From Candidatus Nanoarchaeia archaeon (GTDB lineage: Archaea > Nanobdellota > Nanobdellia > Woesearchaeales > SKIA01): DNA of 64,000 nucleotides. Every line of letters begins with the position of its first letter. The first letter of the stretch is position 1. Of the stretch, positions 1-64,000 are shown piece by piece. The position numbers and the translations under genes were made by a program. The notes under the pieces were generated by a model. It saw nothing but the letters and a program-made list of their open reading frames with translations, did not search any database and was not told the DNA's origin. The DNA is taken from positions 76,144 through 140,143 of the forward strand of contig JANQNG010000002.1 in assembly GCA_028279685.1 (NCBI GenBank), written 5' to 3'.

Positions 1-203
1 TCAATATAACCTTCACTCTTTTTTAGAAAATAAAAAACAATATTCGAAGCAATAAGTGCAATCACTGCAAGTATCATAAAAATACCAAATAAATCTTCAG
101 CTCCCTCAGTCGCTTTTTTTAACAAAGTCCAAATCAAAAAAATTAAATAAATATTAAAGATTGCCCAAAGTACAATATAAACTTTGAATTTCTTTAATTT
201 CAT
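1..203 (-). CDS. small 2-TM membrane protein, 5' part only (ATG = revcomp of 201-203; runs off window start); putative immunity protein for the orphan RHS toxin tip
   Basis: Own translation of minus strand: MKLKKFKVYIVLWAIFNIYLIFLIWTLLKKATEGAEDLFGIFMILAVIALIASNIVFYFLKK...; two hydrophobic helices; sits immediately downstream of toxin tip 244..1281; resembles the 68-aa 2-TM protein at 1432..1638 in size and architecture. Confidence 0.35.
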   Translation of the reverse strand, partial: MKLKKFKVYIVLWAIFNIYLIFLIWTLLKKATEGAEDLFGIFMILAVIALIASNIVFYFLKKSEGYI

Positions 204-243
204 ATTATTACATACTCTCCAGCATTTTTATATTTTATTATTA

Positions 244-1281
244 TCATGAACATACTGTTACTTGTAAATTCCCATATGTTTGTGTTACGCAATTTGTACC
301 TTCATCATCTCCTCCTCCAGAGCCTCCCCCTCCTCCTGTAGGACCATCAGTTGTACTTTGTGTAGACTCTTCTTCATTGTTTAAACCAGCATAGTTTATC
401 CAAAAATTCACATCCCCTCCACTACCTCCAGAACCTGCCGTATTACTTGGTTGAACTGAGGAAGTCATATCTGTTGATTGAGTCAATAAATCTTTATCTG
501 AATCTTTCTTTACACATTTAGGACAATCATCATTTTCTTCAGCATATTTTTCAGCTTTCTTCGTAGATTCTTTGATACTCTCCGAACCTATAAACACTGT
601 TGTCGCCATCCACAGTGCCCCTACAGCTACTGTTACTGTTCCAGCTACTGCACTCATTATTCCCAACATAGCACCTTTAGCTCCAGACAAGGCAACATCC
701 CTTTTTGAATAAATCATTCCAGTTTCTCTTCTTTGGATTATCACTTCTGATGTAACCCCAATTATCGCACCGATAGCAACTCCAACAAGTATTGCAGCAA
801 TTAATGGAACAATATGTCCTGAAGGATCTGTATGTTTGTAAGAATTTTGCATCTCGAATCCATATCTGTTCAACGATTGCGGATTGTATATCGAAGGAAT
901 AATATTATCAGGTCGATTGAACATTCCTATACTTGCATCGTATGTTCTGAATTCAAAGTCATAACCAGAGTAACTGTCTTGTTCTTTTCCTTCATAATCA
1001 TATCTTGAACTACCGCCAGAAAGTACTTCGCCATAAGGCGAATAGCTTGTGTTTTCTATAACATCTCCTGATGAATCAGTCACTACCGTCGAGCTACCTA
1101 AATGATCACTATGATGATATAATTTTACTTCTGATAATTCCTCAGCTACTAGACTTCCTTCATGATAAACATATGTAGTATCATAAGTCCCGCTATCGTT
1201 GATGACTCTAATGTTTGTTTTATCAAAATAGACAACAGTCTCAGTAAGAGTCTCGCTCTCATCATACGTTTTCTTGACCAA
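244..1281 (-). CDS. orphan RHS/YD-repeat C-terminal toxin cassette (core-end region plus divergent toxin tip; 5'-truncated, no signal peptide)
   Basis: Translation carries the RHS core end (YDYEGKE..RTYDASIGMFNRPDNI..YNPQSLNRYGFE..DPSGH), then a glycine-zipper/TM-rich segment and a Gly/Ser linker ending NCVTQTYGNLQVTVCS. Nucleotides ~1040-1424 are near-identical to ~3290-3673 inside the full RHS gene. The frame stays open upstream to a stop at ~1433 without an ATG; the listed start is TTG, in frame with the homologous Leu of the full gene. Confidence 0.7.
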   Translation of the reverse strand: MVKKTYDESETLTETVVYFDKTNIRVINDSGTYDTTYVYHEGSLVAEELSEVKLYHHSDHLGSSTVVTDSSGDVIENTSYSPYGEVLSGGSSRYDYEGKEQDSYSGYDFEFRTYDASIGMFNRPDNIIPSIYNPQSLNRYGFEMQNSYKHTDPSGHIVPLIAAILVGVAIGAIIGVTSEVIIQRRETGMIYSKRDVALSGAKGAMLGIMSAVAGTVTVAVGALWMATTVFIGSESIKESTKKAEKYAEENDDCPKCVKKDSDKDLLTQSTDMTSSVQPSNTAGSGGSGGDVNFWINYAGLNNEEESTQSTTDGPTGGGGGSGGGDDEGTNCVTQTYGNLQVTVCS

Positions 1282-1431
1282 AACTCGTTCTTCTGTTGGA
1301 TGGTAGATGTATTCTTGGATTATGTTATCATTGGTTGCATTTCTAATAGTGCTTAATTGGTTTAGTGAATTATATTCGCGATAAAAGTCTTCATCAGAGT
1401 TACGAAGTAGGTTTCCGTTTGCAACAAGAAA

Positions 1432-1638
1432 TCAATAAAATTTGTCACCCAATTTTGTAGAAGCACCCAATACTCTCCAAACACCAATTATAATCATAAC
1501 AACAAACAAAAAATAATAATTCTTCAAATACAATGCAATAATTACTAAACATGCGGAAATTAGCACTGAAATAACAGTAAATATTAATTTTTTTTCATCA
1601 AGCTTTATTTTCTTTTCATCCATTAAACTATAACACAA
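1432..1638 (-). CDS. small 2-TM membrane protein (putative immunity protein)
   Basis: 68 aa with two hydrophobic helices; position directly downstream of the 93-aa toxin-tip-like ORF. Confidence 0.35.
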   Translation of the reverse strand: MCYSLMDEKKIKLDEKKLIFTVISVLISACLVIIALYLKNYYFLFVVMIIIGVWRVLGASTKLGDKFY

Positions 1639-1692
1639 TTCAAATATAAATAGTTATTGTTTTTATACACTGTTTATTAATAAATAAAAACA

Positions 1693-1974
1693 TTATGAGC
1701 ATACTGTTACATATCCAAAACCAAGGTAATAGGTGGTTGTGCATGTTTGACCTTCTGAATCTCCACTTCCACCGCCGGAGCCCCCGCCACCTCCCCCGCC
1801 AGAAGAACCCCCTCCAGTATTTGTATAATTATGGGTAAGATTCCAGTTGAGATCGCTTAATGCGTCGAGATCTCCTTTTTTACCTTCGAAACGTTCAGAG
1901 CAGAGGTATTTCATATTCTCTACGGTATCATTGATATCATTAGAAACAATCACTTCATACGTTGTATTAGACAC
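1693..1974 (-). CDS. small protein carrying the same C-terminal Gly/Ser-linker + Cys module as the orphan RHS tip (possible relic toxin tip)
   Basis: C-terminus GGGSSGGGGGGGSGGGSGDSEGQTCTTTYYLGFGYVTVCS parallels the orphan tip's GGGGGSGGGDDEGTNCVTQTYGNLQVTVCS; both genes share an 11-nt identity (catactgttac) within otherwise divergent 3' ends (244-330 vs 1693-1780). Confidence 0.4.
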   Translation of the reverse strand: MSNTTYEVIVSNDINDTVENMKYLCSERFEGKKGDLDALSDLNWNLTHNYTNTGGGSSGGGGGGGSGGGSGDSEGQTCTTTYYLGFGYVTVCS

Positions 1975-2012
1975 ATTCCTTGAATATCTTTAAAGAAAAA
2001 GTTAATAGAGAA

Positions 2013-2387
2013 CTATTTGTTAATCATATCTTTAAAATGTTTATAGCTATCCTCTCTTTCAAAAATATATGAATCAAATGTAAAAGAAAAAGTTTTCATT
2101 TTCTCTATTAGTGTTATAGTGATGCTATTGTTTAAAATCTCAACAGAATATATTATTCCAGAATATGCATTTTTATCTTTTGGGAAAACATAATTTCCAT
2201 TGTCGTCAATAAAGACACATTCTTTCCAAAATTCAAGAAAATCTTCATAATTCTTCGGATTGGAAAACTTAAAAACTCCAAAAGGTTTTCCAGGATTCCA
2301 GTGTGTGTCTATATTTAACATAATCGATAACTCAGAATCTTTAAGATTGACTTCTTTGATTTCTGAATCGTGAAAATTTTCTTTCAT
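2013..2387 (-). CDS. putative cytoplasmic immunity protein of the RHS toxin
   Basis: 124-aa ORF immediately downstream of the RHS toxin gene on the same strand; no recognisable family; assigned by position only. Confidence 0.35.
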   Translation of the reverse strand: MKENFHDSEIKEVNLKDSELSIMLNIDTHWNPGKPFGVFKFSNPKNYEDFLEFWKECVFIDDNGNYVFPKDKNAYSGIIYSVEILNNSITITLIEKMKTFSFTFDSYIFEREDSYKHFKDMINK

Positions 2388-2427
2388 TGTAAACGTATGT
2401 GCACTGATATTTAAATAATTTCTCTAT

Positions 2428-3765
2428 TTATGTCTGATAACCGTCATCATCACAAGTGTCACACACCCAGTCTCCATCATCTGTCTGACGAACATTTGGA
2501 TGATTTGGATTTCCTCCAGACCAACCACCACCAATAAGTTGTTGAATTTGTGGACTTTCTGAATTAGGAGTTCCGCTTCCACCAAACCAATAATCCATTA
2601 ATATAGGTAAATTAATTGTTGGCATAACATTAAAATATGAAAAATAAGAAATATGGTCTAATATACCTCTATTTGCAAATTCAATCAATTTCCCATTTTT
2701 TATAGTATATCTGTGGTGATTTATATGTGGAAACTCCATTCCTGAATGCCCAAAATCATCTCTGATAATATCAACAGTTTTCCCCGAACGTTTTGCTAGC
2801 CCAGAACCAAATTGCTCAAGTCTTTGACGAATTGTACTTCGTGGATGAAATTCTTCAGCATGTTTATATCCTTGTTCTCTTAAAACTCGATATGATTCTC
2901 CTTTTCTAAATACACTGTCTCCTACTCTTGGCTTTACTTCATTTCTTGACATTACATAGTCTACAGGTATATTTACTCTTCCTTGACTTTGTCCTAATAA
3001 TGGTGTTGGCATAATTTGATTTTGACCTAATACAAGAGCAGTTGGATTAACCATTAATGCCATCCTACCATCAGGATCTATTTTGCTCATAGGATTACCA
3101 TCTTCAAACATATAGGGATTTAATCCCTGGGGATTATACGTATTCATTATATTATCTGGCTGGTTAAATATGCCATACTCCGAATTACTCATTCTCGCTT
3201 CAAAATCAATCTCCCTAGTAACTTCATCTGTTTCTTTTCCTTCATAATCATATCTGCTGGAGCCACCTGTTAATACCTCACCATACGGAGAGTAAGAAGT
3301 ATTTTCAATTACATCTCCTGATGAATCAGTCACTACCGTCGAGCTACCTAAATGATCACTATGATGATAAGTCTTAACCCCAGATAACTCCTCCGCTACT
3401 AGGCTACCTTCATGATATACATAAGTTGTATCATAAGTGCCACTATCGTTGATGACTCTAACGTTTGTCTTGTCAAAGTAAACCACAGTTTCTACTAAAG
3501 TCTCGCTCTCATCATACGTTTTCTTGACCAAAACTCTCTCTTCTGTTGGATGGTAGATATATTCTTGGATTATGTTATCATTGGTTGCATTACGTATAAT
3601 ACTCAATTGATTAAGCGAATTATATTCTCGGTAAAAATCTTCATCAGAGTTACGAAGTAGGTTTCCGTTTGCGTCATAGGTTCGAGATATTTCTGCAGCG
3701 AAAACCAAAGGAAAAGTTGTGACGAGCAATATAAGTAGTCCGGAGATAAATAGCTTAGATTTCAC
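2428..3765 (-). CDS. secreted mini-RHS/YD-repeat polymorphic toxin (signal peptide, few YD repeats, RHS core end, C-terminal toxin domain with FPHINHH motif)
   Basis: N-terminal signal peptide MKSKLFISGLLILLVTTFPLVFAAE; YD repeats (YDANGNLL, YDTTYVY, YDYEGKE); core end YNPQGLNPYMFEDGNPMSKIDPDGRM followed by a ~210-aa variable C-terminal domain. Confidence 0.8.
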   Translation of the reverse strand: MKSKLFISGLLILLVTTFPLVFAAEISRTYDANGNLLRNSDEDFYREYNSLNQLSIIRNATNDNIIQEYIYHPTEERVLVKKTYDESETLVETVVYFDKTNVRVINDSGTYDTTYVYHEGSLVAEELSGVKTYHHSDHLGSSTVVTDSSGDVIENTSYSPYGEVLTGGSSRYDYEGKETDEVTREIDFEARMSNSEYGIFNQPDNIMNTYNPQGLNPYMFEDGNPMSKIDPDGRMALMVNPTALVLGQNQIMPTPLLGQSQGRVNIPVDYVMSRNEVKPRVGDSVFRKGESYRVLREQGYKHAEEFHPRSTIRQRLEQFGSGLAKRSGKTVDIIRDDFGHSGMEFPHINHHRYTIKNGKLIEFANRGILDHISYFSYFNVMPTINLPILMDYWFGGSGTPNSESPQIQQLIGGGWSGGNPNHPNVRQTDDGDWVCDTCDDDGYQT

Positions 3766-4016
3766 GCAATCACCCCCCTTACACTAACAGCGTTAACAAA
3801 TACTATTTAATATTTTGTTGTCATAATAGGATAACACCTAAAAATTTATCCCGAAAACCTAAAAATTTATCTCGTTTTCTGTGAAGGATTTCACAACAGC
3901 GATACCGCATTACGTCTCAATAAGCAAATCTAATCAGCATGAGATTATATGTATTAGAAATACAAAAAGATGACTTCACTGACTGGTATCGCTATTACAA
4001 CAAGAAAAGATATCGC

Positions 4017-5681
4017 TTACACATTAAAAGGCAATGCTGTCAATCCATCTTCGTGGTATTTTTTCATTACATCCCAAACATCAAAATAATCAAAAATCTT
4101 ATGTTCGACCATCCTCTGCAGGATCTTTGTCCTGAGATCAAGCTCCTTATATATATCACGAGTGTCTTCAAATCCAAGAATAGTAGCTATTTTCTTCTCG
4201 AGAATATAACTATTGAATAATCCTCTGAAAATATGTTTATCAGAAACAGGATCCCAATTAAATACTTCTCTCGTAATCACTTTATTGGCAACATCATAAT
4301 AACGCTCAATTTCAGTGATTGATAACACTCTTCTTACCATATGTCCTCCTCGAGAAACAGCTTGCTGAATCAACACAATATTGAGATTATCTATTGATGC
4401 AATAGGCACATCAATAGGATGCGACGTAATACGTTGTATCATACTATGAGGACTACCTGCGTGAAACGTACTCATCACAGGGTGACCTGTCTGCATAGCT
4501 TGGAATGCAACATTACCTTCTTCACCTCGTATCTCTCCTACAATAATATAATTTGGACGACTACGCAAAGCAGCAATCAACAGATCAAAAATTGTGACAT
4601 CAGAATCTTTCCCTGATTCTCTTGTGACAAGATGCTGCCACGTTGCATGAGGAATTGTAACCTCAGGAACATTCTCTACCGTGTATACTTTATCATCAGG
4701 TTTTATAAAACAGCACATCGCATTCAATGATGTTGTCTTTCCTGAAGCTGTTTCTCCACAAACAAACGTATTCATACCATTTTCTAAAGCCAACCACATA
4801 TATGCAGCAACGCGTGCACTCATCGTTCCCCAATTGATAATTTGTGTTATACTCACTGGCACTTCTGAGAATTTACGAATGGTGAAGCTGGAACCTTCGA
4901 GCGATAGCTCTCGCGAATAAATATAGTTTACACGAGAACCGTCAGGCATAATTGCGTCTACAACAGAATGTGCATCACTTACTGGACGCTCCACGCGCTC
5001 AGAGCTTTCAATAACATATTTGTCTAATTCAAAATCATCTTTGAAGTCGATATTGGTGTAAACCATATCGAAAATCTTATGGATCACTTTCATAGCACCA
5101 ACACCAGTACAATGCAGATCTTCAAGATAAGGATCATAGAAAAGCGGTTCAAGTTTTGCATAACCTACTCTATTCCTGATAATGAAGTACTTCAATGAAT
5201 CATACGTGTAAGGATCTAAAACAAGTTTTTTTGATCCTAATGCCTTGCTCTTCGGAATAACAACTTTTGCCCCCTCCTTTATCTCAACGACATCATTCAT
5301 GATTTTCAGAATAACAGGTTCAGCATCCTCAACTTTGTCAGGCACAGGATACCTATGTGCATATTCAACCATTTTGTTTGTTACGAGTTCGTAAAGCGTT
5401 CTCATCCGATCATCTAAGGCAGGCTCTACAACAGTATAAGTAATATGCATCCCTGGCTGCCTGAGAATATGCACAAACAATGGATCCCCTATAGGATAAA
5501 TAAGATTTACTTTTTTCTTTCTCATACCTTTATCGAGTTTAAGATGCCATTCTGGATCACCATATTTCTCAACAATCTTCTCAACATACTTAGAAAGATG
5601 CGGATAGTTATCCTGCGCATCGAGGAAATTCTCTGTTTTTGGTGCATGTCTTCTTTTTGCCATCTTAGCTGAAACTTGCAA
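4017..5681 (-). CDS. flaI: archaellum ATPase FlaI/ArlI (type II/IV secretion ATPase family)
   Basis: 554 aa; Walker A GETASGKTT; conserved FlaI-like regions; located after flaH. Confidence 0.9.
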   Translation of the reverse strand: MQVSAKMAKRRHAPKTENFLDAQDNYPHLSKYVEKIVEKYGDPEWHLKLDKGMRKKKVNLIYPIGDPLFVHILRQPGMHITYTVVEPALDDRMRTLYELVTNKMVEYAHRYPVPDKVEDAEPVILKIMNDVVEIKEGAKVVIPKSKALGSKKLVLDPYTYDSLKYFIIRNRVGYAKLEPLFYDPYLEDLHCTGVGAMKVIHKIFDMVYTNIDFKDDFELDKYVIESSERVERPVSDAHSVVDAIMPDGSRVNYIYSRELSLEGSSFTIRKFSEVPVSITQIINWGTMSARVAAYMWLALENGMNTFVCGETASGKTTSLNAMCCFIKPDDKVYTVENVPEVTIPHATWQHLVTRESGKDSDVTIFDLLIAALRSRPNYIIVGEIRGEEGNVAFQAMQTGHPVMSTFHAGSPHSMIQRITSHPIDVPIASIDNLNIVLIQQAVSRGGHMVRRVLSITEIERYYDVANKVITREVFNWDPVSDKHIFRGLFNSYILEKKIATILGFEDTRDIYKELDLRTKILQRMVEHKIFDYFDVWDVMKKYHEDGLTALPFNV

Positions 5682-6366
5682 TCTCTATAGCAAGTCCTTT
5701 ACCTGCCTCTACCTTATAAGGTATAGCGCTCAATACATTTGATCCACTTCTCTTAAATCGTTTAACCTTCATTACTCTGACAATCTCTCCTGCAAAACTA
5801 CTGATCTCCAATTCAAGAATCACATCACTAACATTCTTCACCAATGTCAATAATTTTGGATGAATGTGATCTTGATCAATATCAATAATCACCGTTTTTC
5901 CGAGTGAAGTAAGTCTTTTTAGGAAATAGATGAATTGAAATAATTCACGTTCCGTGGTATCATCTTGAACAATCAAGAAGCTTATTGTATCGAGAATTAT
6001 CACATCTTTGCTGTAGAGCCTAGAAGAATTCATCAATCTTTGGAGCATACCTCTTTGCAGCCTTGACTTTCCATAAAAAGGAAACATGGGAACAAACATC
6101 AAATCATCATCAAGCAAATAATACTTACAATCATAATCAAGGCTTGCCATCTGTTCAATAAATCCGACAGTATCAAGTTCAGAGCTAATATATGATGCAG
6201 TGTATCCTGCCTGCAATAATCCATAGCACATTCTTTGAGAGATAATGCTTTTTCCTGAGCCATCTTGTCCTGTAATAAGAATCAACGCATCTTTAGGTAT
6301 ACCTCCTCCTATGTTTCTGTTCAGTTCATCCCTTTCAAGGTCTATGGAAAGTACTTCTGATTTCAT
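5665..6366 (-). CDS. flaH: archaellum protein FlaH/ArlH (RecA/KaiC-like ATPase)
   Basis: 233 aa; Walker A GQDGSGKS; overlaps flaI start as is typical of archaellum operons. Confidence 0.85.
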   Translation of the reverse strand: MKSEVLSIDLERDELNRNIGGGIPKDALILITGQDGSGKSIISQRMCYGLLQAGYTASYISSELDTVGFIEQMASLDYDCKYYLLDDDLMFVPMFPFYGKSRLQRGMLQRLMNSSRLYSKDVIILDTISFLIVQDDTTERELFQFIYFLKRLTSLGKTVIIDIDQDHIHPKLLTLVKNVSDVILELEISSFAGEIVRVMKVKRFKRSGSNVLSAIPYKVEAGKGLAIEIASFS

Positions 6367-7250
6367 GGTGTCACCGTGATCGTCGCTGAGTTTTCAAATT
6401 CAGTAACGGCTTTCACAATCGTATTACCTCCTAATGTTTCAAAGATGTAAAGATCTATGATCTCTCCCGGAGACCAGAGCGTAGGCTGCAGATCATCATT
6501 CGTAATAAACTCTACTCGATCTGAATCATTACGTTTGATACGTTCCGACCCGACATAAACATCAACTTTTTCAAAATCATATGTTGTTGTTCCATCATTA
6601 GAAAGTGTTAAATAGATATGAGGACTTTGTCTCATAATAGTGATATTAACTTGATCAACTTTCGCTGTTTCTTGTGTATCCACCGTCTCAAGATCAATCT
6701 TAAGTTGTATCATCGAACTTTCATTATGAGTGATATTTATTTCTTCTCCTGAAGAAGTATAATAATCAAGAGGCCCATCAGGTCCAATGAAATCAGCATT
6801 TTCTATCTGTGTCGAAGTATTTCCTGAACGTAATTGAAAACGAACTGATGTTCCCACAGGAAGTGTAGCATTCCAGTAGATCTTTGAGAAATTGCTCGAG
6901 ATATTTATGTCATAGACTTCTGAATAGTATGTTGCTGAATTGTTGTAATCAGTGCCATTCCATACTGTCTGGATTGATCCGGGTGTGGTGTTTGTGTCAA
7001 TATTCGTAAAATTTGTTCCTCTATCAAAATCAGTTTTGAGTGTTAATACCCAAGGGATGTACATTGGATTATTGTATTGCTCTCCTGTGATTGATATTTC
7101 GCTTTCAAGCATTTTCAAGAGACGATCCTGCTTTTCCGTTATTGCTTCTTCCTTCTCGAGGAGCTTTGCCTGCACTACAAAGAATCCCCCTACAAGCATA
7201 GAGACTACTAAAAACAAAATCACCATTCCTGCAATCGAAGCAAATCCCAT
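6363..7250 (-). CDS. archaellum FlaF-like membrane-anchored protein, rich in N-glycosylation sequons
   Basis: N-terminal TM helix MGFASIAGMVILFLVVSMLVGGFFVV; more than 10 N-x-S/T sequons; position between a FlaG-like gene and flaH. Confidence 0.45.
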   Translation of the reverse strand: MGFASIAGMVILFLVVSMLVGGFFVVQAKLLEKEEAITEKQDRLLKMLESEISITGEQYNNPMYIPWVLTLKTDFDRGTNFTNIDTNTTPGSIQTVWNGTDYNNSATYYSEVYDINISSNFSKIYWNATLPVGTSVRFQLRSGNTSTQIENADFIGPDGPLDYYTSSGEEINITHNESSMIQLKIDLETVDTQETAKVDQVNITIMRQSPHIYLTLSNDGTTTYDFEKVDVYVGSERIKRNDSDRVEFITNDDLQPTLWSPGEIIDLYIFETLGGNTIVKAVTEFENSATITVTP

Positions 7251-7736
7251 TTAGTAATCCTCTGTTTTCTTCACTCCATTATCAGTAAGTAACGCAAACT
7301 CATGGCTAATCGATCCATCAATAGTCATGTTCACTGATACTTTGATAATCTCCTTTGTGTTCCAGATGCCAACATCAACAGTATCCGTATCTGATTCGAC
7401 AGCAATAGTTCTATTAGTCTCATTTCTAGGGATACGCAACCCGTCGATATAGATATCTATCTTTGAAACGTTATGTTTCTTCTTCCCAGTGTTTTTGATA
7501 TACGCAAAAGTATAATCAGGATCTCCCGAATCTTCATAGTAAACTGTTTCAATTTTGAAATCAGTATCAATAATATCAGTAAGACTTTCTTGTTTATCGT
7601 ACATTGCTGTTGTGGATTTGTCGGATGAACTTTTGAACACTAATGCTGCAGCAGTAGCTAATCCTAATACTGCTATGAAGATTATGAGGCTTGAAACGAC
7701 TTCTCCTGCCGCTTTTTTTGACTTAAACATTTTCAA
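7251..7736 (-). CDS. archaellum FlaG-like protein with class III (prepilin-like) signal peptide
   Basis: N-terminus MKMFKSKKAAGEVVSSLIIFIAVLGLATAAALVF; first gene of the co-oriented flaG-flaF-flaH-flaI block. Confidence 0.45.
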   Translation of the reverse strand: MKMFKSKKAAGEVVSSLIIFIAVLGLATAAALVFKSSSDKSTTAMYDKQESLTDIIDTDFKIETVYYEDSGDPDYTFAYIKNTGKKKHNVSKIDIYIDGLRIPRNETNRTIAVESDTDTVDVGIWNTKEIIKVSVNMTIDGSISHEFALLTDNGVKKTEDY

Positions 7737-7900
7737 CCTAGTTTATTTATAAATCAGTATGGGAATTTGTATACTGTTATATCATTATTAGACATTATTA
7801 TTTATAAATCTTTCTGTTTTTCGGCAAAGGCGAAAAATAAAATAATTCACTTCTTATAAGTTATAACAAAATTTATATACTGTATATTTTTCCCCACATT

Positions 7901-8440
7901 ATGTCAAGAACAATACTCCTCCCCAATAAACTTGCAGGAGTTCTTCATAATCTCACAAAATATAAGGAAGAACATAACGGAGTGCTTATCTATCGCCCAG
8001 ATAGCAAGTATCATCCAGATAGTTACTATTGTCCTGTGTCTTATGCAGGAATCACAGGAAAAGGCACCCCAGGGCATGTGCGAGCAGACCCTAGATCAAT
8101 TGAAATACTCAATGCTTTTCTCAAAGAAAATCCTGAACATCGCTATATCAAATGGCATACTCATTCTGTCGAAACTATAAGAACATTTGGAAATTACTAT
8201 GCAGAGAATTTCTCTTCAGGAGACATTAGTAGCTATGATGAACAAATTAATTACGATCCTGATTTTATAGGTATGGTTGTAACTCCAAAAAAAATACTCA
8301 TTTATGGCAGAGATAATCCAAAAATAAGAACAGTTTCTTCTTTTCCATCGACGGAAAATAAAAGAATTAAAAAAAGAATAGAAGAGCATATGCGACAGAA
8401 GAATTTTTCTATAAGAGATATTTTAGAAAAAAAATCTTAA
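7901..8440 (+). CDS. hypothetical protein, possibly a JAB/MPN-like metalloprotease fold
   Basis: Weak motif match: E..WHTHS...SSGD with non-canonical spacing; otherwise unrecognised. Confidence 0.3.
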   Translation: MSRTILLPNKLAGVLHNLTKYKEEHNGVLIYRPDSKYHPDSYYCPVSYAGITGKGTPGHVRADPRSIEILNAFLKENPEHRYIKWHTHSVETIRTFGNYYAENFSSGDISSYDEQINYDPDFIGMVVTPKKILIYGRDNPKIRTVSSFPSTENKRIKKRIEEHMRQKNFSIRDILEKKS

Positions 8441-8988
8441 TCTACAAACAGACTATGTTTCTCGTTGCCGTCGAGCTCTTTCATGATGCGCTTGAAAATT
8501 GCTTTCTCAGGATCGGGAAGCAATTTAACACGTTTTTTCAAATTATCAAAACTCAGGAAAGGATCTCCTCTTCTCTCTTCTATAATCTCCCACATATGCT
8601 TCTTTCCCAATCCAGGCAGAAGTTCTAATGAATGCATTCTTGTACTGAGAGGTTGTGCATTGTTGAAGAAGTCGATATAGATCTTCTCATTCTTTTTAAT
8701 AATATCCATGATCACATGCTTCAGTTCACTTTTTGCCGTTGCGGTAAGCTTATGCATCTCAAGTTTACCGTTGATATGATGAATCTCATCTCTCTTCCCT
8801 TCCCCAATATAGACGTTCTGGTTGAGGTTAAGATAGACATCTTTCTTTGGAACAAGTTCCAGTAAAGAGAATCGTAGTGTGCCGACCGCTTGCGCAAGAG
8901 GAGTTTTTTTATAGTCAGGCCTATTATCAGCAGAATAGCCGTTTGGCAAGAAATCTAAGATTATTGCATGCTCTTCCTTGGACTCCAT
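8437..8988 (-). CDS. DUF655/COG1491-type predicted nucleic-acid-binding protein of the L21e-RpoF cluster
   Basis: Sits in the conserved archaeal L21e-RpoF-DUF655 gene order; C-terminal helix-hairpin-helix-like region; ~180 aa. Confidence 0.55.
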   Translation of the reverse strand: MESKEEHAIILDFLPNGYSADNRPDYKKTPLAQAVGTLRFSLLELVPKKDVYLNLNQNVYIGEGKRDEIHHINGKLEMHKLTATAKSELKHVIMDIIKKNEKIYIDFFNNAQPLSTRMHSLELLPGLGKKHMWEIIEERRGDPFLSFDNLKKRVKLLPDPEKAIFKRIMKELDGNEKHSLFVD

Positions 8989-9043
8989 CGCGCGACCCCC
9001 TCATATCTCTCTTGAACCCTCGTGTTTATAAATTTTTCCAGAA

Positions 9044-9388
9044 TTAGAGGTATTTCTTAAAAACCTCAAAGAGCTTAGCAAGGTTATCTTTGCTTAATGT
9101 CAGATTGAAAGCACCCAGAATAAATTTCATCTCTTGCTCGGTAGAAGGCATCATATCAATGATTTTAACAATATGAATATCTTTGATTCGTGGAAGATCC
9201 AAGCCAGCAATATCTTTCTTCAATGCTTTGATATCTTTCAGTTTCAGCGTGGAGAATTTGTTGAGGTAGTCTTCTGTTCTCGCTGCCCTGAAGTTGAGTT
9301 CACCATCTCTCTTTTTAATTTTAGAAAGTTCGTTCTTCAGCTCACTCAATGAGATTGCCTCTTCCTCGACTATAGTTATATCAGTCAT
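9044..9388 (-). CDS. rpoF: DNA-directed RNA polymerase subunit F (Rpo4/RpoF)
   Basis: 114 aa; immediately downstream of L21e as in many archaea; Rpb4-like helical protein. Confidence 0.65.
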   Translation of the reverse strand: MTDITIVEEEAISLSELKNELSKIKKRDGELNFRAARTEDYLNKFSTLKLKDIKALKKDIAGLDLPRIKDIHIVKIIDMMPSTEQEMKFILGAFNLTLSKDNLAKLFEVFKKYL

Positions 9389-9678
9389 GCTGATCCCCTC
9401 AAATGAATAGGATGGACAATAAGCGTTTTTGGTTTATTCTTGTCCTTAATGGCTACCTTGTAGCAGTTGCCACATCTGCTTAGCACTTTTCCTGCAAGGC
9501 CATTAAATCGTGGATGGTACATCCCTTTTTGATAGGCAGGTTCTGCATGAAGAACTACAGAGTCTCCACTCTTGAAGACCTGGAGAAATCTCCTTAAGCT
9601 AATCTTGCCCTTTGTCCGTGGGTGTTTCTGAAGCTTGAACCGTGTTTTTCTCCTGAATCCACCTATACGCTGTACCAT
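9385..9678 (-). CDS. rpl21e: 50S ribosomal protein L21e
   Basis: Sequence MVQRIGGFRRKTRFKLQKHPRTKGKISLRRFLQVFKSGDSVVL..HPRFNGLAGKV is a clear L21e signature. Confidence 0.85.
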   Translation of the reverse strand: MVQRIGGFRRKTRFKLQKHPRTKGKISLRRFLQVFKSGDSVVLHAEPAYQKGMYHPRFNGLAGKVLSRCGNCYKVAIKDKNKPKTLIVHPIHLRGSA

Positions 9679-9807
9679 TCGCTGCAGGAACAGAATTCCA
9701 TTTATAAATGTTTGGATGGGATACTACTTATTATTCATCAGAAGCAAAATCCAAGTATTTTTGTTGTCTTTTATAAGTAGTTACAAAATAGAAAACTTTA
9801 TAAAGAG

Positions 9808-10380
9808 ATGAAGGTAACTCATTCTACGATGTATTACTCAAAAGCAAATAAGGAATTATCACAAGAACAAGCTATTGAAAACCTGAAAGCAGTGCTTGGC
9901 TCTGCTTATTTTGGCAATTATGACCTCTATGTTGGAGGAAGCAATATACAATCAGATGTTATGAACGTTGATATCTTTGGTTTTCGAAGAGATTCCTTTG
10001 AACCATTCAAAGTGAAAGAAGTTGTGGATGTCGCGAATAATTTACTAGACCAAGCCAACACTAAAGGATCGATAGAACGTGCAATTTTTCAAGTAAGTCC
10101 ATCAGAAGAAAAGAGGAAGTCTATGCATTTTGCAGACATAATTTACGATGAAGATGGATTTATGCCCCTATCATTTGTTGTAGAGAGAACTGATATTAAT
10201 TCAAAAACATACAAATTTGGTGTTTTTCAACAAGATTATAAAGACTCATTTCTTCGCGAACTTGAACAAGAAGGTTGTCTTAAAGATACAAAACAAAAAA
10301 TAGCAATATGGCGAAGAGAAATAACAAGAAATCTAAATAATATCTTACTTCATCCAATTCATGATCAATATCAATATTAG
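9808..10380 (+). CDS. hypothetical protein
   Basis: 190-aa ORF with a plausible start; no recognisable motifs. Confidence 0.4.
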   Translation: MKVTHSTMYYSKANKELSQEQAIENLKAVLGSAYFGNYDLYVGGSNIQSDVMNVDIFGFRRDSFEPFKVKEVVDVANNLLDQANTKGSIERAIFQVSPSEEKRKSMHFADIIYDEDGFMPLSFVVERTDINSKTYKFGVFQQDYKDSFLRELEQEGCLKDTKQKIAIWRREITRNLNNILLHPIHDQYQY

Positions 10381-10400
10381 CTTTTTCCCTTGCACATTAT

Positions 10401-10595
10401 TTAATGTTCTTCCCAGAATTGTTCAGGATGAGGATCATCTGCCACCCAGAACTGATTTTCTGCTTTCTTAAAGGTTATTGGATCCATCGAACTAATCTCA
10501 AATTCAGTAGAACATTCAGGACAGAATGCAAGATCCCCTATATCAGTACGTGAAGAAAGTACTATTTCCGTTCCGCATAAGGGGCATCCTGCCAT
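10401..10595 (-). CDS. LysW-like zinc-ribbon protein (amino-group carrier protein family)
   Basis: MAGCPLCGTEIVLSS..GDLAFCPECSTEFEISSMDP...EQFWEEH aligns well with LysW (CPxCG...GEL..C..CG.ELEV..LDP...EDWGE). Confidence 0.5.
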   Translation of the reverse strand: MAGCPLCGTEIVLSSRTDIGDLAFCPECSTEFEISSMDPITFKKAENQFWVADDPHPEQFWEEH

Positions 10596-10671
10596 TGTTC
10601 AAGCCTCCAATAAGAGAAAAGCTTAAATACTATATTAACTTAATGTTATTATAATAACAAAGAGATAGCCT

Positions 10672-11331
10672 ATGGTAACCGTCAGCCAAATCGTAAAAAA
10701 AATTATTGCAGAGCGTTCCATGCTTCAAGAAGCGCTTATCGAAGGCATCGTAAGTTTCGCCAATCTCGCAGAATATCTTGAACCGAGAATTGAAAATGAA
10801 CTTGGGGAAAAAGTAAAAACACCTGCTATTGTGATGGCACTGAGAAGACACGCAGAACAGCTCCAGGAAAAAACAACTCCACCAAAACCACTTGATCTCA
10901 CTTCAGAAATTGTGATGAAAACGAATCTCTGCGATGTAACTATTGTCAAAACACTTTCCGCACTCGACAAACTCAAACAACTGCATAAACTTGTTGATTA
11001 TGAAAAAGGAGAACAACTCAATATTATTCAAGGAAATTATGAAATAACAATAGTAATCTCTCAAAAATATTTGGAAAAGCTAAAGAAGCTATTGAAAGGA
11101 GAAAAGATACTTAATGAAGAGATACAATTAGTTTCACTAACAATAACATTGACAAAAGAATTTCTTTACACCCCAGGAATATTATCTATGCTGACAAGAA
11201 AATTAGCTTGGGAAAATATCAATATCTTCGAGAATATTTCAACGATGACTGAAGTGATTTACATCATTGCAGAAAAAGATGCCATGCGAGCATACAATAC
11301 CTTCAAGGAAATACTCAAGACAGCTGACTGA
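10672..11331 (+). CDS. hypothetical protein (possible ACT-like regulatory domain)
   Basis: 219-aa ORF divergent from the LysW-like gene; no catalytic motifs seen. Confidence 0.35.
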   Translation: MVTVSQIVKKIIAERSMLQEALIEGIVSFANLAEYLEPRIENELGEKVKTPAIVMALRRHAEQLQEKTTPPKPLDLTSEIVMKTNLCDVTIVKTLSALDKLKQLHKLVDYEKGEQLNIIQGNYEITIVISQKYLEKLKKLLKGEKILNEEIQLVSLTITLTKEFLYTPGILSMLTRKLAWENINIFENISTMTEVIYIIAEKDAMRAYNTFKEILKTAD

Positions 11332-13384
11332 CATGCTCTTCTTTTGTGATCCTAAGAACATGATCCGCCATTGATTCTAGTTTTGATTCATGACTTACCA
11401 CAATACATTGATTAATGTGTAGATTATCGAAAACATCCTTAAGTTTATCTAATTGTTCTGAAGAAAAACCATCAGTAGGCTCATCGAGAATAATAATATC
11501 TTTTGTTGTGATATGACTGACAAAATCATTAATCACTTTATTCAATGCAAGCCGATACGCTAACGCCAATGAAGTTTTTTCTCCTCCCGACATGCTTTTC
11601 GCTTCAATATCATAACCGTTCTGAATTACTTCTGGAGAAAATTGTTCATCAATACTTGCGTTGATTGCGTCATCCTCTATGAGATTATCAAACAATTCAA
11701 TGAAAGCATCATTAAACTGTTGCTGAAGAGAAGCCATCACACGCTTCTCCATCACAAGAAATACTTTATCAAGATACTGAGTTAGCCAGTCATGGAGCGC
11801 TTTCATCCTGTCTCTTTTTTTCCTTATTTCTTCCAATTCATTAATCTTGCTCTCAGCTTCTGTCTTTCTTTTTTCTTCGGCATTCTTCGTCGCCATAAGA
11901 CGCGCCTCCTCAACAGAACATGTCTGTAGTGATGCTTGTAGCGTATCAATAAGTGCCTTCTGTTTCTCGTAGTTTTTCTCTGTATGCTTGAATCCTGCAA
12001 GCTCTTTTTTTGTCTGTTGAAGTTGCTCTTCTGTCGCTTTTTTTCTATCTGCCGCATCCTTCATTTCTTGTTCAATACCTTCAATTAACTGCTTCTTTTC
12101 ATTAAATTGTTTCTTGTTCATAGAAAATATTTTCTTCTCTTCAATTCGTCCATGTATCTTTTTGATATTGTTCTTGAGTATCTCTATATTGCTCTTTGTT
12201 GTTTGAAGTTGATTATTGATCTCAGGAATTTTCTCTTTTTGTTGCTCTATAAGATCATCTGCCTTTTTGTTAATATGATGTTTGTGCTTTTCATCCACTT
12301 TCTGAAGGCAAACAGGACATTGTTCAAGAGTATCCATATTAGTCTTAATATCTTGCTGTTCATCTATCTTTGAACTAATTCTTGCCTTCTGTTCTGATAT
12401 AGTAACAAGTTTTTCCTCTTGTCTTGCAAGTTTTTCCTGCTGTTGCTCAAGAAGCTTATCATAATCACGATCAAGCACTTTTGTCGTGCTAATCTCTTCC
12501 TCAAGATGTTTCAGATCTTCTTGAAGATAAGCTTTCTGCTCCTTTTTTTTCTCGATAGTCGCGTCAATATCCTCAACTCTATCAGAGAGCATAGTTATTG
12601 TGTTTTTGCAAGTTATTGCTTTCTGTCTCTCGTCGTCAAGTGATTCAAGCACTGACTTTGCTTTCTGCACTTCTTTTTCCGCTTTTTCTTTTTTTGGCAT
12701 TAGCACATCAAGGCCTTTCTTTATTTTCGAAAGTATCTTTTTCGTTTCTTCAAGAACATTTTTTACTAAGCGTTCGTCATCGAATTTCGAAGAGAGGAGT
12801 TTCATAGTTATTCGCATCTCTTTCGTATAAAGTGCAAGATTTTCTCTGCAGGTTTTGTATTTATCAATGCCAAACACTGAACGTAACGTGTTCAAACGCT
12901 CATCAGGATTCTCGAAAAGGATATGCTTCATCTCCTCTTGTGGAGTATACACTGTGTATCGATAGATTAATGATTTCGATTTTGTAACGAGCTCTTCAGG
13001 ATAGCCAAGAATAGTGAGTATTTTTGACTTAAGTTCTATTGCAGTAAGGTCTTGTTTGACGTCATCTTTGATCAGATATCCTGCAGCTTGCGTGATACCA
13101 TTCGTTGTTCTTTTGAGTTTTCTGCCAATGATATACTTGTGTTTTCTAATAGAGAATGAGAGCTCAACCTCTCCTTCTTTGCATCCTGTTCGTAACAAGC
13201 TGCTTGCTGAGACTGAACCTCGAATAACTCCGAACAAAGCAAACTCAATCGCTAAAAGAATCGATGTTTTTCCACAGCCAATATCTCCTGAGAGTAATGT
13301 CGTGCCTTCTTGAAATGAGACAGAAGACTCTTCGTATGATCGTATATTCCTTAGCTTGAGGGAATCGATATGCATAGTAATCAA
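11315..13384 (-). CDS. rad50: Rad50/SbcC-family SMC-like ATPase with zinc hook
   Basis: N-terminal Walker A GDIGCGKTSIL; long coiled coil with central CPVC hook; C-terminal signature SGGEKTSLALAYRLAL and Walker B IIILDEPTDGFS. Confidence 0.85.
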   Translation of the reverse strand: MITMHIDSLKLRNIRSYEESSVSFQEGTTLLSGDIGCGKTSILLAIEFALFGVIRGSVSASSLLRTGCKEGEVELSFSIRKHKYIIGRKLKRTTNGITQAAGYLIKDDVKQDLTAIELKSKILTILGYPEELVTKSKSLIYRYTVYTPQEEMKHILFENPDERLNTLRSVFGIDKYKTCRENLALYTKEMRITMKLLSSKFDDERLVKNVLEETKKILSKIKKGLDVLMPKKEKAEKEVQKAKSVLESLDDERQKAITCKNTITMLSDRVEDIDATIEKKKEQKAYLQEDLKHLEEEISTTKVLDRDYDKLLEQQQEKLARQEEKLVTISEQKARISSKIDEQQDIKTNMDTLEQCPVCLQKVDEKHKHHINKKADDLIEQQKEKIPEINNQLQTTKSNIEILKNNIKKIHGRIEEKKIFSMNKKQFNEKKQLIEGIEQEMKDAADRKKATEEQLQQTKKELAGFKHTEKNYEKQKALIDTLQASLQTCSVEEARLMATKNAEEKRKTEAESKINELEEIRKKRDRMKALHDWLTQYLDKVFLVMEKRVMASLQQQFNDAFIELFDNLIEDDAINASIDEQFSPEVIQNGYDIEAKSMSGGEKTSLALAYRLALNKVINDFVSHITTKDIIILDEPTDGFSSEQLDKLKDVFDNLHINQCIVVSHESKLESMADHVLRITKEEHVSQLS

Positions 13385-13451
13385 ACCACTGATTATTTTA
13401 TATGATTTGTGGGACTATGTCCAGTGAATAATTTATAAGTAAAAACAATAA

Positions 13452-14342
13452 TCAGTTGCTCATATACCCTGAGCTTTTCCCAATAAGCTCCTCGAGAGGC
13501 GTAGGATCAAAGCGATCGACAAGATACAGCTTTTTATCATGAACTCCGACAACCAAAGGGTCTGCATTTCTGATTTCAGATTGCTTCATCTCTCTAATTG
13601 TCCATTCATCCTCTTTAATTTCAGCTATAATGTAAACTTGTTTCTTAAACTGTTCTCTTGCTTCTTTTATTCTTTCTTTTGTGCTATCAGGAATAAAACA
13701 GTTCAATCGGGTATTAATTGAATAAGGACCACGGTATTTCCCCGTAAAGTGGTCATATAATTCTCTCTTCTCTTCAGATAAAGAAGCGAAAGCTTCCCCA
13801 TAAATTTTTGATTCGCTCTTGAATCCCATTATTCTTGCGGCGGGAGCAAGAAAAAGAGAAGGTAATGCGTTACGACTGTCCCTTAGACCTGTTTGACTTT
13901 TTATTCCCGAGTAAATGTCTATTCCGTAAGAATATTCACGATAAGGTTTTGCTCCAAATATTTTTGAAAACCAGCTTGGCTCTATAGGCTCATCCTTTTC
14001 ACACACTATGTAAATACCAAACTTATCATAATCTCTTAAGCTAAAGTCGGTAGTGAATACTCCAAATGCTGGAACTTCAATTGTTCTACCTTCAAGCGTT
14101 ATCTCTCTTTTTAGATCCAAGAAATCTGCAGATAATAGAGCATATTGCGCATTGATAATATCTACCTTGCATTGATTGATCTCTCTTTGCAACATTCCAC
14201 GCTCATGATCTAATGTTCCTTTCTTGTCTCTTTGAGAACGAAGAGAATTAAGCTTCTTATTGAGTTTTTGCTCTAATGATTCATCTCGTTCACTCTTAAC
14301 AAATTCAGTTAAATCAGTACTACCAACGATAAGTTGTTCCAC
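13452..14342 (-). CDS. hypothetical protein encoded where Mre11 normally precedes Rad50 (no phosphoesterase motifs)
   Basis: 296 aa, co-oriented and adjacent to rad50; lacks the Mre11 D-x-H/GDxxD/GNHE motifs. Confidence 0.45.
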   Translation of the reverse strand: MEQLIVGSTDLTEFVKSERDESLEQKLNKKLNSLRSQRDKKGTLDHERGMLQREINQCKVDIINAQYALLSADFLDLKREITLEGRTIEVPAFGVFTTDFSLRDYDKFGIYIVCEKDEPIEPSWFSKIFGAKPYREYSYGIDIYSGIKSQTGLRDSRNALPSLFLAPAARIMGFKSESKIYGEAFASLSEEKRELYDHFTGKYRGPYSINTRLNCFIPDSTKERIKEAREQFKKQVYIIAEIKEDEWTIREMKQSEIRNADPLVVGVHDKKLYLVDRFDPTPLEELIGKSSGYMSN

Positions 14343-14430
14343 TATTATCCCCTCCTGAATAGTAATTGTGAAACGTTGATAATAATGGAAATATATAAAT
14401 CTTCCTTCTCTTGGCCAATCCTTGTGGAAG

Positions 14431-14442
14431 AGTAACTTTAAA
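14431..14442 (+). promoter_or_regulatory. putative archaeal TATA box upstream of tRNA-Gln(TTG)
   Basis: AACTTTAAAAAG ~30-35 nt upstream of the tRNA 5' end. Confidence 0.3.
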
Positions 14443-14469
14443 AAGCAAATAAGGCTCTTCTTAATCTAC

Positions 14470-14580
14470 AGCCCTGTAGTGTAGTGGCCAATCATTCTAG
14501 CCTTTGGAGCCGGAGCGAAGCTAGGCGGCTTTGCTTCGCAAAGACAGCTGGAGACCGCGGTTCGAATCCGCGCGGGGCTA
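14470..14580 (+). tRNA. tRNA-Gln (anticodon TTG) with a 38-nt intron at canonical position 37/38
   Basis: Hand fold: acceptor AGCCCTG/CGGGGCT, D arm GTGTAGTGGCCAATCAT, anticodon stem CTAGC/GCTGG, loop CTTTGG|intron|A, T arm CGCGG-TTCGAAT-CCGCG, discriminator A; A1-U72 and a GGGCUA 3' end fit my recollection of archaeal tRNA-Gln. Confidence 0.7.
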
Positions 14581-14697
14581 TTCTAAACCATAGGTTGAGA
14601 AATCCCCAAAGGGATTCGAACCTGCGGTTCGTGCACAAAGTCTACAACTTTGTGTGCTCGGAAAGCTACACTTTCCTCCGCAATCCGCGCAGGGCTA
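14581..14697 (+). other. tRNA-linked structured element B1: antisense T-loop segment, three hairpins, ends with a near-exact direct repeat of the tRNA-Gln 3' end
   Basis: Begins with GGGATTCGAACC; hairpins CGAACC-TGC-GGTTCG, CACAAAGT-CTACA-ACTTTGTG, GGAAAG-CTACA-CTTTCC; ends AATCCGCGCAGGGCTA vs tRNA end AATCCGCGCGGGGCTA. Confidence 0.3.
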
Positions 14698-14743
14698 CTT
14701 TTCTGTAAAAAAGTTAAAGAGACTACAGTTCGTGCTCAGAATT

Positions 14744-14995
14744 CTATTCTTTTTTCTTGACAGGATCATAGCCTCCTTTGTTAAAAGGATTACACCGCAT
14801 TATCCTGTTGAAGCCCATCACACTTCCTTTGATCAAGCCATATTCTTCTATTGCTTGTAACGTATATTCAGAACAAGAAGGTTCAAATTTGCACATATGA
14901 ATGCCTAAAAAATTATAAACAGGATAGGTGGCTTTCCTGTATGCTTTGATACATCCGACACCTACCCTTCTTGGTAAAGTATTTTCAAGAGACAT
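14744..14995 (-). CDS. yidD: YidD-family membrane protein insertion efficiency factor (DUF37)
   Basis: 83 aa; [20 protein letters not shown]...[16 protein letters not shown] matches the YidD signature CxFxPSCSxY...R(I/L)xRC(H/N)PF..GGxDPV. Confidence 0.8.
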
Positions 14996-14998
14996 TGT

Positions 14999-15316
14999 TT
15001 AGTCTTTTCTCTTTTTCACATACTCAGCAAGAGAAGAGTATGCAGGCTTAACCTCATTCCACTCTTGACCAGGCATCTTTGTTACTTCGAGCTCTTTGAA
15101 AAAATTATCTGTCTCTGTATAATCAAGGTTACCGTCCTTATCAGTATCTGCTAAGCGTACTGCTTGGTAATACTTATCTTCATAGTTCACATGTTTCTTA
15201 ATCATATTCCAACCAAGAGTTCCCAGTCCAGCATAAATACCAACAGTAATTCCGATTGTTGTAAGAACACAACCACCACCAATTCCTAAAATTTGCCATA
15301 ACTTCATTTCAATCAC
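14999..15316 (-). CDS. small membrane-anchored EF-hand calcium-binding protein (paralog 1)
   Basis: N-terminal TM helix then canonical EF-hand loop DTDKDGNLDYTE. Confidence 0.55.
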   Translation of the reverse strand: MIEMKLWQILGIGGGCVLTTIGITVGIYAGLGTLGWNMIKKHVNYEDKYYQAVRLADTDKDGNLDYTETDNFFKELEVTKMPGQEWNEVKPAYSSLAEYVKKRKD

Positions 15317-15642
15317 CTTTGGTTATACTGATCCGTAAATTCAACAAGTGTTCTGTACGGAATTTTGATATCAGGTTTCTTCCCCTCGATCATCGGAATA
15401 TCGAGTCTGCGATACATTTCTGCCGTTTCATACGTATCAAGCGTACCATCTTGATTCTCGTCCATTATAGTTTGGACTGTCTGCATTTTCTCATCATAGT
15501 CCCACGTGGACTTGATCTTATACCACGCACCTTTCAGGCCACCTAGTGCTAAAGTACCAACAATAACTGTTCCAATTACTAAAGCGCCAAGACACCCACC
15601 ACAACTGCAGCTTGAACTGCTACTACTATCATTATCTGACAT
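15313..15642 (-). CDS. small membrane-anchored EF-hand calcium-binding protein (paralog 2)
   Basis: Ser/Cys-rich N-terminus, TM helix, EF-hand loop DENQDGTLDTYE; 4-nt overlap with the downstream paralog. Confidence 0.55.
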   Translation of the reverse strand: MSDNDSSSSSSCSCGGCLGALVIGTVIVGTLALGGLKGAWYKIKSTWDYDEKMQTVQTIMDENQDGTLDTYETAEMYRRLDIPMIEGKKPDIKIPYRTLVEFTDQYNQR

Positions 15643-15748
15643 TATTATACCCCCTAATTACTGTGTGGCTTGAAAATCATTCATCGTATATAAAGCTTTT
15701 TAATTTTTCCACTCAGGAGTGCTCACAAATAAAATTAGTGCTCTCGAA

Positions 15749-15758
15749 TATATTTATA
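15749..15758 (+). promoter_or_regulatory. putative archaeal TATA box upstream of tRNA-Gln(CTG)
   Basis: ATTTATAAAT centred ~30 nt upstream of the tRNA 5' end. Confidence 0.35.
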
Positions 15759-15786
15759 AATTGTCTATTTCTCCACTACACTACGC

Positions 15787-15888
15787 AGTCCCGTAGTGTA
15801 GTGGCCAATTCACGAGAGGCTAGTCATCTCGGACTCTGGTAACATTTGGAGATATCCGAGGACCGCGGTTCGAATCCGCGCGGGACTA
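15787..15888 (+). tRNA. tRNA-Gln (anticodon CTG) with two introns: ~15 nt in the D arm and 14 nt at 37/38
   Basis: Acceptor AGTCCCG/CGGGACT, T arm CGCGG-TTCGAAT-CCGCG, anticodon stem TCGGA/TCCGA, loop CTCTGG|TAACATTTGGAGAT|A; relative to the TTG gene, an extra TTCACGAGAGGCTAG lies between GGCCAA and TCAT of the D arm; length 102 = 73 + 29. Confidence 0.6.
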
Positions 15889-16008
15889 TTCTAAACTCAA
15901 AGCTAGAATGTCCCATAAAGAATTCGAACCTGCGGTTCGTGCTCAGAAATTGTAAATTTCTGGCACCCCAAAGCTGCAAAGCAGTTTTGATGGAACCTCG
16001 CGAGGCTA
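15889..16008 (+). other. tRNA-linked structured element B2 (degenerate copy of B1 architecture)
   Basis: Shares TTCTAAAC and ATTCGAACCTGCGGTTCGTGC with B1; hairpins AGAAATT-GTA-AATTTCT and CAAAGCTGC-AAA-GCAGTTTTG (stems differ from B1 but pair); ends CGCGAGGCTA. Confidence 0.25.
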
Positions 16009-16482
16009 TTTTCCCAAAATAGTCCCTTCTCCAGCTTTATCATAAATTTTTAGCTTGTCTATGTAAAACTTGGATTGATCAAAATCCTCAATTTCAACAG
16101 AATAATTCCAATTATCATAAAATAAAACAATAGCTGATTTTGTCAAAAATCCTAAAGATTTAGCTTCACTAAAAATATCAACAATGTTTTTTGTTATTTT
16201 CAGCTTATAATGGATTTTCTTTCGATAAACATTTTTTGTCTTAATTTCATAAAGTATTATCTCTTTCTTTTTATTAGTGAAAGATATCTCAATAGAATCT
16301 ATAGAATTCCAATATTTAGCTATAAATTTACATTGCTCAAAAGAAAGATACTTTTCAAAAATAGAGAAATATTTATTCTTGTTCCAAAACTTCAGTAAAA
16401 CTGCCCATTTCCTAGTAAGCTTAAACATACACTCTCCAGCATATCCTTTATAACTACCATTTAATGATCTTAAATCATACAT
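16006..16482 (-). CDS. hypothetical protein
   Basis: 158-aa Lys/Asn-rich ORF; its stop overlaps the end of element B2. Confidence 0.3.
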   Translation of the reverse strand: MYDLRSLNGSYKGYAGECMFKLTRKWAVLLKFWNKNKYFSIFEKYLSFEQCKFIAKYWNSIDSIEISFTNKKKEIILYEIKTKNVYRKKIHYKLKITKNIVDIFSEAKSLGFLTKSAIVLFYDNWNYSVEIEDFDQSKFYIDKLKIYDKAGEGTILGK

Positions 16483-16574
16483 ATTTTTCTTTTTTCACTA
16501 TCTTATATTATGCTTTCTTATTATTTTCCGGAGATATCACGAATGTTTTTATAGATACATATCTTTTAAGAAAG

Positions 16575-17210
16575 CTATCTCAATATTTCATCCAACTGTT
16601 TCTTGATTTCTTGTTTACCTTCAGATGTTCTGATATCAATATCACCATAAGGTACTTTCACTAAAGGCACACCGAATTCATCCTCGCAGAATTCAGGAAA
16701 GTCATGATATCTATTGCCTAGTCCCCTAAGAAAACTTTCAGGAATCTCCTTCTCTTCAGTACGTGCTCTGATTTCTTTAATACGTCTCATTAATACATCA
16801 ATATTATTATTCTCAAGATAAATAATGTGATCTGGTTGAATAAGATGCTCATTAACAAGCTGAAACATCATGGAATAATCATGGTATTCATTGAGGCTCA
16901 TCTTTCCTATAGTATGCAAATATCTTGCAAAGATTGCAGGATCTTCAATCAATGATCTATCTTGCACGCAGTTGACTTCTTCTTTCCTGACGGCAATCTC
17001 TATTGATTTCAAATGCGATGCACGCCTATAAAGAAAATGCATCTGCAAAGTATACGCCCAACGTTTCATATCCTTATAATATGATTCGAGAAAAGGATTA
17101 TCAATAACAGGTTCTTCAAACAATCTATAACCATATTCCTCGTGAATAAATCTAGCAAATGTAGATTTTCCAACACCTATATTCCCTGCAATTGTCACAA
17201 ATTTAGCCAT
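16575..17210 (-). CDS. deoxynucleoside kinase (dNK/dCK/dGK family)
   Basis: P-loop GNIGVGKST, then EEPV..NPFL..YY.D..RWA...Q..FL..R pattern typical of deoxynucleoside kinases. Confidence 0.75.
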   Translation of the reverse strand: MAKFVTIAGNIGVGKSTFARFIHEEYGYRLFEEPVIDNPFLESYYKDMKRWAYTLQMHFLYRRASHLKSIEIAVRKEEVNCVQDRSLIEDPAIFARYLHTIGKMSLNEYHDYSMMFQLVNEHLIQPDHIIYLENNNIDVLMRRIKEIRARTEEKEIPESFLRGLGNRYHDFPEFCEDEFGVPLVKVPYGDIDIRTSEGKQEIKKQLDEILR

Positions 17211-17946
17211 CGAGTAATTCCCTCACCTTTTCAGCAATCCTATCGAGGTTCTTTCCTCCTTTCTCAAAATTCAATTTGCCAGAATTCACTATCATTTTCG
17301 GCCCTTTATAGGAAAAAAACAGCTTCCGATATCTTTTGTCAAGCTCCTGCAAATACATATTCTTTGATTGTGTAAGCTCTTTCTCATAAGGATTGTTCCT
17401 TTTTCTCAGACGTTGCTTCAACGTCCTTACAGGAGCAGAGAGAAAAATCAACAAATCAGGTTTCTTCAACTTTCTTGTAAGTAAAAAATAGAGGATTTTA
17501 TATTTGAGATAATCACCAACACGCATTAAACCTTTCTTATAGCTATTTTTTGTAAAAATCTCTTTATCCTCATAGATACTTCTATCTTGAATAATAGGCT
17601 CATCATAGCTAAGAATCTTCTTGTGATCTCTTACTCTGTTAATCAAATAAAACTCCTGCAGTTGATATGATGCTTTCTGTGCCAATCTTCTAATGTTCTT
17701 ATCATGAGGATTGCATTCCATGAGCTTTAACCATTTATAGAATGCAGGAAGAAAAGGATTATCTCTCACAGGCTCTTCATACATTCGTATCCTAAGTTTC
17801 TTGGAGAGCTTTTTTGCTAGTGTTGTTTTCCCAGAAGCAATATTCCCTGCAATCACAATAAAAAAATGGTTTCCCATCATCCCACCGAACGCAAAAAGTA
17901 AAGACATATAAACTTTTCGCAGATTTATATATTGAAATACTGACAA
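17203..17946 (-). CDS. deoxynucleoside kinase paralog
   Basis: P-loop GNIASGKTT, EEPVRDNPFLPAFYKW motif; tandem with the previous kinase (8-nt overlap). Confidence 0.7.
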   Translation of the reverse strand: MSVFQYINLRKVYMSLLFAFGGMMGNHFFIVIAGNIASGKTTLAKKLSKKLRIRMYEEPVRDNPFLPAFYKWLKLMECNPHDKNIRRLAQKASYQLQEFYLINRVRDHKKILSYDEPIIQDRSIYEDKEIFTKNSYKKGLMRVGDYLKYKILYFLLTRKLKKPDLLIFLSAPVRTLKQRLRKRNNPYEKELTQSKNMYLQELDKRYRKLFFSYKGPKMIVNSGKLNFEKGGKNLDRIAEKVRELLDG

Positions 17947-19152
17947 TTAACTATATCTAGTGTGTTTTGATCTGCTGGAAATTCTTCTCTCATAGGCATT
18001 CTTAAGATCATAGAATAACATAGCATAATGATTCGCATCTAATCCACCATAATAGACGCTCTTCGTTATATCTTCCCTCATCCTAAACATCTCCATCTCG
18101 ATTTTTTTGAGTGGCTTTCTCTTTATTTTTCCAGGCATAATAACCTCTATATATTTACAGCCACTATTTGCACATTTTTCATACATAATTGAAACATCTT
18201 CAAATGTAATATCTTCCAGATACTTCAGAGAAATCAATTTCTTAGCTCTTTTATAATCTTTAGAAGAATCAATATCAATCTCCATTTCAGGAGAAGTGTA
18301 TGAAATTTCCATTCGCAAAGGTATTCCTGAAGAACTGATTTTTTCAGAAAATTTATTTTTAACTCTATTAAGATCAACACCAGAAGTGAAATATTCGAAG
18401 ATAAGATATCCATAGAATGCCCAGTTTAAAGGATTGAGCGTTTTTCTACTTCTATAAAAACTCTGAACCTTTTTTTGTACACTACTTATATCGTTTTCAA
18501 AAAATTTTTTAATATTGCTAAATACAGCAGCATTTGCTCCTCTTATGTATCCTTTACTTCTGTCTCTTTTCTTAATTCTCACAGGAGGTCTACTGAAAAA
18601 TGGAATTTTCTTCTTTAATTCTTTGTAATCAACACAAAACACCGTGGCAAGTATGTTGTCTTTAGATTCATTCTTTACAGCAGCTAAACAGGTTTCTAGC
18701 GATTCTTTGTTTGCAAGAAATGCATCTCCTAATGTTGCCAGAACTCTATCAGCAACATTTTTTCCCTCTGACTCAAGAATGTTCTTTTGATTAATCCATT
18801 CCTGCTGTGCTTTGAGAATATTATCACTGAATGTTCTCCCTTGCTGGACAACAACATATCTTCTCCTTCTTGGTTGTTTTTCAAGAACTCTCTCGAGAGA
18901 ATGTTTATCTCCTATAATAATCACTGTATCAAACAAATCACAATGTTCATATGCTTCAATATGATGTTCAATTACCGTCTTGCCTGTTTTTTCATCAAGA
19001 ACCTTTACTGCTTTATTCTTGTAATCAATTAATGATTCTCCATAAATTACTTCAACTATTTTGTGATGTACATAATCCAATATCTTCTTCCATTTATGCT
19101 CTCTTTTCTGATTAAATCCAGAAAAAACAACACCTATATCAACTTCAGCCAC
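17947..19152 (-). CDS. hypothetical protein co-transcribed with the two deoxynucleoside kinases
   Basis: 401-aa ORF abutting the dNK gene; no recognisable motifs. Confidence 0.4.
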   Translation of the reverse strand: MAEVDIGVVFSGFNQKREHKWKKILDYVHHKIVEVIYGESLIDYKNKAVKVLDEKTGKTVIEHHIEAYEHCDLFDTVIIIGDKHSLERVLEKQPRRRRYVVVQQGRTFSDNILKAQQEWINQKNILESEGKNVADRVLATLGDAFLANKESLETCLAAVKNESKDNILATVFCVDYKELKKKIPFFSRPPVRIKKRDRSKGYIRGANAAVFSNIKKFFENDISSVQKKVQSFYRSRKTLNPLNWAFYGYLIFEYFTSGVDLNRVKNKFSEKISSSGIPLRMEISYTSPEMEIDIDSSKDYKRAKKLISLKYLEDITFEDVSIMYEKCANSGCKYIEVIMPGKIKRKPLKKIEMEMFRMREDITKSVYYGGLDANHYAMLFYDLKNAYERRISSRSKHTRYS

Positions 19153-19267
19153 ATTTGCCGAGAATGCAGAAGAATTTATATTGGTTTCTTATTTTCATCT
19201 CTACTTATCGCATGTACTTAACACACAATATACGTAAATTTATAAAACTAGGAATATTAATGCTAAT

Positions 19268-19675
19268 ATGAAATACTATCTTGATATCAAAAAAAGTGCT
19301 ATTCATGGCAAAGGAGTGTTCGCAAGAAACAACATTCCAAAAGACACTATGTTCTATCAAGTGCCTTTGAACCATATCTTTCTCAAACCGAAAGCAAGAT
19401 GTGCATATATAAAAGGAAAATACGTCTATGATGGTGCTGTACTGAACTGGATAAATCACAGCTGTGATCCCAATACAGAACTCGATGTTTCTGGTGATGT
19501 TCCTGTACTGAAATCATTACGCAACATCTCTCCAAAAGAAGAAATCACCGTAGACTATGAAAAAACAGAAAAACACCAAACAAAACATGCCTGTAACTGC
19601 GGCTCAAAGAACTGCAGAAACTCCTTCTGGAGCTCTGCAGTACTATCCACTTCAAAATATGAGTATCCTGAATAA
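19268..19675 (+). CDS. SET-domain protein (lysine methyltransferase-like)
   Basis: GKGVFARNNI..., NHSCDPN, EEITVDY and post-SET CNCGSKNCR motifs. Confidence 0.8.
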   Translation: MKYYLDIKKSAIHGKGVFARNNIPKDTMFYQVPLNHIFLKPKARCAYIKGKYVYDGAVLNWINHSCDPNTELDVSGDVPVLKSLRNISPKEEITVDYEKTEKHQTKHACNCGSKNCRNSFWSSAVLSTSKYEYPE

Positions 19676-20010
19676 AAAAATTCATAAGACTCTGTAGAAA
19701 TGCTATTTAGCACATTGCTGACAATACTGCCTAGCGCAACTATCATATTGCTTATCTGAGGAATATAATCGAATTACGCAATGATCTGCATTAAAAAGTG
19801 AAGCGCAGTATTGTCAGCCTGTATGTTATACACTACTGCGCTTCGTGTACTATGTGCAATCAAAGAAGCAAATCGATTATAGCAAATAAATACACCACCA
19901 GAGTACTCCGCTAGGCAGTAGTGTATAACAAATAATAGTATGTCTTTAAAGCATTTCCACAGAGCCAAATCATAAGAAAATTATATAAACTCTTCATTCT
20001 TGTCTGCGCT

Positions 20011-20436
20011 ATGGTCATTATAAAAATAAAGGCATTAAACAAGCATGCGAGTATACCTGCATTCTCCAGACAAGGAGATGCTGCTTTTGATCTGCATTCT
20101 TTAGAGACATATACTGTAAAACCTGGTGAACGACATATTTTTCCGACAGGAATAGCAACAGAATTCCCTGAAGGTTATGTGTTATTATATAGAGATCGTT
20201 CAGGTTTAGCAGCGAATCATGGCATTCATGTTCTAGCAGGTGTTATCGACCCGACATATAGAGGAGAACACAAAATTGTTATTCTCAACACAGGAAAAGA
20301 AACATACGAAATAAAAAAAGGAGATCGTATCGTCCAAGCTATTCTGTTGAAGCTTCCTGATGTTGAAATTAAAGAAGTAAATGAACTTTCAGATTCTAAT
20401 CGTGGAAAAGAAAGATTTGGTAGTAGTGGAAGATGA
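20011..20436 (+). CDS. dut: dUTP diphosphatase (dUTPase/dCTP deaminase superfamily)
   Basis: 141 aa; SRQGDAAFDL, GLAANHGIHVLAGVIDPTYRGE motifs. Confidence 0.85.
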   Translation: MVIIKIKALNKHASIPAFSRQGDAAFDLHSLETYTVKPGERHIFPTGIATEFPEGYVLLYRDRSGLAANHGIHVLAGVIDPTYRGEHKIVILNTGKETYEIKKGDRIVQAILLKLPDVEIKEVNELSDSNRGKERFGSSGR

Positions 20437-21567
20437 TTATCTTTTCTTCTTAGCTTTTTTCTTCGCTTTCTTTTTTGCTTTCTTCTTTTTCACAGCTTTC
20501 TTAGTTCTTTTTCTTACAGCTTTTACAACGTTAGGTGCTTTTCCTTTCTCCATATACAATGTTCTCGTCGGAAATGGAATTTTAATACCATTCTCCTTCA
20601 ACGCATAAAACACTTCCGTTGTCACTTCATCCTGAATAGTGAACTTACGCCTAAAATCACTAATGTAAAATATTAATTTGAAATCAAGAGAAAAATCATT
20701 CATTTCAGTAAACCAAACCATAACTTCTTTGTCTGTATCGAGATATTTCTTTCCTTTTACAACATTCTTCAACACACGCTTTACTCTTTCAGGGTCTGAC
20801 CCATATGCAACACCGACAGGGATTACAATACGTATCTCATCATTCGGCTGTGCATAATTAATGAACTTATTTTGTGCTAATATGCTGTTAGGCACAATAA
20901 GCATCTCGTCATCAAATGTCTTTATTCTCGTCGATCTAATACCTATTTCATCCACTGTTCCAAGCTCTCCCGACTCAAGTTTCACAATATCTCCAATACG
21001 GAAGCTTTTATCCATTACAAGAGAGATACCTCCAAAAATATTCGCTGTACTATCCTTAAGCCCAAATCCTATGATGATACCTGCCACTCCTAATGATGCA
21101 AGCAAAGGACCTATCGATACCCCCCACAACGTGAGAATGACAAAAATCGCAAATACCAACATAAGAATCCTTGCAAACCCTCTGATGAGAGGCATTACTT
21201 CATGGCTGAATGAGTGCCTTGAACCTCTGGCTAAAGAACGACCCCAAAACATAAGGAATTCATCAATCAGCAATGATACAATAAAAAACAATGCTATATC
21301 AAAGAATGTCTGAATGATATTCATGATTACTTTTGAAATTTGCAGAGGAGTTATAGCCAAAAATAATCCATAGAGTACAATAAAAAGAAACAAAGGCTTG
21401 TGAATTCTGGTAAGTATGTGTGTCATCTTATTATTGTATCCTCTGATATAAATTTCAATAAGCTCTTCAATTATAATAGCCAATACAAAGGATAACACAA
21501 AGATCAATGCAGCATCAGCTAAAGGAAATTTATCCAGCAACTCCAATAACTTCTGAAAAAACCCCAT
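20437..21567 (-). CDS. MscS-family mechanosensitive ion channel with poly-Lys C-terminal tail
   Basis: N-terminal TM helices; MscS core FGGISLVMDKSFRIGDIVKL..GTVDEIGIRSTRIKTFDDEMLIVPNS. Confidence 0.85.
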   Translation of the reverse strand: MGFFQKLLELLDKFPLADAALIFVLSFVLAIIIEELIEIYIRGYNNKMTHILTRIHKPLFLFIVLYGLFLAITPLQISKVIMNIIQTFFDIALFFIVSLLIDEFLMFWGRSLARGSRHSFSHEVMPLIRGFARILMLVFAIFVILTLWGVSIGPLLASLGVAGIIIGFGLKDSTANIFGGISLVMDKSFRIGDIVKLESGELGTVDEIGIRSTRIKTFDDEMLIVPNSILAQNKFINYAQPNDEIRIVIPVGVAYGSDPERVKRVLKNVVKGKKYLDTDKEVMVWFTEMNDFSLDFKLIFYISDFRRKFTIQDEVTTEVFYALKENGIKIPFPTRTLYMEKGKAPNVVKAVRKRTKKAVKKKKAKKKAKKKAKKKR

Positions 21568-21646
21568 TACTTTAATAGAGTGGTTTCTTTTTAAATACTT
21601 TTACAAACACTGAGAAAAAGTAACATAAGTTCTTCGCAATCGTATG

Positions 21647-22174
21647 CTATGCAGCCATCTTTTCCACTTGAATAGCGCAACTACAAGGGAGTTTGCATCT
21701 GATCCTGTCACAGGCTCTTTTGACAATAGGAATCTGACTCTCCAAGCAATCAACCTCGCAGATAGTATCTCCTTTGAAGACACGAGCAGCAACTGAGATT
21801 GACTTACCGAAGCTCTTCTTCATTCCCGTACTCATACGATCTGCACCCGCTCCTGATGCCAATGGATTTTCTCTAAGAATATGATGCGGAAATATTCTAA
21901 TTCTGAATCTATATGTATTTTTGCCGAGTTTCTTCTCCATATGCCTATTAGCACTCTGTCTAGCAGATTCAATCGCGTTATGTCTGATCTGGAGATCTGC
22001 CTTAGCAAGCACTTTGACTCTGAAAGGAAACTCCTTTTTAGCATCACCCATAACAAATCTTACCACTCTGCTGTTCGGAGTAGCTCTTACAAAAGATTTA
22101 GCTCTATATTTCGATTTTCTTGTGTATGGGCGTTCAATCCTCCTATATGCAACAAATTTCCTCTTCTTTGCCAT
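21647..22174 (-). CDS. rpl10e: 50S ribosomal protein L10e (uL16)
   Basis: MAKKRKFVAYRRIERPYTRKSKYRAKSFVRATPNSRVVRFVMGD is typical L10e. Confidence 0.85.
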   Translation of the reverse strand: MAKKRKFVAYRRIERPYTRKSKYRAKSFVRATPNSRVVRFVMGDAKKEFPFRVKVLAKADLQIRHNAIESARQSANRHMEKKLGKNTYRFRIRIFPHHILRENPLASGAGADRMSTGMKKSFGKSISVAARVFKGDTICEVDCLESQIPIVKRACDRIRCKLPCSCAIQVEKMAA

Positions 22175-22379
22175 TTTTCCTCAGAATAAGGCTCTCTTTA
22201 TAAATATTACTTGATCATGAAGCGTTTGCCTTTCTTCGCAGGCACAACCTTGAAGTCCTTCAATTTCTGCTCTTCAGCCCATTTCTTGGCTGATACCTCT
22301 GTACTGAACGTTTTCGACCTTGGCTTCCTGTTCCTTCCGCGTTTCAGCAAAATAGGTCGTACTGATCGTATACTCATTG

Positions 22380-22643
22380 TTAATACCTTTTCTGGCTTAC
22401 TCTGCCTTTCATTATCTTCTCCTGCCGTTTTTCTACTTTAGGACTGAGTTTTATAGGGTTTCTTCTGTTGAAGCGAAGGAATTTATCTATTTTATTGTCG
22501 TTGTCAAGCTTGAACTCATCGGCATCTTCAGGTACTTTAATAGTTCCTAATGACTTGATAGTCTCTTCCTTCTTGGATAAGCCCGAGTAACGCTCATTCT
22601 TGATGTTCTTCTTTTTCTTATCCTTTTTCTTCTTCTTACCCAT
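22380..22643 (-). CDS. hypothetical Lys-rich small protein
   Basis: 87-aa ORF with poly-K N-terminus; no motif. Confidence 0.3.
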   Translation of the reverse strand: MGKKKKKDKKKKNIKNERYSGLSKKEETIKSLGTIKVPEDADEFKLDNDNKIDKFLRFNRRNPIKLSPKVEKRQEKIMKGRVSQKRY

Positions 22644-22682
22644 GGCTTTAAAGATTCCAGATTTGTTTTTAAATATTTTGAT

Positions 22683-23636
22683 TTAAGAAAGAAATTTCTG
22701 ATTCAGCGCATCTCCTAAATCGAGAAGGTATTCCTTGCCGAATTCATTATTATAGAGATCATCAAGCAGGAAATGAGGTAAAATATCAAGATCTTGTCGA
22801 ATTGCCGTAAGACCTACTGCTAGCGCAGCAACGCTATCAGTATCTCCTCCAAGCAAAACAGCTTGTTTCAATACCTCTGAAGCACTAGGGTAACAATGCT
22901 GAAGAATATACATGACTGCTCCCAATGTCTTAGGTCCATGACAGGGAACACCAACATCTGCATTACCTTCTCCAAACAAAGTTTCAGGGTCAAATGATTG
23001 CATCGTGTAAGTTTTTTCAAGATAATTCGCAGTTTCGGGATGAATTTGAGCAACATGTTCTTGTACTTGTTTTGACAAACTCATAATATCTTTGTTAGTG
23101 TGCATTAAGTAATGTGCAGCAACAGCAATACCGACAGAAGAAACTTTTCCCTCAGGAGTATTGTGTGTAAGCTCTGCATTGATAATAGCGTAATCGATAA
23201 CCTTCTTTAAGTCATTAACAAACCCTATTGGAATAGCTCTCATCGCAGCACCGTTGCGTATTGAGTCATCTTTAATACCGTAAAGAAATTCTTCCCCTGA
23301 ACCAACAACTTCAAGAAATTTCTGAAATCCTCCTGCATATCCTTTGATAGGATCTCGTTTATAACACCCAACAAAAAAATCAGCTAGATTATTGTGGTTG
23401 AATCTATTATCTGAAATCAATAATTCTGCAATCGCAATTGACATCTGTGTATCATCAGTATATCTTCCAGGAGTACACCATTCTGGATTCGGATGATTGC
23501 TATACCTCGAAAAATCAAACGCCTTCTTGATCTCTTTTCTTCCTCCAGGATAGAACTCATATCCTACTCCGAAGGTATCACCTATGGCAATACCCAGCAT
23601 TGTTCTTTGTCCAGTATTCATGGTGCTGGAAATCAC
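22683..23636 (-). CDS. ADP-ribosylglycohydrolase family protein (DraG/ARH-like)
   Basis: MLGIAIGDTFGVGYEF, GRYTDDTQMSIAIAE, GGDTDSVAALAVGL motifs. Confidence 0.8.
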   Translation of the reverse strand: MISSTMNTGQRTMLGIAIGDTFGVGYEFYPGGRKEIKKAFDFSRYSNHPNPEWCTPGRYTDDTQMSIAIAELLISDNRFNHNNLADFFVGCYKRDPIKGYAGGFQKFLEVVGSGEEFLYGIKDDSIRNGAAMRAIPIGFVNDLKKVIDYAIINAELTHNTPEGKVSSVGIAVAAHYLMHTNKDIMSLSKQVQEHVAQIHPETANYLEKTYTMQSFDPETLFGEGNADVGVPCHGPKTLGAVMYILQHCYPSASEVLKQAVLLGGDTDSVAALAVGLTAIRQDLDILPHFLLDDLYNNEFGKEYLLDLGDALNQKFLS

Positions 23637-23714
23637 TACCTCTATATAAATCTGTTATTTCTGCACAGAGGATTATTCACAAGGTATATAAAAATAGAGT
23701 GTTCATTTTTCAAT

Positions 23715-24485
23715 ATGAAACAACTACAGCAAAAAATTCTCTTTTGGTACAATAAGCACAAGCGAGATCTTCCTTGGAGAAAAACAAGAAATCCCTATCA
23801 TATCCTTGTTTCTGAAGTTATGCTGCAGCAAACACAAGTCGACAGAGTCATCCCCTATTATCTTCGTTGGTTGAAGAAATTTCCTACTATTGAAAAACTC
23901 GCGAGAGCACAGCCAAGAACAGTGTTGAACTATTGGTCTGGTCTAGGATACAATAACAGAGCATTGCGTTTACAGCAAACTGCAAAAACATTAGAAGGAA
24001 AGTCATTTCCAAAAACAGAGGAAGAACTCAAGGCACTACCAGGCATCGGACCATACACTGCACGAGCAATACTCTCATTCGCGTTCAACAAAGAAGTTCC
24101 TGTTATTGACACAAACATAAGAAGAATACTTATCCATGAGTTGAAGCTCAAAGAAAACACGCTGCCTCTTGAGCTCGAGGAGAGAGCAAAAAAACTCATT
24201 CCAAAAGGAAAATCACGCATATGGCATAATGCATTAATGGATTATGGTGCAATACACCTCACCTCAAGAAAAACAGGCATCAAGTCATTAAGTAAGCAAT
24301 CAAAGTTCGAAGGCAGTGAACGACAGGCAAGAGGAAAGATACTGAAACTTCTTCTCGCGCAAAAAACTATTTCCCTTATTTCACTAAAGCAAAAAGGCTT
24401 CCATAATAATATAGATCATATAATCGCAAAGATGGTTAAAGAGAACATCATCATAAAAGAAGCTCGTTCTATCAGGCTACGATAA
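23715..24485 (+). CDS. HhH-GPD superfamily DNA glycosylase (EndoIII/MutY-like, no Fe-S cysteine cluster)
   Basis: WYNKHKRDLPWRKTRNPYHILVSEVMLQQTQV; HhH LPGIGPYTA; catalytic Asp in VIDTNIRR. Start moved to ATG 23715, which removes the overlap with the convergent ARH gene. Confidence 0.75.
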   Translation: MKQLQQKILFWYNKHKRDLPWRKTRNPYHILVSEVMLQQTQVDRVIPYYLRWLKKFPTIEKLARAQPRTVLNYWSGLGYNNRALRLQQTAKTLEGKSFPKTEEELKALPGIGPYTARAILSFAFNKEVPVIDTNIRRILIHELKLKENTLPLELEERAKKLIPKGKSRIWHNALMDYGAIHLTSRKTGIKSLSKQSKFEGSERQARGKILKLLLAQKTISLISLKQKGFHNNIDHIIAKMVKENIIIKEARSIRLR

Positions 24486-24560
24486 TCTGTACCTCTGATG
24501 CATAAGTATTATAAAGTATTGTTAACTATGGTTAATTATGAAATTCTGGAGGTTATTACT

Positions 24561-25148
24561 ATGAAAAATGCATTGTTGATACTAAGTATATTAGGGCTCA
24601 TGCTCCTGGCAAGTTGTACTGCAGCTGTCAGCAGCCAAGCGACAGAAACAGCAGAGATCCCTGGCGCTGCAGCAACAGAACCATCTGCATCAGTCAAAGA
24701 GAAAAAAACGATGATCTGGCTCGATACACCATTGACTGACGTCAGAACAGGAGAGAGTTTCATGTTCTCTGATTATGCAGGCAAAACAGTATTAGTAGAA
24801 AGTTTTGCAACATTCTGTCCTGCTTGCAAAAAACAGCAGCAACACATCAAAGAATTCCATGAAGCAGTTGGCGACAGTGTTGTCTCAATAGGATTAAACA
24901 CCGATCCGAATGAAGACGCTGAACTTGTACTGAGTTATGCAAACAATAATAATTTTGATTGGACATATGCAGTAGCACCAAATGATTTGACACAAACACT
25001 AGTTGATGAATTCGGCACAGCCATAGTGAGCACTCCAACGGCACCTATTGTGATGATCTGCAAAGACCAATCATCAAGGTTGCTTCCATCAGGAGTAAAA
25101 AATCCTGAGACATTGCAGGAAGAAATCGAAAAAGGATGCAATCTCTAA
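24561..25148 (+). CDS. TlpA/ResA-like thiol-disulfide oxidoreductase lipoprotein (thioredoxin fold)
   Basis: Lipobox-like signal MKNALLILSILGLMLLASCT; CxxC motif FCPACKK; RBS GGAGGT before ATG 24561. Confidence 0.7.
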   Translation: MKNALLILSILGLMLLASCTAAVSSQATETAEIPGAAATEPSASVKEKKTMIWLDTPLTDVRTGESFMFSDYAGKTVLVESFATFCPACKKQQQHIKEFHEAVGDSVVSIGLNTDPNEDAELVLSYANNNNFDWTYAVAPNDLTQTLVDEFGTAIVSTPTAPIVMICKDQSSRLLPSGVKNPETLQEEIEKGCNL

Positions 25149-25149
25149 A

Positions 25150-25812
25150 ATGATTTCATCTATTTTTTCTTATTATCTTATTGGACTAGCTGCTCCGTTA
25201 ACAGCAGTATGTGTACTTCCACTATATCCTGGATTCATAGCATACCTTTCAAATAAAGCTAACAAGAAAAATCCACTAACGCTTGGTTTTGTTGTTGCAG
25301 CAGGACTACTTCTCTTCATGACTCTTCTTGGACTCATCTTCACAACAATACTTAAGACATCCCTTACAAAAGCTATCAATATTATCTCACCAATAGCATT
25401 TATGTTGTTAGGAATCATTAGCATTTTACTTTTATTCAATTTCGATTTCAGCAAATTCTTCAAAACCACCCCCCTTCCCCAGAGCAACAACCCATTTCTA
25501 GGTGCGTTGCTCTATGGGTTTTTTTTCGGCGCCATTATCATTCCCTGTAATCCTGGCGTTATAGCATTATTCTTCTCAACCATTCTCACTTCAACAGCTA
25601 AAAGTTTCATTCAAGGATTACTTGGCTTTATCGCATTTGGCATTGGCATGGCAACACCCTTACTAATATTAGCAGCAATCTCCAGTACGGCAAGCGGAGC
25701 AATCATACAATTCTTCGTGAAACATAAAAAGATCATCAACATCATCACAGGCATTATCATGCTAGCAATTTCATTATATTATCTTATTGCAGTATTCCAT
25801 GTTTTCGGATAG
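25150..25812 (+). CDS. ccdA: CcdA/DsbD-family transmembrane thiol-disulfide electron transporter
   Basis: Multi-TM; conserved Cys in AVCVLPLYPG and IIIPCNPGV. Confidence 0.75.
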   Translation: MISSIFSYYLIGLAAPLTAVCVLPLYPGFIAYLSNKANKKNPLTLGFVVAAGLLLFMTLLGLIFTTILKTSLTKAINIISPIAFMLLGIISILLLFNFDFSKFFKTTPLPQSNNPFLGALLYGFFFGAIIIPCNPGVIALFFSTILTSTAKSFIQGLLGFIAFGIGMATPLLILAAISSTASGAIIQFFVKHKKIINIITGIIMLAISLYYLIAVFHVFG

Positions 25813-25858
25813 AACTAAGATCCATAAAGATTTAAAGTTTAAATGAGGTAATAAGAAG

Positions 25859-26854
25859 ATGAAAATACACACTATCTTGATTGTTTTTCTTGTTTTCCTT
25901 GCGAGTTGTGGCGTTGCTGAAAACACAAGAAAGTCTCCATTAGAAGCGTCATTCACCGAGGAAGATTATGCCAAAGGACAATGCAAATTCCTCGAAGATG
26001 GCACAAAATATATGATTCATCCTGATGCATTGCAATCAGGAGGACCTCCTAAAGATGGTATTCCTTCTATTGATGATCCAAAATATGTCACAGTAACAGA
26101 AGCAGATGAATGGATTGAAGATAATGAATTAGTTCTGGCTTTGCTACACAAAGATATGAAACGAGTTTATCCATTGCAGATTCTTGTCTGGCATGAGATT
26201 GTGAATGATATTATCGCAGGAGATCCTGTTCTGATAACGTATTGTCCATTGTGCGGATCAGGTATCGCATACAAAAGAATGCTTGATGGAGAAGCAGTTG
26301 AATTCGGCACTACCGGCAAATTATACAATTCAAACCTTGTGATGTATGATCGAAAGACGGAAACGTATTGGACGCAGATTGATGGCAAAGCCATCATTGG
26401 TGAATTGACAGGTCACGAACTGAAAGAAATCTCCATCGATACTGTTGTTTGGCGAGATTGGAAGAAAGCGCATGCTGATTCTGAAGTGCTAAGTCAGAAC
26501 ACAGGATTCAAGCGTGACTATGGCAAAGACCCATACGGAAGTTATTATGAAGATAGTTTTTTGATCTTTCCCGTCGATAATGAAAACAACACAATCCATC
26601 CCAAGACAGTCATCTTCGGTATAGAAATTGATGGTGTATACAAAGCATATCGAGAAGCTGACCTTATTGCATTAGGAGTTATCAATGATGAGATTAATAA
26701 TACAAAAATAAATATAACGAGAGATGAAGCAGGTGTAGTCACTATTGTACAGGCCGATACTGGAAAGGAAATAGTAAAGGAAAGAGACTTCTTCTTCGCA
26801 TGGTACGCTTTTCATCCAGAAACAACAGTTTATGAAATCAATCCAAATAGCTAG
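25859..26854 (+). CDS. DUF3179-like lipoprotein with conserved YCPLCGSG motif
   Basis: Signal/lipobox LVFLASCG; TYCPLCGSGIAY motif that I recall as diagnostic of DUF3179. Confidence 0.45.
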   Translation: MKIHTILIVFLVFLASCGVAENTRKSPLEASFTEEDYAKGQCKFLEDGTKYMIHPDALQSGGPPKDGIPSIDDPKYVTVTEADEWIEDNELVLALLHKDMKRVYPLQILVWHEIVNDIIAGDPVLITYCPLCGSGIAYKRMLDGEAVEFGTTGKLYNSNLVMYDRKTETYWTQIDGKAIIGELTGHELKEISIDTVVWRDWKKAHADSEVLSQNTGFKRDYGKDPYGSYYEDSFLIFPVDNENNTIHPKTVIFGIEIDGVYKAYREADLIALGVINDEINNTKINITRDEAGVVTIVQADTGKEIVKERDFFFAWYAFHPETTVYEINPNS

Positions 26855-26943
26855 AGCGTAACATGCGCTTAAAGAGCATAGCCTCTTTGATTGTGCATAG
26901 TACGCCTTTCATCCAGAAACATTACTATACAAAGCAGGAACAG

Positions 26944-27390
26944 CTACCAAACTAATTTCACAATAAAAACAATAATTACTACAATACATCCATAAAATAT
27001 CAGATAATCAAAAATACCTCCACTTCTTAGGAATCCTCGTAGCCTTATTTTTGTAGGAAAAAGAACAATCCCCTGCCTTGTAAGTGAATCAAGCAGCAAA
27101 TGCGAAGCAAATCCTATTGTAAATCCGAGAAATACATCAAGATCACCAAGAACGACAAAGAACAACAGTGCAAATAACGCCCAGAAAAAAATCGAGTGAC
27201 AAATACCCCTATGCTCGAAAAGCCAGCTGAAAATTCTCACTCTTCTTCCAAGTATAGATCTTTGTTCGTCAAGATCAGGGACAAGACTTCCTAAAAGCAC
27301 AGCAGCAAAAAACCATAGATTCACATCAAAGAAAAAAACAGCAAGAACACCAAGCAGCAATCCAAAAAGAAGATGAGTTCTCCCTATCAT
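26944..27390 (-). CDS. membrane-bound metal-dependent hydrolase (YdjM/DUF457-like)
   Basis: MIGRTHLLFGLLLG...HRGICHS...SHLLLD motifs; four TM helices. Confidence 0.5.
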   Translation of the reverse strand: MIGRTHLLFGLLLGVLAVFFFDVNLWFFAAVLLGSLVPDLDEQRSILGRRVRIFSWLFEHRGICHSIFFWALFALLFFVVLGDLDVFLGFTIGFASHLLLDSLTRQGIVLFPTKIRLRGFLRSGGIFDYLIFYGCIVVIIVFIVKLVW

Positions 27391-27399
27391 ACAGGCACC

Positions 27400-27885
27400 T
27401 TACGTAACGCATTGAGGGATGTTATCATAAACAATTTTTTTCTCAGTGCAGATTCTTTCACCTTCGCTCGTCTTAAATCCTGGCACAAATGATATCTGCA
27501 AAGAGGAATCATCCTGTAGTGTGTAAGATATTTCCTCATTTGTCAATCTACCTACTTCAATACCTTCAGTAATTCTCCCATCAAAAAGATCAGGAGTGTT
27601 AGTGTCTATAACAGAATAATCAATGAAATCAAACGGCATTTCTCCTTGGTTTTCAAGAACAACTTTGATCGTGCTGATATCTCTCAAAATGCAGATAATA
27701 GGCATGCCTTCACTTAATCTTATCCCTACATTGATAGCATCACAAGAATAATCATCTCCAGGAGGATTTAACACATCATGGCTCCAATTCATAATCATCG
27801 TGCCTAACGCCACAGAAAAGGCTATTAACAATACCGTAGCAATCAACGGAGAAATACCTCTTTTCGATTTAGCTAAACGAACCAT
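27400..27885 (-). CDS. archaeal type IV pilin-like protein with class III signal peptide
   Basis: N-terminus MVRLAKSKRGISPLIATVLLIAFSVALGTMI matches the KRG-(I/L)SP-(V/L)IATVLL pilin signal. Confidence 0.65.
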   Translation of the reverse strand: MVRLAKSKRGISPLIATVLLIAFSVALGTMIMNWSHDVLNPPGDDYSCDAINVGIRLSEGMPIICILRDISTIKVVLENQGEMPFDFIDYSVIDTNTPDLFDGRITEGIEVGRLTNEEISYTLQDDSSLQISFVPGFKTSEGERICTEKKIVYDNIPQCVT

Positions 27886-27886
27886 T

Positions 27887-28234
27887 TTAATAAATTGGCT
27901 TTTCAGGTTTATAAATGTCCTCTTTTTTTTCTGCTTCGTTCACTGTGTCCCCTCCTGAACGCAACTTCGAAGAGAACTCTTTGACTTTGTCAGTAAAACG
28001 GCGAAGCAATTTTTTTTCTTTTATATCGCCGTTAAGCGAAAAATGTCTAAACTCATCTTCCGCTTCCGCTTCTCTATAATGATCAAGTGTCTCAAGAAAC
28101 GTTTTGATTTCATTAATAGCACCGTATATTTGGTGTTGCTTCTCAACATCAAGTTGCGCATCCTTATCTTCGAGCAAAGAAATCAATCTAATAAGTCTAT
28201 CTTTGTATTTCTTCCGAATTTCGGATATGGACAT
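27887..28234 (-). CDS. hypothetical protein
   Basis: 115-aa charged helical ORF in the operon with the pilin gene. Confidence 0.3.
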   Translation of the reverse strand: MSISEIRKKYKDRLIRLISLLEDKDAQLDVEKQHQIYGAINEIKTFLETLDHYREAEAEDEFRHFSLNGDIKEKKLLRRFTDKVKEFSSKLRSGGDTVNEAEKKEDIYKPEKPIY

Positions 28235-28235
28235 T

Positions 28236-28529
28236 TTATTGATTCACCTCTTGTCCTCTTGACTTATCGATGAAAAATTGCATACAGTCAAGCGCATCAA
28301 AGTATGCCTGTCTTCTGAGACTTTGATCGCCAAACTCAAGCTTGTAATATTCATCTTTGAGGATGTTGATATCATTACCACACACCGGGCAGATCTTCAT
28401 CTCTCCTGTGCTCAGCATCAGAAGCCTCTTATTTATTAACTTTTCCATATTACCTATGAGAAGATCTCTTTTAAGATTTTCTAATTCATCTTTTTCTAGA
28501 GTATGGATTAGTTTTCCTAGTTTGTTCAT
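28236..28529 (-). CDS. hypothetical protein with CPVCG zinc-ribbon-like motif
   Basis: 97-aa ORF; single CPVCG motif. Confidence 0.3.
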   Translation of the reverse strand: MNKLGKLIHTLEKDELENLKRDLLIGNMEKLINKRLLMLSTGEMKICPVCGNDINILKDEYYKLEFGDQSLRRQAYFDALDCMQFFIDKSRGQEVNQ

Positions 28530-29275
28530 TCTCCCACCTTCAATTTTGATAAAACATTTTCTTTTTCATATACAATATGGCACTGCTTAATTTTTGATGT
28601 GTAATAATGTTCATTCTTTGCCAATCCTTGAAGTACTTCATCTTCAGTATGATTCCAGAAGATCATTTCTCTTTCTTTTCCGTCGTATCTTGCAAGCTTT
28701 ATGTTGCTCATCTCTTTTCTTGCTTTCGTTACATCATCGATGATAGCAAGGTATTCTGTTTTTTTCGTATTATAAGAAAGAAGAGCTAGTCCTTTAAGGT
28801 GTACCCAGATGTGATCGTAAGTCCAAAACAATTTCTGAAGGAAATATACTTGCTCTTCCTTCATCTCGTCGGAAAAATCAGGATATTGAAGAAGTGCTGC
28901 GATAGAGAAAAGTACAATATCATGAACTGATTTTTTCAACGCAGCATCTGCCATAAAAATATCAGACATTGTTTTTAGTCGAGGATTTAACATGAAACTC
29001 TTCTTCACAGCAACACCATCACCAATAGTAACAAGCATACCATATCCTTGATCGAGACCATACAATGTCTTCGGTTTTCCTCTTTGATTGGTCTTTAATT
29101 TTCGTTTAGTAACCAATTTATAAGCGACAAGCAGACGGAGAAGCTGAGCCACATTAGCCGTTGAGGTATCTGTTTTTTTTGCTAGTTCACTCAAAGAACA
29201 TTCTTTTTTTGAAAGTTCTTTGAGAAGCAGCCATTTTGTTCCCGTAATCAAATCCTCAAATTCCATAAGATACAA
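28526..29275 (-). CDS. winged-HTH transcriptional regulator (N-terminal HTH, C-terminal unknown domain)
   Basis: N-terminal LSELAKKTDTSTANVAQLLRLLVAYKLV looks like an ArsR/MarR-type HTH. Confidence 0.45.
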   Translation of the reverse strand: MYLMEFEDLITGTKWLLLKELSKKECSLSELAKKTDTSTANVAQLLRLLVAYKLVTKRKLKTNQRGKPKTLYGLDQGYGMLVTIGDGVAVKKSFMLNPRLKTMSDIFMADAALKKSVHDIVLFSIAALLQYPDFSDEMKEEQVYFLQKLFWTYDHIWVHLKGLALLSYNTKKTEYLAIIDDVTKARKEMSNIKLARYDGKEREMIFWNHTEDEVLQGLAKNEHYYTSKIKQCHIVYEKENVLSKLKVGE

Positions 29276-29447
29276 GAGTTCTTTTAATATTTAAATATTT
29301 CGTTTCCCTAATTAATAAAATATTTAATATTTATAAAATTAATTAATTAATAAATTAATTATCCGAGAATAGATTTCAAGCATTATGTTTAGAAACATTT
29401 ATAAAGTACCGACCCATATTCTGTAGAAGAGTAGTTTCATTTAGGTA

Positions 29448-30746
29448 ATGAAAAATGGACTAGATTCAGCGTTTGGGGAACACAAACGTAGAGGTGTAAG
29501 TTTGAAAGTATTGATGTTTGGCTGGGAGTTCCCTCCGATCAAAAGCGGCGGATTAGGAACGGCGTGTTACGACCTTACGAAAGGATTATCGTGGAACAAT
29601 GTTGATGTAACATTCGTTATGCCCCACGCTCCCGATAATGCTGAAGTGGAATTCGTTAAGCTCATAGGTGCAGATAACTTCTCAAAAAAAGTACAAATCA
29701 AAAAAATAAAAACACTCCTAACACCGTATCTTAATTCACACGGTTACAGCGAAATCATTGCGCGATTTAAATTCGGAGATGGAAAAGGAAATGCTGACGT
29801 TTACGGAGAAAACATCTATCAAGAAGTGCAGCGACTGGCTGCTGTGGCACAAGAGATTGCAAATGAAGAGCATCACGACATCATTCATGCCCATGACTGG
29901 ATGACCTATGAAGCAGGCATTGAAGCAAGAAAAGCGTCAAACAAACCATTGGTTGTTCATATCCATGCAACAGAACATGATCGAACAGGAGGTAACCCTG
30001 ATCCTATGATTGCTGATATAGAATATCGCGGCATGATGGCGGCAGACCGCATCATCGCGAATAGTGAATGGACAAAACAAAACGTCATTCATCAATATCA
30101 AATCAACCCAGATAAAATTGATGTTGTGCACTGGGGAGTTGATTACGATAAACCAGAATATCACTTGAATCATGCTAGTCCATTCAAGAACGAGAAGCTT
30201 GTACTTTTCCTCGGACGTATTACCTTGCAGAAAGGTCCTGATTATTTCATCGAAGTTGCATCGAATGTGTTGAAATTCAACAAAAATGTTCGCTTCCTTA
30301 TTGCAGGATCAGGAGATATGACACCAAGAATTATCAACAGAGTAAATGAGCTTGGCATTTCAGACAAAGTAAATTTTGCAGGTTTCCTTAAAGGAGAACA
30401 TGTACACCGCGCATTTCAGATGGCTGATCTGTACGTAATGCCTTCTACTTCAGAGCCTTTTGGTATTGTTGCATTAGAGTCAATGAAGAATGGCACACCT
30501 ACTTTACTTTCAAAGCAATCAGGATGTTCAGAAGTTATTAAACATTCAATGAAAGCAGACTTCTGGGATATTAATCTCATGACTGACCAGATCGTCAGCT
30601 ATCTGAGATACAATTGCTTCCAGCAAGAACTTACAAAATACTCAGATAAAGAAGCGAAGAAATTTAACCTTAATGATCCTGCAAAAAAAACGCTGGCGAT
30701 TTACCAGAATGTATTACATCAGTGGTATAATCATTCAACAACATAA
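29448..30746 (+). CDS. GT-B fold glycosyltransferase, GlgA-like alpha-glucan (glycogen) synthase
   Basis: N-terminus KVLMFGWEFPPIKSGGLGTACYDL resembles the archaeal GlgA KVLLLGFEFLPVKVGGLAEV; C-terminal EPFGIVALESMKNGTPTL motif. Confidence 0.55.
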   Translation: MKNGLDSAFGEHKRRGVSLKVLMFGWEFPPIKSGGLGTACYDLTKGLSWNNVDVTFVMPHAPDNAEVEFVKLIGADNFSKKVQIKKIKTLLTPYLNSHGYSEIIARFKFGDGKGNADVYGENIYQEVQRLAAVAQEIANEEHHDIIHAHDWMTYEAGIEARKASNKPLVVHIHATEHDRTGGNPDPMIADIEYRGMMAADRIIANSEWTKQNVIHQYQINPDKIDVVHWGVDYDKPEYHLNHASPFKNEKLVLFLGRITLQKGPDYFIEVASNVLKFNKNVRFLIAGSGDMTPRIINRVNELGISDKVNFAGFLKGEHVHRAFQMADLYVMPSTSEPFGIVALESMKNGTPTLLSKQSGCSEVIKHSMKADFWDINLMTDQIVSYLRYNCFQQELTKYSDKEAKKFNLNDPAKKTLAIYQNVLHQWYNHSTT

Positions 30747-30810
30747 TTAAAGAAAAGGGGGGAGTAAGATAGACATTTGCTTTTACTTTCAAGTCCATCA
30801 GCCTTGGCGG

Positions 30811-31992
30811 ATGCGTCGCTATCAAGTATTTGATATTGGAGGAAATCACGACTATACTGATGACCAGAAAAACAAAGCTATTATGAAGAAAATCAGTGAA
30901 AAATGTTATCTGCCTATGAATAAACTTCTTCTTAAACTTATCAAGAAATATGATGGAGCGTTCAAGATATCATTCAGCATCACAGGAGTGTTTATCGATC
31001 AATGCAAGAAATATGCACCAGAAGTACTCGAAAGTTTCAGAGCGTTGGCTAAAACAGGTTGTGTTGAATTCCTTTGTGAGACTTATTATCACAGTCTTGC
31101 ATACCTTTACTCAAAAAAAGAATTCAAGCAACAAGTTGAAAAACATAAAAAACTCATTGAAAAAGAATTTGGCAAGACACCAAAAGTTTTTAGAAATACA
31201 GAGCTCGTATTCAACAACGATCTCGCAGAGACAGCAAAAGATCTCGGATTCGATGTCGTACTTGCAGAAGGAGCAGATCATATATTGAAAAAGAAAACAC
31301 CTAATGTAGTGTATACTGTAAACAACTGCAAAGTGCTATTAAAGAACTATAAACTCAGTGATGATATTGCATTCAGGTTCTCTAACAAAGATTGGGAACA
31401 TTATCCTTTGACACCTAAGAAGTTTGTATCTTGGATTGATGAAGAAGAAGGTGATGTAATCAATCTCTTTATGGATTACGAGACATTTGGTGAACATCAA
31501 TGGGAGGAATCAGGAATCTTCACTTTCATGGAATCTCTCTTTGGAGCGCTGCTGAAGAAACATAAATTCGTAACCATTAGTGAAGCATCAAAACACCATT
31601 CTAAAGGATCTCTTAATGTTCCTCGCTTTGTATCTTGGGCTGATATTGACAGAGACCTTACCGCATGGATTGGAAATCAAATGCAGGAGAACGCCATCAA
31701 AGAGTTGTATTTGCTGGAGAACCCAGTGAAAACAAGCAAAGATTTGGCATTGCTTGAGAGCTGGAGAAGACTTACGACAAGCGACCATTTCTACTATATG
31801 TGCACGAAATGGTTTAATGATGGCGACGTCCATAAGTACTTCAGCCCATATGAAAGCCCATATGAAGCATTTATCGCCTTCATGAATATACTCAATGATA
31901 TTATCATAAGGATAAAAGAGAAAAATATTAAAATACCAACCAATAGTTATATCATGAGTTCGTTGGAACAGGAAGCTTGGGGGGGATTTTAA
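30811..31992 (+). CDS. glycoside hydrolase family 57 protein (alpha-glucan-active)
   Basis: SFSITGVFIDQ... and MDYETFGEHQWEE resemble the GH57 HFSGPLLEWIEE and HDDGEKFG regions. Confidence 0.55.
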   Translation: MRRYQVFDIGGNHDYTDDQKNKAIMKKISEKCYLPMNKLLLKLIKKYDGAFKISFSITGVFIDQCKKYAPEVLESFRALAKTGCVEFLCETYYHSLAYLYSKKEFKQQVEKHKKLIEKEFGKTPKVFRNTELVFNNDLAETAKDLGFDVVLAEGADHILKKKTPNVVYTVNNCKVLLKNYKLSDDIAFRFSNKDWEHYPLTPKKFVSWIDEEEGDVINLFMDYETFGEHQWEESGIFTFMESLFGALLKKHKFVTISEASKHHSKGSLNVPRFVSWADIDRDLTAWIGNQMQENAIKELYLLENPVKTSKDLALLESWRRLTTSDHFYYMCTKWFNDGDVHKYFSPYESPYEAFIAFMNILNDIIIRIKEKNIKIPTNSYIMSSLEQEAWGGF

Positions 31993-32030
31993 AGACATCC
32001 AAGTGTTTACTAAAAAAGAGAGGTGAATTG

Positions 32031-32411
32031 ATGGCCGCTAAAAAATCATCCAAAAAATCTAAGAAAAAGAAGAAAGCTACTCCTAAAAAGAAAAAGAAGA
32101 GAAAAACCTCTGGCAAGAAGAAAAAGAAAACAAAATCTAAATCTTCGTTAAAAGCATCTGCAAATACCGATGAACATTTTGTGCTGCTTGATGGACGTAC
32201 ATTGCAGAACATTATGGATCTTGCCATTGCTCTGGAGAATATGGAGGATCATGTTTTTGGCCATCACGTTAATTCAAATAGAAATGACTTTGCGAATTGG
32301 ATACGACATGTTATGAGAGATGGTGAGCTCGCAGAACACATGTCTAATGCAAAACATAAGAACCATGCTTCGTGGATCATTTATCGTCACGTTGCCAAGA
32401 AGCTTTGGTGA
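32031..32411 (+). CDS. small protein: poly-Lys N-terminal tail plus conserved HHVN-NDF-WI domain (paralog A)
   Basis: Start ATG 32031 preceded by AGAGGTGA; C-terminal domain FGHHVNSNRNDFANWIRHVMRDGELAEHM. Confidence 0.4.
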   Translation: MAAKKSSKKSKKKKKATPKKKKKRKTSGKKKKKTKSKSSLKASANTDEHFVLLDGRTLQNIMDLAIALENMEDHVFGHHVNSNRNDFANWIRHVMRDGELAEHMSNAKHKNHASWIIYRHVAKKLW

Positions 32412-32441
32412 TTCATACTTAGTTAAAGAGGGGTGAAGTAT

Positions 32442-32966
32442 ATGCAATCAGTAGACGATCAACAAGCATTTAGATTCAATAATGGATTTTCTGCAAGAAA
32501 CATTACTGAACTAAAAAATTGTATAGAGGATTTGCCAATAGAAGATTTTGAGCATCATGTGAATAAAGAAGAGAACGATTTCTCGAAGTGGATTAAACTC
32601 TGTCTTCACGAACCTGTACTTGCAGATGAACTCTTAAGAACAAAATCGAAAGAGATTACCTTGCTTCTCTTGAAGGATTGGTTGCTGACTCATAAGGCCA
32701 AAAAGACACTTAATGAGCTGCATGAATCTCCATCAACAGGAGTAGAAATCAGCAATCTTGCCAAAAAACTTGAGAAAAAGCCGAAAGAAATGAAAATTGA
32801 GCTTCAGAAAAATACTACTGCTGATATTCCCAGGCCCAAATGTAAAAAACATAAGGACAAAGAACCTTCCATGAATACAGGATTGCTTGTAAAGGAATTT
32901 ATCTTCGGAATGATCATAGGACTTATCCTTGGTATTGTATTGATGAAGATTATTAGCTTATTCTAA
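32442..32966 (+). CDS. small protein with HHVN-NDF-WI domain and C-terminal TM helix (paralog B)
   Basis: FEHHVNKEENDFSKWIKLCLHEPVLADELL domain; C-terminal hydrophobic helix; RBS GAGGGGTGA before ATG 32442. Confidence 0.4.
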   Translation: MQSVDDQQAFRFNNGFSARNITELKNCIEDLPIEDFEHHVNKEENDFSKWIKLCLHEPVLADELLRTKSKEITLLLLKDWLLTHKAKKTLNELHESPSTGVEISNLAKKLEKKPKEMKIELQKNTTADIPRPKCKKHKDKEPSMNTGLLVKEFIFGMIIGLILGIVLMKIISLF

Positions 32967-32967
32967 G

Positions 32968-34725
32968 ATGAAATCCAACGCTGATGTATTATTTGAGTGC
33001 TCATGGGAAGTTTGCAATAAAGTGGGAGGCATCTACACTGTGTTGATGAGCAAAGCAGAATTGATGAAACAACACTATGCCCATTATTTTGTTATAGGCC
33101 CTTATTATGAACATCAGGCTGAAGTGGAATTTGAACAATGCAAACCACCAGAAATAATTGCAAGGATTTTTGAGGAACTTAAACAAGAAGGCATTATCTG
33201 CTATTTCGGAAAATGGCAAATCAAAGGAGAACCTTATACCATCCTTATCGATTTTGGCAGATGCATGCACCATGTTGATGAGATCAAAACACAACTTTGG
33301 GAGCATTTCCAAATTGAAGCGATGTTCTCAGGAAATGATTTCCACGAACCAATGATCTGGGCATGGTGCATAAGCAGAATACTTAAACGATATGCCGAAC
33401 TTAAGCCAGGGAAAATTGTAGGTCATTTCCATGAATGGCTTGCTGGTTTTGCAGGTCTTTTCTTAAAATCATCACCTGTGAGAACAGTGTTCACGACACA
33501 TGCTACTATGCTAGGAAGAACACTTTCAGCGCATAATTTCCCATTATATGATAAACTCGAGACAATCAATCCGCATGAAGAAGCCAAACGATTAAGAGTG
33601 CTTGACAAATTCAGTGTAGAAAGAGCTTGCGCCCAGCATAGTGATGTTTTTACCACCGTATCAGAGATTACTGCTATTGAAGCAGAACATATCCTTGGAA
33701 GAAAGCCTGATATACTTGTACTGAACGGACTTGATGTAACACAGTTTCCCACTACTGAAGAGGCTGCTTTAATTCATAGAAAATCTAGAGAAACTATTAG
33801 AGATTTCCTTGATTATTATTTCCTCAACAATTACTATATTGATCTTGATCAAACACTACTTTTCTTCGTTGTCGGAAGATATGAATTTGAGAATAAAGGT
33901 ATTGATATTATTATTGAAGCACTAGGAAAACTCAATAAAAAAATGAAGGAGAACAATAGCAAAAAAACAGTCATCTGCTTCTTCTGGATACCTGCTGAAC
34001 AACATGGCACAAGAACTGATCTTATGGAAGATAAAAGCACCTTTGACCGCATACGTGAACTTGTTGAAGACAGATCTGAAAGCATCAACAGAAAAATCAT
34101 AAGAAATATTATGGATCTAAATAAATTAAAACATGAAGACTTGTTCACAAAAGATTTCCTCCACGATATAAAAAAACAAGTGCAGCGTTTCAAGCGCAGT
34201 GGAAATCCTCCTCTGAGTACGCACCATGTACCTGATGACGACCCTATCATAAGACATTGTTTTGCCAATGGATTGACTAACGCTGAACAAGATAAAGTCA
34301 AGATCGTTAAATATCCTATCTATTTAACAGGAGCTGACGGATTGCTTGATCTTACTTACTATCAAGCCATAGCAGGCTGTCATTTAGGCTTATTTCCATC
34401 GCGATATGAACCTTGGGGATACACTCCTGTTGAAAGTGCTGCATATGGTGTTCCAGCAGTGACTACTGATCTTTCAGGATTTGGAAGATTTATGCAAAAA
34501 CGAGGGATAAGCGGCAAAGGCATCCATATTATTGATCGTTTCCGTAAAACAAGAGAGACTATTGTAACTCAATTTGTCAACTTGCTTTATACATATTCAA
34601 CATTCAAGCAAAAAGATAGAGTGGATCAAAAGATCAAAGCCAGAAAAGCTATAGAGCTTGTTGATTGGAAGGAGTTTGTCAAAAATTACATAGAAGCACA
34701 TAATTTGGCTCTGGAGAAGGAATGA
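32968..34725 (+). CDS. eukaryote-type (GT3 family) glycogen synthase
   Basis: LFECSWEVCNKVGGIYTVLMSKAELMKQHYAHYFVIGPYYEH...YFGKWQIKGEPYTILIDFG closely parallels the eukaryotic GSY N-terminus (FEVAWEVANKVGGIYTV...FLIGPY...GRWLIEGSPYVVLFDIG). Confidence 0.8.
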   Translation: MKSNADVLFECSWEVCNKVGGIYTVLMSKAELMKQHYAHYFVIGPYYEHQAEVEFEQCKPPEIIARIFEELKQEGIICYFGKWQIKGEPYTILIDFGRCMHHVDEIKTQLWEHFQIEAMFSGNDFHEPMIWAWCISRILKRYAELKPGKIVGHFHEWLAGFAGLFLKSSPVRTVFTTHATMLGRTLSAHNFPLYDKLETINPHEEAKRLRVLDKFSVERACAQHSDVFTTVSEITAIEAEHILGRKPDILVLNGLDVTQFPTTEEAALIHRKSRETIRDFLDYYFLNNYYIDLDQTLLFFVVGRYEFENKGIDIIIEALGKLNKKMKENNSKKTVICFFWIPAEQHGTRTDLMEDKSTFDRIRELVEDRSESINRKIIRNIMDLNKLKHEDLFTKDFLHDIKKQVQRFKRSGNPPLSTHHVPDDDPIIRHCFANGLTNAEQDKVKIVKYPIYLTGADGLLDLTYYQAIAGCHLGLFPSRYEPWGYTPVESAAYGVPAVTTDLSGFGRFMQKRGISGKGIHIIDRFRKTRETIVTQFVNLLYTYSTFKQKDRVDQKIKARKAIELVDWKEFVKNYIEAHNLALEKE

Positions 34726-34890
34726 ACTCCTCCCCTAATGTTGGATATCCTTTGGAGAGGAGTTCGACCAGAGGAGTCTATATCTAACAGGCTAAAGCTG
34801 TAGTATTGACTCCTCTGTGTATAAACAGAGAAACCCAAAAGATAAACTTTTTATATACCTGCTGTTGAAATATTATGAAAGAGGATTAAT

Positions 34891-35205
34891 ATGAAGAATG
34901 CCGTTTTTTTGCTGATGATGGTGATTCTGGCTAGTTTTGTTGCTGGATCAATATACGATGAAGACAAGACATTTCAAAGCGTATCTCAGCATTCAGGTAA
35001 CCCCTCATTCAGCATTCTGATGATCTTGATTGCAATTACTGCATTGCTCTATATCTATGTACTCCTCAAATGTGGTCTGCGACAGGACCGAGTAAAGTTC
35101 AAGATTGTCATGGGAGATCCTCCAAAGAAACACGAGTTAAAAAAGAAGCTCAACTACAAGCGAATGAAAACATCTGCAAAAAAGAAAATCAAGAAAAAAA
35201 AATAA
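34891..35205 (+). CDS. hypothetical small membrane protein with Lys-rich tail
   Basis: Two hydrophobic helices; KKKIKKKK C-terminus. Confidence 0.3.
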   Translation: MKNAVFLLMMVILASFVAGSIYDEDKTFQSVSQHSGNPSFSILMILIAITALLYIYVLLKCGLRQDRVKFKIVMGDPPKKHELKKKLNYKRMKTSAKKKIKKKK

Positions 35206-35309
35206 GATTTCTAACCCAAACCTTTATAAATGTCTTCTCGCCCAATAGATCTAAGGGGTGACTTACTAACATTATACAAGAACTAGAGATACATCAATGA
35301 GGTGACTGA

Positions 35310-36053
35310 ATGAAAGCAATAATATTAGCAGCGGGCTATGCCACACGATTATATCCTTTGACATTGGATAACCCCAAACCATTGCTTCCTGTAGGAGGAA
35401 GCCCTTTGTTAGATTACACATTAGATAAATTAGAAGAACTTGATGGCTTGGATGAAATATATGTCATAACAAATGATAAGTTCTATCCTAAGTTCAAGAT
35501 GTGGGCCGCAAAGCAAGAAAGATCATTCAATATCAAAATCATTAATGACTGTACTAAAACCAATGAAGATCGATTAGGAGCTGTCGGAGATACCTACTAC
35601 GTGATCAAACAAGAGAACATAGATGATGATCTCCTTCTTATAGCCGGAGACAATCTTTTTGAGTTTAGCCTCAAAGCAATGTATGCTATGTTCAAAGAAA
35701 AAAAGAAAACCGTCTTTGCATTATGTGACTTAAAAGACCCTGCAAAATTATCAAAAAAATTCGGTGTTGTTGAGATCAACGAAAATAATAAAGTGATTGG
35801 TTTTGAGGAGAAGCCTGAACAACCAAAGACAACATACGCTTCAACGGCATGCTATATTTTTTCAAAAGATGATCTGAGCAAACTTAAAGAGCTTGCAGAA
35901 AATGCACCTGATAACTTAGGGGAAATCATCATATTCTTGTACCAGAAATCAGAGGTTTTTGGAATTCCCTTCAAAGAAACATGGATTGACATAGGAAGCC
36001 TTGAACAGTACAAAGAAGCAGATAAGCTTTTTGCGGAGAGGAATACATCCTAA
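35310..36053 (+). CDS. sugar-1-phosphate nucleotidyltransferase (NDP-glucose pyrophosphorylase-like)
   Basis: MKAIILAAGYATRLYPLTLDNPKPLLPVGG signature of NTP-transferase family. Confidence 0.75.
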   Translation: MKAIILAAGYATRLYPLTLDNPKPLLPVGGSPLLDYTLDKLEELDGLDEIYVITNDKFYPKFKMWAAKQERSFNIKIINDCTKTNEDRLGAVGDTYYVIKQENIDDDLLLIAGDNLFEFSLKAMYAMFKEKKKTVFALCDLKDPAKLSKKFGVVEINENNKVIGFEEKPEQPKTTYASTACYIFSKDDLSKLKELAENAPDNLGEIIIFLYQKSEVFGIPFKETWIDIGSLEQYKEADKLFAERNTS

Positions 36054-37915
36054 TGGAAGTAACACACACATTTCGAGGAGAGCGCATCAGTTTCGTAGGC
36101 GTTACTCCTTCTTTCATTCTTTCTAACAAAAAAGGAAACTATTGTGCATGGAGTGCTCAAGAAAACTTTTCAGCTTATTGTGGCCTTCATCAACTGATAC
36201 CCCAAGGCAAAGACTGGGATCTATTCAAAAGCATTGAGAACATTCAGTTAGTTGACACTAAAACAACAGAGCTCATCAATACCTTCTCTGGCTTTGTTAG
36301 GAAATCAGGTGACGCCACAGAGATTTTTCATCTATCAAAATTGAATTCTCTGTTTTATGACGTCGAGAATTTTCATGGTGAAATCGCACTTGAGCTAGAT
36401 TGCAGATATATCTATGACTTTTCTTCAGAAGGAAGAATTTATGAGATCATCCATGACGGGGACTATATTGTCATTCACTACCAGAAGTTCAAAGAAGATG
36501 GCCTTATTAATCTCGACTATGATTATTTCGTGATTATACGAGGGTTTCAAGATGTTGATATCAAAAAAGAATGGGTAAAAAAACACTATATGTATGATAA
36601 AAGAAGAGGCCAACAGGGAGATCGTTGGATTTTTGACGCATTGCGTTTTAAAGTGAAAGGAAATCTCAACCTCGTTATTGGGTTTGGGAAAACGTATACC
36701 AAAGCAAAGGAATATTGCGATTACGCATATATTAATAGAGAACAAATGTTAAGTAACACCAATAACTATTATAATAATCTACTCGGCAAACAGCAACTCA
36801 GTAATAAAGACAGGATTTTTGCTCTGCGCTGTGCAATGAAAGCACTAGACGACGTATGTATTGTCCGTGGTCAAGAATTTAATCTGCGAGGGATCTTTGC
36901 CGGATGGCCTTGGTTCTATCAAGTGTGGACAAGAGATGAAGCGATAAGTTTAGGAGGTCTCCTCACTACAGGAGATTATACTTTTGTGAAGGATGTCATT
37001 ATGCGTCAGATTATAAAGATCATAGAAGATGGAAGAATTCCTAATAGACATCCTCATGCAGGCTTAGGAAGTGCTGATGGTGTCGGTTGGGTATTCAAAC
37101 GTGCAGGAGATTTAATCGACACTCTGAAACGAGAGAATCTACTAGGAAGCATCTTGAGAGACGAACAACTAATAACCATCAAAAATCAATTAAAGAAAAG
37201 TATTGATGGATTGCTTAAGCACCACACAAGAAACGGATTTGCTGTCAATAGTATTAATGAAACTTGGATGGATACTACAGGAACACAAAATGATGTGCGT
37301 GACGGCGCGCGCATTGAAATTCAAGCATTACGATTATCAATGTACAAACTCATGGTTGAATTGTGTCGTATGACTAATGACAAAGAGATGAAAACCTATA
37401 AGAGCCTCTATAGAAGCCTTAAGAAGAATATTAAGACGTATTTTTTCAAAGAAGGGAAATTATATGATGGATTAAATGACCCTGCTGCAAGACCGAACAT
37501 ATTTCTAGCGTACTATATCTGCAAAGATTTCTTGAGTAATGAGGAATGGCATCAAGCATTTGATTACGCATTAGAACGATTATGGATCAGCTGGGGAGGA
37601 TTGAGTACACTCGACAAAGAACATCCTTGGTTCAAAGAATGGCATACAGGAGAGAATAACGACTCTTATCATCGTGGTGATTCCTGGTTTTTCGTAAATA
37701 ACATAGCTGCCTGGTGTCTTCATGATCTTGACGCAGAAAAATATAAGCAAACGGTGCTGAAAATACTACATGCTTCAATGGAAGATTGTCTTCGTCATGG
37801 TTTTGTAGGGCATTGTTCTGAAATTAGCTCTGCTGCAAAAATGGAAGCTTTTGGATGTTGGGCACAAGCTTGGAGCGCCTCTACTTTGGTAGAACTTTTG
37901 ATGAAAATTTCTTAA
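36053..37915 (+). CDS. glycogen debranching enzyme (amylo-alpha-1,6-glucosidase, GDE C-terminal domain family)
   Basis: GWPWFYQVWTRDEAISLGGLL and (alpha/alpha)6-barrel-like C-terminal region with conserved W/D/E pattern. Confidence 0.65.
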   Translation: MEVTHTFRGERISFVGVTPSFILSNKKGNYCAWSAQENFSAYCGLHQLIPQGKDWDLFKSIENIQLVDTKTTELINTFSGFVRKSGDATEIFHLSKLNSLFYDVENFHGEIALELDCRYIYDFSSEGRIYEIIHDGDYIVIHYQKFKEDGLINLDYDYFVIIRGFQDVDIKKEWVKKHYMYDKRRGQQGDRWIFDALRFKVKGNLNLVIGFGKTYTKAKEYCDYAYINREQMLSNTNNYYNNLLGKQQLSNKDRIFALRCAMKALDDVCIVRGQEFNLRGIFAGWPWFYQVWTRDEAISLGGLLTTGDYTFVKDVIMRQIIKIIEDGRIPNRHPHAGLGSADGVGWVFKRAGDLIDTLKRENLLGSILRDEQLITIKNQLKKSIDGLLKHHTRNGFAVNSINETWMDTTGTQNDVRDGARIEIQALRLSMYKLMVELCRMTNDKEMKTYKSLYRSLKKNIKTYFFKEGKLYDGLNDPAARPNIFLAYYICKDFLSNEEWHQAFDYALERLWISWGGLSTLDKEHPWFKEWHTGENNDSYHRGDSWFFVNNIAAWCLHDLDAEKYKQTVLKILHASMEDCLRHGFVGHCSEISSAAKMEAFGCWAQAWSASTLVELLMKIS

Positions 37916-38298
37916 CTTTCTCTGTTAACCATGATACAGCTATGATGAATACATTCAATATTATGCTGTTCACAGAATGCTATTGCTTTTTCTGATTCTG
38001 AACCTGGTTGCATCCAGACTCTCTTAATGTGCAATGCAGCACATTCCTCCACAATTCTTTCCGTGACTGAAGGAGGCACCACCATATCAACGAGATCTAT
38101 CTCTTTAACAGCATCAATTGCTTCTTTCAATGTTGAGAAACATCTCAATCCAAGAATTTCCTTTTCCTTGAGATTAATGGGAATCACCTTATAACCTGCT
38201 TCCTTCAATACATTGAGAATCTTATAGCCATATTTCTCTGGATTGGCAGTCGCACCGACAACGGCAACATATTTATCTTTGTTGACAAATCCCATCAT
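37912..38298 (-). CDS. CoA-binding domain protein
   Basis: VAVVGATANPEKYGYKILNVLKEAGYKVIPIN is a typical CoA-binding Rossmann-like domain. Confidence 0.6.
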   Translation of the reverse strand: MMGFVNKDKYVAVVGATANPEKYGYKILNVLKEAGYKVIPINLKEKEILGLRCFSTLKEAIDAVKEIDLVDMVVPPSVTERIVEECAALHIKRVWMQPGSESEKAIAFCEQHNIECIHHSCIMVNRES

Positions 38299-38304
38299 AC
38301 ACCT

Positions 38305-39261
38305 CTACTCAAAGAGACTTTCAGGAACATAACATTGTTTAAGCAGATTATCAGACTCAATAATCTTATAATCTGAGACACTAAAATGTCTCCTCAGATC
38401 ATTGATAACCCCTTTTGAAAGACTCTCTGTTTCAATCACCATAAGCAATTCATAATCACCTATTATCTTGACGAGTTCTACTATGTTTTTATGCTGTTTT
38501 GCATATTCCACGACTTTATTTATTTCATCGGAATCTTCATAGTCTAATCTCAACAAAAGGTATCTTCGAGAAATATCTGCATTAGGATAATTAAGAAGAA
38601 TGCTGTATTTTCGGATAACTCTTTTAGATTCAAGCTGCTTCTTTATACTCACCACTGTTTTTGAGTCGAGATTTAGGTTTCTTGCAATATTGATCACAGG
38701 TTCCTTAGCATTCTGGTGTAACAATTGCAGAACTGCCTTCTGACGATTATTCAAAGGCATCACATCCCTATCTCCTGAAAGAATGATTTGAGAATCATTT
38801 GTAGATTTGGCCATATATTTCCTCTCGTAAAGATGTTTCACAATAACCACTTGGATATCTGCTATTCTGAGCATGGATCTATAATCATGAAGCAGCTCTC
38901 TATGCTGCTTATTGAACAACGAAAGATTAGGCACTGAAAATTCTACCATGAGATCCGCACCATGAGAAACTTCCTCGACGGTAACAATGTGCGGATGACT
39001 CATCAGATGAGCCTTCAATTTAGCTAATGCTCTGCTCTCAAAATTCTGATAATGATAGAGCACAACAATGTTAATGAGCCCGAACCGTGCAGGATCAATA
39101 ACAGTTTGGTAGTTTTGGAGTATTTTTTTCTGAAAAAGATTCTGGACGAGATAACTCGCTGATTGCTGACTTACCCTCAAGAGTTTCCCCAACTCTTTAG
39201 TGGTTATCCTCGAGTTTCTCGAGAGAAAGTAGAGAACTTTACCTAATTTCTTAACACCCAT
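38305..39261 (-). CDS. tandem Lrp/AsnC-family transcriptional regulator (two HTH+RAM modules)
   Basis: Two repeats of an HTH (RITTKELGKLLRVSQQSASYLVQNL / VINIARNLNLDSKTVVSIKKQL) each followed by a RAM-like domain; start set to internal ATG 39261. Confidence 0.55.
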   Translation of the reverse strand: MGVKKLGKVLYFLSRNSRITTKELGKLLRVSQQSASYLVQNLFQKKILQNYQTVIDPARFGLINIVVLYHYQNFESRALAKLKAHLMSHPHIVTVEEVSHGADLMVEFSVPNLSLFNKQHRELLHDYRSMLRIADIQVVIVKHLYERKYMAKSTNDSQIILSGDRDVMPLNNRQKAVLQLLHQNAKEPVINIARNLNLDSKTVVSIKKQLESKRVIRKYSILLNYPNADISRRYLLLRLDYEDSDEINKVVEYAKQHKNIVELVKIIGDYELLMVIETESLSKGVINDLRRHFSVSDYKIIESDNLLKQCYVPESLFE

Positions 39262-39355
39262 CTTTGTAGGAAATACATCAGTTATATATAAAACTTCTGA
39301 AAATACTGAAAAGCACTGAGATAGCTTTAAATCTAAAGCGTTTGCTTTTAGCAAT

Positions 39356-40621
39356 ATGGGTGAAATTAAGAACGAAGTGAAAGTTGAAGACACGCTGACA
39401 ATTGTGATGGTTCTCTACGCAAGACCCCATGTTGGAGGAAGTGGCATCTCTGGAACACAAATGGCTATTGAGCTGGCAAAAAGAGGTCATGATGTTCATA
39501 TTGTAAGTTATCCAAACACCTACTTAACAGAAGAAGAGAAAAAATATCTAACCATTCATCCTATTCCTAACATCAACTACAGCAGTTTCAAGGCAATGCC
39601 TATTGAGATGGCCTTTGCAGGAGTGATCTACAACATAGCGAAAACAAAAGGAATCGATATTCTTCAAGCACATTATAATGTCACCCATGCAGGTGCTATA
39701 ATAGATGCAAGAGACAGCATTATCCTTGGTATGAAAAATGGAGAACTCCCAAAACAAGAAAGAAGACCTGTAGCTATTATCACCAATAGAGGCACAGATA
39801 TTAGTATCCACGCATTTAATCCTCTTCTCTCACCAAGCATGCAACTGAGACTCAGTCAGGCAGATGAATTTACTTTTGTTTCTCACGCACTCCAAGATCT
39901 TGCAAAAAAAGCATTCAATCTTCCTCATTACGGAAAAGTCATTCACAACTTTGTTGATGAAGGTCGATTTAGTAACCATGTTGAAGAACGAAAGCTCCTA
40001 AGAAAAAAACTTAACATCAACGAAGACACTGTTGTGTTCTATCATGTTTCAAACTTTAGGCCAGTTAAAAATATTCCTGTTATTGTAGAAGCTTATTTTC
40101 GAGCAAAAATCAGCAACAACATAACCAATACAAAATTGCTCTTTATAGGAGATGGGGAAATGAGAACAAAAATTGAAGAAATGGTCAAAAGTTATCAACT
40201 TCAAGAAGATGTGATCTTTTTAGGGAGTGTAGCTCCAGAAGAAATGGACGCATACACTGCAGTAGGAGATGTACTCATTCTTCCATCGCTAAGTGAAGGT
40301 CTTGCCAGAGTAAGTTTAGAAGCACTTCATGCAAGAAAAGGAATCATTGCATCTAATAAAGGAGGAAATCCAGAGGTTGTTGAGCCAGGAATTAATGGTT
40401 TTTTGATTGAGCCTCATGACGTTGAAAAATTATCTAAATATATTGTAGAATTTGTAAACAATCCTAGTCTTCCTAGAAAAATGGGAACACTCGGGCGAAA
40501 CATTGCAGAAACAAAATTCAATAGAACACATATTATTGATCAATACGAAAATCTCTACTATGAAACATTAAAAAAGACTAACGCAATCCCTCTTGAAGTT
40601 ATAGAATCGGAGGAAAATTAA
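39356..40621 (+). CDS. GT4-family glycosyltransferase (BshA/MshA-like retaining GlcNAc transferase)
   Basis: N-terminal GGSGISGTQMAIELAKRGHDVHIV; C-terminal E..G....EA.A.G.P motif (SLSEGLARVSLEALHARKGIIASNKGGNPEV). Confidence 0.7.
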   Translation: MGEIKNEVKVEDTLTIVMVLYARPHVGGSGISGTQMAIELAKRGHDVHIVSYPNTYLTEEEKKYLTIHPIPNINYSSFKAMPIEMAFAGVIYNIAKTKGIDILQAHYNVTHAGAIIDARDSIILGMKNGELPKQERRPVAIITNRGTDISIHAFNPLLSPSMQLRLSQADEFTFVSHALQDLAKKAFNLPHYGKVIHNFVDEGRFSNHVEERKLLRKKLNINEDTVVFYHVSNFRPVKNIPVIVEAYFRAKISNNITNTKLLFIGDGEMRTKIEEMVKSYQLQEDVIFLGSVAPEEMDAYTAVGDVLILPSLSEGLARVSLEALHARKGIIASNKGGNPEVVEPGINGFLIEPHDVEKLSKYIVEFVNNPSLPRKMGTLGRNIAETKFNRTHIIDQYENLYYETLKKTNAIPLEVIESEEN

Positions 40622-40623
40622 AC

Positions 40624-41298
40624 ATGGCTAATATTCTTGCAATTATCGCACATCCTGACGATGAAATGAATTGTGCAGGGCTTATGACAAAGAATTCTAA
40701 AGAAGGCGGAGAGAATTTTATTGTTTGTTTTGTCGATAATGAAGGACGAAAAGAAGAACTAAAAAAAAGTTGTAAGATTCTTAATGCAGAATTCACAACA
40801 TTAGGTTTTAACCAATTGGAAATTACACCTTCTCATGCTCTACGAAAAAAACTAAAAAATCTCATTGTTTCTTTCAAACCAGATATCGTTGTTATTCAAT
40901 CCAAAGATTATCATCCTGATCACCAGATTATTCATGATTTCGCACTCCATGTAATGGAATTTGCAAGCCATGGAGATGAAAATACAGCATGGCTCACTCC
41001 AGTCATATTAGAACTTGAAGCTTCCGCATTAATCGATTACCCTGATGTTATATATGATATCACCAACGAACAAGAAGCAAGAAAGGAAGTTATGAAAGTC
41101 CATCAATCACAGGTGAAACGAAAAAGCTTTGGTAAATATTATTTGGACATAGTAGAACAGAAAGCACGACTACGAGGGGCGCAAATAGGTACAGAATATG
41201 GAGAAGCATATCGTTTACACCACTTATCTATTAAAGGAAACTTTTACCCTACTTCAAGAGGATATAGAAATGTAGGAGATATTTTTTCTCGAAAATGA
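40624..41298 (+). CDS. PIG-L/LmbE-family N-acetylglucosaminyl deacetylase
   Basis: ILAIIAHPDDEMNCAG, HPDH..IH motifs of the LmbE zinc deacetylases. Confidence 0.75.
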   Translation: MANILAIIAHPDDEMNCAGLMTKNSKEGGENFIVCFVDNEGRKEELKKSCKILNAEFTTLGFNQLEITPSHALRKKLKNLIVSFKPDIVVIQSKDYHPDHQIIHDFALHVMEFASHGDENTAWLTPVILELEASALIDYPDVIYDITNEQEARKEVMKVHQSQVKRKSFGKYYLDIVEQKARLRGAQIGTEYGEAYRLHHLSIKGNFYPTSRGYRNVGDIFSRK

Positions 41299-42428
41299 CC
41301 GCAAAAGCAGTAGTTGTAGGATTATATGGAGCAAATCCACTAGGTATTGTGAGGAGCCTTGGTATAGAAGAAATTCCTGTTATAGGTGTACATTATGAGA
41401 ACAAATATCCTCACGCAAAATATTCAAAGTATCTAGAAAATCATCATATTGTTGAAGGAGAAGAAGCCGCGATCCAAAAACTTGTAGATATAGGTAAAAC
41501 ATTTGATGAAAAATCTGTTTTATTCGCGACAGGAGATACTCGAGTACTCTTGTTAGAAGATAATAAAGAGATACTTTCAGAATTTTATCATGTTCCTCTA
41601 GTTTCCAAAAGAAATATCAGAGATATTATTGATAAACATGCTGTTCTCTCTGTTGGAAAAGAAGCAGGATTTCTTGTTCCTCGCTCTACATATCTTTCTG
41701 ATTTGCTCAATAACTCTACTGAAATTTCATTCCCCATACTTCTTAAACCTTTGAACAGCACCATAGGCACTAAAGATGATATGGTTTTAGTTCAAACTAA
41801 AGATGAACTTAATAAAAAAATAAAAACATTAAACAAAGATGTTTCTAAAATAATTGCAGAAGAATATATCAAAGGACCTATAACTAATCATTTCGAAGTT
41901 CACACATATTTATCATCAGAAGGCCCTCTTATAGGAGGTATGTTACAACGACTCAAAGAATACCATGTTGGAAAAGATGCAAAAGAAGGCTTTATGAACA
42001 AATCGACATGGATTGATGCATTAGTTCATCCTAGTTTGAAATTAACAGAAAGCCTTAAGTTCAATGGAGCCATAGATATTAATCTTATAAGAGACGAAGA
42101 TAGTGGTCAATTCTATTTTATAGAAGCAAATTTAAGAACTAGTTCGAACCTTATTCTCGACACTATGGCAGGATTAAACCTACCAGCAATTATTTATCAT
42201 GATCTCACAGGAAACAATTTCTCAAAATATGTGCATACTGATTATAGAAAAGATGTTTTCTGGATGTATGATCATCGTATACTCTCAGAACTTGAGCACG
42301 GAAATATCACACTCGAAGAAATAGCACCATATTTTATGCAAGATCATGTTTGCGCATTCTATGATAAAAATGACTCGATTCCTTATATCGAATCTCTAAG
42401 AAAGGGAAAACTTCTGCCAAAAAGGTAA
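41295..42428 (+). CDS. ATP-grasp superfamily ligase (carboxylate-amine ligase-like)
   Basis: FPILLKP...IIAEEYIKG...FYFIEANLR pattern of the ATP-grasp fold; translationally coupled to the deacetylase. Confidence 0.5.
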   Translation: MTAKAVVVGLYGANPLGIVRSLGIEEIPVIGVHYENKYPHAKYSKYLENHHIVEGEEAAIQKLVDIGKTFDEKSVLFATGDTRVLLLEDNKEILSEFYHVPLVSKRNIRDIIDKHAVLSVGKEAGFLVPRSTYLSDLLNNSTEISFPILLKPLNSTIGTKDDMVLVQTKDELNKKIKTLNKDVSKIIAEEYIKGPITNHFEVHTYLSSEGPLIGGMLQRLKEYHVGKDAKEGFMNKSTWIDALVHPSLKLTESLKFNGAIDINLIRDEDSGQFYFIEANLRTSSNLILDTMAGLNLPAIIYHDLTGNNFSKYVHTDYRKDVFWMYDHRILSELEHGNITLEEIAPYFMQDHVCAFYDKNDSIPYIESLRKGKLLPKR

Positions 42429-42606
42429 ATAATATTTAAATGCCTTTGTTTCGATTTGCATTATCATGAAACCATAGCTGATTATAAAAGAGAGGCTGTC
42501 GAATATATCCTGAATACTACTCCTTCATTCCACAAAAGTCTCCTGAAAATCATCCAAAATCTATAAAAAGGGCTAATTCTTTAAAAGCACAAAGAGGGTT
42601 TAGTGG

Positions 42607-44670
42607 ATGAAGAACCATATCATGTGGATAGTTGTAGTGATAGTTCTTGCAGGTTTTGTTCTAGCTGATGACACCAAAATAGATGACATTTACATCGCTT
42701 ATACAGGCAATTTCACCCTTGAAGGCCATACATTCGGAGTTACAACACAGAATGAAGACGCTGTACTGATGAACCGTAATGGCCAGAATACAATCTATTG
42801 GAAAGATCGCTGTACTTTCCTCAGTTTCCATAAATTCTGCCTGGAAGCCGCATCAACAACAAGCGCACGATTCGCCATCTATTCTTTAATACCTACTGTG
42901 GAATTGGATATGAGCACAAACACTACAACACTCATTGAAGGAGATGATCTCCTTGTAAAAGCAGAGATTGAAAACTCAGGAGAACAACAAACACAATTCT
43001 TTCTCGAGATCAGATATCCAGAAACCTTCCTTTTTGTTGATGGGCCTAATACCCTAGAGTACCCTGAACCTGCTATGTACTGGGAAAACTTCCAAGGTCC
43101 TCCTCTTCAAGAACAAGTGCTCTATTATGACTCTTATCTCCAACCTAATACAATAGAGTACTTCAACTTTACGATCAAAGCAATTCATAATATCACAAAA
43201 GCATCAATTAACATATCATTAATCTTCTTCAACAGTACAGATAACGAATCAATAGATACAGAAAATATTAAGGTCAATGTTAATGGTTTGCTTGATTTCA
43301 GCCTAAAACCTCCTCGGTTGAGAAAAGGTGATGAGGGTCTTGTCGACATTAAAATCAAAAATGAGAAAACACATAATGTTACTCTTGCTAAGATGGCGTT
43401 GGTTCTCCCTAATCATATCTATTGGGGAGATATAAGCTTCAAAAAACTCGGAGCATCGAATCAGTATGTCAATCCAGGATTATCGCAATATGACAATGCA
43501 CTCCTTTATATTAAAACACTGACTCCTCAACAGGAAATCAACTTCAGCATACCTGTCAGCTCAGACCGAAAAGGAATCTACGATCTTATCGTAATAAGAA
43601 AAATGTATAGTACTGATAGCAATCAATCTTTTGTCAGTATTGAAAAAGCACCCGTTGAAGTTATAGATCACACTATCACCACAGAGACGAGCACCTCGAA
43701 AAAACTTATCTATATAGATGATACCACAACGTTTACAACTACAATAAGAAATGATGATCATGTGACTTTTGAACATGTGAATGTCAGTGTCATTTCGGAT
43801 TTGTTTTGGTTTGAGAACGAAACTTCTTTGTTTCCAGGAGAAGAGAAAACGTTTTCCTTTGATTTTTCTCCTGAGAAATATGAGGAGAAAAAACCTTACG
43901 AAGTTACATTTAAGATTCATTACAAGCTGCAAGATGATCCTGCTTATTATCTGAAAGAATCCAAAGAAACCATAACACTTATCCAAGGCAATAGGCCAAA
44001 ACATATCACTCAAGAAAACAACACCATGGAACCTGTCAGTTTCCTTACAGATATTGAAACAACCTTTGAACTTCCTCCAGAGCAGCGATTATTTGTCGAA
44101 GACAAAACTCCTTCTACTATCATGAAAGGAGATTCCCTTAGAGTCGAAATAGCACTCGAGAAGAAAGGCTTCATAGGAGACATCAATATCACTATCACAC
44201 TGAATGATGAAACAGTGATTGACACCATAGATTATGATTTCAATAACACGAAATACGTAAGAAGATTTGATGTTCCTGAGGAGAATGAAGTACGACTCTC
44301 TTATGTGGTGTCTTATGTTGAGAACGGGACTCCTGTAGAGGTAAGTAATCAAAAAGTGGTTGTTATTGAAGAGCCATTGCAAGAAGTCATTATTGAAGAG
44401 CCTGTTAACGTCTGGTGGTTCATCTATCCATTGCTTGTGCTGATTATTATTATTGCGTTTCTCGTCGCTATTCCGAAAAAGAAAGCGATTGAGAGACGAT
44501 ATCATCAACTGAAAACATCACTTGATGATGATAAGAAAGATCTCCTTGAACTAAAGAAAGTAATAACTGATCCTCAACAAGTTTCTGTTATTAGAAGCAT
44601 TGAGCGAGACCTTACTATCCAAGAGAAAAAACTTGAGAAACTCAAGCGAAAGCTCAAAAAGACGAAATAG
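42607..44670 (+). CDS. large cell-surface protein (N-terminal signal/TM, many N-glycosylation sequons, C-terminal TM anchor plus coiled coil)
   Basis: MKNHIMWIVVVIVLAGFVLA signal; >25 N-x-S/T sequons; C-terminal WWFIYPLLVLIIIIAFLVAIP helix. Confidence 0.5.
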   Translation: MKNHIMWIVVVIVLAGFVLADDTKIDDIYIAYTGNFTLEGHTFGVTTQNEDAVLMNRNGQNTIYWKDRCTFLSFHKFCLEAASTTSARFAIYSLIPTVELDMSTNTTTLIEGDDLLVKAEIENSGEQQTQFFLEIRYPETFLFVDGPNTLEYPEPAMYWENFQGPPLQEQVLYYDSYLQPNTIEYFNFTIKAIHNITKASINISLIFFNSTDNESIDTENIKVNVNGLLDFSLKPPRLRKGDEGLVDIKIKNEKTHNVTLAKMALVLPNHIYWGDISFKKLGASNQYVNPGLSQYDNALLYIKTLTPQQEINFSIPVSSDRKGIYDLIVIRKMYSTDSNQSFVSIEKAPVEVIDHTITTETSTSKKLIYIDDTTTFTTTIRNDDHVTFEHVNVSVISDLFWFENETSLFPGEEKTFSFDFSPEKYEEKKPYEVTFKIHYKLQDDPAYYLKESKETITLIQGNRPKHITQENNTMEPVSFLTDIETTFELPPEQRLFVEDKTPSTIMKGDSLRVEIALEKKGFIGDINITITLNDETVIDTIDYDFNNTKYVRRFDVPEENEVRLSYVVSYVENGTPVEVSNQKVVVIEEPLQEVIIEEPVNVWWFIYPLLVLIIIIAFLVAIPKKKAIERRYHQLKTSLDDDKKDLLELKKVITDPQQVSVIRSIERDLTIQEKKLEKLKRKLKKTK

Positions 44671-44740
44671 GACTATTTGCTGAGAGTTACATAACAATTA
44701 TATATGATCGTTTCGTTTGAAAGAAGAGAAGAGGTGTATC

Positions 44741-45259
44741 ATGGGTTTTTTAGACAAATTGAATCCATTCAAGAAGAAAGATGATCTTTTTGGAGACTTC
44801 GACAGCCATCCCGATAAACTGAATGATCCTCTCGGAGGGCCGCAAACTCCAGATGATATACATAAAGATTCTTCATTTCACGATCCTCTAGGAGCATCTG
44901 ATCCTTTTGGAGCGCCTCCTGGAGGCGATTTACCTCCTGCAGGAATGCCCCCTCCCGATTCATCATTCCCTTCTGCGCAGCCAGCAGAATTAAGTTCTAA
45001 AATGGGAGGAAGTCCTTTCTCTGACCAGCCATTCAGCTCTCCTGCTGCTCCGCAGGAATTACCAAAGGGAGAGCCTGCCGCAGATAATGAAAAACACACG
45101 TTACTCATGGAGAAATCTAATATGAGCCTTGAATTGGTGTCTGCTAAGCTCGATAGTATCAAAGCAGCCATTGACAGCATAAATGTACGACTAAGAAATC
45201 TTGAGAAGATGGCTTCTGACAGCCAGAATCCTCCCGAACCCAAAGATAAATGGTGGTAA
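44741..45259 (+). CDS. Pro-rich disordered protein with N-terminal amphipathic helix and C-terminal coiled coil
   Basis: MGFLDKLNPFKKK N-terminus; long P/G/D-rich linker; coiled coil at the end; RBS GAGGTG before ATG 44741. Confidence 0.4.
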   Translation: MGFLDKLNPFKKKDDLFGDFDSHPDKLNDPLGGPQTPDDIHKDSSFHDPLGASDPFGAPPGGDLPPAGMPPPDSSFPSAQPAELSSKMGGSPFSDQPFSSPAAPQELPKGEPAADNEKHTLLMEKSNMSLELVSAKLDSIKAAIDSINVRLRNLEKMASDSQNPPEPKDKWW

Positions 45260-45347
45260 CCATTCTGTTAAGGCAGTATTGCCTTAGTATCAATCACCTT
45301 AACATTTATAAATAACCTCTCTCTGGCTAGTGTAAAGGGGATGAGCA

Positions 45348-47354
45348 ATGGTTTTATACCAATGGGAGGAATTTATCAAAAAGCATAAGCCGAAGAAGAA
45401 GCTATCCTCTTTTCACCCAGGATTAGGTTATAACGTTATTTCTCGCAGAAAAGGGAAAGCGAATAAAATACAATTCACGGTGCTAGCAGATCATAAAGCA
45501 ATTGATATTTATCTTGTAGGGAATTTCAACAATTGGGGAAAAACAAATAACAAATTTGATGAACGCAAATTAACAAAATGGAAACTCCAGCCAGATTTTC
45601 ATGGAGTATATCATACTATTACCGTTTCTGGATTAAAGCATAAGGAAAAGTATAAGTTTCTTGTAAAAAATGGATCTGAATGGGATTACCGTCGAGATCC
45701 AGCAGGAACCTATTTCGATGAAGAAGGCAATAGCATTATATGGGATTATGATGATCCTTCTGCATACAAGCAAAAACATAAATTGATCGACACCATTAAC
45801 AGGCCTACAAAAATAATACAAACTGATCTTCCTGGGCTGATTAGCCATTGGCGTCATAAAAAAACTGGAAAATTAGGAAGAGATATTCCTGAAAAAGAAA
45901 CCTACAAATTCTTTGCCACATCAGGCATTATTGAACACGTTAAACAATTAGGATTTAACACTATACAATTCTTGCCATTTCATCAGAGTATTGATGGTGA
46001 TAACTGGAAATTTAGATATTTGGTTTTGTATCAATATGCAATTCAAAATAAATGGGGGAACCCTGATGACTTTGCAAGAATGATTGATGCATGCCATAAG
46101 CAAGATATTGCCGTCATAGGTGATTTTGTCGTAAGTCATGCTCCTTGTCAGCATTTCAAGATTTTTGGAGAATCAGGAGCTGCTACAGGAATACATAAAT
46201 GGAGATCAAAGCACGGCAAAGATGTCTTTCTTGCTGATTGGACTCCTTGGGGAACAAAACGATTTGATTACGATAATCATCACGTTCGGAAATTCTTAGT
46301 TGAGGGCTGTCTTCATTTCATGAAACGATATAATATTGATGGTTTCAGAATTGATAATGTCGACGGCATTATCAGATATGGTGACGCTGGCGAAGGTCCT
46401 GAACGCCCTAACGGAAGAACATTTCTCAGAGAAATGACGAAAGTTTTGTACGAATATAATCCTTATGCATTGGCACATTTTGAATCACATTATTTCTATG
46501 GTGACAATGCAAAAATGCTTGTCGTTCCTCTTGAGAGTGATCCAAGAGCTTTGGGCGCAACAGCATACAACAGTTCTCGTGTTAGTTATTACCTTCATAA
46601 AGAATTAATGCCAAAATCAGCCGAACATATCACACCATTTAGATTTGAAGATATCAGATCTGAGAAAGAATGGGGGCAGTGCAATTCTACCGTCGGAGAT
46701 TTCCATAATCATGATGCTGCCGCAGGACTGATGCACGGTCGTGCAACTGGAAGTTATGCTTATGATGCATTGATACTTAAAAGATCTGATATTCATTTCC
46801 ACGCTGTCGGGAAAATAAAAATTATGGAAGCACTGATTAGTTTTGGTCTGGAGGGAAGAACACTTGATTTGATACAATCATTCTTATTGCAGACAGGAAC
46901 ATTTGAGCACGATAGTTCTGTACATTGGTTCTTGGAGATGAGAGATGCTACAAAAGGAATGCTGAAGTATAAACAAGATGTGAATAAGCTTATGGATGAT
47001 CCTGCTTTCTGGCCGATGAATACGAAGAACAGGAAATATATCAATGTCGATGATGTGAATAAAATGCTTGCTATTGTTCGCAAAGATACTGAACAAGAAA
47101 CCAAATCTGAATATTTAGTAAATATTAATTTCAGTTCAAGACATCTGCATAATTATGCTGTCGGCGTAGAAGACCATGCTGAATATGAAGTAGTATTAAA
47201 CGGAGATTTGTATAAGTATGCTGGCCAAGGTATGGTAGCCTATCCTAATACAATCAAGACAGAGAAATCAGATAAGTTTGAACTATTCGACAAACAGATC
47301 ACTCTCAATGATGTAGCACCGTATGGTGTTGTGGTGTTGAAGAAGGTAAAATGA
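45348..47354 (+). CDS. GH13-family alpha-glucan enzyme with N-terminal CBM48/E-set-like domain (branching-enzyme/amylase-like)
   Basis: GH13 regions GDFVVSHA (region I-like) and DGFRIDNVDGI (region II-like); N-terminal beta-sandwich-like segment. Confidence 0.55.
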   Translation: MVLYQWEEFIKKHKPKKKLSSFHPGLGYNVISRRKGKANKIQFTVLADHKAIDIYLVGNFNNWGKTNNKFDERKLTKWKLQPDFHGVYHTITVSGLKHKEKYKFLVKNGSEWDYRRDPAGTYFDEEGNSIIWDYDDPSAYKQKHKLIDTINRPTKIIQTDLPGLISHWRHKKTGKLGRDIPEKETYKFFATSGIIEHVKQLGFNTIQFLPFHQSIDGDNWKFRYLVLYQYAIQNKWGNPDDFARMIDACHKQDIAVIGDFVVSHAPCQHFKIFGESGAATGIHKWRSKHGKDVFLADWTPWGTKRFDYDNHHVRKFLVEGCLHFMKRYNIDGFRIDNVDGIIRYGDAGEGPERPNGRTFLREMTKVLYEYNPYALAHFESHYFYGDNAKMLVVPLESDPRALGATAYNSSRVSYYLHKELMPKSAEHITPFRFEDIRSEKEWGQCNSTVGDFHNHDAAAGLMHGRATGSYAYDALILKRSDIHFHAVGKIKIMEALISFGLEGRTLDLIQSFLLQTGTFEHDSSVHWFLEMRDATKGMLKYKQDVNKLMDDPAFWPMNTKNRKYINVDDVNKMLAIVRKDTEQETKSEYLVNINFSSRHLHNYAVGVEDHAEYEVVLNGDLYKYAGQGMVAYPNTIKTEKSDKFELFDKQITLNDVAPYGVVVLKKVK

Positions 47355-48085
47355 AAGTTTCTACAGTCAATAAACAAGGAGAAAATCTCGTTGGTTTTAT
47401 GGAAATTCCTGGTGAGGGAAAATATCCTACTGTGCTTTTGGTGCACGGGTTTGGCGTTACAAAAGAAGAAGGAGGCATGTTCACCGATCTTGCAGAACTG
47501 CTATGTAAAGAAGGATTCTGTGCTGTGTCATTTGATTTGTCTGGCAGGGGAGAAAGTGAAGGGGATTATAGTGAAACAACACTCACAAAACTTAGTATTG
47601 ATGTTCAAAGCATTCTTGATTTTCTTAGAAAACACAAATCTGTTGGGGAAATAGGTGTTTTGGGTCAGTCGTTAGGTACAGCAACCCTTGTTGCAACAAA
47701 ACCTGATGTTAGAAGCATGGTGCTTATGGGATCTATAGCACATGTTAAAGATGTCTTAGCTCCTCTTTTTATCGAATATCATCCAGACGGTATTTCTATT
47801 AGAAAGAATTCTTCAGGGGATGAAATTAGGATAAATCCTCCTTTTTGGAAAGATATTGAAAATCATGACCTTATTAAAAATATGGCAGAAATAACATGTC
47901 CTGTATTATTCATCCATGGTGAAAAAGACGAGAAAGTACCTCTTTCAGAGATGAAAGCATACTATGAAGCATGCCAAAGCAAAAAGGAAAACCTTATTTT
48001 ATCCAACGCACTCCACAGTTTAAGACCTATGAGAGCTGAAATGCAAAAAGCTGTTCTTAAATGGTTTAAAGAGACATTACAATGA
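47351..48085 (+). CDS. alpha/beta-fold hydrolase
   Basis: Nucleophile elbow GQSLG; C-terminal His/Asp pattern. Confidence 0.6.
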   Translation: MKVSTVNKQGENLVGFMEIPGEGKYPTVLLVHGFGVTKEEGGMFTDLAELLCKEGFCAVSFDLSGRGESEGDYSETTLTKLSIDVQSILDFLRKHKSVGEIGVLGQSLGTATLVATKPDVRSMVLMGSIAHVKDVLAPLFIEYHPDGISIRKNSSGDEIRINPPFWKDIENHDLIKNMAEITCPVLFIHGEKDEKVPLSEMKAYYEACQSKKENLILSNALHSLRPMRAEMQKAVLKWFKETLQ

Positions 48086-48834
48086 CTGAAAAAGTATTTT
48101 TCAAGAACTCAAAGGGATTGACGTTATGTGGTATTTTAGAAGAACCTCATCCTGAGAAAAAATATGCTGTTATTATGGTGCATGGCTATTCAACACAGAA
48201 GAATAACTCAAAGAATGTACGGCTGGCAAAAGCATTTGAGTCTCTGAAACTCAATTCTCTTCGTATTGATCTTGATGGTTGTGGTGAAAGTGAGGGTGAT
48301 TTTGCTGAACAGACCTATTCAAGTATGGCAGATGATATTCTCTCAGCAATAGCATACCTCAAGACGAGAGAATACTCAGAATTCAGCCTATTTGGCAGCA
48401 GTGCAGGAGGATTAGCATCAATGATTGTTGCCTTACAACAGCCTATTAAAAAAATAGGTCTTGTAGCTCCTGTTTTTGATTATCCCTCACAAGCAATAAG
48501 AACACTAGGTAAAGAAGAGATTGCAAGATGGAAAAAAGAAGGATTTAGAATAAGAACAAATCATCGCGGCATCTCTTCTAGGATTAATTACACCTTCTAT
48601 AACGATTCCCAACAACATGTAATGCATGGGAAAGTGAAAAATATTACTTGTCCTTTGTTAATTGTGCATGGAGATAAAGATGAAGATGTGCTTATCGAAG
48701 GATCGAGAAAGATTATTCAAGAAATGCCCAATGCAAAACTTATAGAGATGGAAGGTGCGGATCATTTTTTCGAAAATCCTGGTGAAAAAGATAAAGTTGC
48801 ACAATATTTTATTGATTGGTTCAAAGAAAAATGA
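48082..48834 (+). CDS. alpha/beta-fold hydrolase (paralog)
   Basis: GSSAGG nucleophile elbow; tandem with the previous hydrolase and similar in length. Confidence 0.6.
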   Translation: MTEKVFFKNSKGLTLCGILEEPHPEKKYAVIMVHGYSTQKNNSKNVRLAKAFESLKLNSLRIDLDGCGESEGDFAEQTYSSMADDILSAIAYLKTREYSEFSLFGSSAGGLASMIVALQQPIKKIGLVAPVFDYPSQAIRTLGKEEIARWKKEGFRIRTNHRGISSRINYTFYNDSQQHVMHGKVKNITCPLLIVHGDKDEDVLIEGSRKIIQEMPNAKLIEMEGADHFFENPGEKDKVAQYFIDWFKEK

Positions 48835-48839
48835 AAAAA

Positions 48840-49400
48840 TTATGATTCTTTCAGTCGACTTAATGTATCTAATTTGCTGTTTGTTTCTTCTTTCTTTATT
48901 TTAAACACATTGAGAGTTTTTATACCATCGTTTTTCAAATAGTTAAAAGACATTGATATGTCTAAATCAATATTTAAGTATACTCCAGAGTAAAAGCTAG
49001 TGATTGTCGCATCTCCTTTAAATCTCTCAACATTCTCAAAATTATAATTTTCTTCAAAATCACGAGAACAACGTATAGTATATTTCTTATCTTTAATAGA
49101 AAAAATTAATTTTTCTATAGCTTTATTTTTACTCTCTTCGCTTTTTGTAAATTGATATGATATTAATTTAGCTAAATTATCTGCGCTTTTAACATCATGC
49201 CTTAAATCAAGATTTAAGTTCCGACCTACATAATCAATTAAATAATTATTCTCACCAATTTTAGAAAATGTAAAAGAACCATTAGACATGGCAGAATCGT
49301 GAGTTATTTTATATGAACTAGTCAATAATTCAAGAGATTTAAACTCTTCATCGAAAACTTCTCGATTAACTTCTTCTCCAATATCAATCTTTAGACCCAT
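48840..49400 (-). CDS. hypothetical protein
   Basis: 186-aa ORF, no motif. Confidence 0.3.
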   Translation of the reverse strand: MGLKIDIGEEVNREVFDEEFKSLELLTSSYKITHDSAMSNGSFTFSKIGENNYLIDYVGRNLNLDLRHDVKSADNLAKLISYQFTKSEESKNKAIEKLIFSIKDKKYTIRCSRDFEENYNFENVERFKGDATITSFYSGVYLNIDLDISMSFNYLKNDGIKTLNVFKIKKEETNSKLDTLSRLKES

Positions 49401-49511
49401 TTTTTAAACACCCACATTTTCAATTAAAGACCCAATTTATATATTTTTCTATTTTAGAATAGTAACACTTTTTAAACAAACTTAATAAATAGAATTGATA
49501 AGAGAAAGTAT

Positions 49512-50063
49512 ATGAAACTATTCATAATCCACGGAGCATATGGGAACCCTGGTGAGAACTGGTTTCCTTGGCTGAAGAAAGCATTAAAAAAACATGAAGT
49601 CATTATACCTACATTTCCAACTCCCGAAAATCAAACACTAGAAAACTGGATGGAAGTATTTGAGCCATATTTAGACAAGATTGACGAAAACACAGTATTT
49701 ATCGGCCATAGTCTAGGCCCTGCTTTCATATTGAACATTCTTGAGAAAATTAATATTAAAGTAAAAGCTTGCTTTTTTGTCGCAGGATTCACAGGATCGT
49801 TAGGAAACGATACATTCGATAAAATTAATTGTACATTTGCTGATAAGAAATTCAACTGGGGCAAAATAAGAAATAATTGTTCTAAATTCTATATATTCAA
49901 TTCAACAGATGATCCTTATGTTCCTATATCAAAAGGAGAGGAATTAGCTATTAATCTTAACTCAGGCTTAATTAAAGTAGATAATGCAGGCCACTTCAAT
50001 GAGGATGCAGGTTATACTAAGTTTCAATTATTGCTTGAAAAAATAAAAAGTGAATTAAAGTGA
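49512..50063 (+). CDS. serine hydrolase of the YdeN/RBBP9-like alpha/beta fold
   Basis: MKLFIIHGAYGNPGENWFPWL...IGHSLG pattern. Confidence 0.5.
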   Translation: MKLFIIHGAYGNPGENWFPWLKKALKKHEVIIPTFPTPENQTLENWMEVFEPYLDKIDENTVFIGHSLGPAFILNILEKINIKVKACFFVAGFTGSLGNDTFDKINCTFADKKFNWGKIRNNCSKFYIFNSTDDPYVPISKGEELAINLNSGLIKVDNAGHFNEDAGYTKFQLLLEKIKSELK

Positions 50064-50605
50064 AGGCAAAAAAAGCTAAGGCTAAGCCACGGAAAAGAGC
50101 AAAGACACCCAAAGCAAAAAAAAATCTAGCAACAAAGCCTAAACGCTCTAACCACCCTCGCCTGATAACCTTCATAATATTATCGGGAATAATTTTGGAT
50201 CAATTTCTCAAATGTATCTTCGTAGAGATACTCCAACCAAACGAATCCATCAACGCATTACCATTTCTTAAATTTACTTTAGTTCATAACACTGGATCTC
50301 TATGGGGATTGTTCAACAGTGTAGAACAGATCAATATGATGTTTATTTGGATCTCTATTATAGCATTAGGATTCTTGATGTGGAAGAAAGATGATTTGCT
50401 AAAACTATCAAAACACATAATCTGGAATAAAGTCTTTTACGCACTTATTGTGGCAGGAATATTAGGAAACTTCATAGATAGACTCACAAGAGGCTTTGTG
50501 GTGGACTTTCTTGACTTCATTATCTGGCCTGTGTTTAACATAGCAGATAGTATGATTGTAGTTGGTGTAATTGGACTCATCATTCTCAGTCTAAAGAAAT
50601 CGTGA
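50060..50605 (+). CDS. lspA: lipoprotein signal peptidase (signal peptidase II, LspA)
   Basis: Conserved LspA blocks VHNTGSLWGLF and FNIADSMIVVGVIGL; four TM helices; Lys-rich N-terminal extension. Confidence 0.7.
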   Translation: MKAKKAKAKPRKRAKTPKAKKNLATKPKRSNHPRLITFIILSGIILDQFLKCIFVEILQPNESINALPFLKFTLVHNTGSLWGLFNSVEQINMMFIWISIIALGFLMWKKDDLLKLSKHIIWNKVFYALIVAGILGNFIDRLTRGFVVDFLDFIIWPVFNIADSMIVVGVIGLIILSLKKS

Positions 50606-50659
50606 TCCTTTCGGTTTTTCTTGGACAAGATATATTAAAGATTCAGAAATAACCATCTC

Positions 50660-51082
50660 ATGGTTGAAAAATACTATTTAGATACTTGCGTATGGAGAGA
50701 TTTTTACGAGAATAGAGTTAGTAGAGACGGTAGATTATTAGGAATTTGCGCAAAAAAACTGATAAAGAAAATTATTCATGATAATGATATTATACTTTAT
50801 TCTGATTTAATCGAAAAAGAGTTACTTAAAGAATATACAGAACAAGAACTATGTGATAAATTAGATGCTTTGATATTATTAGATATTTTGCACAAAGTCC
50901 ATCTTAATGAGTTAACCAGAATAAAATCAAGAACTATAAAAAATAAGTACAAAATTCCCTTAGCTGATGCAGCACATGCTATTTTAGCAAAAGAAAATAA
51001 AGCACTATTAGTAACTCAAGATAAACATTTATTAAAATTAAAAAATATTCTTAAAGTTTCAAAACCTGATGACTTAATCTAA
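50660..51082 (+). CDS. PIN-domain protein (VapC-like)
   Basis: N-terminal YYLDTCVW (Asp in first strand) and downstream acidic residues consistent with a PIN fold. Confidence 0.45.
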   Translation: MVEKYYLDTCVWRDFYENRVSRDGRLLGICAKKLIKKIIHDNDIILYSDLIEKELLKEYTEQELCDKLDALILLDILHKVHLNELTRIKSRTIKNKYKIPLADAAHAILAKENKALLVTQDKHLLKLKNILKVSKPDDLI

Positions 51083-51340
51083 ACTCCAATTTTTTTCTTC
51101 GAACAATTCTTTAACAGCTTCTTCTCTTGCTTTTTCCCAATCTTTGTCAGTTGTTTTTCTTTTTATAGAGCCATGACCTTTCATAAACTCTTTAATTAAC
51201 TCATCTCTAGTCATTTTTTTTAGTTTATCCCTAATAGATGTTCGAATAAATTCAGTCCTGGTTGAGAAATTGCTTTTACCCACCACATCATCTATTTCAC
51301 CCAGCATTTGATCATCCATTTTTAGGCTAATAGTATTCAT
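51074..51340 (-). CDS. ribbon-helix-helix (CopG-like) DNA-binding protein
   Basis: ISLKMDDQMLGEIDDVV..NFSTRTEFIRTSIRDKL is an RHH beta-strand plus two-helix pattern. Confidence 0.45.
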   Translation of the reverse strand: MNTISLKMDDQMLGEIDDVVGKSNFSTRTEFIRTSIRDKLKKMTRDELIKEFMKGHGSIKRKTTDKDWEKAREEAVKELFEEKNWSLD

Positions 51341-51594
51341 TGTATTACTTAGTACATACTAAGTAATATTTAAATTTTTCGGCTAAAATCTGTAAATTTT
51401 GCGAATAAAAGCCCTATTTTGGCTTTTTTCAAAGGTTTCCTTAGCTTATGAAAATAGAAAGGTTTATAAAGCAAGTTCTACTCTTATCTCTTAGTAAGAA
51501 AAAGGCCCAGGGAACTCACCTAACGGACAAGTTCTCGCATCCTGCACAAGGATGAGTGTTTTACACATTGGTTTTTTCTTAAAGAGGTAAAACT

Positions 51595-52797
51595 ATGAAA
51601 AAATTTAAGGAATTAGGTATTACAGAAGAAATACTAAAAACTATAGAAGAACATAGGTTCGAAGAACCTACAGAAATACAAGAAAAAACAATCCCTTTAG
51701 TAATTGAAGGAAAAGACGTTATAGGAGGATCCGCAACAGGATCTGGAAAAACATTAGCATTTGGCACTGGAATAATCCAGAATACTGAAAAGGGACATGG
51801 CATTCAAGCATTAATTCTTAATCCAACAAGAGAGTTGGCTGTTCAGGTTGCTGAAGCGCTAAAAGACTTCTCAAAACATAAAAAACTGAAAGTTGTTGTT
51901 GTTTATGGAGGAGTTTCTATTAACCCTCAAATTGATCAATTGAAAACAGCAGATATTGTTGTCGGTACACCAGGAAGAATATTAGATCATCTTCACAGAC
52001 AAACAATGGATCTCAGAAATGTAAAAACATTGGTATTAGACGAAGCAGACATTATGCTCGATATGGGTTTCATCGACGACATCAAGATGATTATACGTGC
52101 TTGCCCAAAGCAAAGACAAACTTTACTGTTCTCTGCAACGATACCTCCTGATATTGATAGACTCATCAAACATAATATGAACAATCCAATAAAAGTTTCA
52201 GCAGAAGTTTACGTTGATCCTTCTAAATTAACACAGATGTATTATGATGTATCTGATAACCAGAAATTTTCATTACTTGTTCATTTACTTAAGCATGAAG
52301 AATCAAAATTAGTGATGGTATTCTGCAATTCAAGAGATAACGTAGATTTTGTAGCTAACAATCTGAAAGCAAACGGCATCAAAGCGATGGCCATTCACGG
52401 AGGCTTCAGTCAGGATAAACGTTCAAGAACAATGGGAAGATTCGTTGATCAAAATGTTCGTGTCTTAGTATGCACTGATGTTGCTGCACGAGGATTAGAT
52501 ATTCCTGAAGTATCACATGTGTACAACTATGATATTCCTAATGATAGCAAGCAGTATATTCATAGAATTGGACGTACTGCAAGAGCAGGTCACGAAGGAA
52601 AAGCAGTTAATATCCTTGCACACAGAGATCACGATAATTTTTCCTTTGTGTTAAGAGACAATGCTGTTGAGATTCCGAAAGAACCTACTCCAAATGTAGA
52701 AAGAGCCAAGATTGTCTGGAAGAACGAGAAGAAATTCGGAAGAAGACCCCATTCTGGCTACAAACGGAATGTTGGCATTAGAAGACATAGAAGATAA
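51595..52797 (+). CDS. DEAD-box ATP-dependent RNA helicase
   Basis: Q motif, GSATGSGKTLAF, PTRELA, DEAD (LVLDEADIM), SAT, HRIGRTARAG motifs. Confidence 0.9.
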   Translation: MKKFKELGITEEILKTIEEHRFEEPTEIQEKTIPLVIEGKDVIGGSATGSGKTLAFGTGIIQNTEKGHGIQALILNPTRELAVQVAEALKDFSKHKKLKVVVVYGGVSINPQIDQLKTADIVVGTPGRILDHLHRQTMDLRNVKTLVLDEADIMLDMGFIDDIKMIIRACPKQRQTLLFSATIPPDIDRLIKHNMNNPIKVSAEVYVDPSKLTQMYYDVSDNQKFSLLVHLLKHEESKLVMVFCNSRDNVDFVANNLKANGIKAMAIHGGFSQDKRSRTMGRFVDQNVRVLVCTDVAARGLDIPEVSHVYNYDIPNDSKQYIHRIGRTARAGHEGKAVNILAHRDHDNFSFVLRDNAVEIPKEPTPNVERAKIVWKNEKKFGRRPHSGYKRNVGIRRHRR

Positions 52798-52820
52798 TTA
52801 AATATTATTTTGTTAAGGTT

Positions 52821-53183
52821 CTAGAACTCATCGCTTTCTTCAAGATCATCTAAGAAATTATTGTTCTGGAGCCATTTAACTTGAATAGGTCTGTATTTGA
52901 AGATAATATCGCCACGTTCATCTCCGCCGAATTCCCAAGGTTCAACTAAGACAATATCATTCTCGCGAACCCATAATCGTTTCTTTAATCTGCCAGGAAT
53001 CCTGCAGACACGCGTATTACCATCTAAACAACGAACTTTGCATCTACTGCCACCTAACCTTTGTTCAAGAAGCCCTAGTATCTCATTATCTCGAGGAGTT
53101 CTAACTCTGAAGACCTCCTCTTCTCCTTGGCCAAACTTCTTTTTCCGCTTAAACCTCTTCTTCGGAGGGTTCTTTGGTGGCAT
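52821..53183 (-). CDS. eif1a: translation initiation factor aIF-1A
   Basis: VFRVRTPRDNEILGLLEQRLGGSRCKVRCLDGNTRVCRIPGRLKKRLWVRENDIVLV... S1/OB fold typical of eIF-1A; start set to internal ATG 53183. Confidence 0.8.
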   Translation of the reverse strand: MPPKNPPKKRFKRKKKFGQGEEEVFRVRTPRDNEILGLLEQRLGGSRCKVRCLDGNTRVCRIPGRLKKRLWVRENDIVLVEPWEFGGDERGDIIFKYRPIQVKWLQNNNFLDDLEESDEF

Positions 53184-53339
53184 ACACCTCAAAAATACAG
53201 CCATGTTTATAAACATTTGCTAAATGAAGCGCTTATTCCTTAGAATTATAAGAAGTTAACTTTATAAATCCCTGACTATTCCTCAAGTCAAGACGGTTGA
53301 TAACAGTTCGGCTGAGAACCGCAAGGAGTGTGTAAACAC

Positions 53340-53759
53340 ATGGTATTAATCAAGGATGCTAATCCCCATAAACTGATTTTTGCTCTTGCAAAAGAGCTGC
53401 AATCTATTGAGGAACTCAATCCTCCTGAATGGGCTGCTTACATTAAAACAGGAAGTCATAGAGAGAAACCTCCCACAAGAAAGGACTGGTGGCATGTCAG
53501 AGCTGCTTCAATTCTAAGAACCATCTACTTCAGAGGACCTATTGGAACAGGAAAGCTCAGAGTCAAGTATGGAGGCAGAAAAAACAGAGGCCACAAACCA
53601 GATAAGACTGTAAACGCAGGAGGAAATATTATCAGAAAATGTCTTCAATGTCTTGAAAAAGCAGAACTAATAACACAAGCTCAAAGAGGAAATCATAAAG
53701 GAAGAATTATTACAGGTAAAGGAGAGGCTTTACTGAACAAGATCTCAAAAGGTGTATGA
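53340..53759 (+). CDS. rps19e: 30S ribosomal protein S19e
   Basis: PEWAAYIKTGSHREKPP..DWWHVRAASILRTIYFRGPIGTGKLRVKYGG typical S19e. Confidence 0.8.
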   Translation: MVLIKDANPHKLIFALAKELQSIEELNPPEWAAYIKTGSHREKPPTRKDWWHVRAASILRTIYFRGPIGTGKLRVKYGGRKNRGHKPDKTVNAGGNIIRKCLQCLEKAELITQAQRGNHKGRIITGKGEALLNKISKGV

Positions 53760-53761
53760 CT

Positions 53762-53935
53762 ATGGCGCGCAATATTCACCTATCAAGAAAACTAAGATTG
53801 GCTAAACTTGGAAGAAGAACACGCTGGGCTCCTTTCTGGACAGTGCCAAAAATCTATGGCTCCGGCAGAAGAGTTCATCCAGGGAGACACACCACGGTGA
53901 AACGCCACTGGCGCCGAACGAAAACGAAGGCATAA
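53762..53935 (+). CDS. rpl39e: 50S ribosomal protein L39e (57 aa, below ORF-track cutoff)
   Basis: Own translation MARNIHLSRKLRLAKLGRRTRWAPFWTVPKIYGSGRRVHPGRHTTVKRHWRRTKTKA matches L39e. Confidence 0.75.
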   Translation: MARNIHLSRKLRLAKLGRRTRWAPFWTVPKIYGSGRRVHPGRHTTVKRHWRRTKTKA

Positions 53936-53937
53936 AA

Positions 53938-54498
53938 ATGGCTGACAAAATTGAAAGACTTTACAATGTACCATTACGTTCAGGATTCATTAATACTCCT
54001 AAATATAAGAGAGCTAAAAAAGCAATTAATACTTTGAAATTATTTATGCAAAAGCATATGAAAGCAGAGACTATTAAGATTGGAAATGTTTTGAATGAGC
54101 TTATTTGGAAGAATGGAATAAAAAATCCTCCTCATCATGTTGCGGTAAAGGCAATCAAAGAGAATGATATTGTGAAAGTAGAATTACAAGGTCATGAATA
54201 CAAAGATGCTGTTAAGATTGAGAAGAAAGTCGACAAAAAAGAATCACTGAAAGATAAACTCGCTGCAAAGCTTGGCGCTGCTGATGAAAAAAAGGAAGAG
54301 AAGGCTAAAGCAACAGAAGAGAACGTTGATGAAGTGAAAGATGCTCTAGGTGGCGAAAAAAAGAAAGAAGAAACGCTCGCTGCTCCTAAAAAAGAATCAC
54401 CCAAGAAACCAACAGTGAAGAAAGAAACTCCGAAGAAAACTACTCCTAAAAAGAAAGTAAAGAAAGCTTCTAAGACGAAAAAAGCAGCTAAAAAATAA
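53938..54498 (+). CDS. rpl31e: 50S ribosomal protein L31e with Lys-rich C-terminal extension
   Basis: ERLYNVPLRSGF...N-terminal L31e core; follows L39e as in conserved archaeal order. Confidence 0.8.
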   Translation: MADKIERLYNVPLRSGFINTPKYKRAKKAINTLKLFMQKHMKAETIKIGNVLNELIWKNGIKNPPHHVAVKAIKENDIVKVELQGHEYKDAVKIEKKVDKKESLKDKLAAKLGAADEKKEEKAKATEENVDEVKDALGGEKKKEETLAAPKKESPKKPTVKKETPKKTTPKKKVKKASKTKKAAKK

Positions 54499-54643
54499 AC
54501 CACATAACAAAATTTTGGATTTGTTGTTTCTGCAAAAACAATCAATAACAAAGTTTTTGACCACAATCATCAAAACTTTGAATTGATTGTCCCTCTCGAA
54601 ACAATCAATAACATTTATAAACTTCTAACATACAGAAGGTACT

Positions 54644-55654
54644 ATGATTTCTGAGAAGGACGTCAAAAGCGTCGACAAAGGAGAGTTGCTGAATCAGCTC
54701 AAGGATTTGCCGAAACAAGTTGAAGCAGCATATAATCTTATGACTGAGATCAATTTCGAAAAACCTGTTAAGAACATCCTCATCTGCGGTATGGGAGGAT
54801 CAGGTATTCCTGGTATGTTACTCAAAGCATATCTTAAGGATTGTAAAATTCCTGTTACTGTGGTAAGTGGTTACGATGTTCCTGCTTGGATTGATGAAAA
54901 CACGCTAGTGTTCACAAATAGCTACTCAGGCAACACAGAGGAAACATTGTCTGCATATCGAGGAGCATTCAAAAAGACAACGATGATTGTCTCTGTTACA
55001 AGCGGAGGGAAACTTGAAGAAATCTCGCGCATGAACAGAACTCCTGTAATTCTTATCCCAAAAGGGATGCAGCCTAGAACTGCTATTGCATATTTGTTCT
55101 TTCCAATGCTTAGAGTATTAGAGCACCTTCGCATCATCAAGAAACAGACAGAGCATGTGAAACATCTTATTGCATCGTTGAGAAAACAGGACGTTGATGA
55201 TGCCGCAAAAAATTTATCAGAACATCTTTTCGGGAAGATCCCTATTATCTATGCATCAGATGACTTCTATCCTGTTGCTTATCGTTGGAAAACACAGTTA
55301 AACGAACATGCAAAAGTGATGGCGTTCTCTCATTGGTTCTCTGAAATGAATCATAATGAGATTGTCGGTTATACCAATCTCAAAGGAAACTTCTACGTGA
55401 TTATGTTACGTAATGACACAGACCATAGGAGAATCCAGAAGAGAATGCAGTTATGCAGAACTCTCATTCAAGATAAAGGTGTGAATGTAACTGATCTGGC
55501 AATCAAAGGGCAAGACCTACTAACAAAGATATTCTCTGCTATCCATATTGGAGATCTCGTGGCATTCTACCTAGCTATTCAATACCAAATTGATCCGAGC
55601 CCTGTAGAAATTGTTGAAAAGCTGAAGAAGGATCTAGGGACATTTTTAATATGA
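54644..55654 (+). CDS. bifunctional phosphoglucose/phosphomannose isomerase (SIS domain, archaeal PGI/PMI)
   Basis: ICGMGGSGIPGMLL SIS signature; ~335 aa. Confidence 0.75.
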   Translation: MISEKDVKSVDKGELLNQLKDLPKQVEAAYNLMTEINFEKPVKNILICGMGGSGIPGMLLKAYLKDCKIPVTVVSGYDVPAWIDENTLVFTNSYSGNTEETLSAYRGAFKKTTMIVSVTSGGKLEEISRMNRTPVILIPKGMQPRTAIAYLFFPMLRVLEHLRIIKKQTEHVKHLIASLRKQDVDDAAKNLSEHLFGKIPIIYASDDFYPVAYRWKTQLNEHAKVMAFSHWFSEMNHNEIVGYTNLKGNFYVIMLRNDTDHRRIQKRMQLCRTLIQDKGVNVTDLAIKGQDLLTKIFSAIHIGDLVAFYLAIQYQIDPSPVEIVEKLKKDLGTFLI

Positions 55655-55741
55655 TTTGCCAGAAGAGCGAGATATAAACGCAACATTTATAAAGAACATA
55701 ACCTATGCTCCTAGTAAACTACTATTGTCGAGGGAACACTT

Positions 55742-56152
55742 ATGGTAATCAAAAAGATCTTTTCCAAATTATCAAAAAACATGGATAATGACTACGAAGA
55801 ATACGGACAGCAACCCGGAGACGATTATGTACATATTGATACAGAAAGCACAGACAAAGGTGTCTCAAAAGCTGTTGTAAGAACATTTGTGATTAGAGAT
55901 TTCTCAGACATAAAAGAAATTCTTGATTCATTAAGAGCACAAAATACTATCTGTTTCGTTAATATTCAGCCCTTGAAAGATAAGGACTTAGTTGAATTGA
56001 AGAGAGCAATAAATAAGATCAAGAAGACAGTCGATGCAGTTGATGGTGATATTGCTGGTGTGGATGATTACCTTATCGTGACTCCTGGTGGTGTTGAAAT
56101 TCACAGAAGCAAAAAGACTTCCGAAATGACTGAGGAAGATATTGATTTCTAG
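55742..56152 (+). CDS. sepF: SepF-like cell division protein
   Basis: N-terminal amphipathic IFSKLSK; core VRTFVIRDFSDIKEILDSLRAQNTICFVNIQPL...DGDIAGVDDYLIVTPGGVEI matches the SepF domain pattern. Confidence 0.6.
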   Translation: MVIKKIFSKLSKNMDNDYEEYGQQPGDDYVHIDTESTDKGVSKAVVRTFVIRDFSDIKEILDSLRAQNTICFVNIQPLKDKDLVELKRAINKIKKTVDAVDGDIAGVDDYLIVTPGGVEIHRSKKTSEMTEEDIDF

Positions 56153-56210
56153 AACTAATCTTTTCTCTTTTTACCAATATCTTTATAAATCAACATAGTT
56201 TCTCAGCCCT

Positions 56211-56588
56211 ATGGCAGTGAATCAGCATAGAAGCACTAGAAAAACCAGTGGAGGCAGATACAAGAAACTTAGAGTCAGAAGGCTCCATCAGCAAGGTAGT
56301 CTTCCTACATTGACAAAGGTAGGCCCTACAAAAAAGAAGAATTCTAGAGTAAGAGGAGGCAACATCTCAACTAAATTGCTTACTTGTGACACCGCCAATG
56401 TGCTTGATCCTAAAACCAAAAAATTCTCTAAAGAAAAGATCAAAGGGCTGAAAGAAAATCCCGCTAACAGGCATTTTGTACGACGTAGTATCATCACAAA
56501 AGGTTCTATCATAGAAACCGAAAAAGGACTGGCAAAAGTGACTTCCAGGCCAGGCCAGGAAGGAACAGTGAATGCTGTTAGAGTATAA
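56211..56588 (+). CDS. rps8e: 30S ribosomal protein S8e
   Basis: MAVNQHRSTRKTSGGRYKKLRVRR N-terminus typical of S8e. Confidence 0.8.
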   Translation: MAVNQHRSTRKTSGGRYKKLRVRRLHQQGSLPTLTKVGPTKKKNSRVRGGNISTKLLTCDTANVLDPKTKKFSKEKIKGLKENPANRHFVRRSIITKGSIIETEKGLAKVTSRPGQEGTVNAVRV

Positions 56589-56599
56589 GTTCTTGAAAA

Positions 56600-56947
56600 C
56601 TAATTTAATTCGCAAGAATTACCATTCCAACACTTATCTAATCCACAATCACACCCATAAGAAAGAGCTTCTGTACAAGAATAATGAATCTTAGAACTCC
56701 ATCTTTCATAAACACATTCATCGTGACACCCTGATGAAAATTCAATCCATCCTGCCCCACCAGATTCACATAATTCTTGTGTCTGCAATGGATATTCTTT
56801 TAATTGATCTATTTGATATGAATAAGAATTTTCACGTAAATTACATCCAACTAAGAAAATTAATATCACTATCATCAAAATTATTCCTCTTTTCATATTT
56901 GATAATTTAGAATCAATGCTTATAAATTTATTTATCAGTTTACCCAT
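56600..56947 (-). CDS. small secreted Cys-rich protein
   Basis: Signal/TM MKRGIILMIVILIFLVGC; eight Cys in the mature part. Confidence 0.35.
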   Translation of the reverse strand: MGKLINKFISIDSKLSNMKRGIILMIVILIFLVGCNLRENSYSYQIDQLKEYPLQTQELCESGGAGWIEFSSGCHDECVYERWSSKIHYSCTEALSYGCDCGLDKCWNGNSCELN

Positions 56948-56976
56948 AACCTTTTTATACTAGTTTCCACTAGCGA

Positions 56977-57327
56977 ATGGTTATGAAGGTGAGAGTGCTG
57001 GTATTTCTTATTATAGCAATCATGGTAGCAAGTGCTGTATTCGGAGCTGTAGGTATTAAAGATGCTGAAGAATTCTATAGAGTAAATCCTGAGAAACCTA
57101 CAAAAAGAATTTATTTCATCAATACTTCTAAATCCGTAGAAAATACTTCTGTGGAAGAGCCTCCTGAAGTTACTATTGAAGCCAAACAAATAAGCTATAC
57201 ACAAGATGATAAATTAACGCAATTAGTTATTGCAGCTGTCGCTTTAGTGATTATCATCATTGCTGTGAATACATATTACAGTGATAAAGTCACTAGTAGA
57301 AAACGTCAAAAGAAAAAGAGTAAATAA
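56977..57327 (+). CDS. hypothetical membrane protein
   Basis: N- and C-terminal TM helices; Lys-rich end. Confidence 0.35.
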   Translation: MVMKVRVLVFLIIAIMVASAVFGAVGIKDAEEFYRVNPEKPTKRIYFINTSKSVENTSVEEPPEVTIEAKQISYTQDDKLTQLVIAAVALVIIIIAVNTYYSDKVTSRKRQKKKSK

Positions 57328-57328
57328 T

Positions 57329-57532
57329 TTATTTGTTAAATTCTGTATAACCGCATTTACCGCAGTGCACGCGATCTTTATGCTGTGCCATCGTGACTCC
57401 TTTGCCACATTTTGGGCAGTCACGATTTTTCTTCTTTCCATTCTCAAAGACTTTGCCTAATTGATTAGCATGAGAAACTGATTTTTTTCTTTCCTTTTTG
57501 TCGCCGCCTTTACCGCCTTTTTTATTTCCCAT
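57329..57532 (-). CDS. rps27ae: 30S ribosomal protein S27ae (eS31)
   Basis: [30 protein letters not shown]4 zinc ribbon typical of S27ae. Confidence 0.75.
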
Positions 57533-57538
57533 CGATCA

Positions 57539-57985
57539 TCACTCCTTCTTTTCTTCTTTGGCTTCTTTTTTCTCTTCAGCAGGTTTTTCTTCTGCTTGAG
57601 GTTCTTCTTTCTTTTCTTCGACAGGCTTCTCTTCAGCAGGAGCTTCCTCTTTCTTTTCAGCCATTTCTTCTTTTTTCTCTTCAGCAGGAGCCTCTTCTTT
57701 TTTCTTTTTCTCTTCAAAATTCTTTTTCAAAGAACTTTTCTTCTCTAATGTCTTCATTGCTTTCTCATCATCATAGACGTATGCAAGAAATGAAGCATCT
57801 AATCCACCAAACTTCGGCTTAATCTTCCTGACTACAAGAAGTTCTTTCTTCGCTTTGATTTTCTTTGAAAGTTCATCTCTGAATTCCTGAACAGAAGGTG
57901 TTTTTCCTTCAAAAGTAACATAGCCACGAACTTCCTTTCTTGAGAGCAAAGGCACCCCATACTCATAATCCACTCTTACTTCCAT
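57539..57985 (-). CDS. rps24e: 30S ribosomal protein S24e with K/E-rich C-terminal extension
   Basis: LLSRKEVRGYVTFEGKTPSVQEFRDELSKK...FGGLDASFLAYVYD S24e core. Confidence 0.8.
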   Translation of the reverse strand: MEVRVDYEYGVPLLSRKEVRGYVTFEGKTPSVQEFRDELSKKIKAKKELLVVRKIKPKFGGLDASFLAYVYDDEKAMKTLEKKSSLKKNFEEKKKKEEAPAEEKKEEMAEKKEEAPAEEKPVEEKKEEPQAEEKPAEEKKEAKEEKKE

Positions 57986-57989
57986 TGTT

Positions 57990-58178
57990 TCACCGTATCT
58001 TTATTGCATACTCACCGTCATGCTCAACACCCATGCGTTTCGCAATCTCCGATTCTTTTGCATTAATGATATTGATGCGTCCTTGCCAACTTGGTGTCAA
58101 TTGGGCATTTTTATGATACTTACAATGATCTTCTGTAGTGAGAAGTTTGCATTTTTTGCATGCTTTGAGCTTTGCCAT
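57990..58178 (-). CDS. spt4: transcription elongation factor Spt4 (RpoE''), zinc ribbon
   Basis: MAKLKACKKCKLLTTEDHCKYHKNAQLTPSWQGRINIINAKESEIAKRMG matches Spt4 pattern. Confidence 0.75.
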   Translation of the reverse strand: MAKLKACKKCKLLTTEDHCKYHKNAQLTPSWQGRINIINAKESEIAKRMGVEHDGEYAIKIR

Positions 58179-58188
58179 TATTTACACC

Positions 58189-58740
58189 TTATTTTTTCTT
58201 CTCGTTTTTGAAGTCTTCATCAATCCATTCTTGTTTTCCTAATCCGACCTGTCTCATCGTTAATCCAAATTTAGGATTGGATAAATCTTTATAGGATATT
58301 GCAATGAATTTTGCTTTGCATCGATCAGTGATTCTCAGACTACGTTTCGTATCTTTTCCTTGAAGATTTCTGTCTTTAGACATACTAACAAAATCATTCA
58401 TTGTCTGAGACACATGAATCATACCATCAATAGGACCTAGATTAAGAAACACGCCGAAATCAGCTATTTCCTTGATCTCTCCTGCAACAATTTCATGGAT
58501 CTCAGGTCTGTAAACAAGCAGCGTAAATTCGCTTTCATAGTAGACAGCACCGTCGCCCATGATGATTTTCCCTTCTCCAATCTCGTGGACATTCATTACA
58601 TCAATCACCAGGCCTGTTTCTTTGCTAATGTAGCCGTCAAATTGATGTTTAACCTGTTTGATAATGCCTGTTTCAAGTTCCTCTCCGAACAATGTAGGAG
58701 GAAGCCTTACGTGGTCTTTCACTTTAAGCTTGTAAAACAT
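58189..58740 (-). CDS. rpoE: DNA-directed RNA polymerase subunit E' (Rpo7), S1 domain
   Basis: MFYKLKVKDHVRLPPTLFGE... Rpo7 N-terminal domain followed by S1 fold. Confidence 0.85.
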   Translation of the reverse strand: MFYKLKVKDHVRLPPTLFGEELETGIIKQVKHQFDGYISKETGLVIDVMNVHEIGEGKIIMGDGAVYYESEFTLLVYRPEIHEIVAGEIKEIADFGVFLNLGPIDGMIHVSQTMNDFVSMSKDRNLQGKDTKRSLRITDRCKAKFIAISYKDLSNPKFGLTMRQVGLGKQEWIDEDFKNEKKK

Positions 58741-58750
58741 TGTTATAGCC

Positions 58751-59119
58751 TCATATTATCTTCAGATATTGTTTCTTGATAAGTGTTATAACCTCTCCTA
58801 TTCGCCTTTTTAAGTCCTGATCTTGGGTCGCTATTAACCCATCAGAAGCAAGTCTTGCCAAGGCATCATCTGCGTAGTCTTCGGAAGTAGGTTCCCTTTT
58901 TAAACCTTTTTGATTTATCAGCTGAATTGCTAAGCTCGCAGCAGCCTTATCAGCCCCTTTATCTGCTGTTTTGGAGAGTTTCAGCAGTTCTTGATAGACT
59001 GGCTCAATGATAATGATCTCAAATGGCTTATCCATAATTCGCTCAAATTCTGCAAAGATATCTACTTTGAACTGTCCTGGAATCAACAGAAAATTCGTAT
59101 CTGGGTATATTGTAATCAT
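58751..59119 (-). CDS. PIN-domain protein of the conserved rpoE-upstream cluster
   Basis: MITIYPDTNFLL N-terminus with acidic residues of the PIN fold; conserved position upstream of rpoE'. Confidence 0.5.
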   Translation of the reverse strand: MITIYPDTNFLLIPGQFKVDIFAEFERIMDKPFEIIIIEPVYQELLKLSKTADKGADKAAASLAIQLINQKGLKREPTSEDYADDALARLASDGLIATQDQDLKRRIGEVITLIKKQYLKII

Positions 59120-59251
59120 ATGTTAAGAGATATAGAAACCTTTAAAAAAATGCTTTTTATACCTTTTTGTATGGCTAATAAATCAACAAAAGACAATTGT
59201 TGCTGATTCTTTTGCATAGGCCTATCTCTATCATTTATTCTCAACACGTAT

Positions 59252-59322
59252 GCGCACGTGGCCAAGTAGTAAGGCAAGAGGCTGCAACCCTCTGATCCCC
59301 GGTGCAAATCCGGGCGTGCGCT
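59252..59322 (+). tRNA. tRNA-Cys (anticodon GCA), no intron
   Basis: Acceptor GCGCACG/CGTGCGC, anticodon stem AGAGG/CCTCT with loop CTGCAAC, T arm CCCGG-TGCAAAT-CCGGG, discriminator U. Confidence 0.8.
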
Positions 59323-59417
59323 TAAGAAGGGATTTGCACCTCCGGTGCATGCTCAAAAATCAAAGATTTTTGGCAACTCGGAAAACTACGTTTTCCTCCG
59401 TAATCCGGGCGTGCGCT
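59323..59417 (+). other. tRNA-linked structured element B3: antisense tRNA-Cys T-loop, hairpins, direct repeat of the tRNA-Cys 3' end
   Basis: GGGATTTGCACC is the reverse complement of the Cys T-loop region; hairpins GCACC-TCC-GGTGC, CAAAAAT-CAAAG-ATTTTTG, GGAAAAC-TAC-GTTTTCC; ends TAATCCGGGCGTGCGCTTA vs tRNA end AAATCCGGGCGTGCGCTTA. Confidence 0.3.
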
Positions 59418-59438
59418 TAACAAAAAAAAGGTGTCACT

Positions 59439-60302
59439 ATGCCATACCTCAAAAACGGAAAACACAAAGTGTACTACGAGATTCATAGAGATTCTCCTAT
59501 GCTCGTTTTTCTCCATGGAGCAACCATGAATCATACATTACTAGGGCATCAAATTAAATACGCCCAAAAATTAGGATACGGTACCCTTGCTATTGACTTA
59601 CGAGGCGCTGGTAAATCTACTTATTCAAAAGATAAATCATTTTATGATGTTGAAAACTACGTTGAAGATATCACAAAAATTCTCAAAAAAGAAAAAATAA
59701 GAAAAATAATTCCTGTGGGATTTTCGCACGGAGGTATGGTTGCACAAGCCTTTGCAGCAATGTATCCTAAAAAGACACAAGGCCTTATTCTTATCGCGAC
59801 AACCTACAATATTAACGAAACATTTTGCAATACGCTTCCAAAAAAATTATTTTTTCATGGCAGTACTGCCATAAAGAAATTAATGTTAATTTATAATCAG
59901 TTCGTATCACTATTCCACCCTCTAAAAGATAACCCTCCAAACTACACTAGTGAAAAATATAAGCATATGAATACTGCTCAATTTGTTATTGATCATTATC
60001 TCACAAGAAGTGCTGACAGAATTAAAGCAGAGCTGCAATTTAGCAGCAACATCAGATTTCAAGACATAAAAGAGCATACTAAAAAAATACGATGCCCAAC
60101 AATAATTATTCAAGGGAAAAACGATATAAGCATTACTCCTGATGTTGCTGAAGCATTGCACACTATGATTCCTTCAAGCAGCAAACCGATCTATATTGAA
60201 CAAGGAGATCATGGCATGGCATTTAATCTTCCAAATGAAGTGAATAACATATTAAAAAAAGGATTGGATTATATTTATAACCATAAAACATTAAAAGCAT
60301 GA
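59439..60302 (+). CDS. alpha/beta-fold hydrolase
   Basis: VFLHGATMNH...GFSHGGMVAQ nucleophile elbow. Confidence 0.6.
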   Translation: MPYLKNGKHKVYYEIHRDSPMLVFLHGATMNHTLLGHQIKYAQKLGYGTLAIDLRGAGKSTYSKDKSFYDVENYVEDITKILKKEKIRKIIPVGFSHGGMVAQAFAAMYPKKTQGLILIATTYNINETFCNTLPKKLFFHGSTAIKKLMLIYNQFVSLFHPLKDNPPNYTSEKYKHMNTAQFVIDHYLTRSADRIKAELQFSSNIRFQDIKEHTKKIRCPTIIIQGKNDISITPDVAEALHTMIPSSSKPIYIEQGDHGMAFNLPNEVNNILKKGLDYIYNHKTLKA

Positions 60303-60318
60303 AACAGAGGAATATACT

Positions 60319-61722
60319 ATGGACATCCAACTATTCAACACATTGACCAGAAAGAAAGAAGTATTTGCACCTATCAAGAAAGGTGAAGTGGGATTGTACT
60401 GCTGTGGACCTACTGTTTACAACTATGCTCATATAGGCAATCTGAGAGCATATCTCTTTGAAGACGTATTAGTACGAATGTTCAAATATAATCAATTCAA
60501 AATAACCCATGTGATGAATATCACTGATGTCGGGCATTTAACTTCTGATGCTGACGAAGGAGAAGATAAAATGCTCAAAGGAGCAAAAAGAGAAGGTAAA
60601 ACAGTCTATGAAATTGCTGATCATTACACGAAAGCATTTTTCAATGATACTGAACAACTGAACATTTTGCATCCAAATGTAACACCAAAAGCGACAGAGC
60701 ACATTAAGCAAATGATTGTATTAGTCAAACGATTAGAAGAGAATGGATTAACGTATGTTGCTGGAGGGAATGTTTATTTTGACACAAGCAAGTTCCCTAA
60801 GTATGGAGAACTTGCCAGATTAAAACTTGATGAACTAAAAGAAGGTGCTCGTGTTGATAAAGACCCCAACAAAAAAAATCCTACTGACTTTGTATTATGG
60901 TTTACCAAATCAAAGTTTACCGATCAAGAAATGAAATGGGATTCTCCTTGGGGAACAGGCTATCCTGGTTGGCATATTGAATGTAGTGCAATGAGTATGG
61001 AGTATTTAGGAGAGCAATTCGATATCCACTGTGGAGGTATTGATCATATTCCTGTACACCATACTAATGAGATTGCACAATCAGAAGGTGCCACTGGTAA
61101 AAAATGGGTCAATATATGGATGCATAACGAATTTCTTGTAGATGAGAAAGGAAAAATGGCTAAATCTGCAGGAGCATTTCTCACACTATCTGTACTGAAA
61201 GAGAAGGGTTATGATCCTTTAGTATATAGATACTTTACTTTGGGAACATCATATAGAAAACCTTTGATGTTAAGCTACGATGCACTAGATGGTGCAAAGA
61301 ATGCATTCGAGAACTTGAAAAAAAAGATCATTGAATTACAAAAAGAATCTTCAGAAGCGAAGAAAGGAAGTGAGAAAAAGTTTGAACAATACAGCAAAGA
61401 TTTTCTTGCAGCAATCAATGATGATCTGAATACTCCAAAAGCTCTTGCATTATTATGGGATGTGTTAAAAGATAATGAATTAAAATCAGAAACAAAGTAT
61501 TACTTAGTGTTAGATTTCGATCGTGTTTTGGGCTTTGGATTAGATAAAGTTAAAGAAGAAAAAATAGATATTCCTGATGAGATAAAAGCTATTGCTGAAA
61601 AGAGGTCAGAAGCAAGAAAGAAGAAAGATTGGGGTGCTTCTGACCAGTTACGAGATGAGTTAAGGAAAAAAGGATGGGTTATTGAGGATACGAAAGAAGG
61701 GTATGAATTGAAGAAAGGATAA
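60319..61722 (+). CDS. cysS: cysteinyl-tRNA synthetase
   Basis: HIGN (HIGH-type) motif in YNYAHIGNLRAY; KMSKS-type KMAKSAG; CysRS-like zinc-binding Cys pattern. Confidence 0.9.
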   Translation: MDIQLFNTLTRKKEVFAPIKKGEVGLYCCGPTVYNYAHIGNLRAYLFEDVLVRMFKYNQFKITHVMNITDVGHLTSDADEGEDKMLKGAKREGKTVYEIADHYTKAFFNDTEQLNILHPNVTPKATEHIKQMIVLVKRLEENGLTYVAGGNVYFDTSKFPKYGELARLKLDELKEGARVDKDPNKKNPTDFVLWFTKSKFTDQEMKWDSPWGTGYPGWHIECSAMSMEYLGEQFDIHCGGIDHIPVHHTNEIAQSEGATGKKWVNIWMHNEFLVDEKGKMAKSAGAFLTLSVLKEKGYDPLVYRYFTLGTSYRKPLMLSYDALDGAKNAFENLKKKIIELQKESSEAKKGSEKKFEQYSKDFLAAINDDLNTPKALALLWDVLKDNELKSETKYYLVLDFDRVLGFGLDKVKEEKIDIPDEIKAIAEKRSEARKKKDWGASDQLRDELRKKGWVIEDTKEGYELKKG

Positions 61723-61743
61723 ATTTTTATATGCATTATATAG

Positions 61744-62091
61744 ATGAAGAAACGAATTTTTGGAGGAGTTCTTACTGTTGTTGGATTTATACTTTCTCCA
61801 CTTTCTTGGTGGAATGATTTTGTAATTAATATTCCTTTAGCTTATATTTTTGCTTTGCCATTTGGTTTTTTGTCTAAGACTTTATTTTTACCAGCAATGA
61901 TTATCAGGTATTGGCTAACCAATATTGCTGGTTTTTTACTTATGCATCTTGGTATTCAAAAAGCTGTGAAAAAAGAAGATAAATATGGGGTAAAAGAACT
62001 AAAAAGAGATATTATAATATCTATATTGTACACAATTCTAATTATTATTTTAGTACTCACAGGAGTTTTAAGATTTCCAACTGAATACTAA
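61744..62091 (+). CDS. hypothetical membrane protein
   Basis: Three or four predicted TM helices. Confidence 0.35.
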   Translation: MKKRIFGGVLTVVGFILSPLSWWNDFVINIPLAYIFALPFGFLSKTLFLPAMIIRYWLTNIAGFLLMHLGIQKAVKKEDKYGVKELKRDIIISILYTILIIILVLTGVLRFPTEY

Positions 62092-62171
62092 ATAGAACCT
62101 TAGTTCATTTTTTGTATGTAATATATTAAAAGAAAATAAAAAAAATCTTATTGCATTTCTCTTGCAGCTAT

Positions 62172-62627
62172 TCAGTAACTTGTGTGTCTTCTGCCGAAAT
62201 CTCTTATGAGACCAAGTTCTTCAGCTAGCGCATTAGCAGTTTCAAAATCCCCTGCAGTTCGAGCTTCATGCATTTTCACAAATACATCAAAGTTGTCTTC
62301 GTTAATTAACTCAGCCATTCCTCGAGTCCATCCAAGACCAGAAATAGCTTCTGCCCAAGCATCATAATCTCCATCTATAACAGCCTGACGTGCTGGATGC
62401 ATTGCTTGCCTTCTTTCCATTCTTTGCTCGTATTTCTCCTGAGCCCATTTAAACCTCTCTTCTGTTAATTCGCTCATCTTTATTTCTTTCCATGTTTCAT
62501 AATCTCCTGTTTCAAGAGCCTTTTTCTTGGCTTCTCTATGTTCAGAACCAAATCCGTCAAAAGCAGATACAATCCCTATTGAAGCGACAAGGCCTATCAA
62601 CAAAAATACTATCAACATTTTTTTCAT
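62172..62627 (-). CDS. hypothetical secreted protein
   Basis: Signal peptide MKKMLIVFLLIGLVASIGIVSA; helical, Glu/Trp-rich. Confidence 0.4.
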   Translation of the reverse strand: MKKMLIVFLLIGLVASIGIVSAFDGFGSEHREAKKKALETGDYETWKEIKMSELTEERFKWAQEKYEQRMERRQAMHPARQAVIDGDYDAWAEAISGLGWTRGMAELINEDNFDVFVKMHEARTAGDFETANALAEELGLIRDFGRRHTSY

Positions 62628-62743
62628 GCTATCACCTCCATGATGCTAAGAGATGAATACTCTTGAATCTATATAAACAAGAAGAAGAGAAAATGTGCAC
62701 TTTAAGTCCATTTTCTATATAAAATTTTAAATATATCAAGTAC

Positions 62744-63454
62744 TTGGTGATATTTATGAATCATGGAATGCTTGCAAGAGGAGTAGGTTTCAAGCCCCCA
62801 TCACAAGATTTAGCTATTGAAATAGTGTATGCTTCCATTGTTATAATATTATGTCTTATTGTGTATTTCAGAACAAGAGAACTGTATAAACTAAGCTCAC
62901 ATAAAGGAATAGAACATTTCAGGAATGCATTTTTGTTCTTTGCAATCGCTTATTTTGCAAGATTTTTAGCTCACGTTTTCATAGTTAATGGAATAACATT
63001 CGGACTTCACAGATATTACATATTGGCTGTTGGATTAATACCTTTTGCATTCGCGAGTTCCATGGCAATATTATCATTGACATTCAGCACATTTTGGAGA
63101 AAATGGAAATGGTTCGATGAGTATTATTTACTTTATGGTCTTGCAATACTAATTACATTAATTGTATACTTAGGAAAATCTCCTTTAGTGCTGACAATAT
63201 CTCAGATTATTCTTTTAGTTATAACAATAACTATGAGTTTCATTAATCAGATGAAAAGAAAATCAAAACTATATGCGATATACTTGCTGATATTTCTTTT
63301 CTGGGTATTGAACCTTATTGCAACCACTGTTCCAAGATTCCTCATAGAGATAAAAATTCCATTGTACATTATTTCAGCAGGCGTGTTTGCATTATTGACG
63401 CATAAAGTTATTAAAACTATTTCCGACAAAAAAAATGGCAAGAAAAAGAGATAG
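62744..63454 (+). CDS. hypothetical polytopic membrane protein
   Basis: At least six hydrophobic helices. Confidence 0.4.
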   Translation: MVIFMNHGMLARGVGFKPPSQDLAIEIVYASIVIILCLIVYFRTRELYKLSSHKGIEHFRNAFLFFAIAYFARFLAHVFIVNGITFGLHRYYILAVGLIPFAFASSMAILSLTFSTFWRKWKWFDEYYLLYGLAILITLIVYLGKSPLVLTISQIILLVITITMSFINQMKRKSKLYAIYLLIFLFWVLNLIATTVPRFLIEIKIPLYIISAGVFALLTHKVIKTISDKKNGKKKR

Positions 63455-63710
63455 ATTAGAGGTTATTTATGATATTTTAAGCACCATACAGAAATATCAT
63501 AACTCGATAAAGCCAACACCTTTATTGCGATATTCTAATCTATCCTCGCAGAGTTTTTCTGAATATTTCCAGGAATTGCTTGAGAAAGAATTTGTCAAGG
63601 AAATTATTGACAAAAAAGGCAAGAAATTCATCACCTTAACCGATAAAGGATTTAATTACCTAGAGAAATACAAGGCCATTACAGGATTCATTGATGAGTT
63701 TGGACTGTAA
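63435..63710 (+). CDS. small winged-helix DNA-binding protein (putative transcription regulator)
   Basis: 91 aa; helix-turn-helix-like LEVIYDILSTIQ...; typical size of archaeal wHTH regulators. Confidence 0.4.
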   Translation: MARKRDRLEVIYDILSTIQKYHNSIKPTPLLRYSNLSSQSFSEYFQELLEKEFVKEIIDKKGKKFITLTDKGFNYLEKYKAITGFIDEFGL

Positions 63711-63802
63711 AAAGCCAGCACATACTCTTTTTCTTTATAATAGTTTCTCGTAAGCTTTATAAATGTAATAATTGTCGCCCTCGCCATACGGAGGTACTTT
63801 TA

Positions 63803-64000
63803 TGGATAACCAATTCAAACAAAGTTTGATAAATTCATCGTTCGATGACATTCTTGGCCAAGACGCTGTGAAGAAACAACTCAAGTCCGCTCTGGTGATG
63901 CAACGAAACATCATTCTCGTGGGTCCGCCAGGTATTGGAAAAACCACATTAGCAAAGAACGTAGCGAAAATATCAGGAAACCACACACCATTCGTGCGTA
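63803..64000 (+). CDS. AAA+ ATPase, N-terminal part (runs off window end; LonB/MoxR-like Walker A)
   Basis: Own translation MDNQFKQSLINSSFDDILGQDAVKKQLKSALVMQRNIILVGPPGIGKTTLAKNVAK...; Walker A GPPGIGKTT. Confidence 0.5.

What the first reader, a model, noticed from the sequence alone, without database searches (positions are those of the whole stretch)
38305..42428. GT4 glycosyltransferase / LmbE deacetylase / ATP-grasp ligase operon resembling low-molecular-weight-thiol (bacillithiol/mycothiol-type) biosynthesis, with divergent tandem-Lrp regulator
Three translationally coupled genes (gaps of 2 nt and a 4-nt overlap) encode a retaining GT4 GlcNAc-transferase-like enzyme, a PIG-L/LmbE zinc deacetylase (AHPDDE) and an ATP-grasp carboxylate-amine ligase. 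This chemistry (glycosylate an acceptor, deacetylate GlcNAc to GlcN, ligate an amino acid to the free amine) matches BshA-BshB-BshC and MshA-MshB-MshC logic, but an ATP-grasp enzyme replaces the usual ligases. It is a candidate pathway for a novel GlcN-amino-acid conjugate or LMW thiol in an archaeon, under control of a divergently transcribed tandem Lrp/AsnC regulator.
Basis: inference. Interest (0 to 1): 0.6.

Follow-up and report, generated by a model that had tools for sequence, protein, structure and literature searches.

The report
Archaeal glucosamine-conjugate operon with ATP-grasp ligase
A small uncultured archaeon carries a conserved, separately regulated three-gene operon that most likely attaches an amino sugar to a small organic acid, removes its acetyl group and adds a new acyl or amino-acid group, which is the logic used to make the bacterial antioxidant bacillithiol but with an unrelated last enzyme and an unknown product.

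Summary
Window 38305-42428 holds a divergent tandem Lrp/AsnC regulator and three translationally coupled genes (2-nt gap, ATGA overlap). They encode a BshA-like GT4 glycosyltransferase, a PIG-L/LmbE deacetylase with an intact metal site, and an ATP-grasp ligase with intact ATP/Mg residues.

ATP-grasp, PIG-L and a glycosyltransferase are adjacent in 12 of 13 independent DPANN (Woesearchaeota/Nanoarchaeota) loci at 37-45% ATP-grasp identity; the 13th contig is too short to show a glycosyltransferase. The regulator is adjacent in six loci.

The glycosyltransferase is the variable part. It is BshA-like in most loci (some pass NCBI's BshA cutoff; the window scores 261.8 against 273.7). In two loci it is a glucosyl/mannosyl-3-phosphoglycerate-synthase-like enzyme. 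Both types glycosylate small hydroxy acids, and no AglB, flippase or polymerase gene lies nearby. This favours a soluble N-acyl(aminoacyl)-glucosaminyl hydroxy-acid product.

Nothing shows that the added group is cysteine, so the thiol reading is open (about 0.2). The deacetylase is not a BshB orthologue. The ATP-grasp is a poorly characterised COG3919-type family whose other members are often fused to exopolysaccharide glycosyltransferases.

Verdict: a real, undescribed variant of bacillithiol/mycothiol-type logic. Interest is moderate to high.

The parts
38305..39261 (-). Tandem Lrp/AsnC-type regulator, 318 aa: two HTH plus ligand-binding (RAM) modules fused. The mechanical ORF runs on to a GTG at 39393, but the conserved start is the Met at 39261.
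   Evidence: Pfam HTH_24, MarR and AsnC_trans_reg. NCBIfam Lrp models match in two stretches. A profile of 6 orthologues matches full-length Lrp/AsnC structures with each half. Orthologues of 316-326 aa lie beside the cassette in L005, L014, L016, L017 and L018, with an invariant SQQSASY motif; they are divergent from the glycosyltransferase gene in each.
39262..39355 (.). 94-bp AT-rich divergent promoter region. It holds a TATA-like TTATATATAA at 39282-39291 and a perfect 6-bp inverted repeat GCTTTA-AATC-TAAAGC at 39324-39339, 17-32 nt upstream of the GT4 ATG.
   Evidence: Sequence read directly and inverted-repeat scan. The related palindrome ATATTTAAATAT in the other loci is a generic TATA-like element, not an operon-specific operator. 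ATATTTAAAT also occurs at four other sites in the window, in or beside gaps between the listed ORFs.
39356..40621 (+). Retaining GT4 glycosyltransferase of the BshA clade, 421 aa (an alternative start is Met18). It probably transfers a HexNAc from a UDP-sugar to a small hydroxy acid.
   Evidence: TIGR03999 BshA 261.8 bits (cutoff 273.7). The top 5 PDB hits are all BshA. Residues matching SaBshA T120, N171, K209, E280 and E288 are kept; H118 is Arg145 and ESFG is EGLA. It belongs to a DPANN clade at 42-52% identity, followed by Bacillaceae BshA at 30-33%.
40624..41298 (+). PIG-L/LmbE-family metal-dependent N-deacetylase, 224 aa.
   Evidence: PF02585 61.9 bits. In 16 cassette homologues, H10, D12, D13, E14 and H100 are invariant and H97 is nearly so (AHPDDE and HPDH motifs). 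BshB1 model 65 bits, below the 182.5 cutoff. PDB hits are weak: Pyrococcus deacetylase 1e-7, BshB1 1.7e-5.
41295..42428 (+). ATP-grasp carboxylate-amine ligase, 377 aa, of a poorly characterised COG3919-type family. It is the signature gene of the cassette.
   Evidence: AF2 pLDDT 82.4. Foldseek top hits are biotin carboxylases, PylC and an L-amino-acid ligase, TM about 0.6. K151, E277, N279 and R281 are invariant in 24 homologues, and E201 in at least 90%. Only marginal sequence hits in the PDB. Seven close orthologues were found by word search and 412 relatives at E<1e-30 by exhaustive search.
37912..38298 (-). CoA_binding_2 protein, 128 aa, starting 6 nt after the regulator's stop and probably co-transcribed with it. 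It is not conserved with the cassette elsewhere, so membership is doubtful.
   Evidence: PF13380 127.9 bits. Sequence at the junction. The genes downstream of the regulator differ in other loci: DoxX in L005, a 52-aa ORF then SelR in L014.

Best explanation
The operon is a three-step cytoplasmic pathway for a soluble amino-sugar conjugate.

Step 1 (inferred from family). The BshA-like GT4 transfers GlcNAc, or in this window's subgroup possibly another HexNAc, from a UDP-sugar to the hydroxyl of a small hydroxy acid such as L-malate, glycerate or 3-phosphoglycerate.

Step 2 (inferred from family and intact active site). The PIG-L enzyme removes the N-acetyl group and exposes the C2 amine.

Step 3 (inferred from fold, intact catalytic residues and invariant gene linkage). 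The ATP-grasp enzyme activates a carboxylate, most plausibly an amino acid, as an acyl phosphate. It then couples the carboxylate to that amine, giving an N-acyl/aminoacyl-glucosaminyl hydroxy acid.

The divergent tandem Lrp/AsnC protein controls the operon, probably in response to a small-molecule effector such as an amino acid.

This is the bacillithiol/mycothiol construction logic with an unrelated ligase in the last step. The identity of the added acid, and so whether the product is a thiol, a compatible solute or something else, is not determined.
For: 1. Linkage. ATP-grasp, PIG-L and a glycosyltransferase are adjacent in 12 of 13 orthologous loci with readable flanks. These are the window, L001, L004, L005, L007, L009, L014, L016, L017, L018, L020/L028 and L022. 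The 13th, L021, is a 1.6-kb contig showing only ATP-grasp and PIG-L. Gene order varies (L016, L017, L021), so selection is on co-occurrence rather than inherited order.

2. Small-molecule acceptors. The GT is BshA-like in most loci (TIGR03999: 288, 291 and 302 bits in L001, L005 and L016; 261.8 in the window). In L004 and L017 it is replaced by a GT81 enzyme. That enzyme matches Rubrobacter mannosyl-3-phosphoglycerate synthase at 1.5e-32 and mycobacterial GpgS at about 1e-29, and scores 186 and 182 bits on NCBIfam GpgS. Both enzyme types glycosylate small alpha-hydroxy acids.

3. All enzymes look active. PIG-L keeps its metal and catalytic motifs. The ATP-grasp keeps its ATP/Mg residues. The GT4 keeps K209, E280, E288, N171 and T120 equivalents.

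4. No surface-glycan machinery. No membrane GT, flippase, Wzy or AglB gene lies beside any DPANN cassette.

5. Amidase-like duplication. A second PIG-L paralogue is present in L014, L020/L028 and L022. This parallels the deacetylase-plus-amidase pairs BshB1/BshB2 and MshB/Mca (PMC5790435).

6. Ligase-like fold. The best structural matches among ligases are amino-acid ligases (PylC 4ffl/4ffr; L-amino-acid ligase 3vot).

7. Dedicated regulation. An orthologous regulator is conserved next to the cassette in 6 loci.
Against: - The acceptor, the donor and the ligated acid are all inferred.
- The window's GT4 falls just below the BshA cutoff. It has Arg for His118 and EGLA for ESFG in the sugar pocket, so its donor or catalysis may differ.
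- PIG-L is not closer to BshB than to chitobiose deacetylases.
- Close relatives of the ATP-grasp are fused to exopolysaccharide-type GT4/GT2 domains (P0019, 313 bits to the profile).
- A 24%-identical bacterial homologue sits in a Wzy/GT4 polysaccharide cluster.
- L016 adds a TuaG-like GT2, which implies a disaccharide.
- Two BshA-like GT4 clade members (L026, L027) lack adjacent PIG-L and ATP-grasp genes.
- The ATP-grasp could use a non-amino-acid carboxylate. Formate or bicarbonate is conceivable, since biotin carboxylases are its top structural hits.
Confidence: 0.55

Rival explanations
1. The product is a bacillithiol-like low-molecular-weight thiol (Cys-GlcN-malate or Cys-GlcN-glycerate). 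The ATP-grasp acts as the cysteine ligase in place of BshC or MshC and provides a redox buffer for these archaea.
For: - The GT4 is BshA-like, and orthologues pass the BshA cutoff.
- ATP-grasp ligases already make thiols (glutathione synthetase; GshB-like ATP-grasp proteins noted in PMC7278568).
- BshC's own reaction has never been reconstituted (PMC5790435), so a different ligase is plausible.
- Duplicated PIG-L genes resemble the deacetylase/S-conjugate-amidase pairs.
- Redox genes appear sporadically nearby. MsrB lies beside the regulator in L014 and MsrAB about 0.7 kb from it (two small genes between) in L026. A nitroreductase lies directly downstream in L022/L019. DoxX lies beside the regulator and a glutaredoxin about 3 kb downstream in L005.
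Against: - Nothing identifies cysteine as the substrate.
- No BshC, bacilliredoxin (DUF1094), YpdA-type reductase or DinB/YfiT transferase appeared in the ORFs scanned in the window or the annotated genes of the loci.
- The redox neighbours differ from locus to locus, and their number is only slightly above what chance would give in about 1-Mb genomes.
- The GpgS-like variants and the proximity to glycogen or mannosylglycerate genes (window, L024, L015) point equally to a compatible-solute role.
- The window's CysRS is an ordinary CysS, not MshC.
Confidence: 0.2
2. The cassette builds or decorates a cell-surface glycoconjugate (S-layer or pilin glycan, exopolysaccharide or glycolipid head group). 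It would produce N-aminoacyl-hexosamine residues, and the GT would act on a glycan or lipid acceptor rather than a free hydroxy acid.
For: - The ATP-grasp's wider family is repeatedly fused to exopolysaccharide-type GT4/GT2 domains. Examples are P0019 (GT4-ATPgrasp-ATPgrasp-GT4), P0126 (GT2-GT4-ATPgrasp-GT4), P0149 and P0103.
- The bacterial homologue in L013 ends a Wzy/GT4/methyltransferase cluster.
- L016 carries an extra TuaG-like GT2.
- There is a precedent for GT-fused ATP-grasp amidation of a capsule sugar (Cj1438, PMC11800379).
- In L009 the GT is an unclassified GT1-domain protein and an LD-carboxypeptidase follows.
Against: - None of the 13 DPANN cassettes lies next to a flippase, polymerase, oligosaccharyltransferase or polyprenol-phosphate GT gene.
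- The GTs that can be classified belong to soluble small-acceptor families, BshA and GpgS/MpgS.
- A dedicated Lrp-type regulator fits inducible metabolism better than constitutive envelope synthesis.
- The fused relatives carry TIGR03088-type GT4 domains, not BshA-type, and lack PIG-L.
Confidence: 0.2
3. The genes are a catabolic or salvage set for GlcNAc-containing material, such as chitooligosaccharide deacetylation. The GT and ATP-grasp would then be functionally unrelated neighbours.
For: The best PDB sequence matches of the PIG-L protein are the Pyrococcus/Thermococcus diacetylchitobiose deacetylases (1.3e-7). The window's cassette is embedded in a glycogen and sugar-metabolism island.
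Against: - Translational coupling.
- ATP-grasp/PIG-L/GT linkage holds across 12 loci whose other neighbours are unrelated.
- No glycoside hydrolase, sugar kinase or transporter travels with the cassette.
- The PIG-L match to the chitobiose deacetylases is weak (about 30 bits) and comparable to its match to BshB1.
Confidence: 0.05

Closest known systems
Bacillithiol biosynthesis (BshA, BshB1/B2, BshC) of Firmicutes, Deinococcus-Thermus and others
   Same: - The first enzyme belongs to the BshA clade. All five best PDB hits are BshA, and orthologues pass TIGR03999.
- The second enzyme is a PIG-L/LmbE zinc deacetylase.
- The overall order is glycosylate a hydroxy acid, deacetylate, then acylate the amine.
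- Some loci have two PIG-L paralogues, as with BshB1/BshB2.
   Different: - The third enzyme is an ATP-grasp ligase unrelated to BshC.
- The deacetylase is not a BshB orthologue (65 bits against a 182.5 cutoff).
- In two loci the GT is a GpgS/MpgS-like GT81 enzyme.
- The window's GT4 has His118 replaced by Arg and ESFG replaced by EGLA.
- No bacilliredoxin or YpdA partner was seen.
- The cassette is clustered as one operon with a dedicated Lrp regulator, whereas in Bacillus bshC lies apart from bshA-bshB1.
- The product is unknown.
Mycothiol biosynthesis (MshA, MshA2, MshB, MshC, MshD) of Actinobacteria
   Same: A GT4 GlcNAc transferase, then a PIG-L deacetylase, then ATP-dependent ligation of an amino acid to the GlcN amine.
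   Different: MshA scores only 54.5 bits against a 462.5 cutoff. MshC is a CysRS paralogue, not an ATP-grasp. The only CysRS-like gene found in the window is a genuine CysS. No inositol-phosphate genes or MshD are present.
Glucosylglycerate/mannosylglycerate compatible-solute pathways (GpgS or MpgS plus a phosphatase)
   Same: In L004 and L017 the cassette's GT is a GpgS/MpgS-family enzyme (E about 1e-30 to solved structures). Mannosylglycerate-type genes lie near the ATP-grasp in L015. The window and L024 place the family beside glycogen genes, a known carbon source for such solutes.
   Different: Those pathways use Glc or Man donors and stop at the glycoside. Here a deacetylase and an amide ligase follow, which implies a HexNAc donor and an N-acylated amino-sugar product. 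No dedicated phosphatase is in the cassette.
COG3919-type ATP-grasp carboligases (labelled 'D-aspartate ligase' in JGI annotations) and amino-acid ligases PylC and L-amino-acid ligase BL00235
   Same: Three-domain ATP-grasp fold (TM about 0.6) with conserved Lys, Glu, Asn and Arg catalytic residues. Expected chemistry is an acyl-phosphate intermediate attacked by an amine.
   Different: Sequence similarity to any solved or characterised ligase is marginal (best PDB E = 3.8e-4). All curated NCBIfam models score far below cutoff. The proposed nucleophile is an amino sugar rather than an amino acid or peptidoglycan precursor.
Cj1438-type GT-fused ATP-grasp amidoligase of the Campylobacter jejuni capsule
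   Same: An ATP-grasp enzyme that forms an amide bond on a sugar and is physically tied to glycosyltransferases. Distant relatives of the window's ATP-grasp are likewise fused to GT4/GT2 domains.
   Different: Cj1438C is a TupA-like ATP-grasp that activates the sugar's own C6 carboxylate within a polymer. The window enzyme did not match a TupA-type model in the Pfam scan, is a stand-alone protein, and is always paired with a deacetylase that creates an amine.

Membership tests
[quoted passage not shown] | Score at or above the curated equivalog cutoff (273.7 bits) | tested here: not met
   The window protein scores 261.8 bits, just below the cutoff. Cassette orthologues in L001 (288.1), L005 (291.5) and L016 (301.7) pass. 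L007 (150.6) and L014 (152.4) do not, and the L009 GT has no hit.
[quoted passage not shown] | Closest solved relatives are BshA, over the full length including the acceptor (N-terminal) domain | tested here: met
   3mbo, 2jjm, 5d00, 6d9t and 6n1x match at E 6e-49 to 2e-40 over residues about 20-407. The next GT4 is at 3e-15 and matches the C-terminal half only.
[quoted passage not shown] | Functional residues reported for S. aureus BshA: H118, T120, N171, K209, E280-S-F-G283, E288 (PMC10361700) | tested here: inconclusive
   T147, N198, K238, E314 and E322 are conserved. H118 is Arg145 and ESFG is EGLA in the window. Most clade members keep His and ESFG.
[quoted passage not shown] | L-malate as acceptor and UDP-GlcNAc as donor | not testable with these tools
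   The papers listing the malate-contact residues were not held. An enzyme assay is needed.
BshB (bacillithiol deacetylase, TIGR04001/TIGR04000) | Score at or above the curated cutoff (182.5 / 195.25 bits) | tested here: not met
   65.0 and 49.6 bits. PDB BshB1 6p2t matches at 1.7e-5, weaker than Pyrococcus diacetylchitobiose deacetylase at 1.3e-7.
PIG-L/LmbE deacetylase superfamily (PF02585) | Pfam gathering score, plus the AHPDD and HxDH metal and catalytic motifs | tested here: met
   61.9 bits against 28.2. H10, D12, D13 and H100 are invariant and H97 nearly invariant in 16 cassette homologues.
BshC (bacillithiol cysteine-adding enzyme) | The third pathway enzyme is a BshC homologue | tested here: not met
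   The third gene is an ATP-grasp protein. None of the ORFs scanned against Pfam or NCBIfam matched a BshC model. Presence elsewhere in the genome could not be tested.
ATP-grasp superfamily | Three-domain ATP-grasp fold with the conserved ATP-binding Lys and the Mg-binding Glu/Asn and Arg | tested here: met
   AF2 pLDDT 82.4, pTM 0.85. Foldseek E about 1e-16 to biotin carboxylases, PylC and an L-amino-acid ligase. K151, E277, N279 and R281 are invariant in 24 sequences. PF02786 scores 25.0 against 19.8.
Any characterised ATP-grasp ligase family (Ddl, PurT/PurK, GshB, PylC, cyanophycin synthetase, pseudomurein ligase, PRK12767) | Score at or above the curated cutoff of the family model | tested here: not met
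   The best is PRK12767.1-1 at 52 bits against 218; all others are lower. ATPgrasp_Ter scores 25.9 against 29.1.
Lrp/AsnC transcription regulators (tandem fusion) | An HTH plus RAM (AsnC_trans_reg) module, present twice | tested here: met
   The profile of 6 orthologues matches full-length Lrp/AsnC structures with residues 8-135 and, separately, 162-316. Pfam finds HTH_24 at 52-86, MarR at 214-263 and AsnC_trans_reg at 287-326 of the 362-aa ORF. The single-sequence AF2 model was too poor to use (pLDDT 40).
Mycothiol pathway (MshA/MshC) | MshA and MshC equivalog scores | tested here: not met
   MshA 54.5 bits against 462.5. The window's CysRS-like gene scores 481 on CysS (cutoff 340) and 194 on MshC (cutoff 485).

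The most novel reading that the evidence does not exclude
Woesearchaeota-type DPANN archaea make a glycoside thiol of the bacillithiol class (cysteinyl-glucosaminyl-malate or -glycerate). They would use a stand-alone ATP-grasp cysteine ligase instead of BshC or MshC. This would be the first defined glycoside-thiol pathway in archaea and a biochemically tractable alternative to the still unreconstituted BshC step.
Probability: 0.2. Interest if true: 0.8.

Novelty: new variant of a known kind. Interest (0 to 1): 0.55.

Why it matters
- Bacillithiol and mycothiol are the only known amino-sugar thiol pathways. BshC's reaction has never been reconstituted (PMC5790435), and no such compound has been detected in archaea (PMC7278568).
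- A compact three-gene cassette under its own regulator, with an ordinary ATP-grasp ligase as the last enzyme, can be tested directly by heterologous expression.
- Whatever acid it adds, the cassette would define a new family of soluble N-acyl-glucosaminyl hydroxy acids (thiol, osmolyte or other) in DPANN archaea, whose metabolism is largely unknown.
- It would also assign a first function to a branch of the large, uncharacterised COG3919-type ATP-grasp family.
- NCBI already names some of the GT4 orthologues 'BshA' in Woesearchaeota. This finding shows that the name may imply a pathway, ending in BshC, that these organisms may not have.

Tried and rejected
- Papers giving the BshA malate-contact residues (PMC2943542, PMC5954418, PMC6511738) are not held. 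Acceptor specificity could not be checked residue by residue. Only GlcNAc-side residues were available, from PMC10361700.
- Comparing columns conserved in bacterial BshA with the archaeal clade was uninformative, because all retrieved bacterial BshA were Bacillaceae.
- A broad 24-sequence ATP-grasp alignment was too divergent for the metagenome scan; the 7-sequence alignment was used instead.
The single-sequence model was unusable (pLDDT 40).
- The palindrome ATATTTAAATAT in the divergent intergenic regions of L005, L014, L016 and L017 looked like a shared operator. Its core ATATTTAAAT also lies after the operon and at three other sites in the window. It is therefore better read as a generic archaeal TATA-like element.
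- The CysRS gene 18 kb downstream was checked as a possible MshC and rejected.
- Literature searches for this gene triad found nothing.
- Genome-wide presence or absence of BshC, bacilliredoxins and YpdA could not be tested.

Full report
**Observation**

They are a 362-aa ORF on the minus strand (38305-39393) and, on the plus strand, ORFs of 421 aa (39356-40621), 224 aa (40624-41298) and 377 aa (41295-42428).

- The junctions were read from the sequence. TAA-AC-ATG gives a 2-nt gap, with GGAGG 10 nt upstream. ATGA gives a 4-nt overlap.
- Pfam calls the plus-strand genes a GT4 glycosyltransferase (PF00534, 125 bits), a PIG-L deacetylase (PF02585, 61.9 bits, cutoff 28.2) and a weak ATP-grasp (CPSase_L_D2, 25.0 bits, cutoff 19.8).
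- The AHPDDE motif is at residues 9-14 of the deacetylase.
- The regulator's conserved start is the Met at 39261. This gives 318 aa, the size range of its orthologues (316-326 aa). The apparent overlap with the GT4 ORF disappears, and a 94-bp AT-rich divergent promoter region remains.
- Both halves of the regulator match full-length Lrp/AsnC structures: residues 162-287 to FL11 at 1.5e-12, and residues 8-135 to PH0061 at 1.3e-8. 'Tandem Lrp' is therefore correct.

**Organism and surroundings**

- The window encodes archaeal/eukaryotic ribosomal protein L31e.
- The closest homologues of the cassette proteins come from Candidatus Woesearchaeota and 'Nanoarchaeota' MAGs.
- In this genome the cassette lies inside a glycogen island. 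The island holds a GT5/GT4 starch-synthase-like gene, a GH57, a eukaryote-type GT3 glycogen synthase, an NDP-sugar pyrophosphorylase, an amylo-1,6-glucosidase and a GH13 branching enzyme.
- A CoA-binding-domain gene follows the regulator after 6 nt.
- Apart from the regulator, none of these neighbours travels with the cassette in other genomes.

**Is the gene set a unit?**

Starting from the ATP-grasp protein, I recovered orthologues at 37-45% identity and read their contigs. All 13 independent loci with readable flanks have a PIG-L gene next to the ATP-grasp. Twelve also have a glycosyltransferase adjacent.

| Locus | Arrangement |
|---|---|
| window, L005, L018 | regulator / GT4 - PIG-L - ATP-grasp |
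| L001, L007 | GT4 - PIG-L - ATP-grasp |
| L004 | GT2 - PIG-L - ATP-grasp |
| L009 | GT - PIG-L - ATP-grasp - LD-carboxypeptidase |
| L014 | regulator / GT4 - PIG-L - PIG-L - ATP-grasp |
| L022 | GT4 - PIG-L - PIG-L - ATP-grasp |
| L016 | regulator / GT4 - GT2 - ATP-grasp - PIG-L - PurC-like |
| L017 | PIG-L and GT2 divergent from regulator - ATP-grasp |
| L020/L028 | GT4 - PIG-L - ATP-grasp, with a convergent second PIG-L |
| L021 | ATP-grasp - PIG-L (short contig) |

- Order and orientation vary while co-occurrence holds. This is the signature of a functional unit.
- The regulator is orthologous across six loci at 25-45% identity, with an invariant SQQSASY helix.

**The three enzymes**

GT4:
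- Its five best solved relatives are all BshA (B. anthracis, B. subtilis, S. aureus) at E 6e-49 to 2e-40 over the full length. The next GT4 is at 3e-15.
- On NCBI's BshA equivalog model it scores 261.8 bits against a cutoff of 273.7.
- Cassette orthologues in L001, L005 and L016 pass that cutoff (288-302 bits). NCBI already names some of them BshA.
- The GT4s of L007 and L014 are more distant (about 150 bits). The L009 GT is unclassifiable.
- I used the functional residues reported for S. aureus BshA (PMC10361700). The window protein keeps the T120, N171, K209, E280 and E288 equivalents, but it has Arg for H118 and EGLA for ESFG.
- Its two nearest relatives have Arg and (E/N)DACP in those places. 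Most clade members keep His and ESFG.
- The window's subgroup may therefore use a different HexNAc donor.

PIG-L:
- H10, D12, D13, E14 and H100 are invariant, and H97 nearly so, in 16 cassette homologues.
- It is not a BshB orthologue: 65 bits against 182.5.
- Its PDB hits are weak and slightly favour Pyrococcus diacetylchitobiose deacetylase (1.3e-7) over BshB1 (1.7e-5).

ATP-grasp:
- It has only marginal sequence similarity to any solved structure (best 3.8e-4).
- It folds confidently (pLDDT 82.4, pTM 0.85) into the three-domain ATP-grasp architecture.
- The best structural matches are biotin carboxylases, PylC and an L-amino-acid ligase, with TM about 0.6.
- K151, E277, N279 and R281 are invariant.

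**What the variable glycosyltransferase says**

- In L004 and L017 the GT4 is replaced by a GT81 enzyme.
- That enzyme matches Rubrobacter mannosyl-3-phosphoglycerate synthase (1.5e-32) and mycobacterial glucosyl-3-phosphoglycerate synthases (about 1e-29). It scores 186 and 182 bits on the NCBIfam GpgS model.
- BshA (acceptor L-malate) and GpgS/MpgS (acceptor 3-phosphoglycerate) are both soluble enzymes that glycosylate small alpha-hydroxy acids.
- Two unrelated folds with the same kind of acceptor fill the same slot in the cassette. This is the strongest argument here that the product is a soluble glycoside of a small organic acid, not a lipid-, protein- or polymer-bound glycan.
- In agreement, no flippase, Wzy polymerase, AglB or polyprenol-phosphate GT gene lies beside any DPANN cassette.

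**What the wider ATP-grasp family says**

- An exhaustive profile search found 8083 relatives (412 at E<1e-30).
- Many are fusions: GT4-ATPgrasp-ATPgrasp-GT4, GT2-GT4-ATPgrasp-GT4, ATPgrasp-GT4, ATPgrasp-GNAT, and two or three ATP-grasp modules in tandem.
- The fused GT4 domains are exopolysaccharide-type (TIGR03088, 314-340 bits), not BshA-type.
- A 24%-identical bacterial homologue ends a Wzy/GT4/methyltransferase cluster.
- JGI labels some relatives 'D-aspartate ligase' or 'predicted ATP-grasp carboligase'.
- The family as a whole therefore appears to act on sugars or glycoconjugates, in the manner of the GT-fused amidoligase Cj1438 (PMC11800379).
- This supports a sugar-borne nucleophile here. 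It also keeps a surface-glycan role alive as a rival.

**Mechanism proposed**

1. GT: UDP-HexNAc plus hydroxy acid gives HexNAc-O-acid.
2. PIG-L: removal of acetate gives a free C2 amine.
3. ATP-grasp: a carboxylate is activated by ATP to an acyl phosphate, which the amine attacks to form an amide.

Steps 1 and 2 rest on family membership and intact active sites. Step 3 rests on the fold, the intact catalytic residues and the invariant pairing with the amine-generating deacetylase. The acyl donor is unknown. The tandem Lrp regulator probably senses a small molecule, as Lrp/AsnC proteins commonly bind amino acids (established knowledge).

**Thiol or not?**

For the thiol reading:
- The GT4 is BshA-like.
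- ATP-grasp enzymes already make thiols (glutathione synthetase).
- PIG-L is duplicated in three loci, like BshB1/BshB2 and MshB/Mca.
- Redox genes lie nearby in some loci. MsrB or MsrAB lies near the regulator in L014 and L026. A nitroreductase follows the ATP-grasp in L022. DoxX and a glutaredoxin are near L005.

Against the thiol reading:
- Those neighbours differ between loci and are barely more frequent than chance.
- No BshC, bacilliredoxin, YpdA or DinB-type gene appeared in the ORFs scanned or the annotated genes of the loci.
- The GpgS-like variants fit a compatible-solute role equally well. So do the mannosylglycerate-type genes near L015, and the glycogen genes beside the window's cassette and beside a 33%-identical paralogue in L024.
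- From the GT4 side, two of three sampled clade members (L026, L027) have no adjacent PIG-L or ATP-grasp. The BshA-like enzyme therefore also works in other contexts.

I put the thiol reading at about 0.2.

**Comparison with what is known, and novelty**

- The cassette works like the bacillithiol and mycothiol pathways, but it is not a member of either.
- BshA membership is borderline for the window protein. BshB membership fails. The BshC step is carried out by an unrelated fold.
- Literature searches for this triad returned nothing. The archaeal thiol review reports only BshA and BshC homologues, mostly in Asgard archaea, and no detected bacillithiol (PMC7278568).
- I classify it as a new variant of a known kind.

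**Verdict**

This is a real, conserved and previously undescribed DPANN operon for an N-acylated glucosaminyl hydroxy-acid. The thiol identity is unproven. Interest is 0.55.

Noticed in passing
window 29448-37915 and 45348-47354: A large alpha-glucan island surrounds the cassette. It holds a GT5/GT4 starch-synthase-like gene, a GH57, two DUF5752 genes, a eukaryote-type GT3 glycogen synthase (PF05693, 507 bits), an NDP-sugar pyrophosphorylase, an amylo-1,6-glucosidase (GDE_C) and a GH13 branching enzyme. This is notable for a small DPANN genome.
   Followed up: partly
L024 1-5016: A 33%-identical paralogue of the ATP-grasp sits between a GT3 glycogen synthase and an NTP-transferase/GDE_C pair. 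This is the position that, in the window (34726-35309), holds only a small Lys-rich ORF. It is a second link between this ATP-grasp family and the glycogen cluster, and it is unexplained.
   Followed up: partly
window 39788-39790 (Arg145) and 40295-40309 (EGLAR) of the GT4 gene: The window's BshA-like GT4 and its two closest relatives (P0176, P0177) replace the sugar-contacting His118 with Arg and the ESFG motif with EGLA or (E/N)DACP. Most of the clade keeps the BshA residues. A Gly-to-Pro change at this motif is linked to Gal versus Glc donor choice in another GT4 (PMC10361700).
   Followed up: partly
P0016, P0019, P0126, P0149, P0103, P0058 (no loci): Relatives of the ATP-grasp occur as giant fusions. 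These include three ATP-grasp modules in tandem (about 1300 aa), GT4-ATPgrasp-ATPgrasp-GT4 (1589 aa), GT2-GT4-ATPgrasp-GT4 (1506 aa) and ATP-grasp fused to a FemAB-like GNAT. They look like uncharacterised glycan-building and amino-acid-decorating enzymes.
   Followed up: partly
L014 5509-7312; L026 1079-3873: A methionine sulfoxide reductase gene lies near the tandem Lrp regulator in two different Woesearchaeota genomes: SelR in L014, and a SelR-PMSR fusion in L026 with two small genes between. In L026 the regulator is 3 kb from a BshA-like GT4 that lacks PIG-L and ATP-grasp partners.
   Followed up: no
window 50060-50605; L005 6075-6860: Bacterial-type lipoprotein machinery occurs in these archaea. 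The window has a signal peptidase II (Peptidase_A8, 110.7 bits), and L005 has a prolipoprotein diacylglyceryl transferase (LGT).
   Followed up: no
window 14470-14580: Rfam finds a tRNA spanning 111 nt (45 bits) that ARAGORN does not report. It is probably an intron-containing archaeal tRNA.
   Followed up: no
window 42607-45259: Two genes directly downstream of the operon have no Pfam or NCBIfam match. One is a 687-aa protein with hydrophobic stretches near both ends and a Lys-rich tail. The other is a 180-aa Pro-rich protein with a coiled-coil-like tail. They are possibly envelope proteins.
   Followed up: no
window 42432-42441, 29287-29298, 2407-2417, 51366-51375; L005 2055-2070, L014 7335-7344, L016 1209-1220, L017 2162-2173: The palindrome ATATTTAAAT(AT) recurs in or beside gaps between ORFs: 5 matches in the window against about 1 expected, and none of 100 shuffles reached 5. 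It reads as an archaeal TATA box on both strands and may serve divergent promoters.
   Followed up: partly
L018 5143-6316: The BshA-like GT4 of this cassette is split into two overlapping ORFs (249 aa and 162 aa). This is a frameshift, through either gene decay or an assembly error.
   Followed up: no
L004 79-3210 and 12592-16569: The SRP54 and RadA genes of this DPANN contig carry inteins (Intein_splicing plus LAGLIDADG). RadA has at least two.
   Followed up: no
L016 5217-6488; L009 3895-4839: Two cassettes carry accessory genes. L016 ends with a 423-aa PurC (SAICAR synthetase)-like protein, potentially a second ATP-dependent amide ligase. L009 ends with an S66 LD-carboxypeptidase/MccF-like amidase.
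   Followed up: partly

Follow-up and report, generated by a model that had tools for sequence, protein, structure and literature searches.

Three tRNA genes lie in the window (the whole stretch of DNA that was analysed, 64 kb in length), which belongs to a small genome of an archaeon resembling Woesearchaeota, namely tRNA-Cys(GCA) (59252..59322; ARAGORN; Rfam, 59.7 bits), tRNA-Gln(UUG) (14470..14580; Rfam, 45.1 bits) and tRNA-Gln(CUG) (15787..15888; Rfam local search, 40.8 bits). All three, like their elements and the hydrolase and cysS genes, are on the plus strand, and all three (3/3) are followed by a hairpin-rich element of 95-120 bases that copies a portion of its own tRNA in both orientations. 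The cloverleaf of tRNA-Cys is intact, CCA is not encoded, and the T-loop, UGCAAAU, is unusual, with a G at position 55. tRNA-Gln(UUG) carries a canonical 38-nt intron at 37/38 and tRNA-Gln(CUG) carries two introns; the canonical BHB (3-nt bulges flanking a 4-bp helix) was recovered in both genes by a custom scan. Neither ARAGORN nor Rfam applied to the window as a whole picked up tRNA-Gln(CUG), which the Rfam local search caught.

The element behind tRNA-Cys, E3, consists of an antisense copy of the T-arm (11 nt), a sense copy of T-stem and T-loop (8 nt), a 52-nt core with two hairpins, and a 19-nt exact repeat. Its first repeat copy (Y', 59307..59325, AATCCGGGCGTGCGCTTAA) belongs to the tRNA end and comprises tRNA nt A58-U73 plus three trailer nt. 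In the antisense part (AS, GGGATTTGCACC, 59329..59340), the final 11 nt match tRNA nt 52-62 (T-stem GG, T-loop and T-stem CC) in reverse complement without a single mismatch. It is followed by a T and the sense part (S2, CCGGTGCA; T and S2 together 59341..59349), a copy of tRNA nt 50-57, and AS and S2 form a hairpin (hp0) with a 6-bp stem and a 3-nt loop. The core (59350..59401) reads TGC, hp1 (59354-59372, CAAAAATC/GATTTTTG), hp2 (59380-59396, GGAAAAC/GTTTTCC) within the conserved motif CTCGGAAAACTACGTTTTCCTCCG (59377-59400), and a final T; the second repeat copy (A2, 59402..59420) is identical to 59307-59325 at 19/19 positions. S2 and A2 add up to a 27-nt tRNA copy, which begins with the T-stem 5' strand, extends 3 nt beyond the tRNA and is interrupted by the core in the T-loop at 57|58. 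In the repeat search these parts appear as an inverted repeat of 11/11 (GGTGCAAATCC, 59301-59311, tRNA nt 52-62, against GGATTTGCACC, 59330-59340), a direct repeat of 8/8 (59299-59306 and 59342-59349), and a 22-nt direct repeat matching at 21/22 (59307-59328 against 59402-59423), of which 19 nt are exact. The sequence of E3 is that of the source assembly alone, as it falls in a gap between Logan contigs (59300-59706).

The original prediction, a tRNA-matching element between tRNA-Cys and a hydrolase gene followed by cysS, is borne out by ARAGORN, Rfam and the repeat search, as are the sense copy of T-stem 5' strand and T-loop and the two hairpins that it described. Two of its details are corrected: the exact antisense copy of the Cys T-arm is present with a length of 11 nt instead of 12, the G that opens GGGATT standing opposite a G of the tRNA; and the duplicated tRNA 3' end, also present, holds 16 tRNA nt and 3 trailer nt, the T before AATCC not being derived from the tRNA.

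Downstream of E3 lie an alpha/beta-hydrolase-like ORF (59439-60302) and, directly after it, cysS (60319-61722). The hydrolase ATG is only 18 nt past A2 and no promoter-like TATA is seen between them, so that co-transcription of tRNA-Cys with hydrolase-cysS is likely.

Elements behind the tRNA-Gln genes and features in common

E1 (14581..14697), behind tRNA-Gln(UUG), has the same build as E3, adapted to its own tRNA: a spacer (14581-14610), AS (GGGATTCGAACC, 14611-14622), T and S2 (GCGGTTCG, 14623-14631), a 50-nt core (14632-14681) with hp1 (14634-14654) and the hp2 motif (14657-14680), and A2 (14682-14697), which matches at 15/16 positions. The sole A2 difference is G67>A, by which a Watson-Crick pair replaces the U6-G67 wobble. 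Directly after this A2 lies fragment F (14698..14745), the degraded start of a further unit, with a TTCTGTAAA-type spacer followed by CTACAGTTCG-TGC-TCAGAA and with 14 nt identical to E2 (repeat search, nhmmer); it extends into the 3' end of a yidD-like gene. E2 (15889..16008), behind tRNA-Gln(CUG), is a degraded version: the spacer is homologous to that of E1; AS (GAATTCGAACC, 15920-15930) matches the T-arm antisense at 10/11 nt, and the upstream G of the GGGATT of E1 reads A; T and S2 (15931-15939) are followed by a 54-nt core (15940-15993) with hp1 (15943-15963) and a different, 9-bp hairpin (15969-15989); A2 (15994-16008) is degenerate. The two Gln loci are 1.3 kb apart and have T-arm, trailer and left element half in common, and both elements face convergent genes. 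The Gln-side elements are confirmed in Logan, where the same run was assembled independently: one contig (L037) matches window 14466-16023 with 0 mismatches.

The repeats around tRNA-Cys are far beyond chance: analytically, an inverted match as long as the exact 11-mer is expected 0.0013 times, and a direct match as long as the 19-mer 1.7e-8 times. For a 16-mer with <=3 mismatches, 0.06 are expected in the window and 2 were found; for the conserved core motif, 0.00 and 2. Motif scan and nhmmer revealed no orphan element copies off tRNAs in the 64-kb window. The direct repeat begins at A58 in the T-loop (Cys and Gln(UUG)) and reaches the tRNA 3' end or slightly beyond, its length being 19-22 nt at Cys versus 16 nt at Gln; 76-101 bp without any ORF lie between the copies, and the repeat-bounded segment measures 95-117 bp. 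The breakpoints (nt 50, 57|58 and 52-62) recur at Cys and Gln loci.

That antisense and sense parts both track the host tRNA, as had been proposed, is true of the Cys and the Gln(UUG) element. The cores of E1 and E3 are ~25% different and their tRNA-matching parts perfect; between Gln and Cys versions AS differs at 2 positions and the T-loop part of S2 at 2, the remaining AS frame (GGATT...ACC) being set by T-arm features of both tRNAs. The hairpins are palindromic almost throughout and most have loops of 3 nt; the two strands do not differ in how well they fold (z-scores -2.2 to -3.2). The hp2 stem shows a compensatory G-C to A-T change between E1 and E3; hp1 differs in sequence and keeps its shape in E1, E2 and E3.

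Proposed insertion at tRNA genes and rival explanations

We tentatively read the elements as traces of a miniature, non-autonomous DNA element that has inserted repeatedly and site-specifically at the T-loop-to-3' end of tRNA genes, a reading that we would place somewhat short of an even chance. The target would be the tRNA segment used for attB by T-loop-class tyrosine integrases. Each insertion would spare the tRNA and displace or duplicate its 3' portion, leaving the direct repeat that starts at A58 and stops shortly beyond the 3' end. The unit would consist, in order, of spacer, AS, S2 and two-hairpin core. In a single strand, AS would pair with S2 and the first 5 nt of the repeat into an 11-bp duplex that reproduces the T-arm of the tRNA gene, and the hairpin core would bulge from it precisely at 57|58; the folded strand would thus be a mimic of the target, like integron attC or CTX phage attP. 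Because all of the evidence comes from one genome, we infer rather than observe that the element is mobile, that it would move as single-stranded DNA and that its driving recombinase would be encoded elsewhere.

Several features are counted for insertion. The start at A58 is kept while the length of the direct repeat differs, so that tRNA landmarks set its position, as they do for att identity blocks; the 27-nt span of S2 and A2 is that of the T-loop-class integrase att core. In E1 the second copy pairs better with the tRNA 5' strand (U6-A67), as would be expected if it were the displaced original 3' end, and fragment F stands behind A2 of E1 as E1 stands behind the tRNA, an arrangement that suggests tandem accretion. 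The tRNA does not require the matching parts, being intact at E2, where AS is mutated and A2 degenerate. Palindromic hairpins and equal foldability of both strands are typical of hairpin sites that act at the DNA level. The strict tRNA linkage, an element-free tRNA-Phe in a relative and a recombinase ~8 kb away point the same way.

Against insertion stand the repeat-bounded unit, at 95-117 bp too short for a double-stranded circle, and the failure of a simple attL/attR duplication to explain either AS or the hairpin-split second core copy. Perfect tRNA-matching parts beside ~25% core divergence would need tRNA-specific subfamilies that inserted recently, templating during insertion, or selection, and 3/3 is a high occupancy if the element is selfish. 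Neither a recombinase in or by the copies nor terminal inverted repeats are found, nor copies in the public collections searched, and neither an empty site nor a circular junction was observed. The original prediction had offered the arms of attP as one origin of the tRNA-matching parts; the T-loop-to-3'-end repeat, the tandem fragment F and the decayed E2 agree with this, whereas no integrase or other mobility gene lies in or beside the repeat-bounded segment, no island is bounded by the repeats, and ordinary att pairs have neither an antisense copy nor a split second core.

The other origin that it had named, a cis-acting RNA, corresponds to a co-transcribed 3'-trailer RNA, in which AS would pair with the T-arm and the duplicated acceptor 3' strand would compete for the tRNA 5' end, either as a fold switch or with release of a small RNA by tRNase Z; for Cys, the element would double as 5' leader of the hydrolase-cysS transcript. 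This explanation, the main rival, we consider rather unlikely. It can draw on the sequence behind the tRNAs: no T-run directly follows any of the three, the first T4 run lying past E1 and E2, and the ribosome-binding site and ATG of the hydrolase come immediately after E3, no TATA-like box intervening, whereas the tRNA-Phe of a relative has an immediate T-rich trailer. When tRNA and trailer are folded together, the structure predicted to have the lowest energy has its acceptor stem closed by the second copy and AS paired with the real T-arm, at -65.3 versus -59.8 kcal/mol for Cys and -109.5 versus -87.0 kcal/mol for Gln. The hp1 and hp2 stems kept by compensatory change, the perfect tRNA-matching parts of E1 and E3 despite core divergence, and the occupation of 3/3 tRNAs would also fit, and tRNA-sRNA dicistronic transcripts are known in Nanoarchaeum. 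However, an alternative fold is inevitable from any inverted plus direct repeat, and 3-nt loops and equal foldability of the two strands do not indicate RNA. In E2 the match of AS and A2 is lost behind a tRNA that looks intact; fragment F, a tandem copy, is dead; and the downstream context is inconsistent, E1 and E2 facing convergent genes. The elements belong to no Rfam family and have no C/D or H/ACA boxes by eye, and no conservation was seen beyond the source genome.

A neutral by-product of old local tRNA 3' duplications, with gene conversion by the adjacent tRNA keeping S2 and A2 identical and with AS following through two compensatory substitutions so that the AS:S2 hairpin is retained, is in our view improbable. 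The small number of differences in AS and S2 between Gln and Cys, within a frame dictated by the T-arm, would suit such a history, and what the Gln loci share fits duplication or conversion across 1.3 kb. Yet tRNA-Gln and tRNA-Cys are implausible as recent duplicates, a change of the Gln-type A2 (16 nt, ~7 differences) into the Cys type needs conversion tracts without flanking homology, and the recurring breakpoints argue for a determinate process.

It is highly improbable, and largely refuted, that the elements are T-loop introns, alternative 3' exons or a split-tRNA-like arrangement cut by the archaeal splicing endonuclease at a BHB. S2, core and A2 do resemble a T-arm with an insertion at 57/58, and the 11-nt complementarity of trailer and T-arm recalls the leader-trailer helices of split tRNAs; the AS:T-arm helix, however, is a continuous 11 bp and free of bulges, and the first copy alone is a complete, high-scoring tRNA. 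The custom BHB scan, which yields many chance matches (17 in 245 nt), finds both genuine introns (outer helix 7 bp) and no BHB whose junctions are equivalent across E1, E2 and E3; a good BHB-like candidate occurs in E2 at 15941/15996 (outer helix 5 bp, inner 6 bp) and a weaker one in E1 at 14631/14687, and E3 has none.

A generic transcription terminator or processing signal behind tRNA genes is likewise very unlikely. Elements at most tRNAs regardless of sequence had been named beforehand as pointing to one, and they do stand behind 3/3 tRNAs, hairpin-rich and with T4 runs after E1 and E2; the terminator nevertheless does not follow, because the elements are sequence-adapted to each tRNA, which a generic signal would not need, and lack terminator features. 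E3 is without a T-run and reads into the next gene, the tRNA of a relative ends without such an element, and archaeal termination relies on oligo-T, not on hairpins.

Known recombination systems and searches for relatives

For the insertion reading, the closest comparison is with attL/attR of tyrosine integrases at tRNAs (class II sublocation, mycobacteriophage Ms6), with which the elements share an intact tRNA, a T-loop-to-3'-end repeat and a tRNA-specific core. Known identity blocks of T-loop-class att sites start in the T-loop and run to the tRNA 3' end (PMC1762012, PMC8371274), and such a block is found at Cys and Gln(UUG), whose tRNAs score 59.7 and 45.1 bits. The T-loop core of phage Ms6 spans 26 bp, and its integration has been retargeted by core editing (PMC1762012); S2 and A2 cover the same 26-27 nt. 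Archaeal integrases favour tRNA 3' ends, with att sites down to 14 nt (PMC8371274), tandem remnants occur, and tRNA fragments are a frequent by-product (PMC9897764, PMC8371274). The elements differ in that a mere 95-117 bp separates the repeats, which enclose neither integrase nor cargo, and in that a hairpin module of 50-54 nt divides the second core copy at 57|58; moreover, the T-arm has an additional antisense copy, and the same small build recurs at different tRNAs.

With integron attC and CTX phage attP(+) the elements share an imperfect multi-hairpin fold, the pairing of distant segments into a target-like duplex, and conservation of structure rather than sequence. The 22-nt hp2 module TCGGAAAGCTACGCTTTCCTCC is also found at the apex of bacterial integron attC sites (L025, L026 and L030, with R''/R' boxes present); if it is the same hairpin, it may belong to a cross-domain family of small modules at the tips of hairpin recombination sites. 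E1 and E3 were rejected as attC sites themselves, there being no R''/R' boxes (RYYYAAC/GTTRRRY) at their ends, no IntI and no cassette array, and the order of their parts misfits a CTX integration product unless strand exchange is placed at the junction of core and repeat.

Casposons and other cases of long target-site duplication resemble the elements in insertion at a tRNA 3' end and in a flanking direct repeat of tRNA 3' sequence. A casposon or MITE was discarded: the element ends are not inverted repeats of each other, no Cas1 was found among the 28 window ORFs scanned, and the repeat differs in length between loci (16 versus 19-22 nt, anchored at A58) instead of having a fixed 14-15 bp; target-site duplication of this type explains neither S2 nor AS. 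Elements of the IS200/IS605 and IS110 (bridge-RNA) type have in common with ours two similar subterminal hairpins, segments complementary to both sides of the insertion, and a clean split of the target, in our case without duplication where the core itself joins it. Known examples have a far longer core, however, the target tetranucleotide varies (TGCA versus TTCG) with no covarying guide beside hp1, and neither TnpA, TnpB nor a DEDD recombinase was found among the 28 window ORFs scanned. Disrupted archaeal tRNAs, for which mobile-element origin models exist (PMC3293823, PMC3218864), also show extra tRNA pieces and complementarity of flank and tRNA body, and the organism has intron-containing tRNAs; here the tRNA is undisrupted and no conserved BHB is seen at the element junctions.

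The scan of 28 window ORFs gave no recombinase, transposase, reverse transcriptase or Cas1, and none of these is encoded inside or adjoining any element copy. The contig of tRNA-Cys encodes a tyrosine recombinase (in L020) ~8 kb farther downstream, outside the repeats, which could simply be the housekeeping XerA; no further tRNA-Cys 3' repeat that would bound a larger island up to this gene is present in L020, and no multi-kb island is bounded by element repeats.

Further copies were sought in several collections. GTDB species-representative genomes gave 19 matches to the pattern CGGAAAN{5,9}TTTCCTCCGNAATCC, all of them bacterial coding regions or chance; IMG/VR gave 0 matches to four patterns; and JGI metagenomes gave 8 matches to TCGGAAANCTACNNTTTCCTCC, 0 of them archaeal or tRNA-linked. 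There was no blastn match of E3 to phages or of E1 to plasmids. Protein searches, which were aimed at spurious ORFs called across similar elements, gave no match for an in-frame 41-aa peptide of E1 (1.84 billion representatives) or for a 74-aa ORF (5.8-billion-protein index). In the closest relatives (best CysS and RpoE' matches, 62-67% identity), the cysS and PIN-RpoE' neighbourhoods contain no tRNA-Cys; ~89 kb of their loci held one tRNA, a tRNA-Phe (L021) with a plain, immediate T-rich trailer and no element.

Rfam returned tRNA matches alone on the elements, the best others being at E ~0.07 or worse, far below the gathering threshold; weak twister-sister, CRISPR-repeat and permuted-tmRNA matches were dropped as sub-threshold. 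A C/D or H/ACA guide RNA for T-loop modification was set aside after inspection by eye showed no boxes, and apparent matches of AS-S2 to the 16S rRNA 3' end (GAACCUGCGGUU, CACCUCC) were judged a coincidence of T-arm sequence.

Implications

Of the readings weighed here, the footprint of a tiny, mobile, tRNA-targeting DNA element is the likeliest; the public genome, metagenome and viral scans gave no other copy. A bolder version, to which we give little credence, is a target-programmed miniature element that would carry or regenerate a sense and antisense image of the T-arm and display the target duplex on its folded strand, the hairpin core looping out where strands are exchanged and hp2 possibly being the attC-tip hairpin, or else a trailer RNA that would switch every pre-tRNA from one fold to another.

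tRNA genes are classic landing sites of integrating elements, and archaeal tRNA disruptions are thought to derive from integration, small intermediates of which are rarely seen. The locus presents a compact, repeated architecture at every tRNA in the window, tailored to each. Elements of this kind can mislead tRNA annotation under either reading, and standard tools overlooked one of the three tRNAs in the window. If mobile, this would be an unusually small tRNA-targeting element with target recognition in its own sequence, bearing on how att specificity switches between tRNAs and possibly on programmable insertion. If it acts as an RNA instead, it would impose control on tRNA maturation across the whole genome of a reduced DPANN archaeon, a member of an ultra-small lineage, in which control of tRNA-Cys would be physically coupled to the cysteinyl-tRNA synthetase operon.

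The element behind tRNA-Cys

The tRNA-Cys(GCA) gene (59252–59322) is trailed by an element, E3, that is real, statistically secure and tailored to its tRNA. Repeat searches bore out the overall build of the original prediction, with an exact antisense run of 11 rather than 12 nt: tRNA nucleotides 52–62 (59301–59311) return as an 11/11 inverted repeat at 59330–59340 (AS, the antisense T-arm copy), and nucleotides 50–57 (59299–59306) as an 8/8 direct repeat, CCGGTGCA, at 59342–59349 (S2, the sense T-stem/T-loop copy). The duplicated 3' end, described earlier as the last 18 nt of the tRNA, is a genuine direct repeat (A2) made up of 16 tRNA nucleotides from A58 plus 3 trailer nucleotides (59307–59325 = 59402–59420, 19/19; 21/22 over 22 nt). 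By chance the inverted match would be expected 1.3e-3 times and the direct match 1.7e-8 times; approximate 16-mer copies numbered 2 in the window versus 0.06 expected from shuffles.

A 52-nt core, with hairpins at 59354–59372 and 59380–59396, separates the 8-nt sense copy from the 19-nt one. S2 and A2 together form a 27-nt tRNA copy that begins with the T-stem 5' strand and ends just beyond the tRNA 3' end; the core interrupts this copy cleanly at T-loop 57|58, and nothing is duplicated at the core junctions. AS can pair either with the real T-arm, as an 11-bp helix, or with S2, over 6 bp around a 3-nt loop, together with the leading 5 nt of A2; the second option remakes the T-arm duplex and leaves the core as a loop. 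The tRNA-Cys T-loop (59305–59311) reads UGCAAAU, with G at position 55, where U (pseudouridine 55) is nearly universal, and this oddity is reproduced in AS and S2 of E3.

Elements at the tRNA-Gln genes

The conserved core motif CTCGGAAAnCTACnnTTTCCTCCG has two copies in the window versus 0.00 expected, the second of them behind tRNA-Gln(UUG) (14470–14580; canonical intron). The element there, E1 (14581–14697), has the same part order as E3: AS, GGGATTCGAACC, antisense to the Gln T-arm (11/11); T + GCGGTTCG, a sense copy of tRNA-Gln(UUG) (8/8); a 50-nt two-hairpin core; and A2, AATCCGCGCAGGGCTA (15/16). The earlier claim that antisense and sense parts track the host tRNA at Gln as at Cys thus holds. 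The sole difference between A2 (14682–14697) and its tRNA counterpart (14565–14580) is A for G67, which gives U6 a Watson-Crick partner instead of the U6-G67 wobble; in an alternative 5-bp helix, CCUGC/GCAGG, the partner of this A is the invariant T that separates AS from S2. Pairing of AS with S2 and A2 is the predicted four-way minimum-energy structure of E1. Directly 3' of A2 follows F, a 48-nt degraded tandem fragment (14698–14745) that repeats the unit start, has 14 nt identical to the third element, E2, and extends into the end of a yidD-like gene.

A search with the Gln repeat gave a third copy at 15873, part of tRNA-Gln(CUG) (15787–15888, + strand; 40.8 bits in a local Rfam search, gathering score 29 bits), a gene missed by ARAGORN and by the whole-window Rfam gathering run. 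Of its two introns, the one at 37/38 is canonical and the other inserts ~17 nt into the D-arm region. E2, which trails this gene, has a spacer homologous to that of E1; its AS carries G-to-A changes, its S2 and first hairpin (hp1) are perfect, its second hairpin, of 9 perfect bp, is a different one, and its A2 is degenerate. Across E1, E2 and E3, hp1 keeps its shape in unrelated sequence; in the second hairpin of E1 and E3 (hp2) a pair is kept by change, G-C to A-T. Both strands fold equally well (z -2.2 to -3.2), and loops are mostly 3 nt. The element is therefore present at 3/3 window tRNAs, one locus carrying a tandem remnant; a profile built from the three found no further copies or orphans in the window. 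Local duplication with gene conversion, as the source of these copies, seems improbable.

The Gln loci are not assembly artefacts, since a separate 1558-bp Logan contig of run SRR20820740 matches window 14466–16023 with 0 mismatches, its ends falling exactly at the tRNA-Gln(UUG) 5' end and the end of E2. The source contig spans 144.8 kb (NCBI); the Logan contigs of the run are fragmentary, and E3 falls in a gap (59300–59706), one contig stopping at 59299, immediately ahead of the tRNA-Cys T-arm, and the next beginning at 59707. The element repeats are shorter than the assembler word size, assumed to be 31 nt, so the breaks at 59299/59707 and 14466/16023 may come from heterogeneity among strains or from a drop in coverage.

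Candidate identities and distribution

Rfam returned no family except tRNA at threshold. A scan for the bulge-helix-bulge (BHB) splicing motif recovered both genuine introns and no equivalent motif across all three element junctions; the E3 junctions have none, and the AS:T-arm helix is unbulged, so that a splicing or split-tRNA arrangement is not supported and BHB processing is very unlikely. The elements have no terminal inverted repeats, and a repeat of varying length with its start fixed at A58 counts against ruler-type target-site duplication. E1 and E3 lack attC boxes and were rejected as attC sites.

A scan of 28 window ORFs found no gene for a recombinase, transposase, reverse transcriptase or Cas1. 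The only recombinase seen is of the tyrosine type (223 aa; PF00589, E = 9e-42). It lies outside the window at ~67.6–68.2 kb in window numbering (same-run contig L020, 7863–8534, - strand), ~8 kb downstream of tRNA-Cys and beyond cysS, DUF7980, HTH, MoxR-AAA, VWA and two phosphatase-like genes; it may be a housekeeping XerA or an integrase. No further tRNA-Cys repeat bounding a larger island was found in L020.

The hp2 pattern has metagenome matches, 7/8 with a perfect 7-bp hairpin (estimated chance per match ~0.09). The 22-nt hairpin TCGGAAAGCTACGCTTTCCTCC, itself without an Rfam match, occurs in bacterial contigs of GC 0.34–0.69: L024 (2537–2558), L025 (6072–6093), L026 (1119–1140), L028 (62–83), L029 (10021–10042), L030 (5322–5343) and, as the Cys version at GC 0.69, L031 (381–402). 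In the six contigs other than L031 (genome GC 0.34 to 0.62) it caps long, imperfect hairpins with ..CCTAAC and GTTRRRY at their borders, an attC-like context. In L025 consecutive sites (~5940–6130 and ~6560–6640) flank a small ORF, which identifies an integron cassette array. In its bacterial version (G..GC) the hairpin falls between the Gln version and the Cys version; the likeness may reflect homology or convergence on a stable triloop hairpin, or else a very small module that takes up hairpin apices.

The window is archaeal: by Pfam assignment it encodes a PIN-RpoE'-Spt4-S24e-S27ae cluster and S8e, and it has BHB-intron tRNAs. The top non-self matches of CysS and RpoE', in Woesearchaeota/Nanoarchaeota metagenome-assembled genomes, reach only 62–67% identity, so there is no close relative to compare. 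Neighbouring ORFs 244–1281 and 2428–3765 (- strand) have in common a long near-identical internal stretch (VKKTYDESETL..YDYEGKE) with differing C-termini, a layout resembling polymorphic-toxin (RHS/YD-type) cassettes with swapped tips.

This kind of element was not found elsewhere in the collections searched: scanning for motifs in the GTDB representative genomes, in JGI metagenomes and in IMG/VR gave 0 archaeal or tRNA-linked copies, and blastn against phages and plasmids and peptide searches gave none, by exact motifs or close similarity that diverged versions would escape. Relatives yielded a single tRNA, tRNA-Phe (L021), and its trailer is of the ordinary T-rich kind. That the elements are generic terminators is highly improbable.

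Proposed insertion at tRNA genes and a rival trailer RNA

As the best explanation, put forward tentatively, the loci may have arisen by repeated site-specific insertion into tRNA genes, at the segment from T-loop to 3' end. T-loop-class att sites cover the same span, require a tRNA-specific match and can be retargeted by core editing, the Ms6 core being 26 bp (PMC1762012); archaeal integrases favour tRNA 3' ends with variable 5' limits and att sites as short as 14 nt (PMC8371274); tRNA-gene integrations routinely generate tRNA fragments as well (PMC9897764); and mobile-element models for tRNA disruption exist (PMC3293823, PMC3218864). Insertion also fits the tandem remnant F, the decay of E2 matching parts beside an intact tRNA-Gln(CUG), the single E1 difference, which makes the second copy a better partner of the tRNA 5' strand, and the palindromic, strand-symmetric hairpins. 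The original att-arm reading agrees with these sites in repeat span and leaves the antisense copy and the core-split second copy unexplained. As ordinary att duplication accounts for neither, we infer, from a single genome, a miniature, non-autonomous unit that would show a folded mimic of its tRNA target; its movement, single-stranded form and enzyme are likewise conjectural. The closest known kin of the element are tRNA att-site duplications, of which it is not a standard member, with attC and CTX attP as analogues for a folded target mimic presented by an element.

The main rival, a co-transcribed trailer RNA, is possible, if doubtful. The tRNAs lack immediate T-runs, E3 leads into hydrolase-cysS without a visible promoter, and E1 and E3 keep perfect tRNA matches despite diverged cores; predicted full-length folds favour the second copy closing the acceptor stem and AS sequestering the T-arm, by 5.5 kcal/mol (Cys) and 22.5 kcal/mol (Gln). 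However, such folds arise automatically from the repeats themselves, E2 has decayed, F is a dead fragment, and downstream contexts are inconsistent. At the Cys locus, with no TATA-like box between E3 and the hydrolase ATG (59421–59441) and only 16 nt between hydrolase and cysS (60303–60318), tRNA-Cys, E3, hydrolase and cysS probably form one transcription unit, to judge from the gene layout; if so, this single transcript would couple tRNA-Cys to its synthetase.
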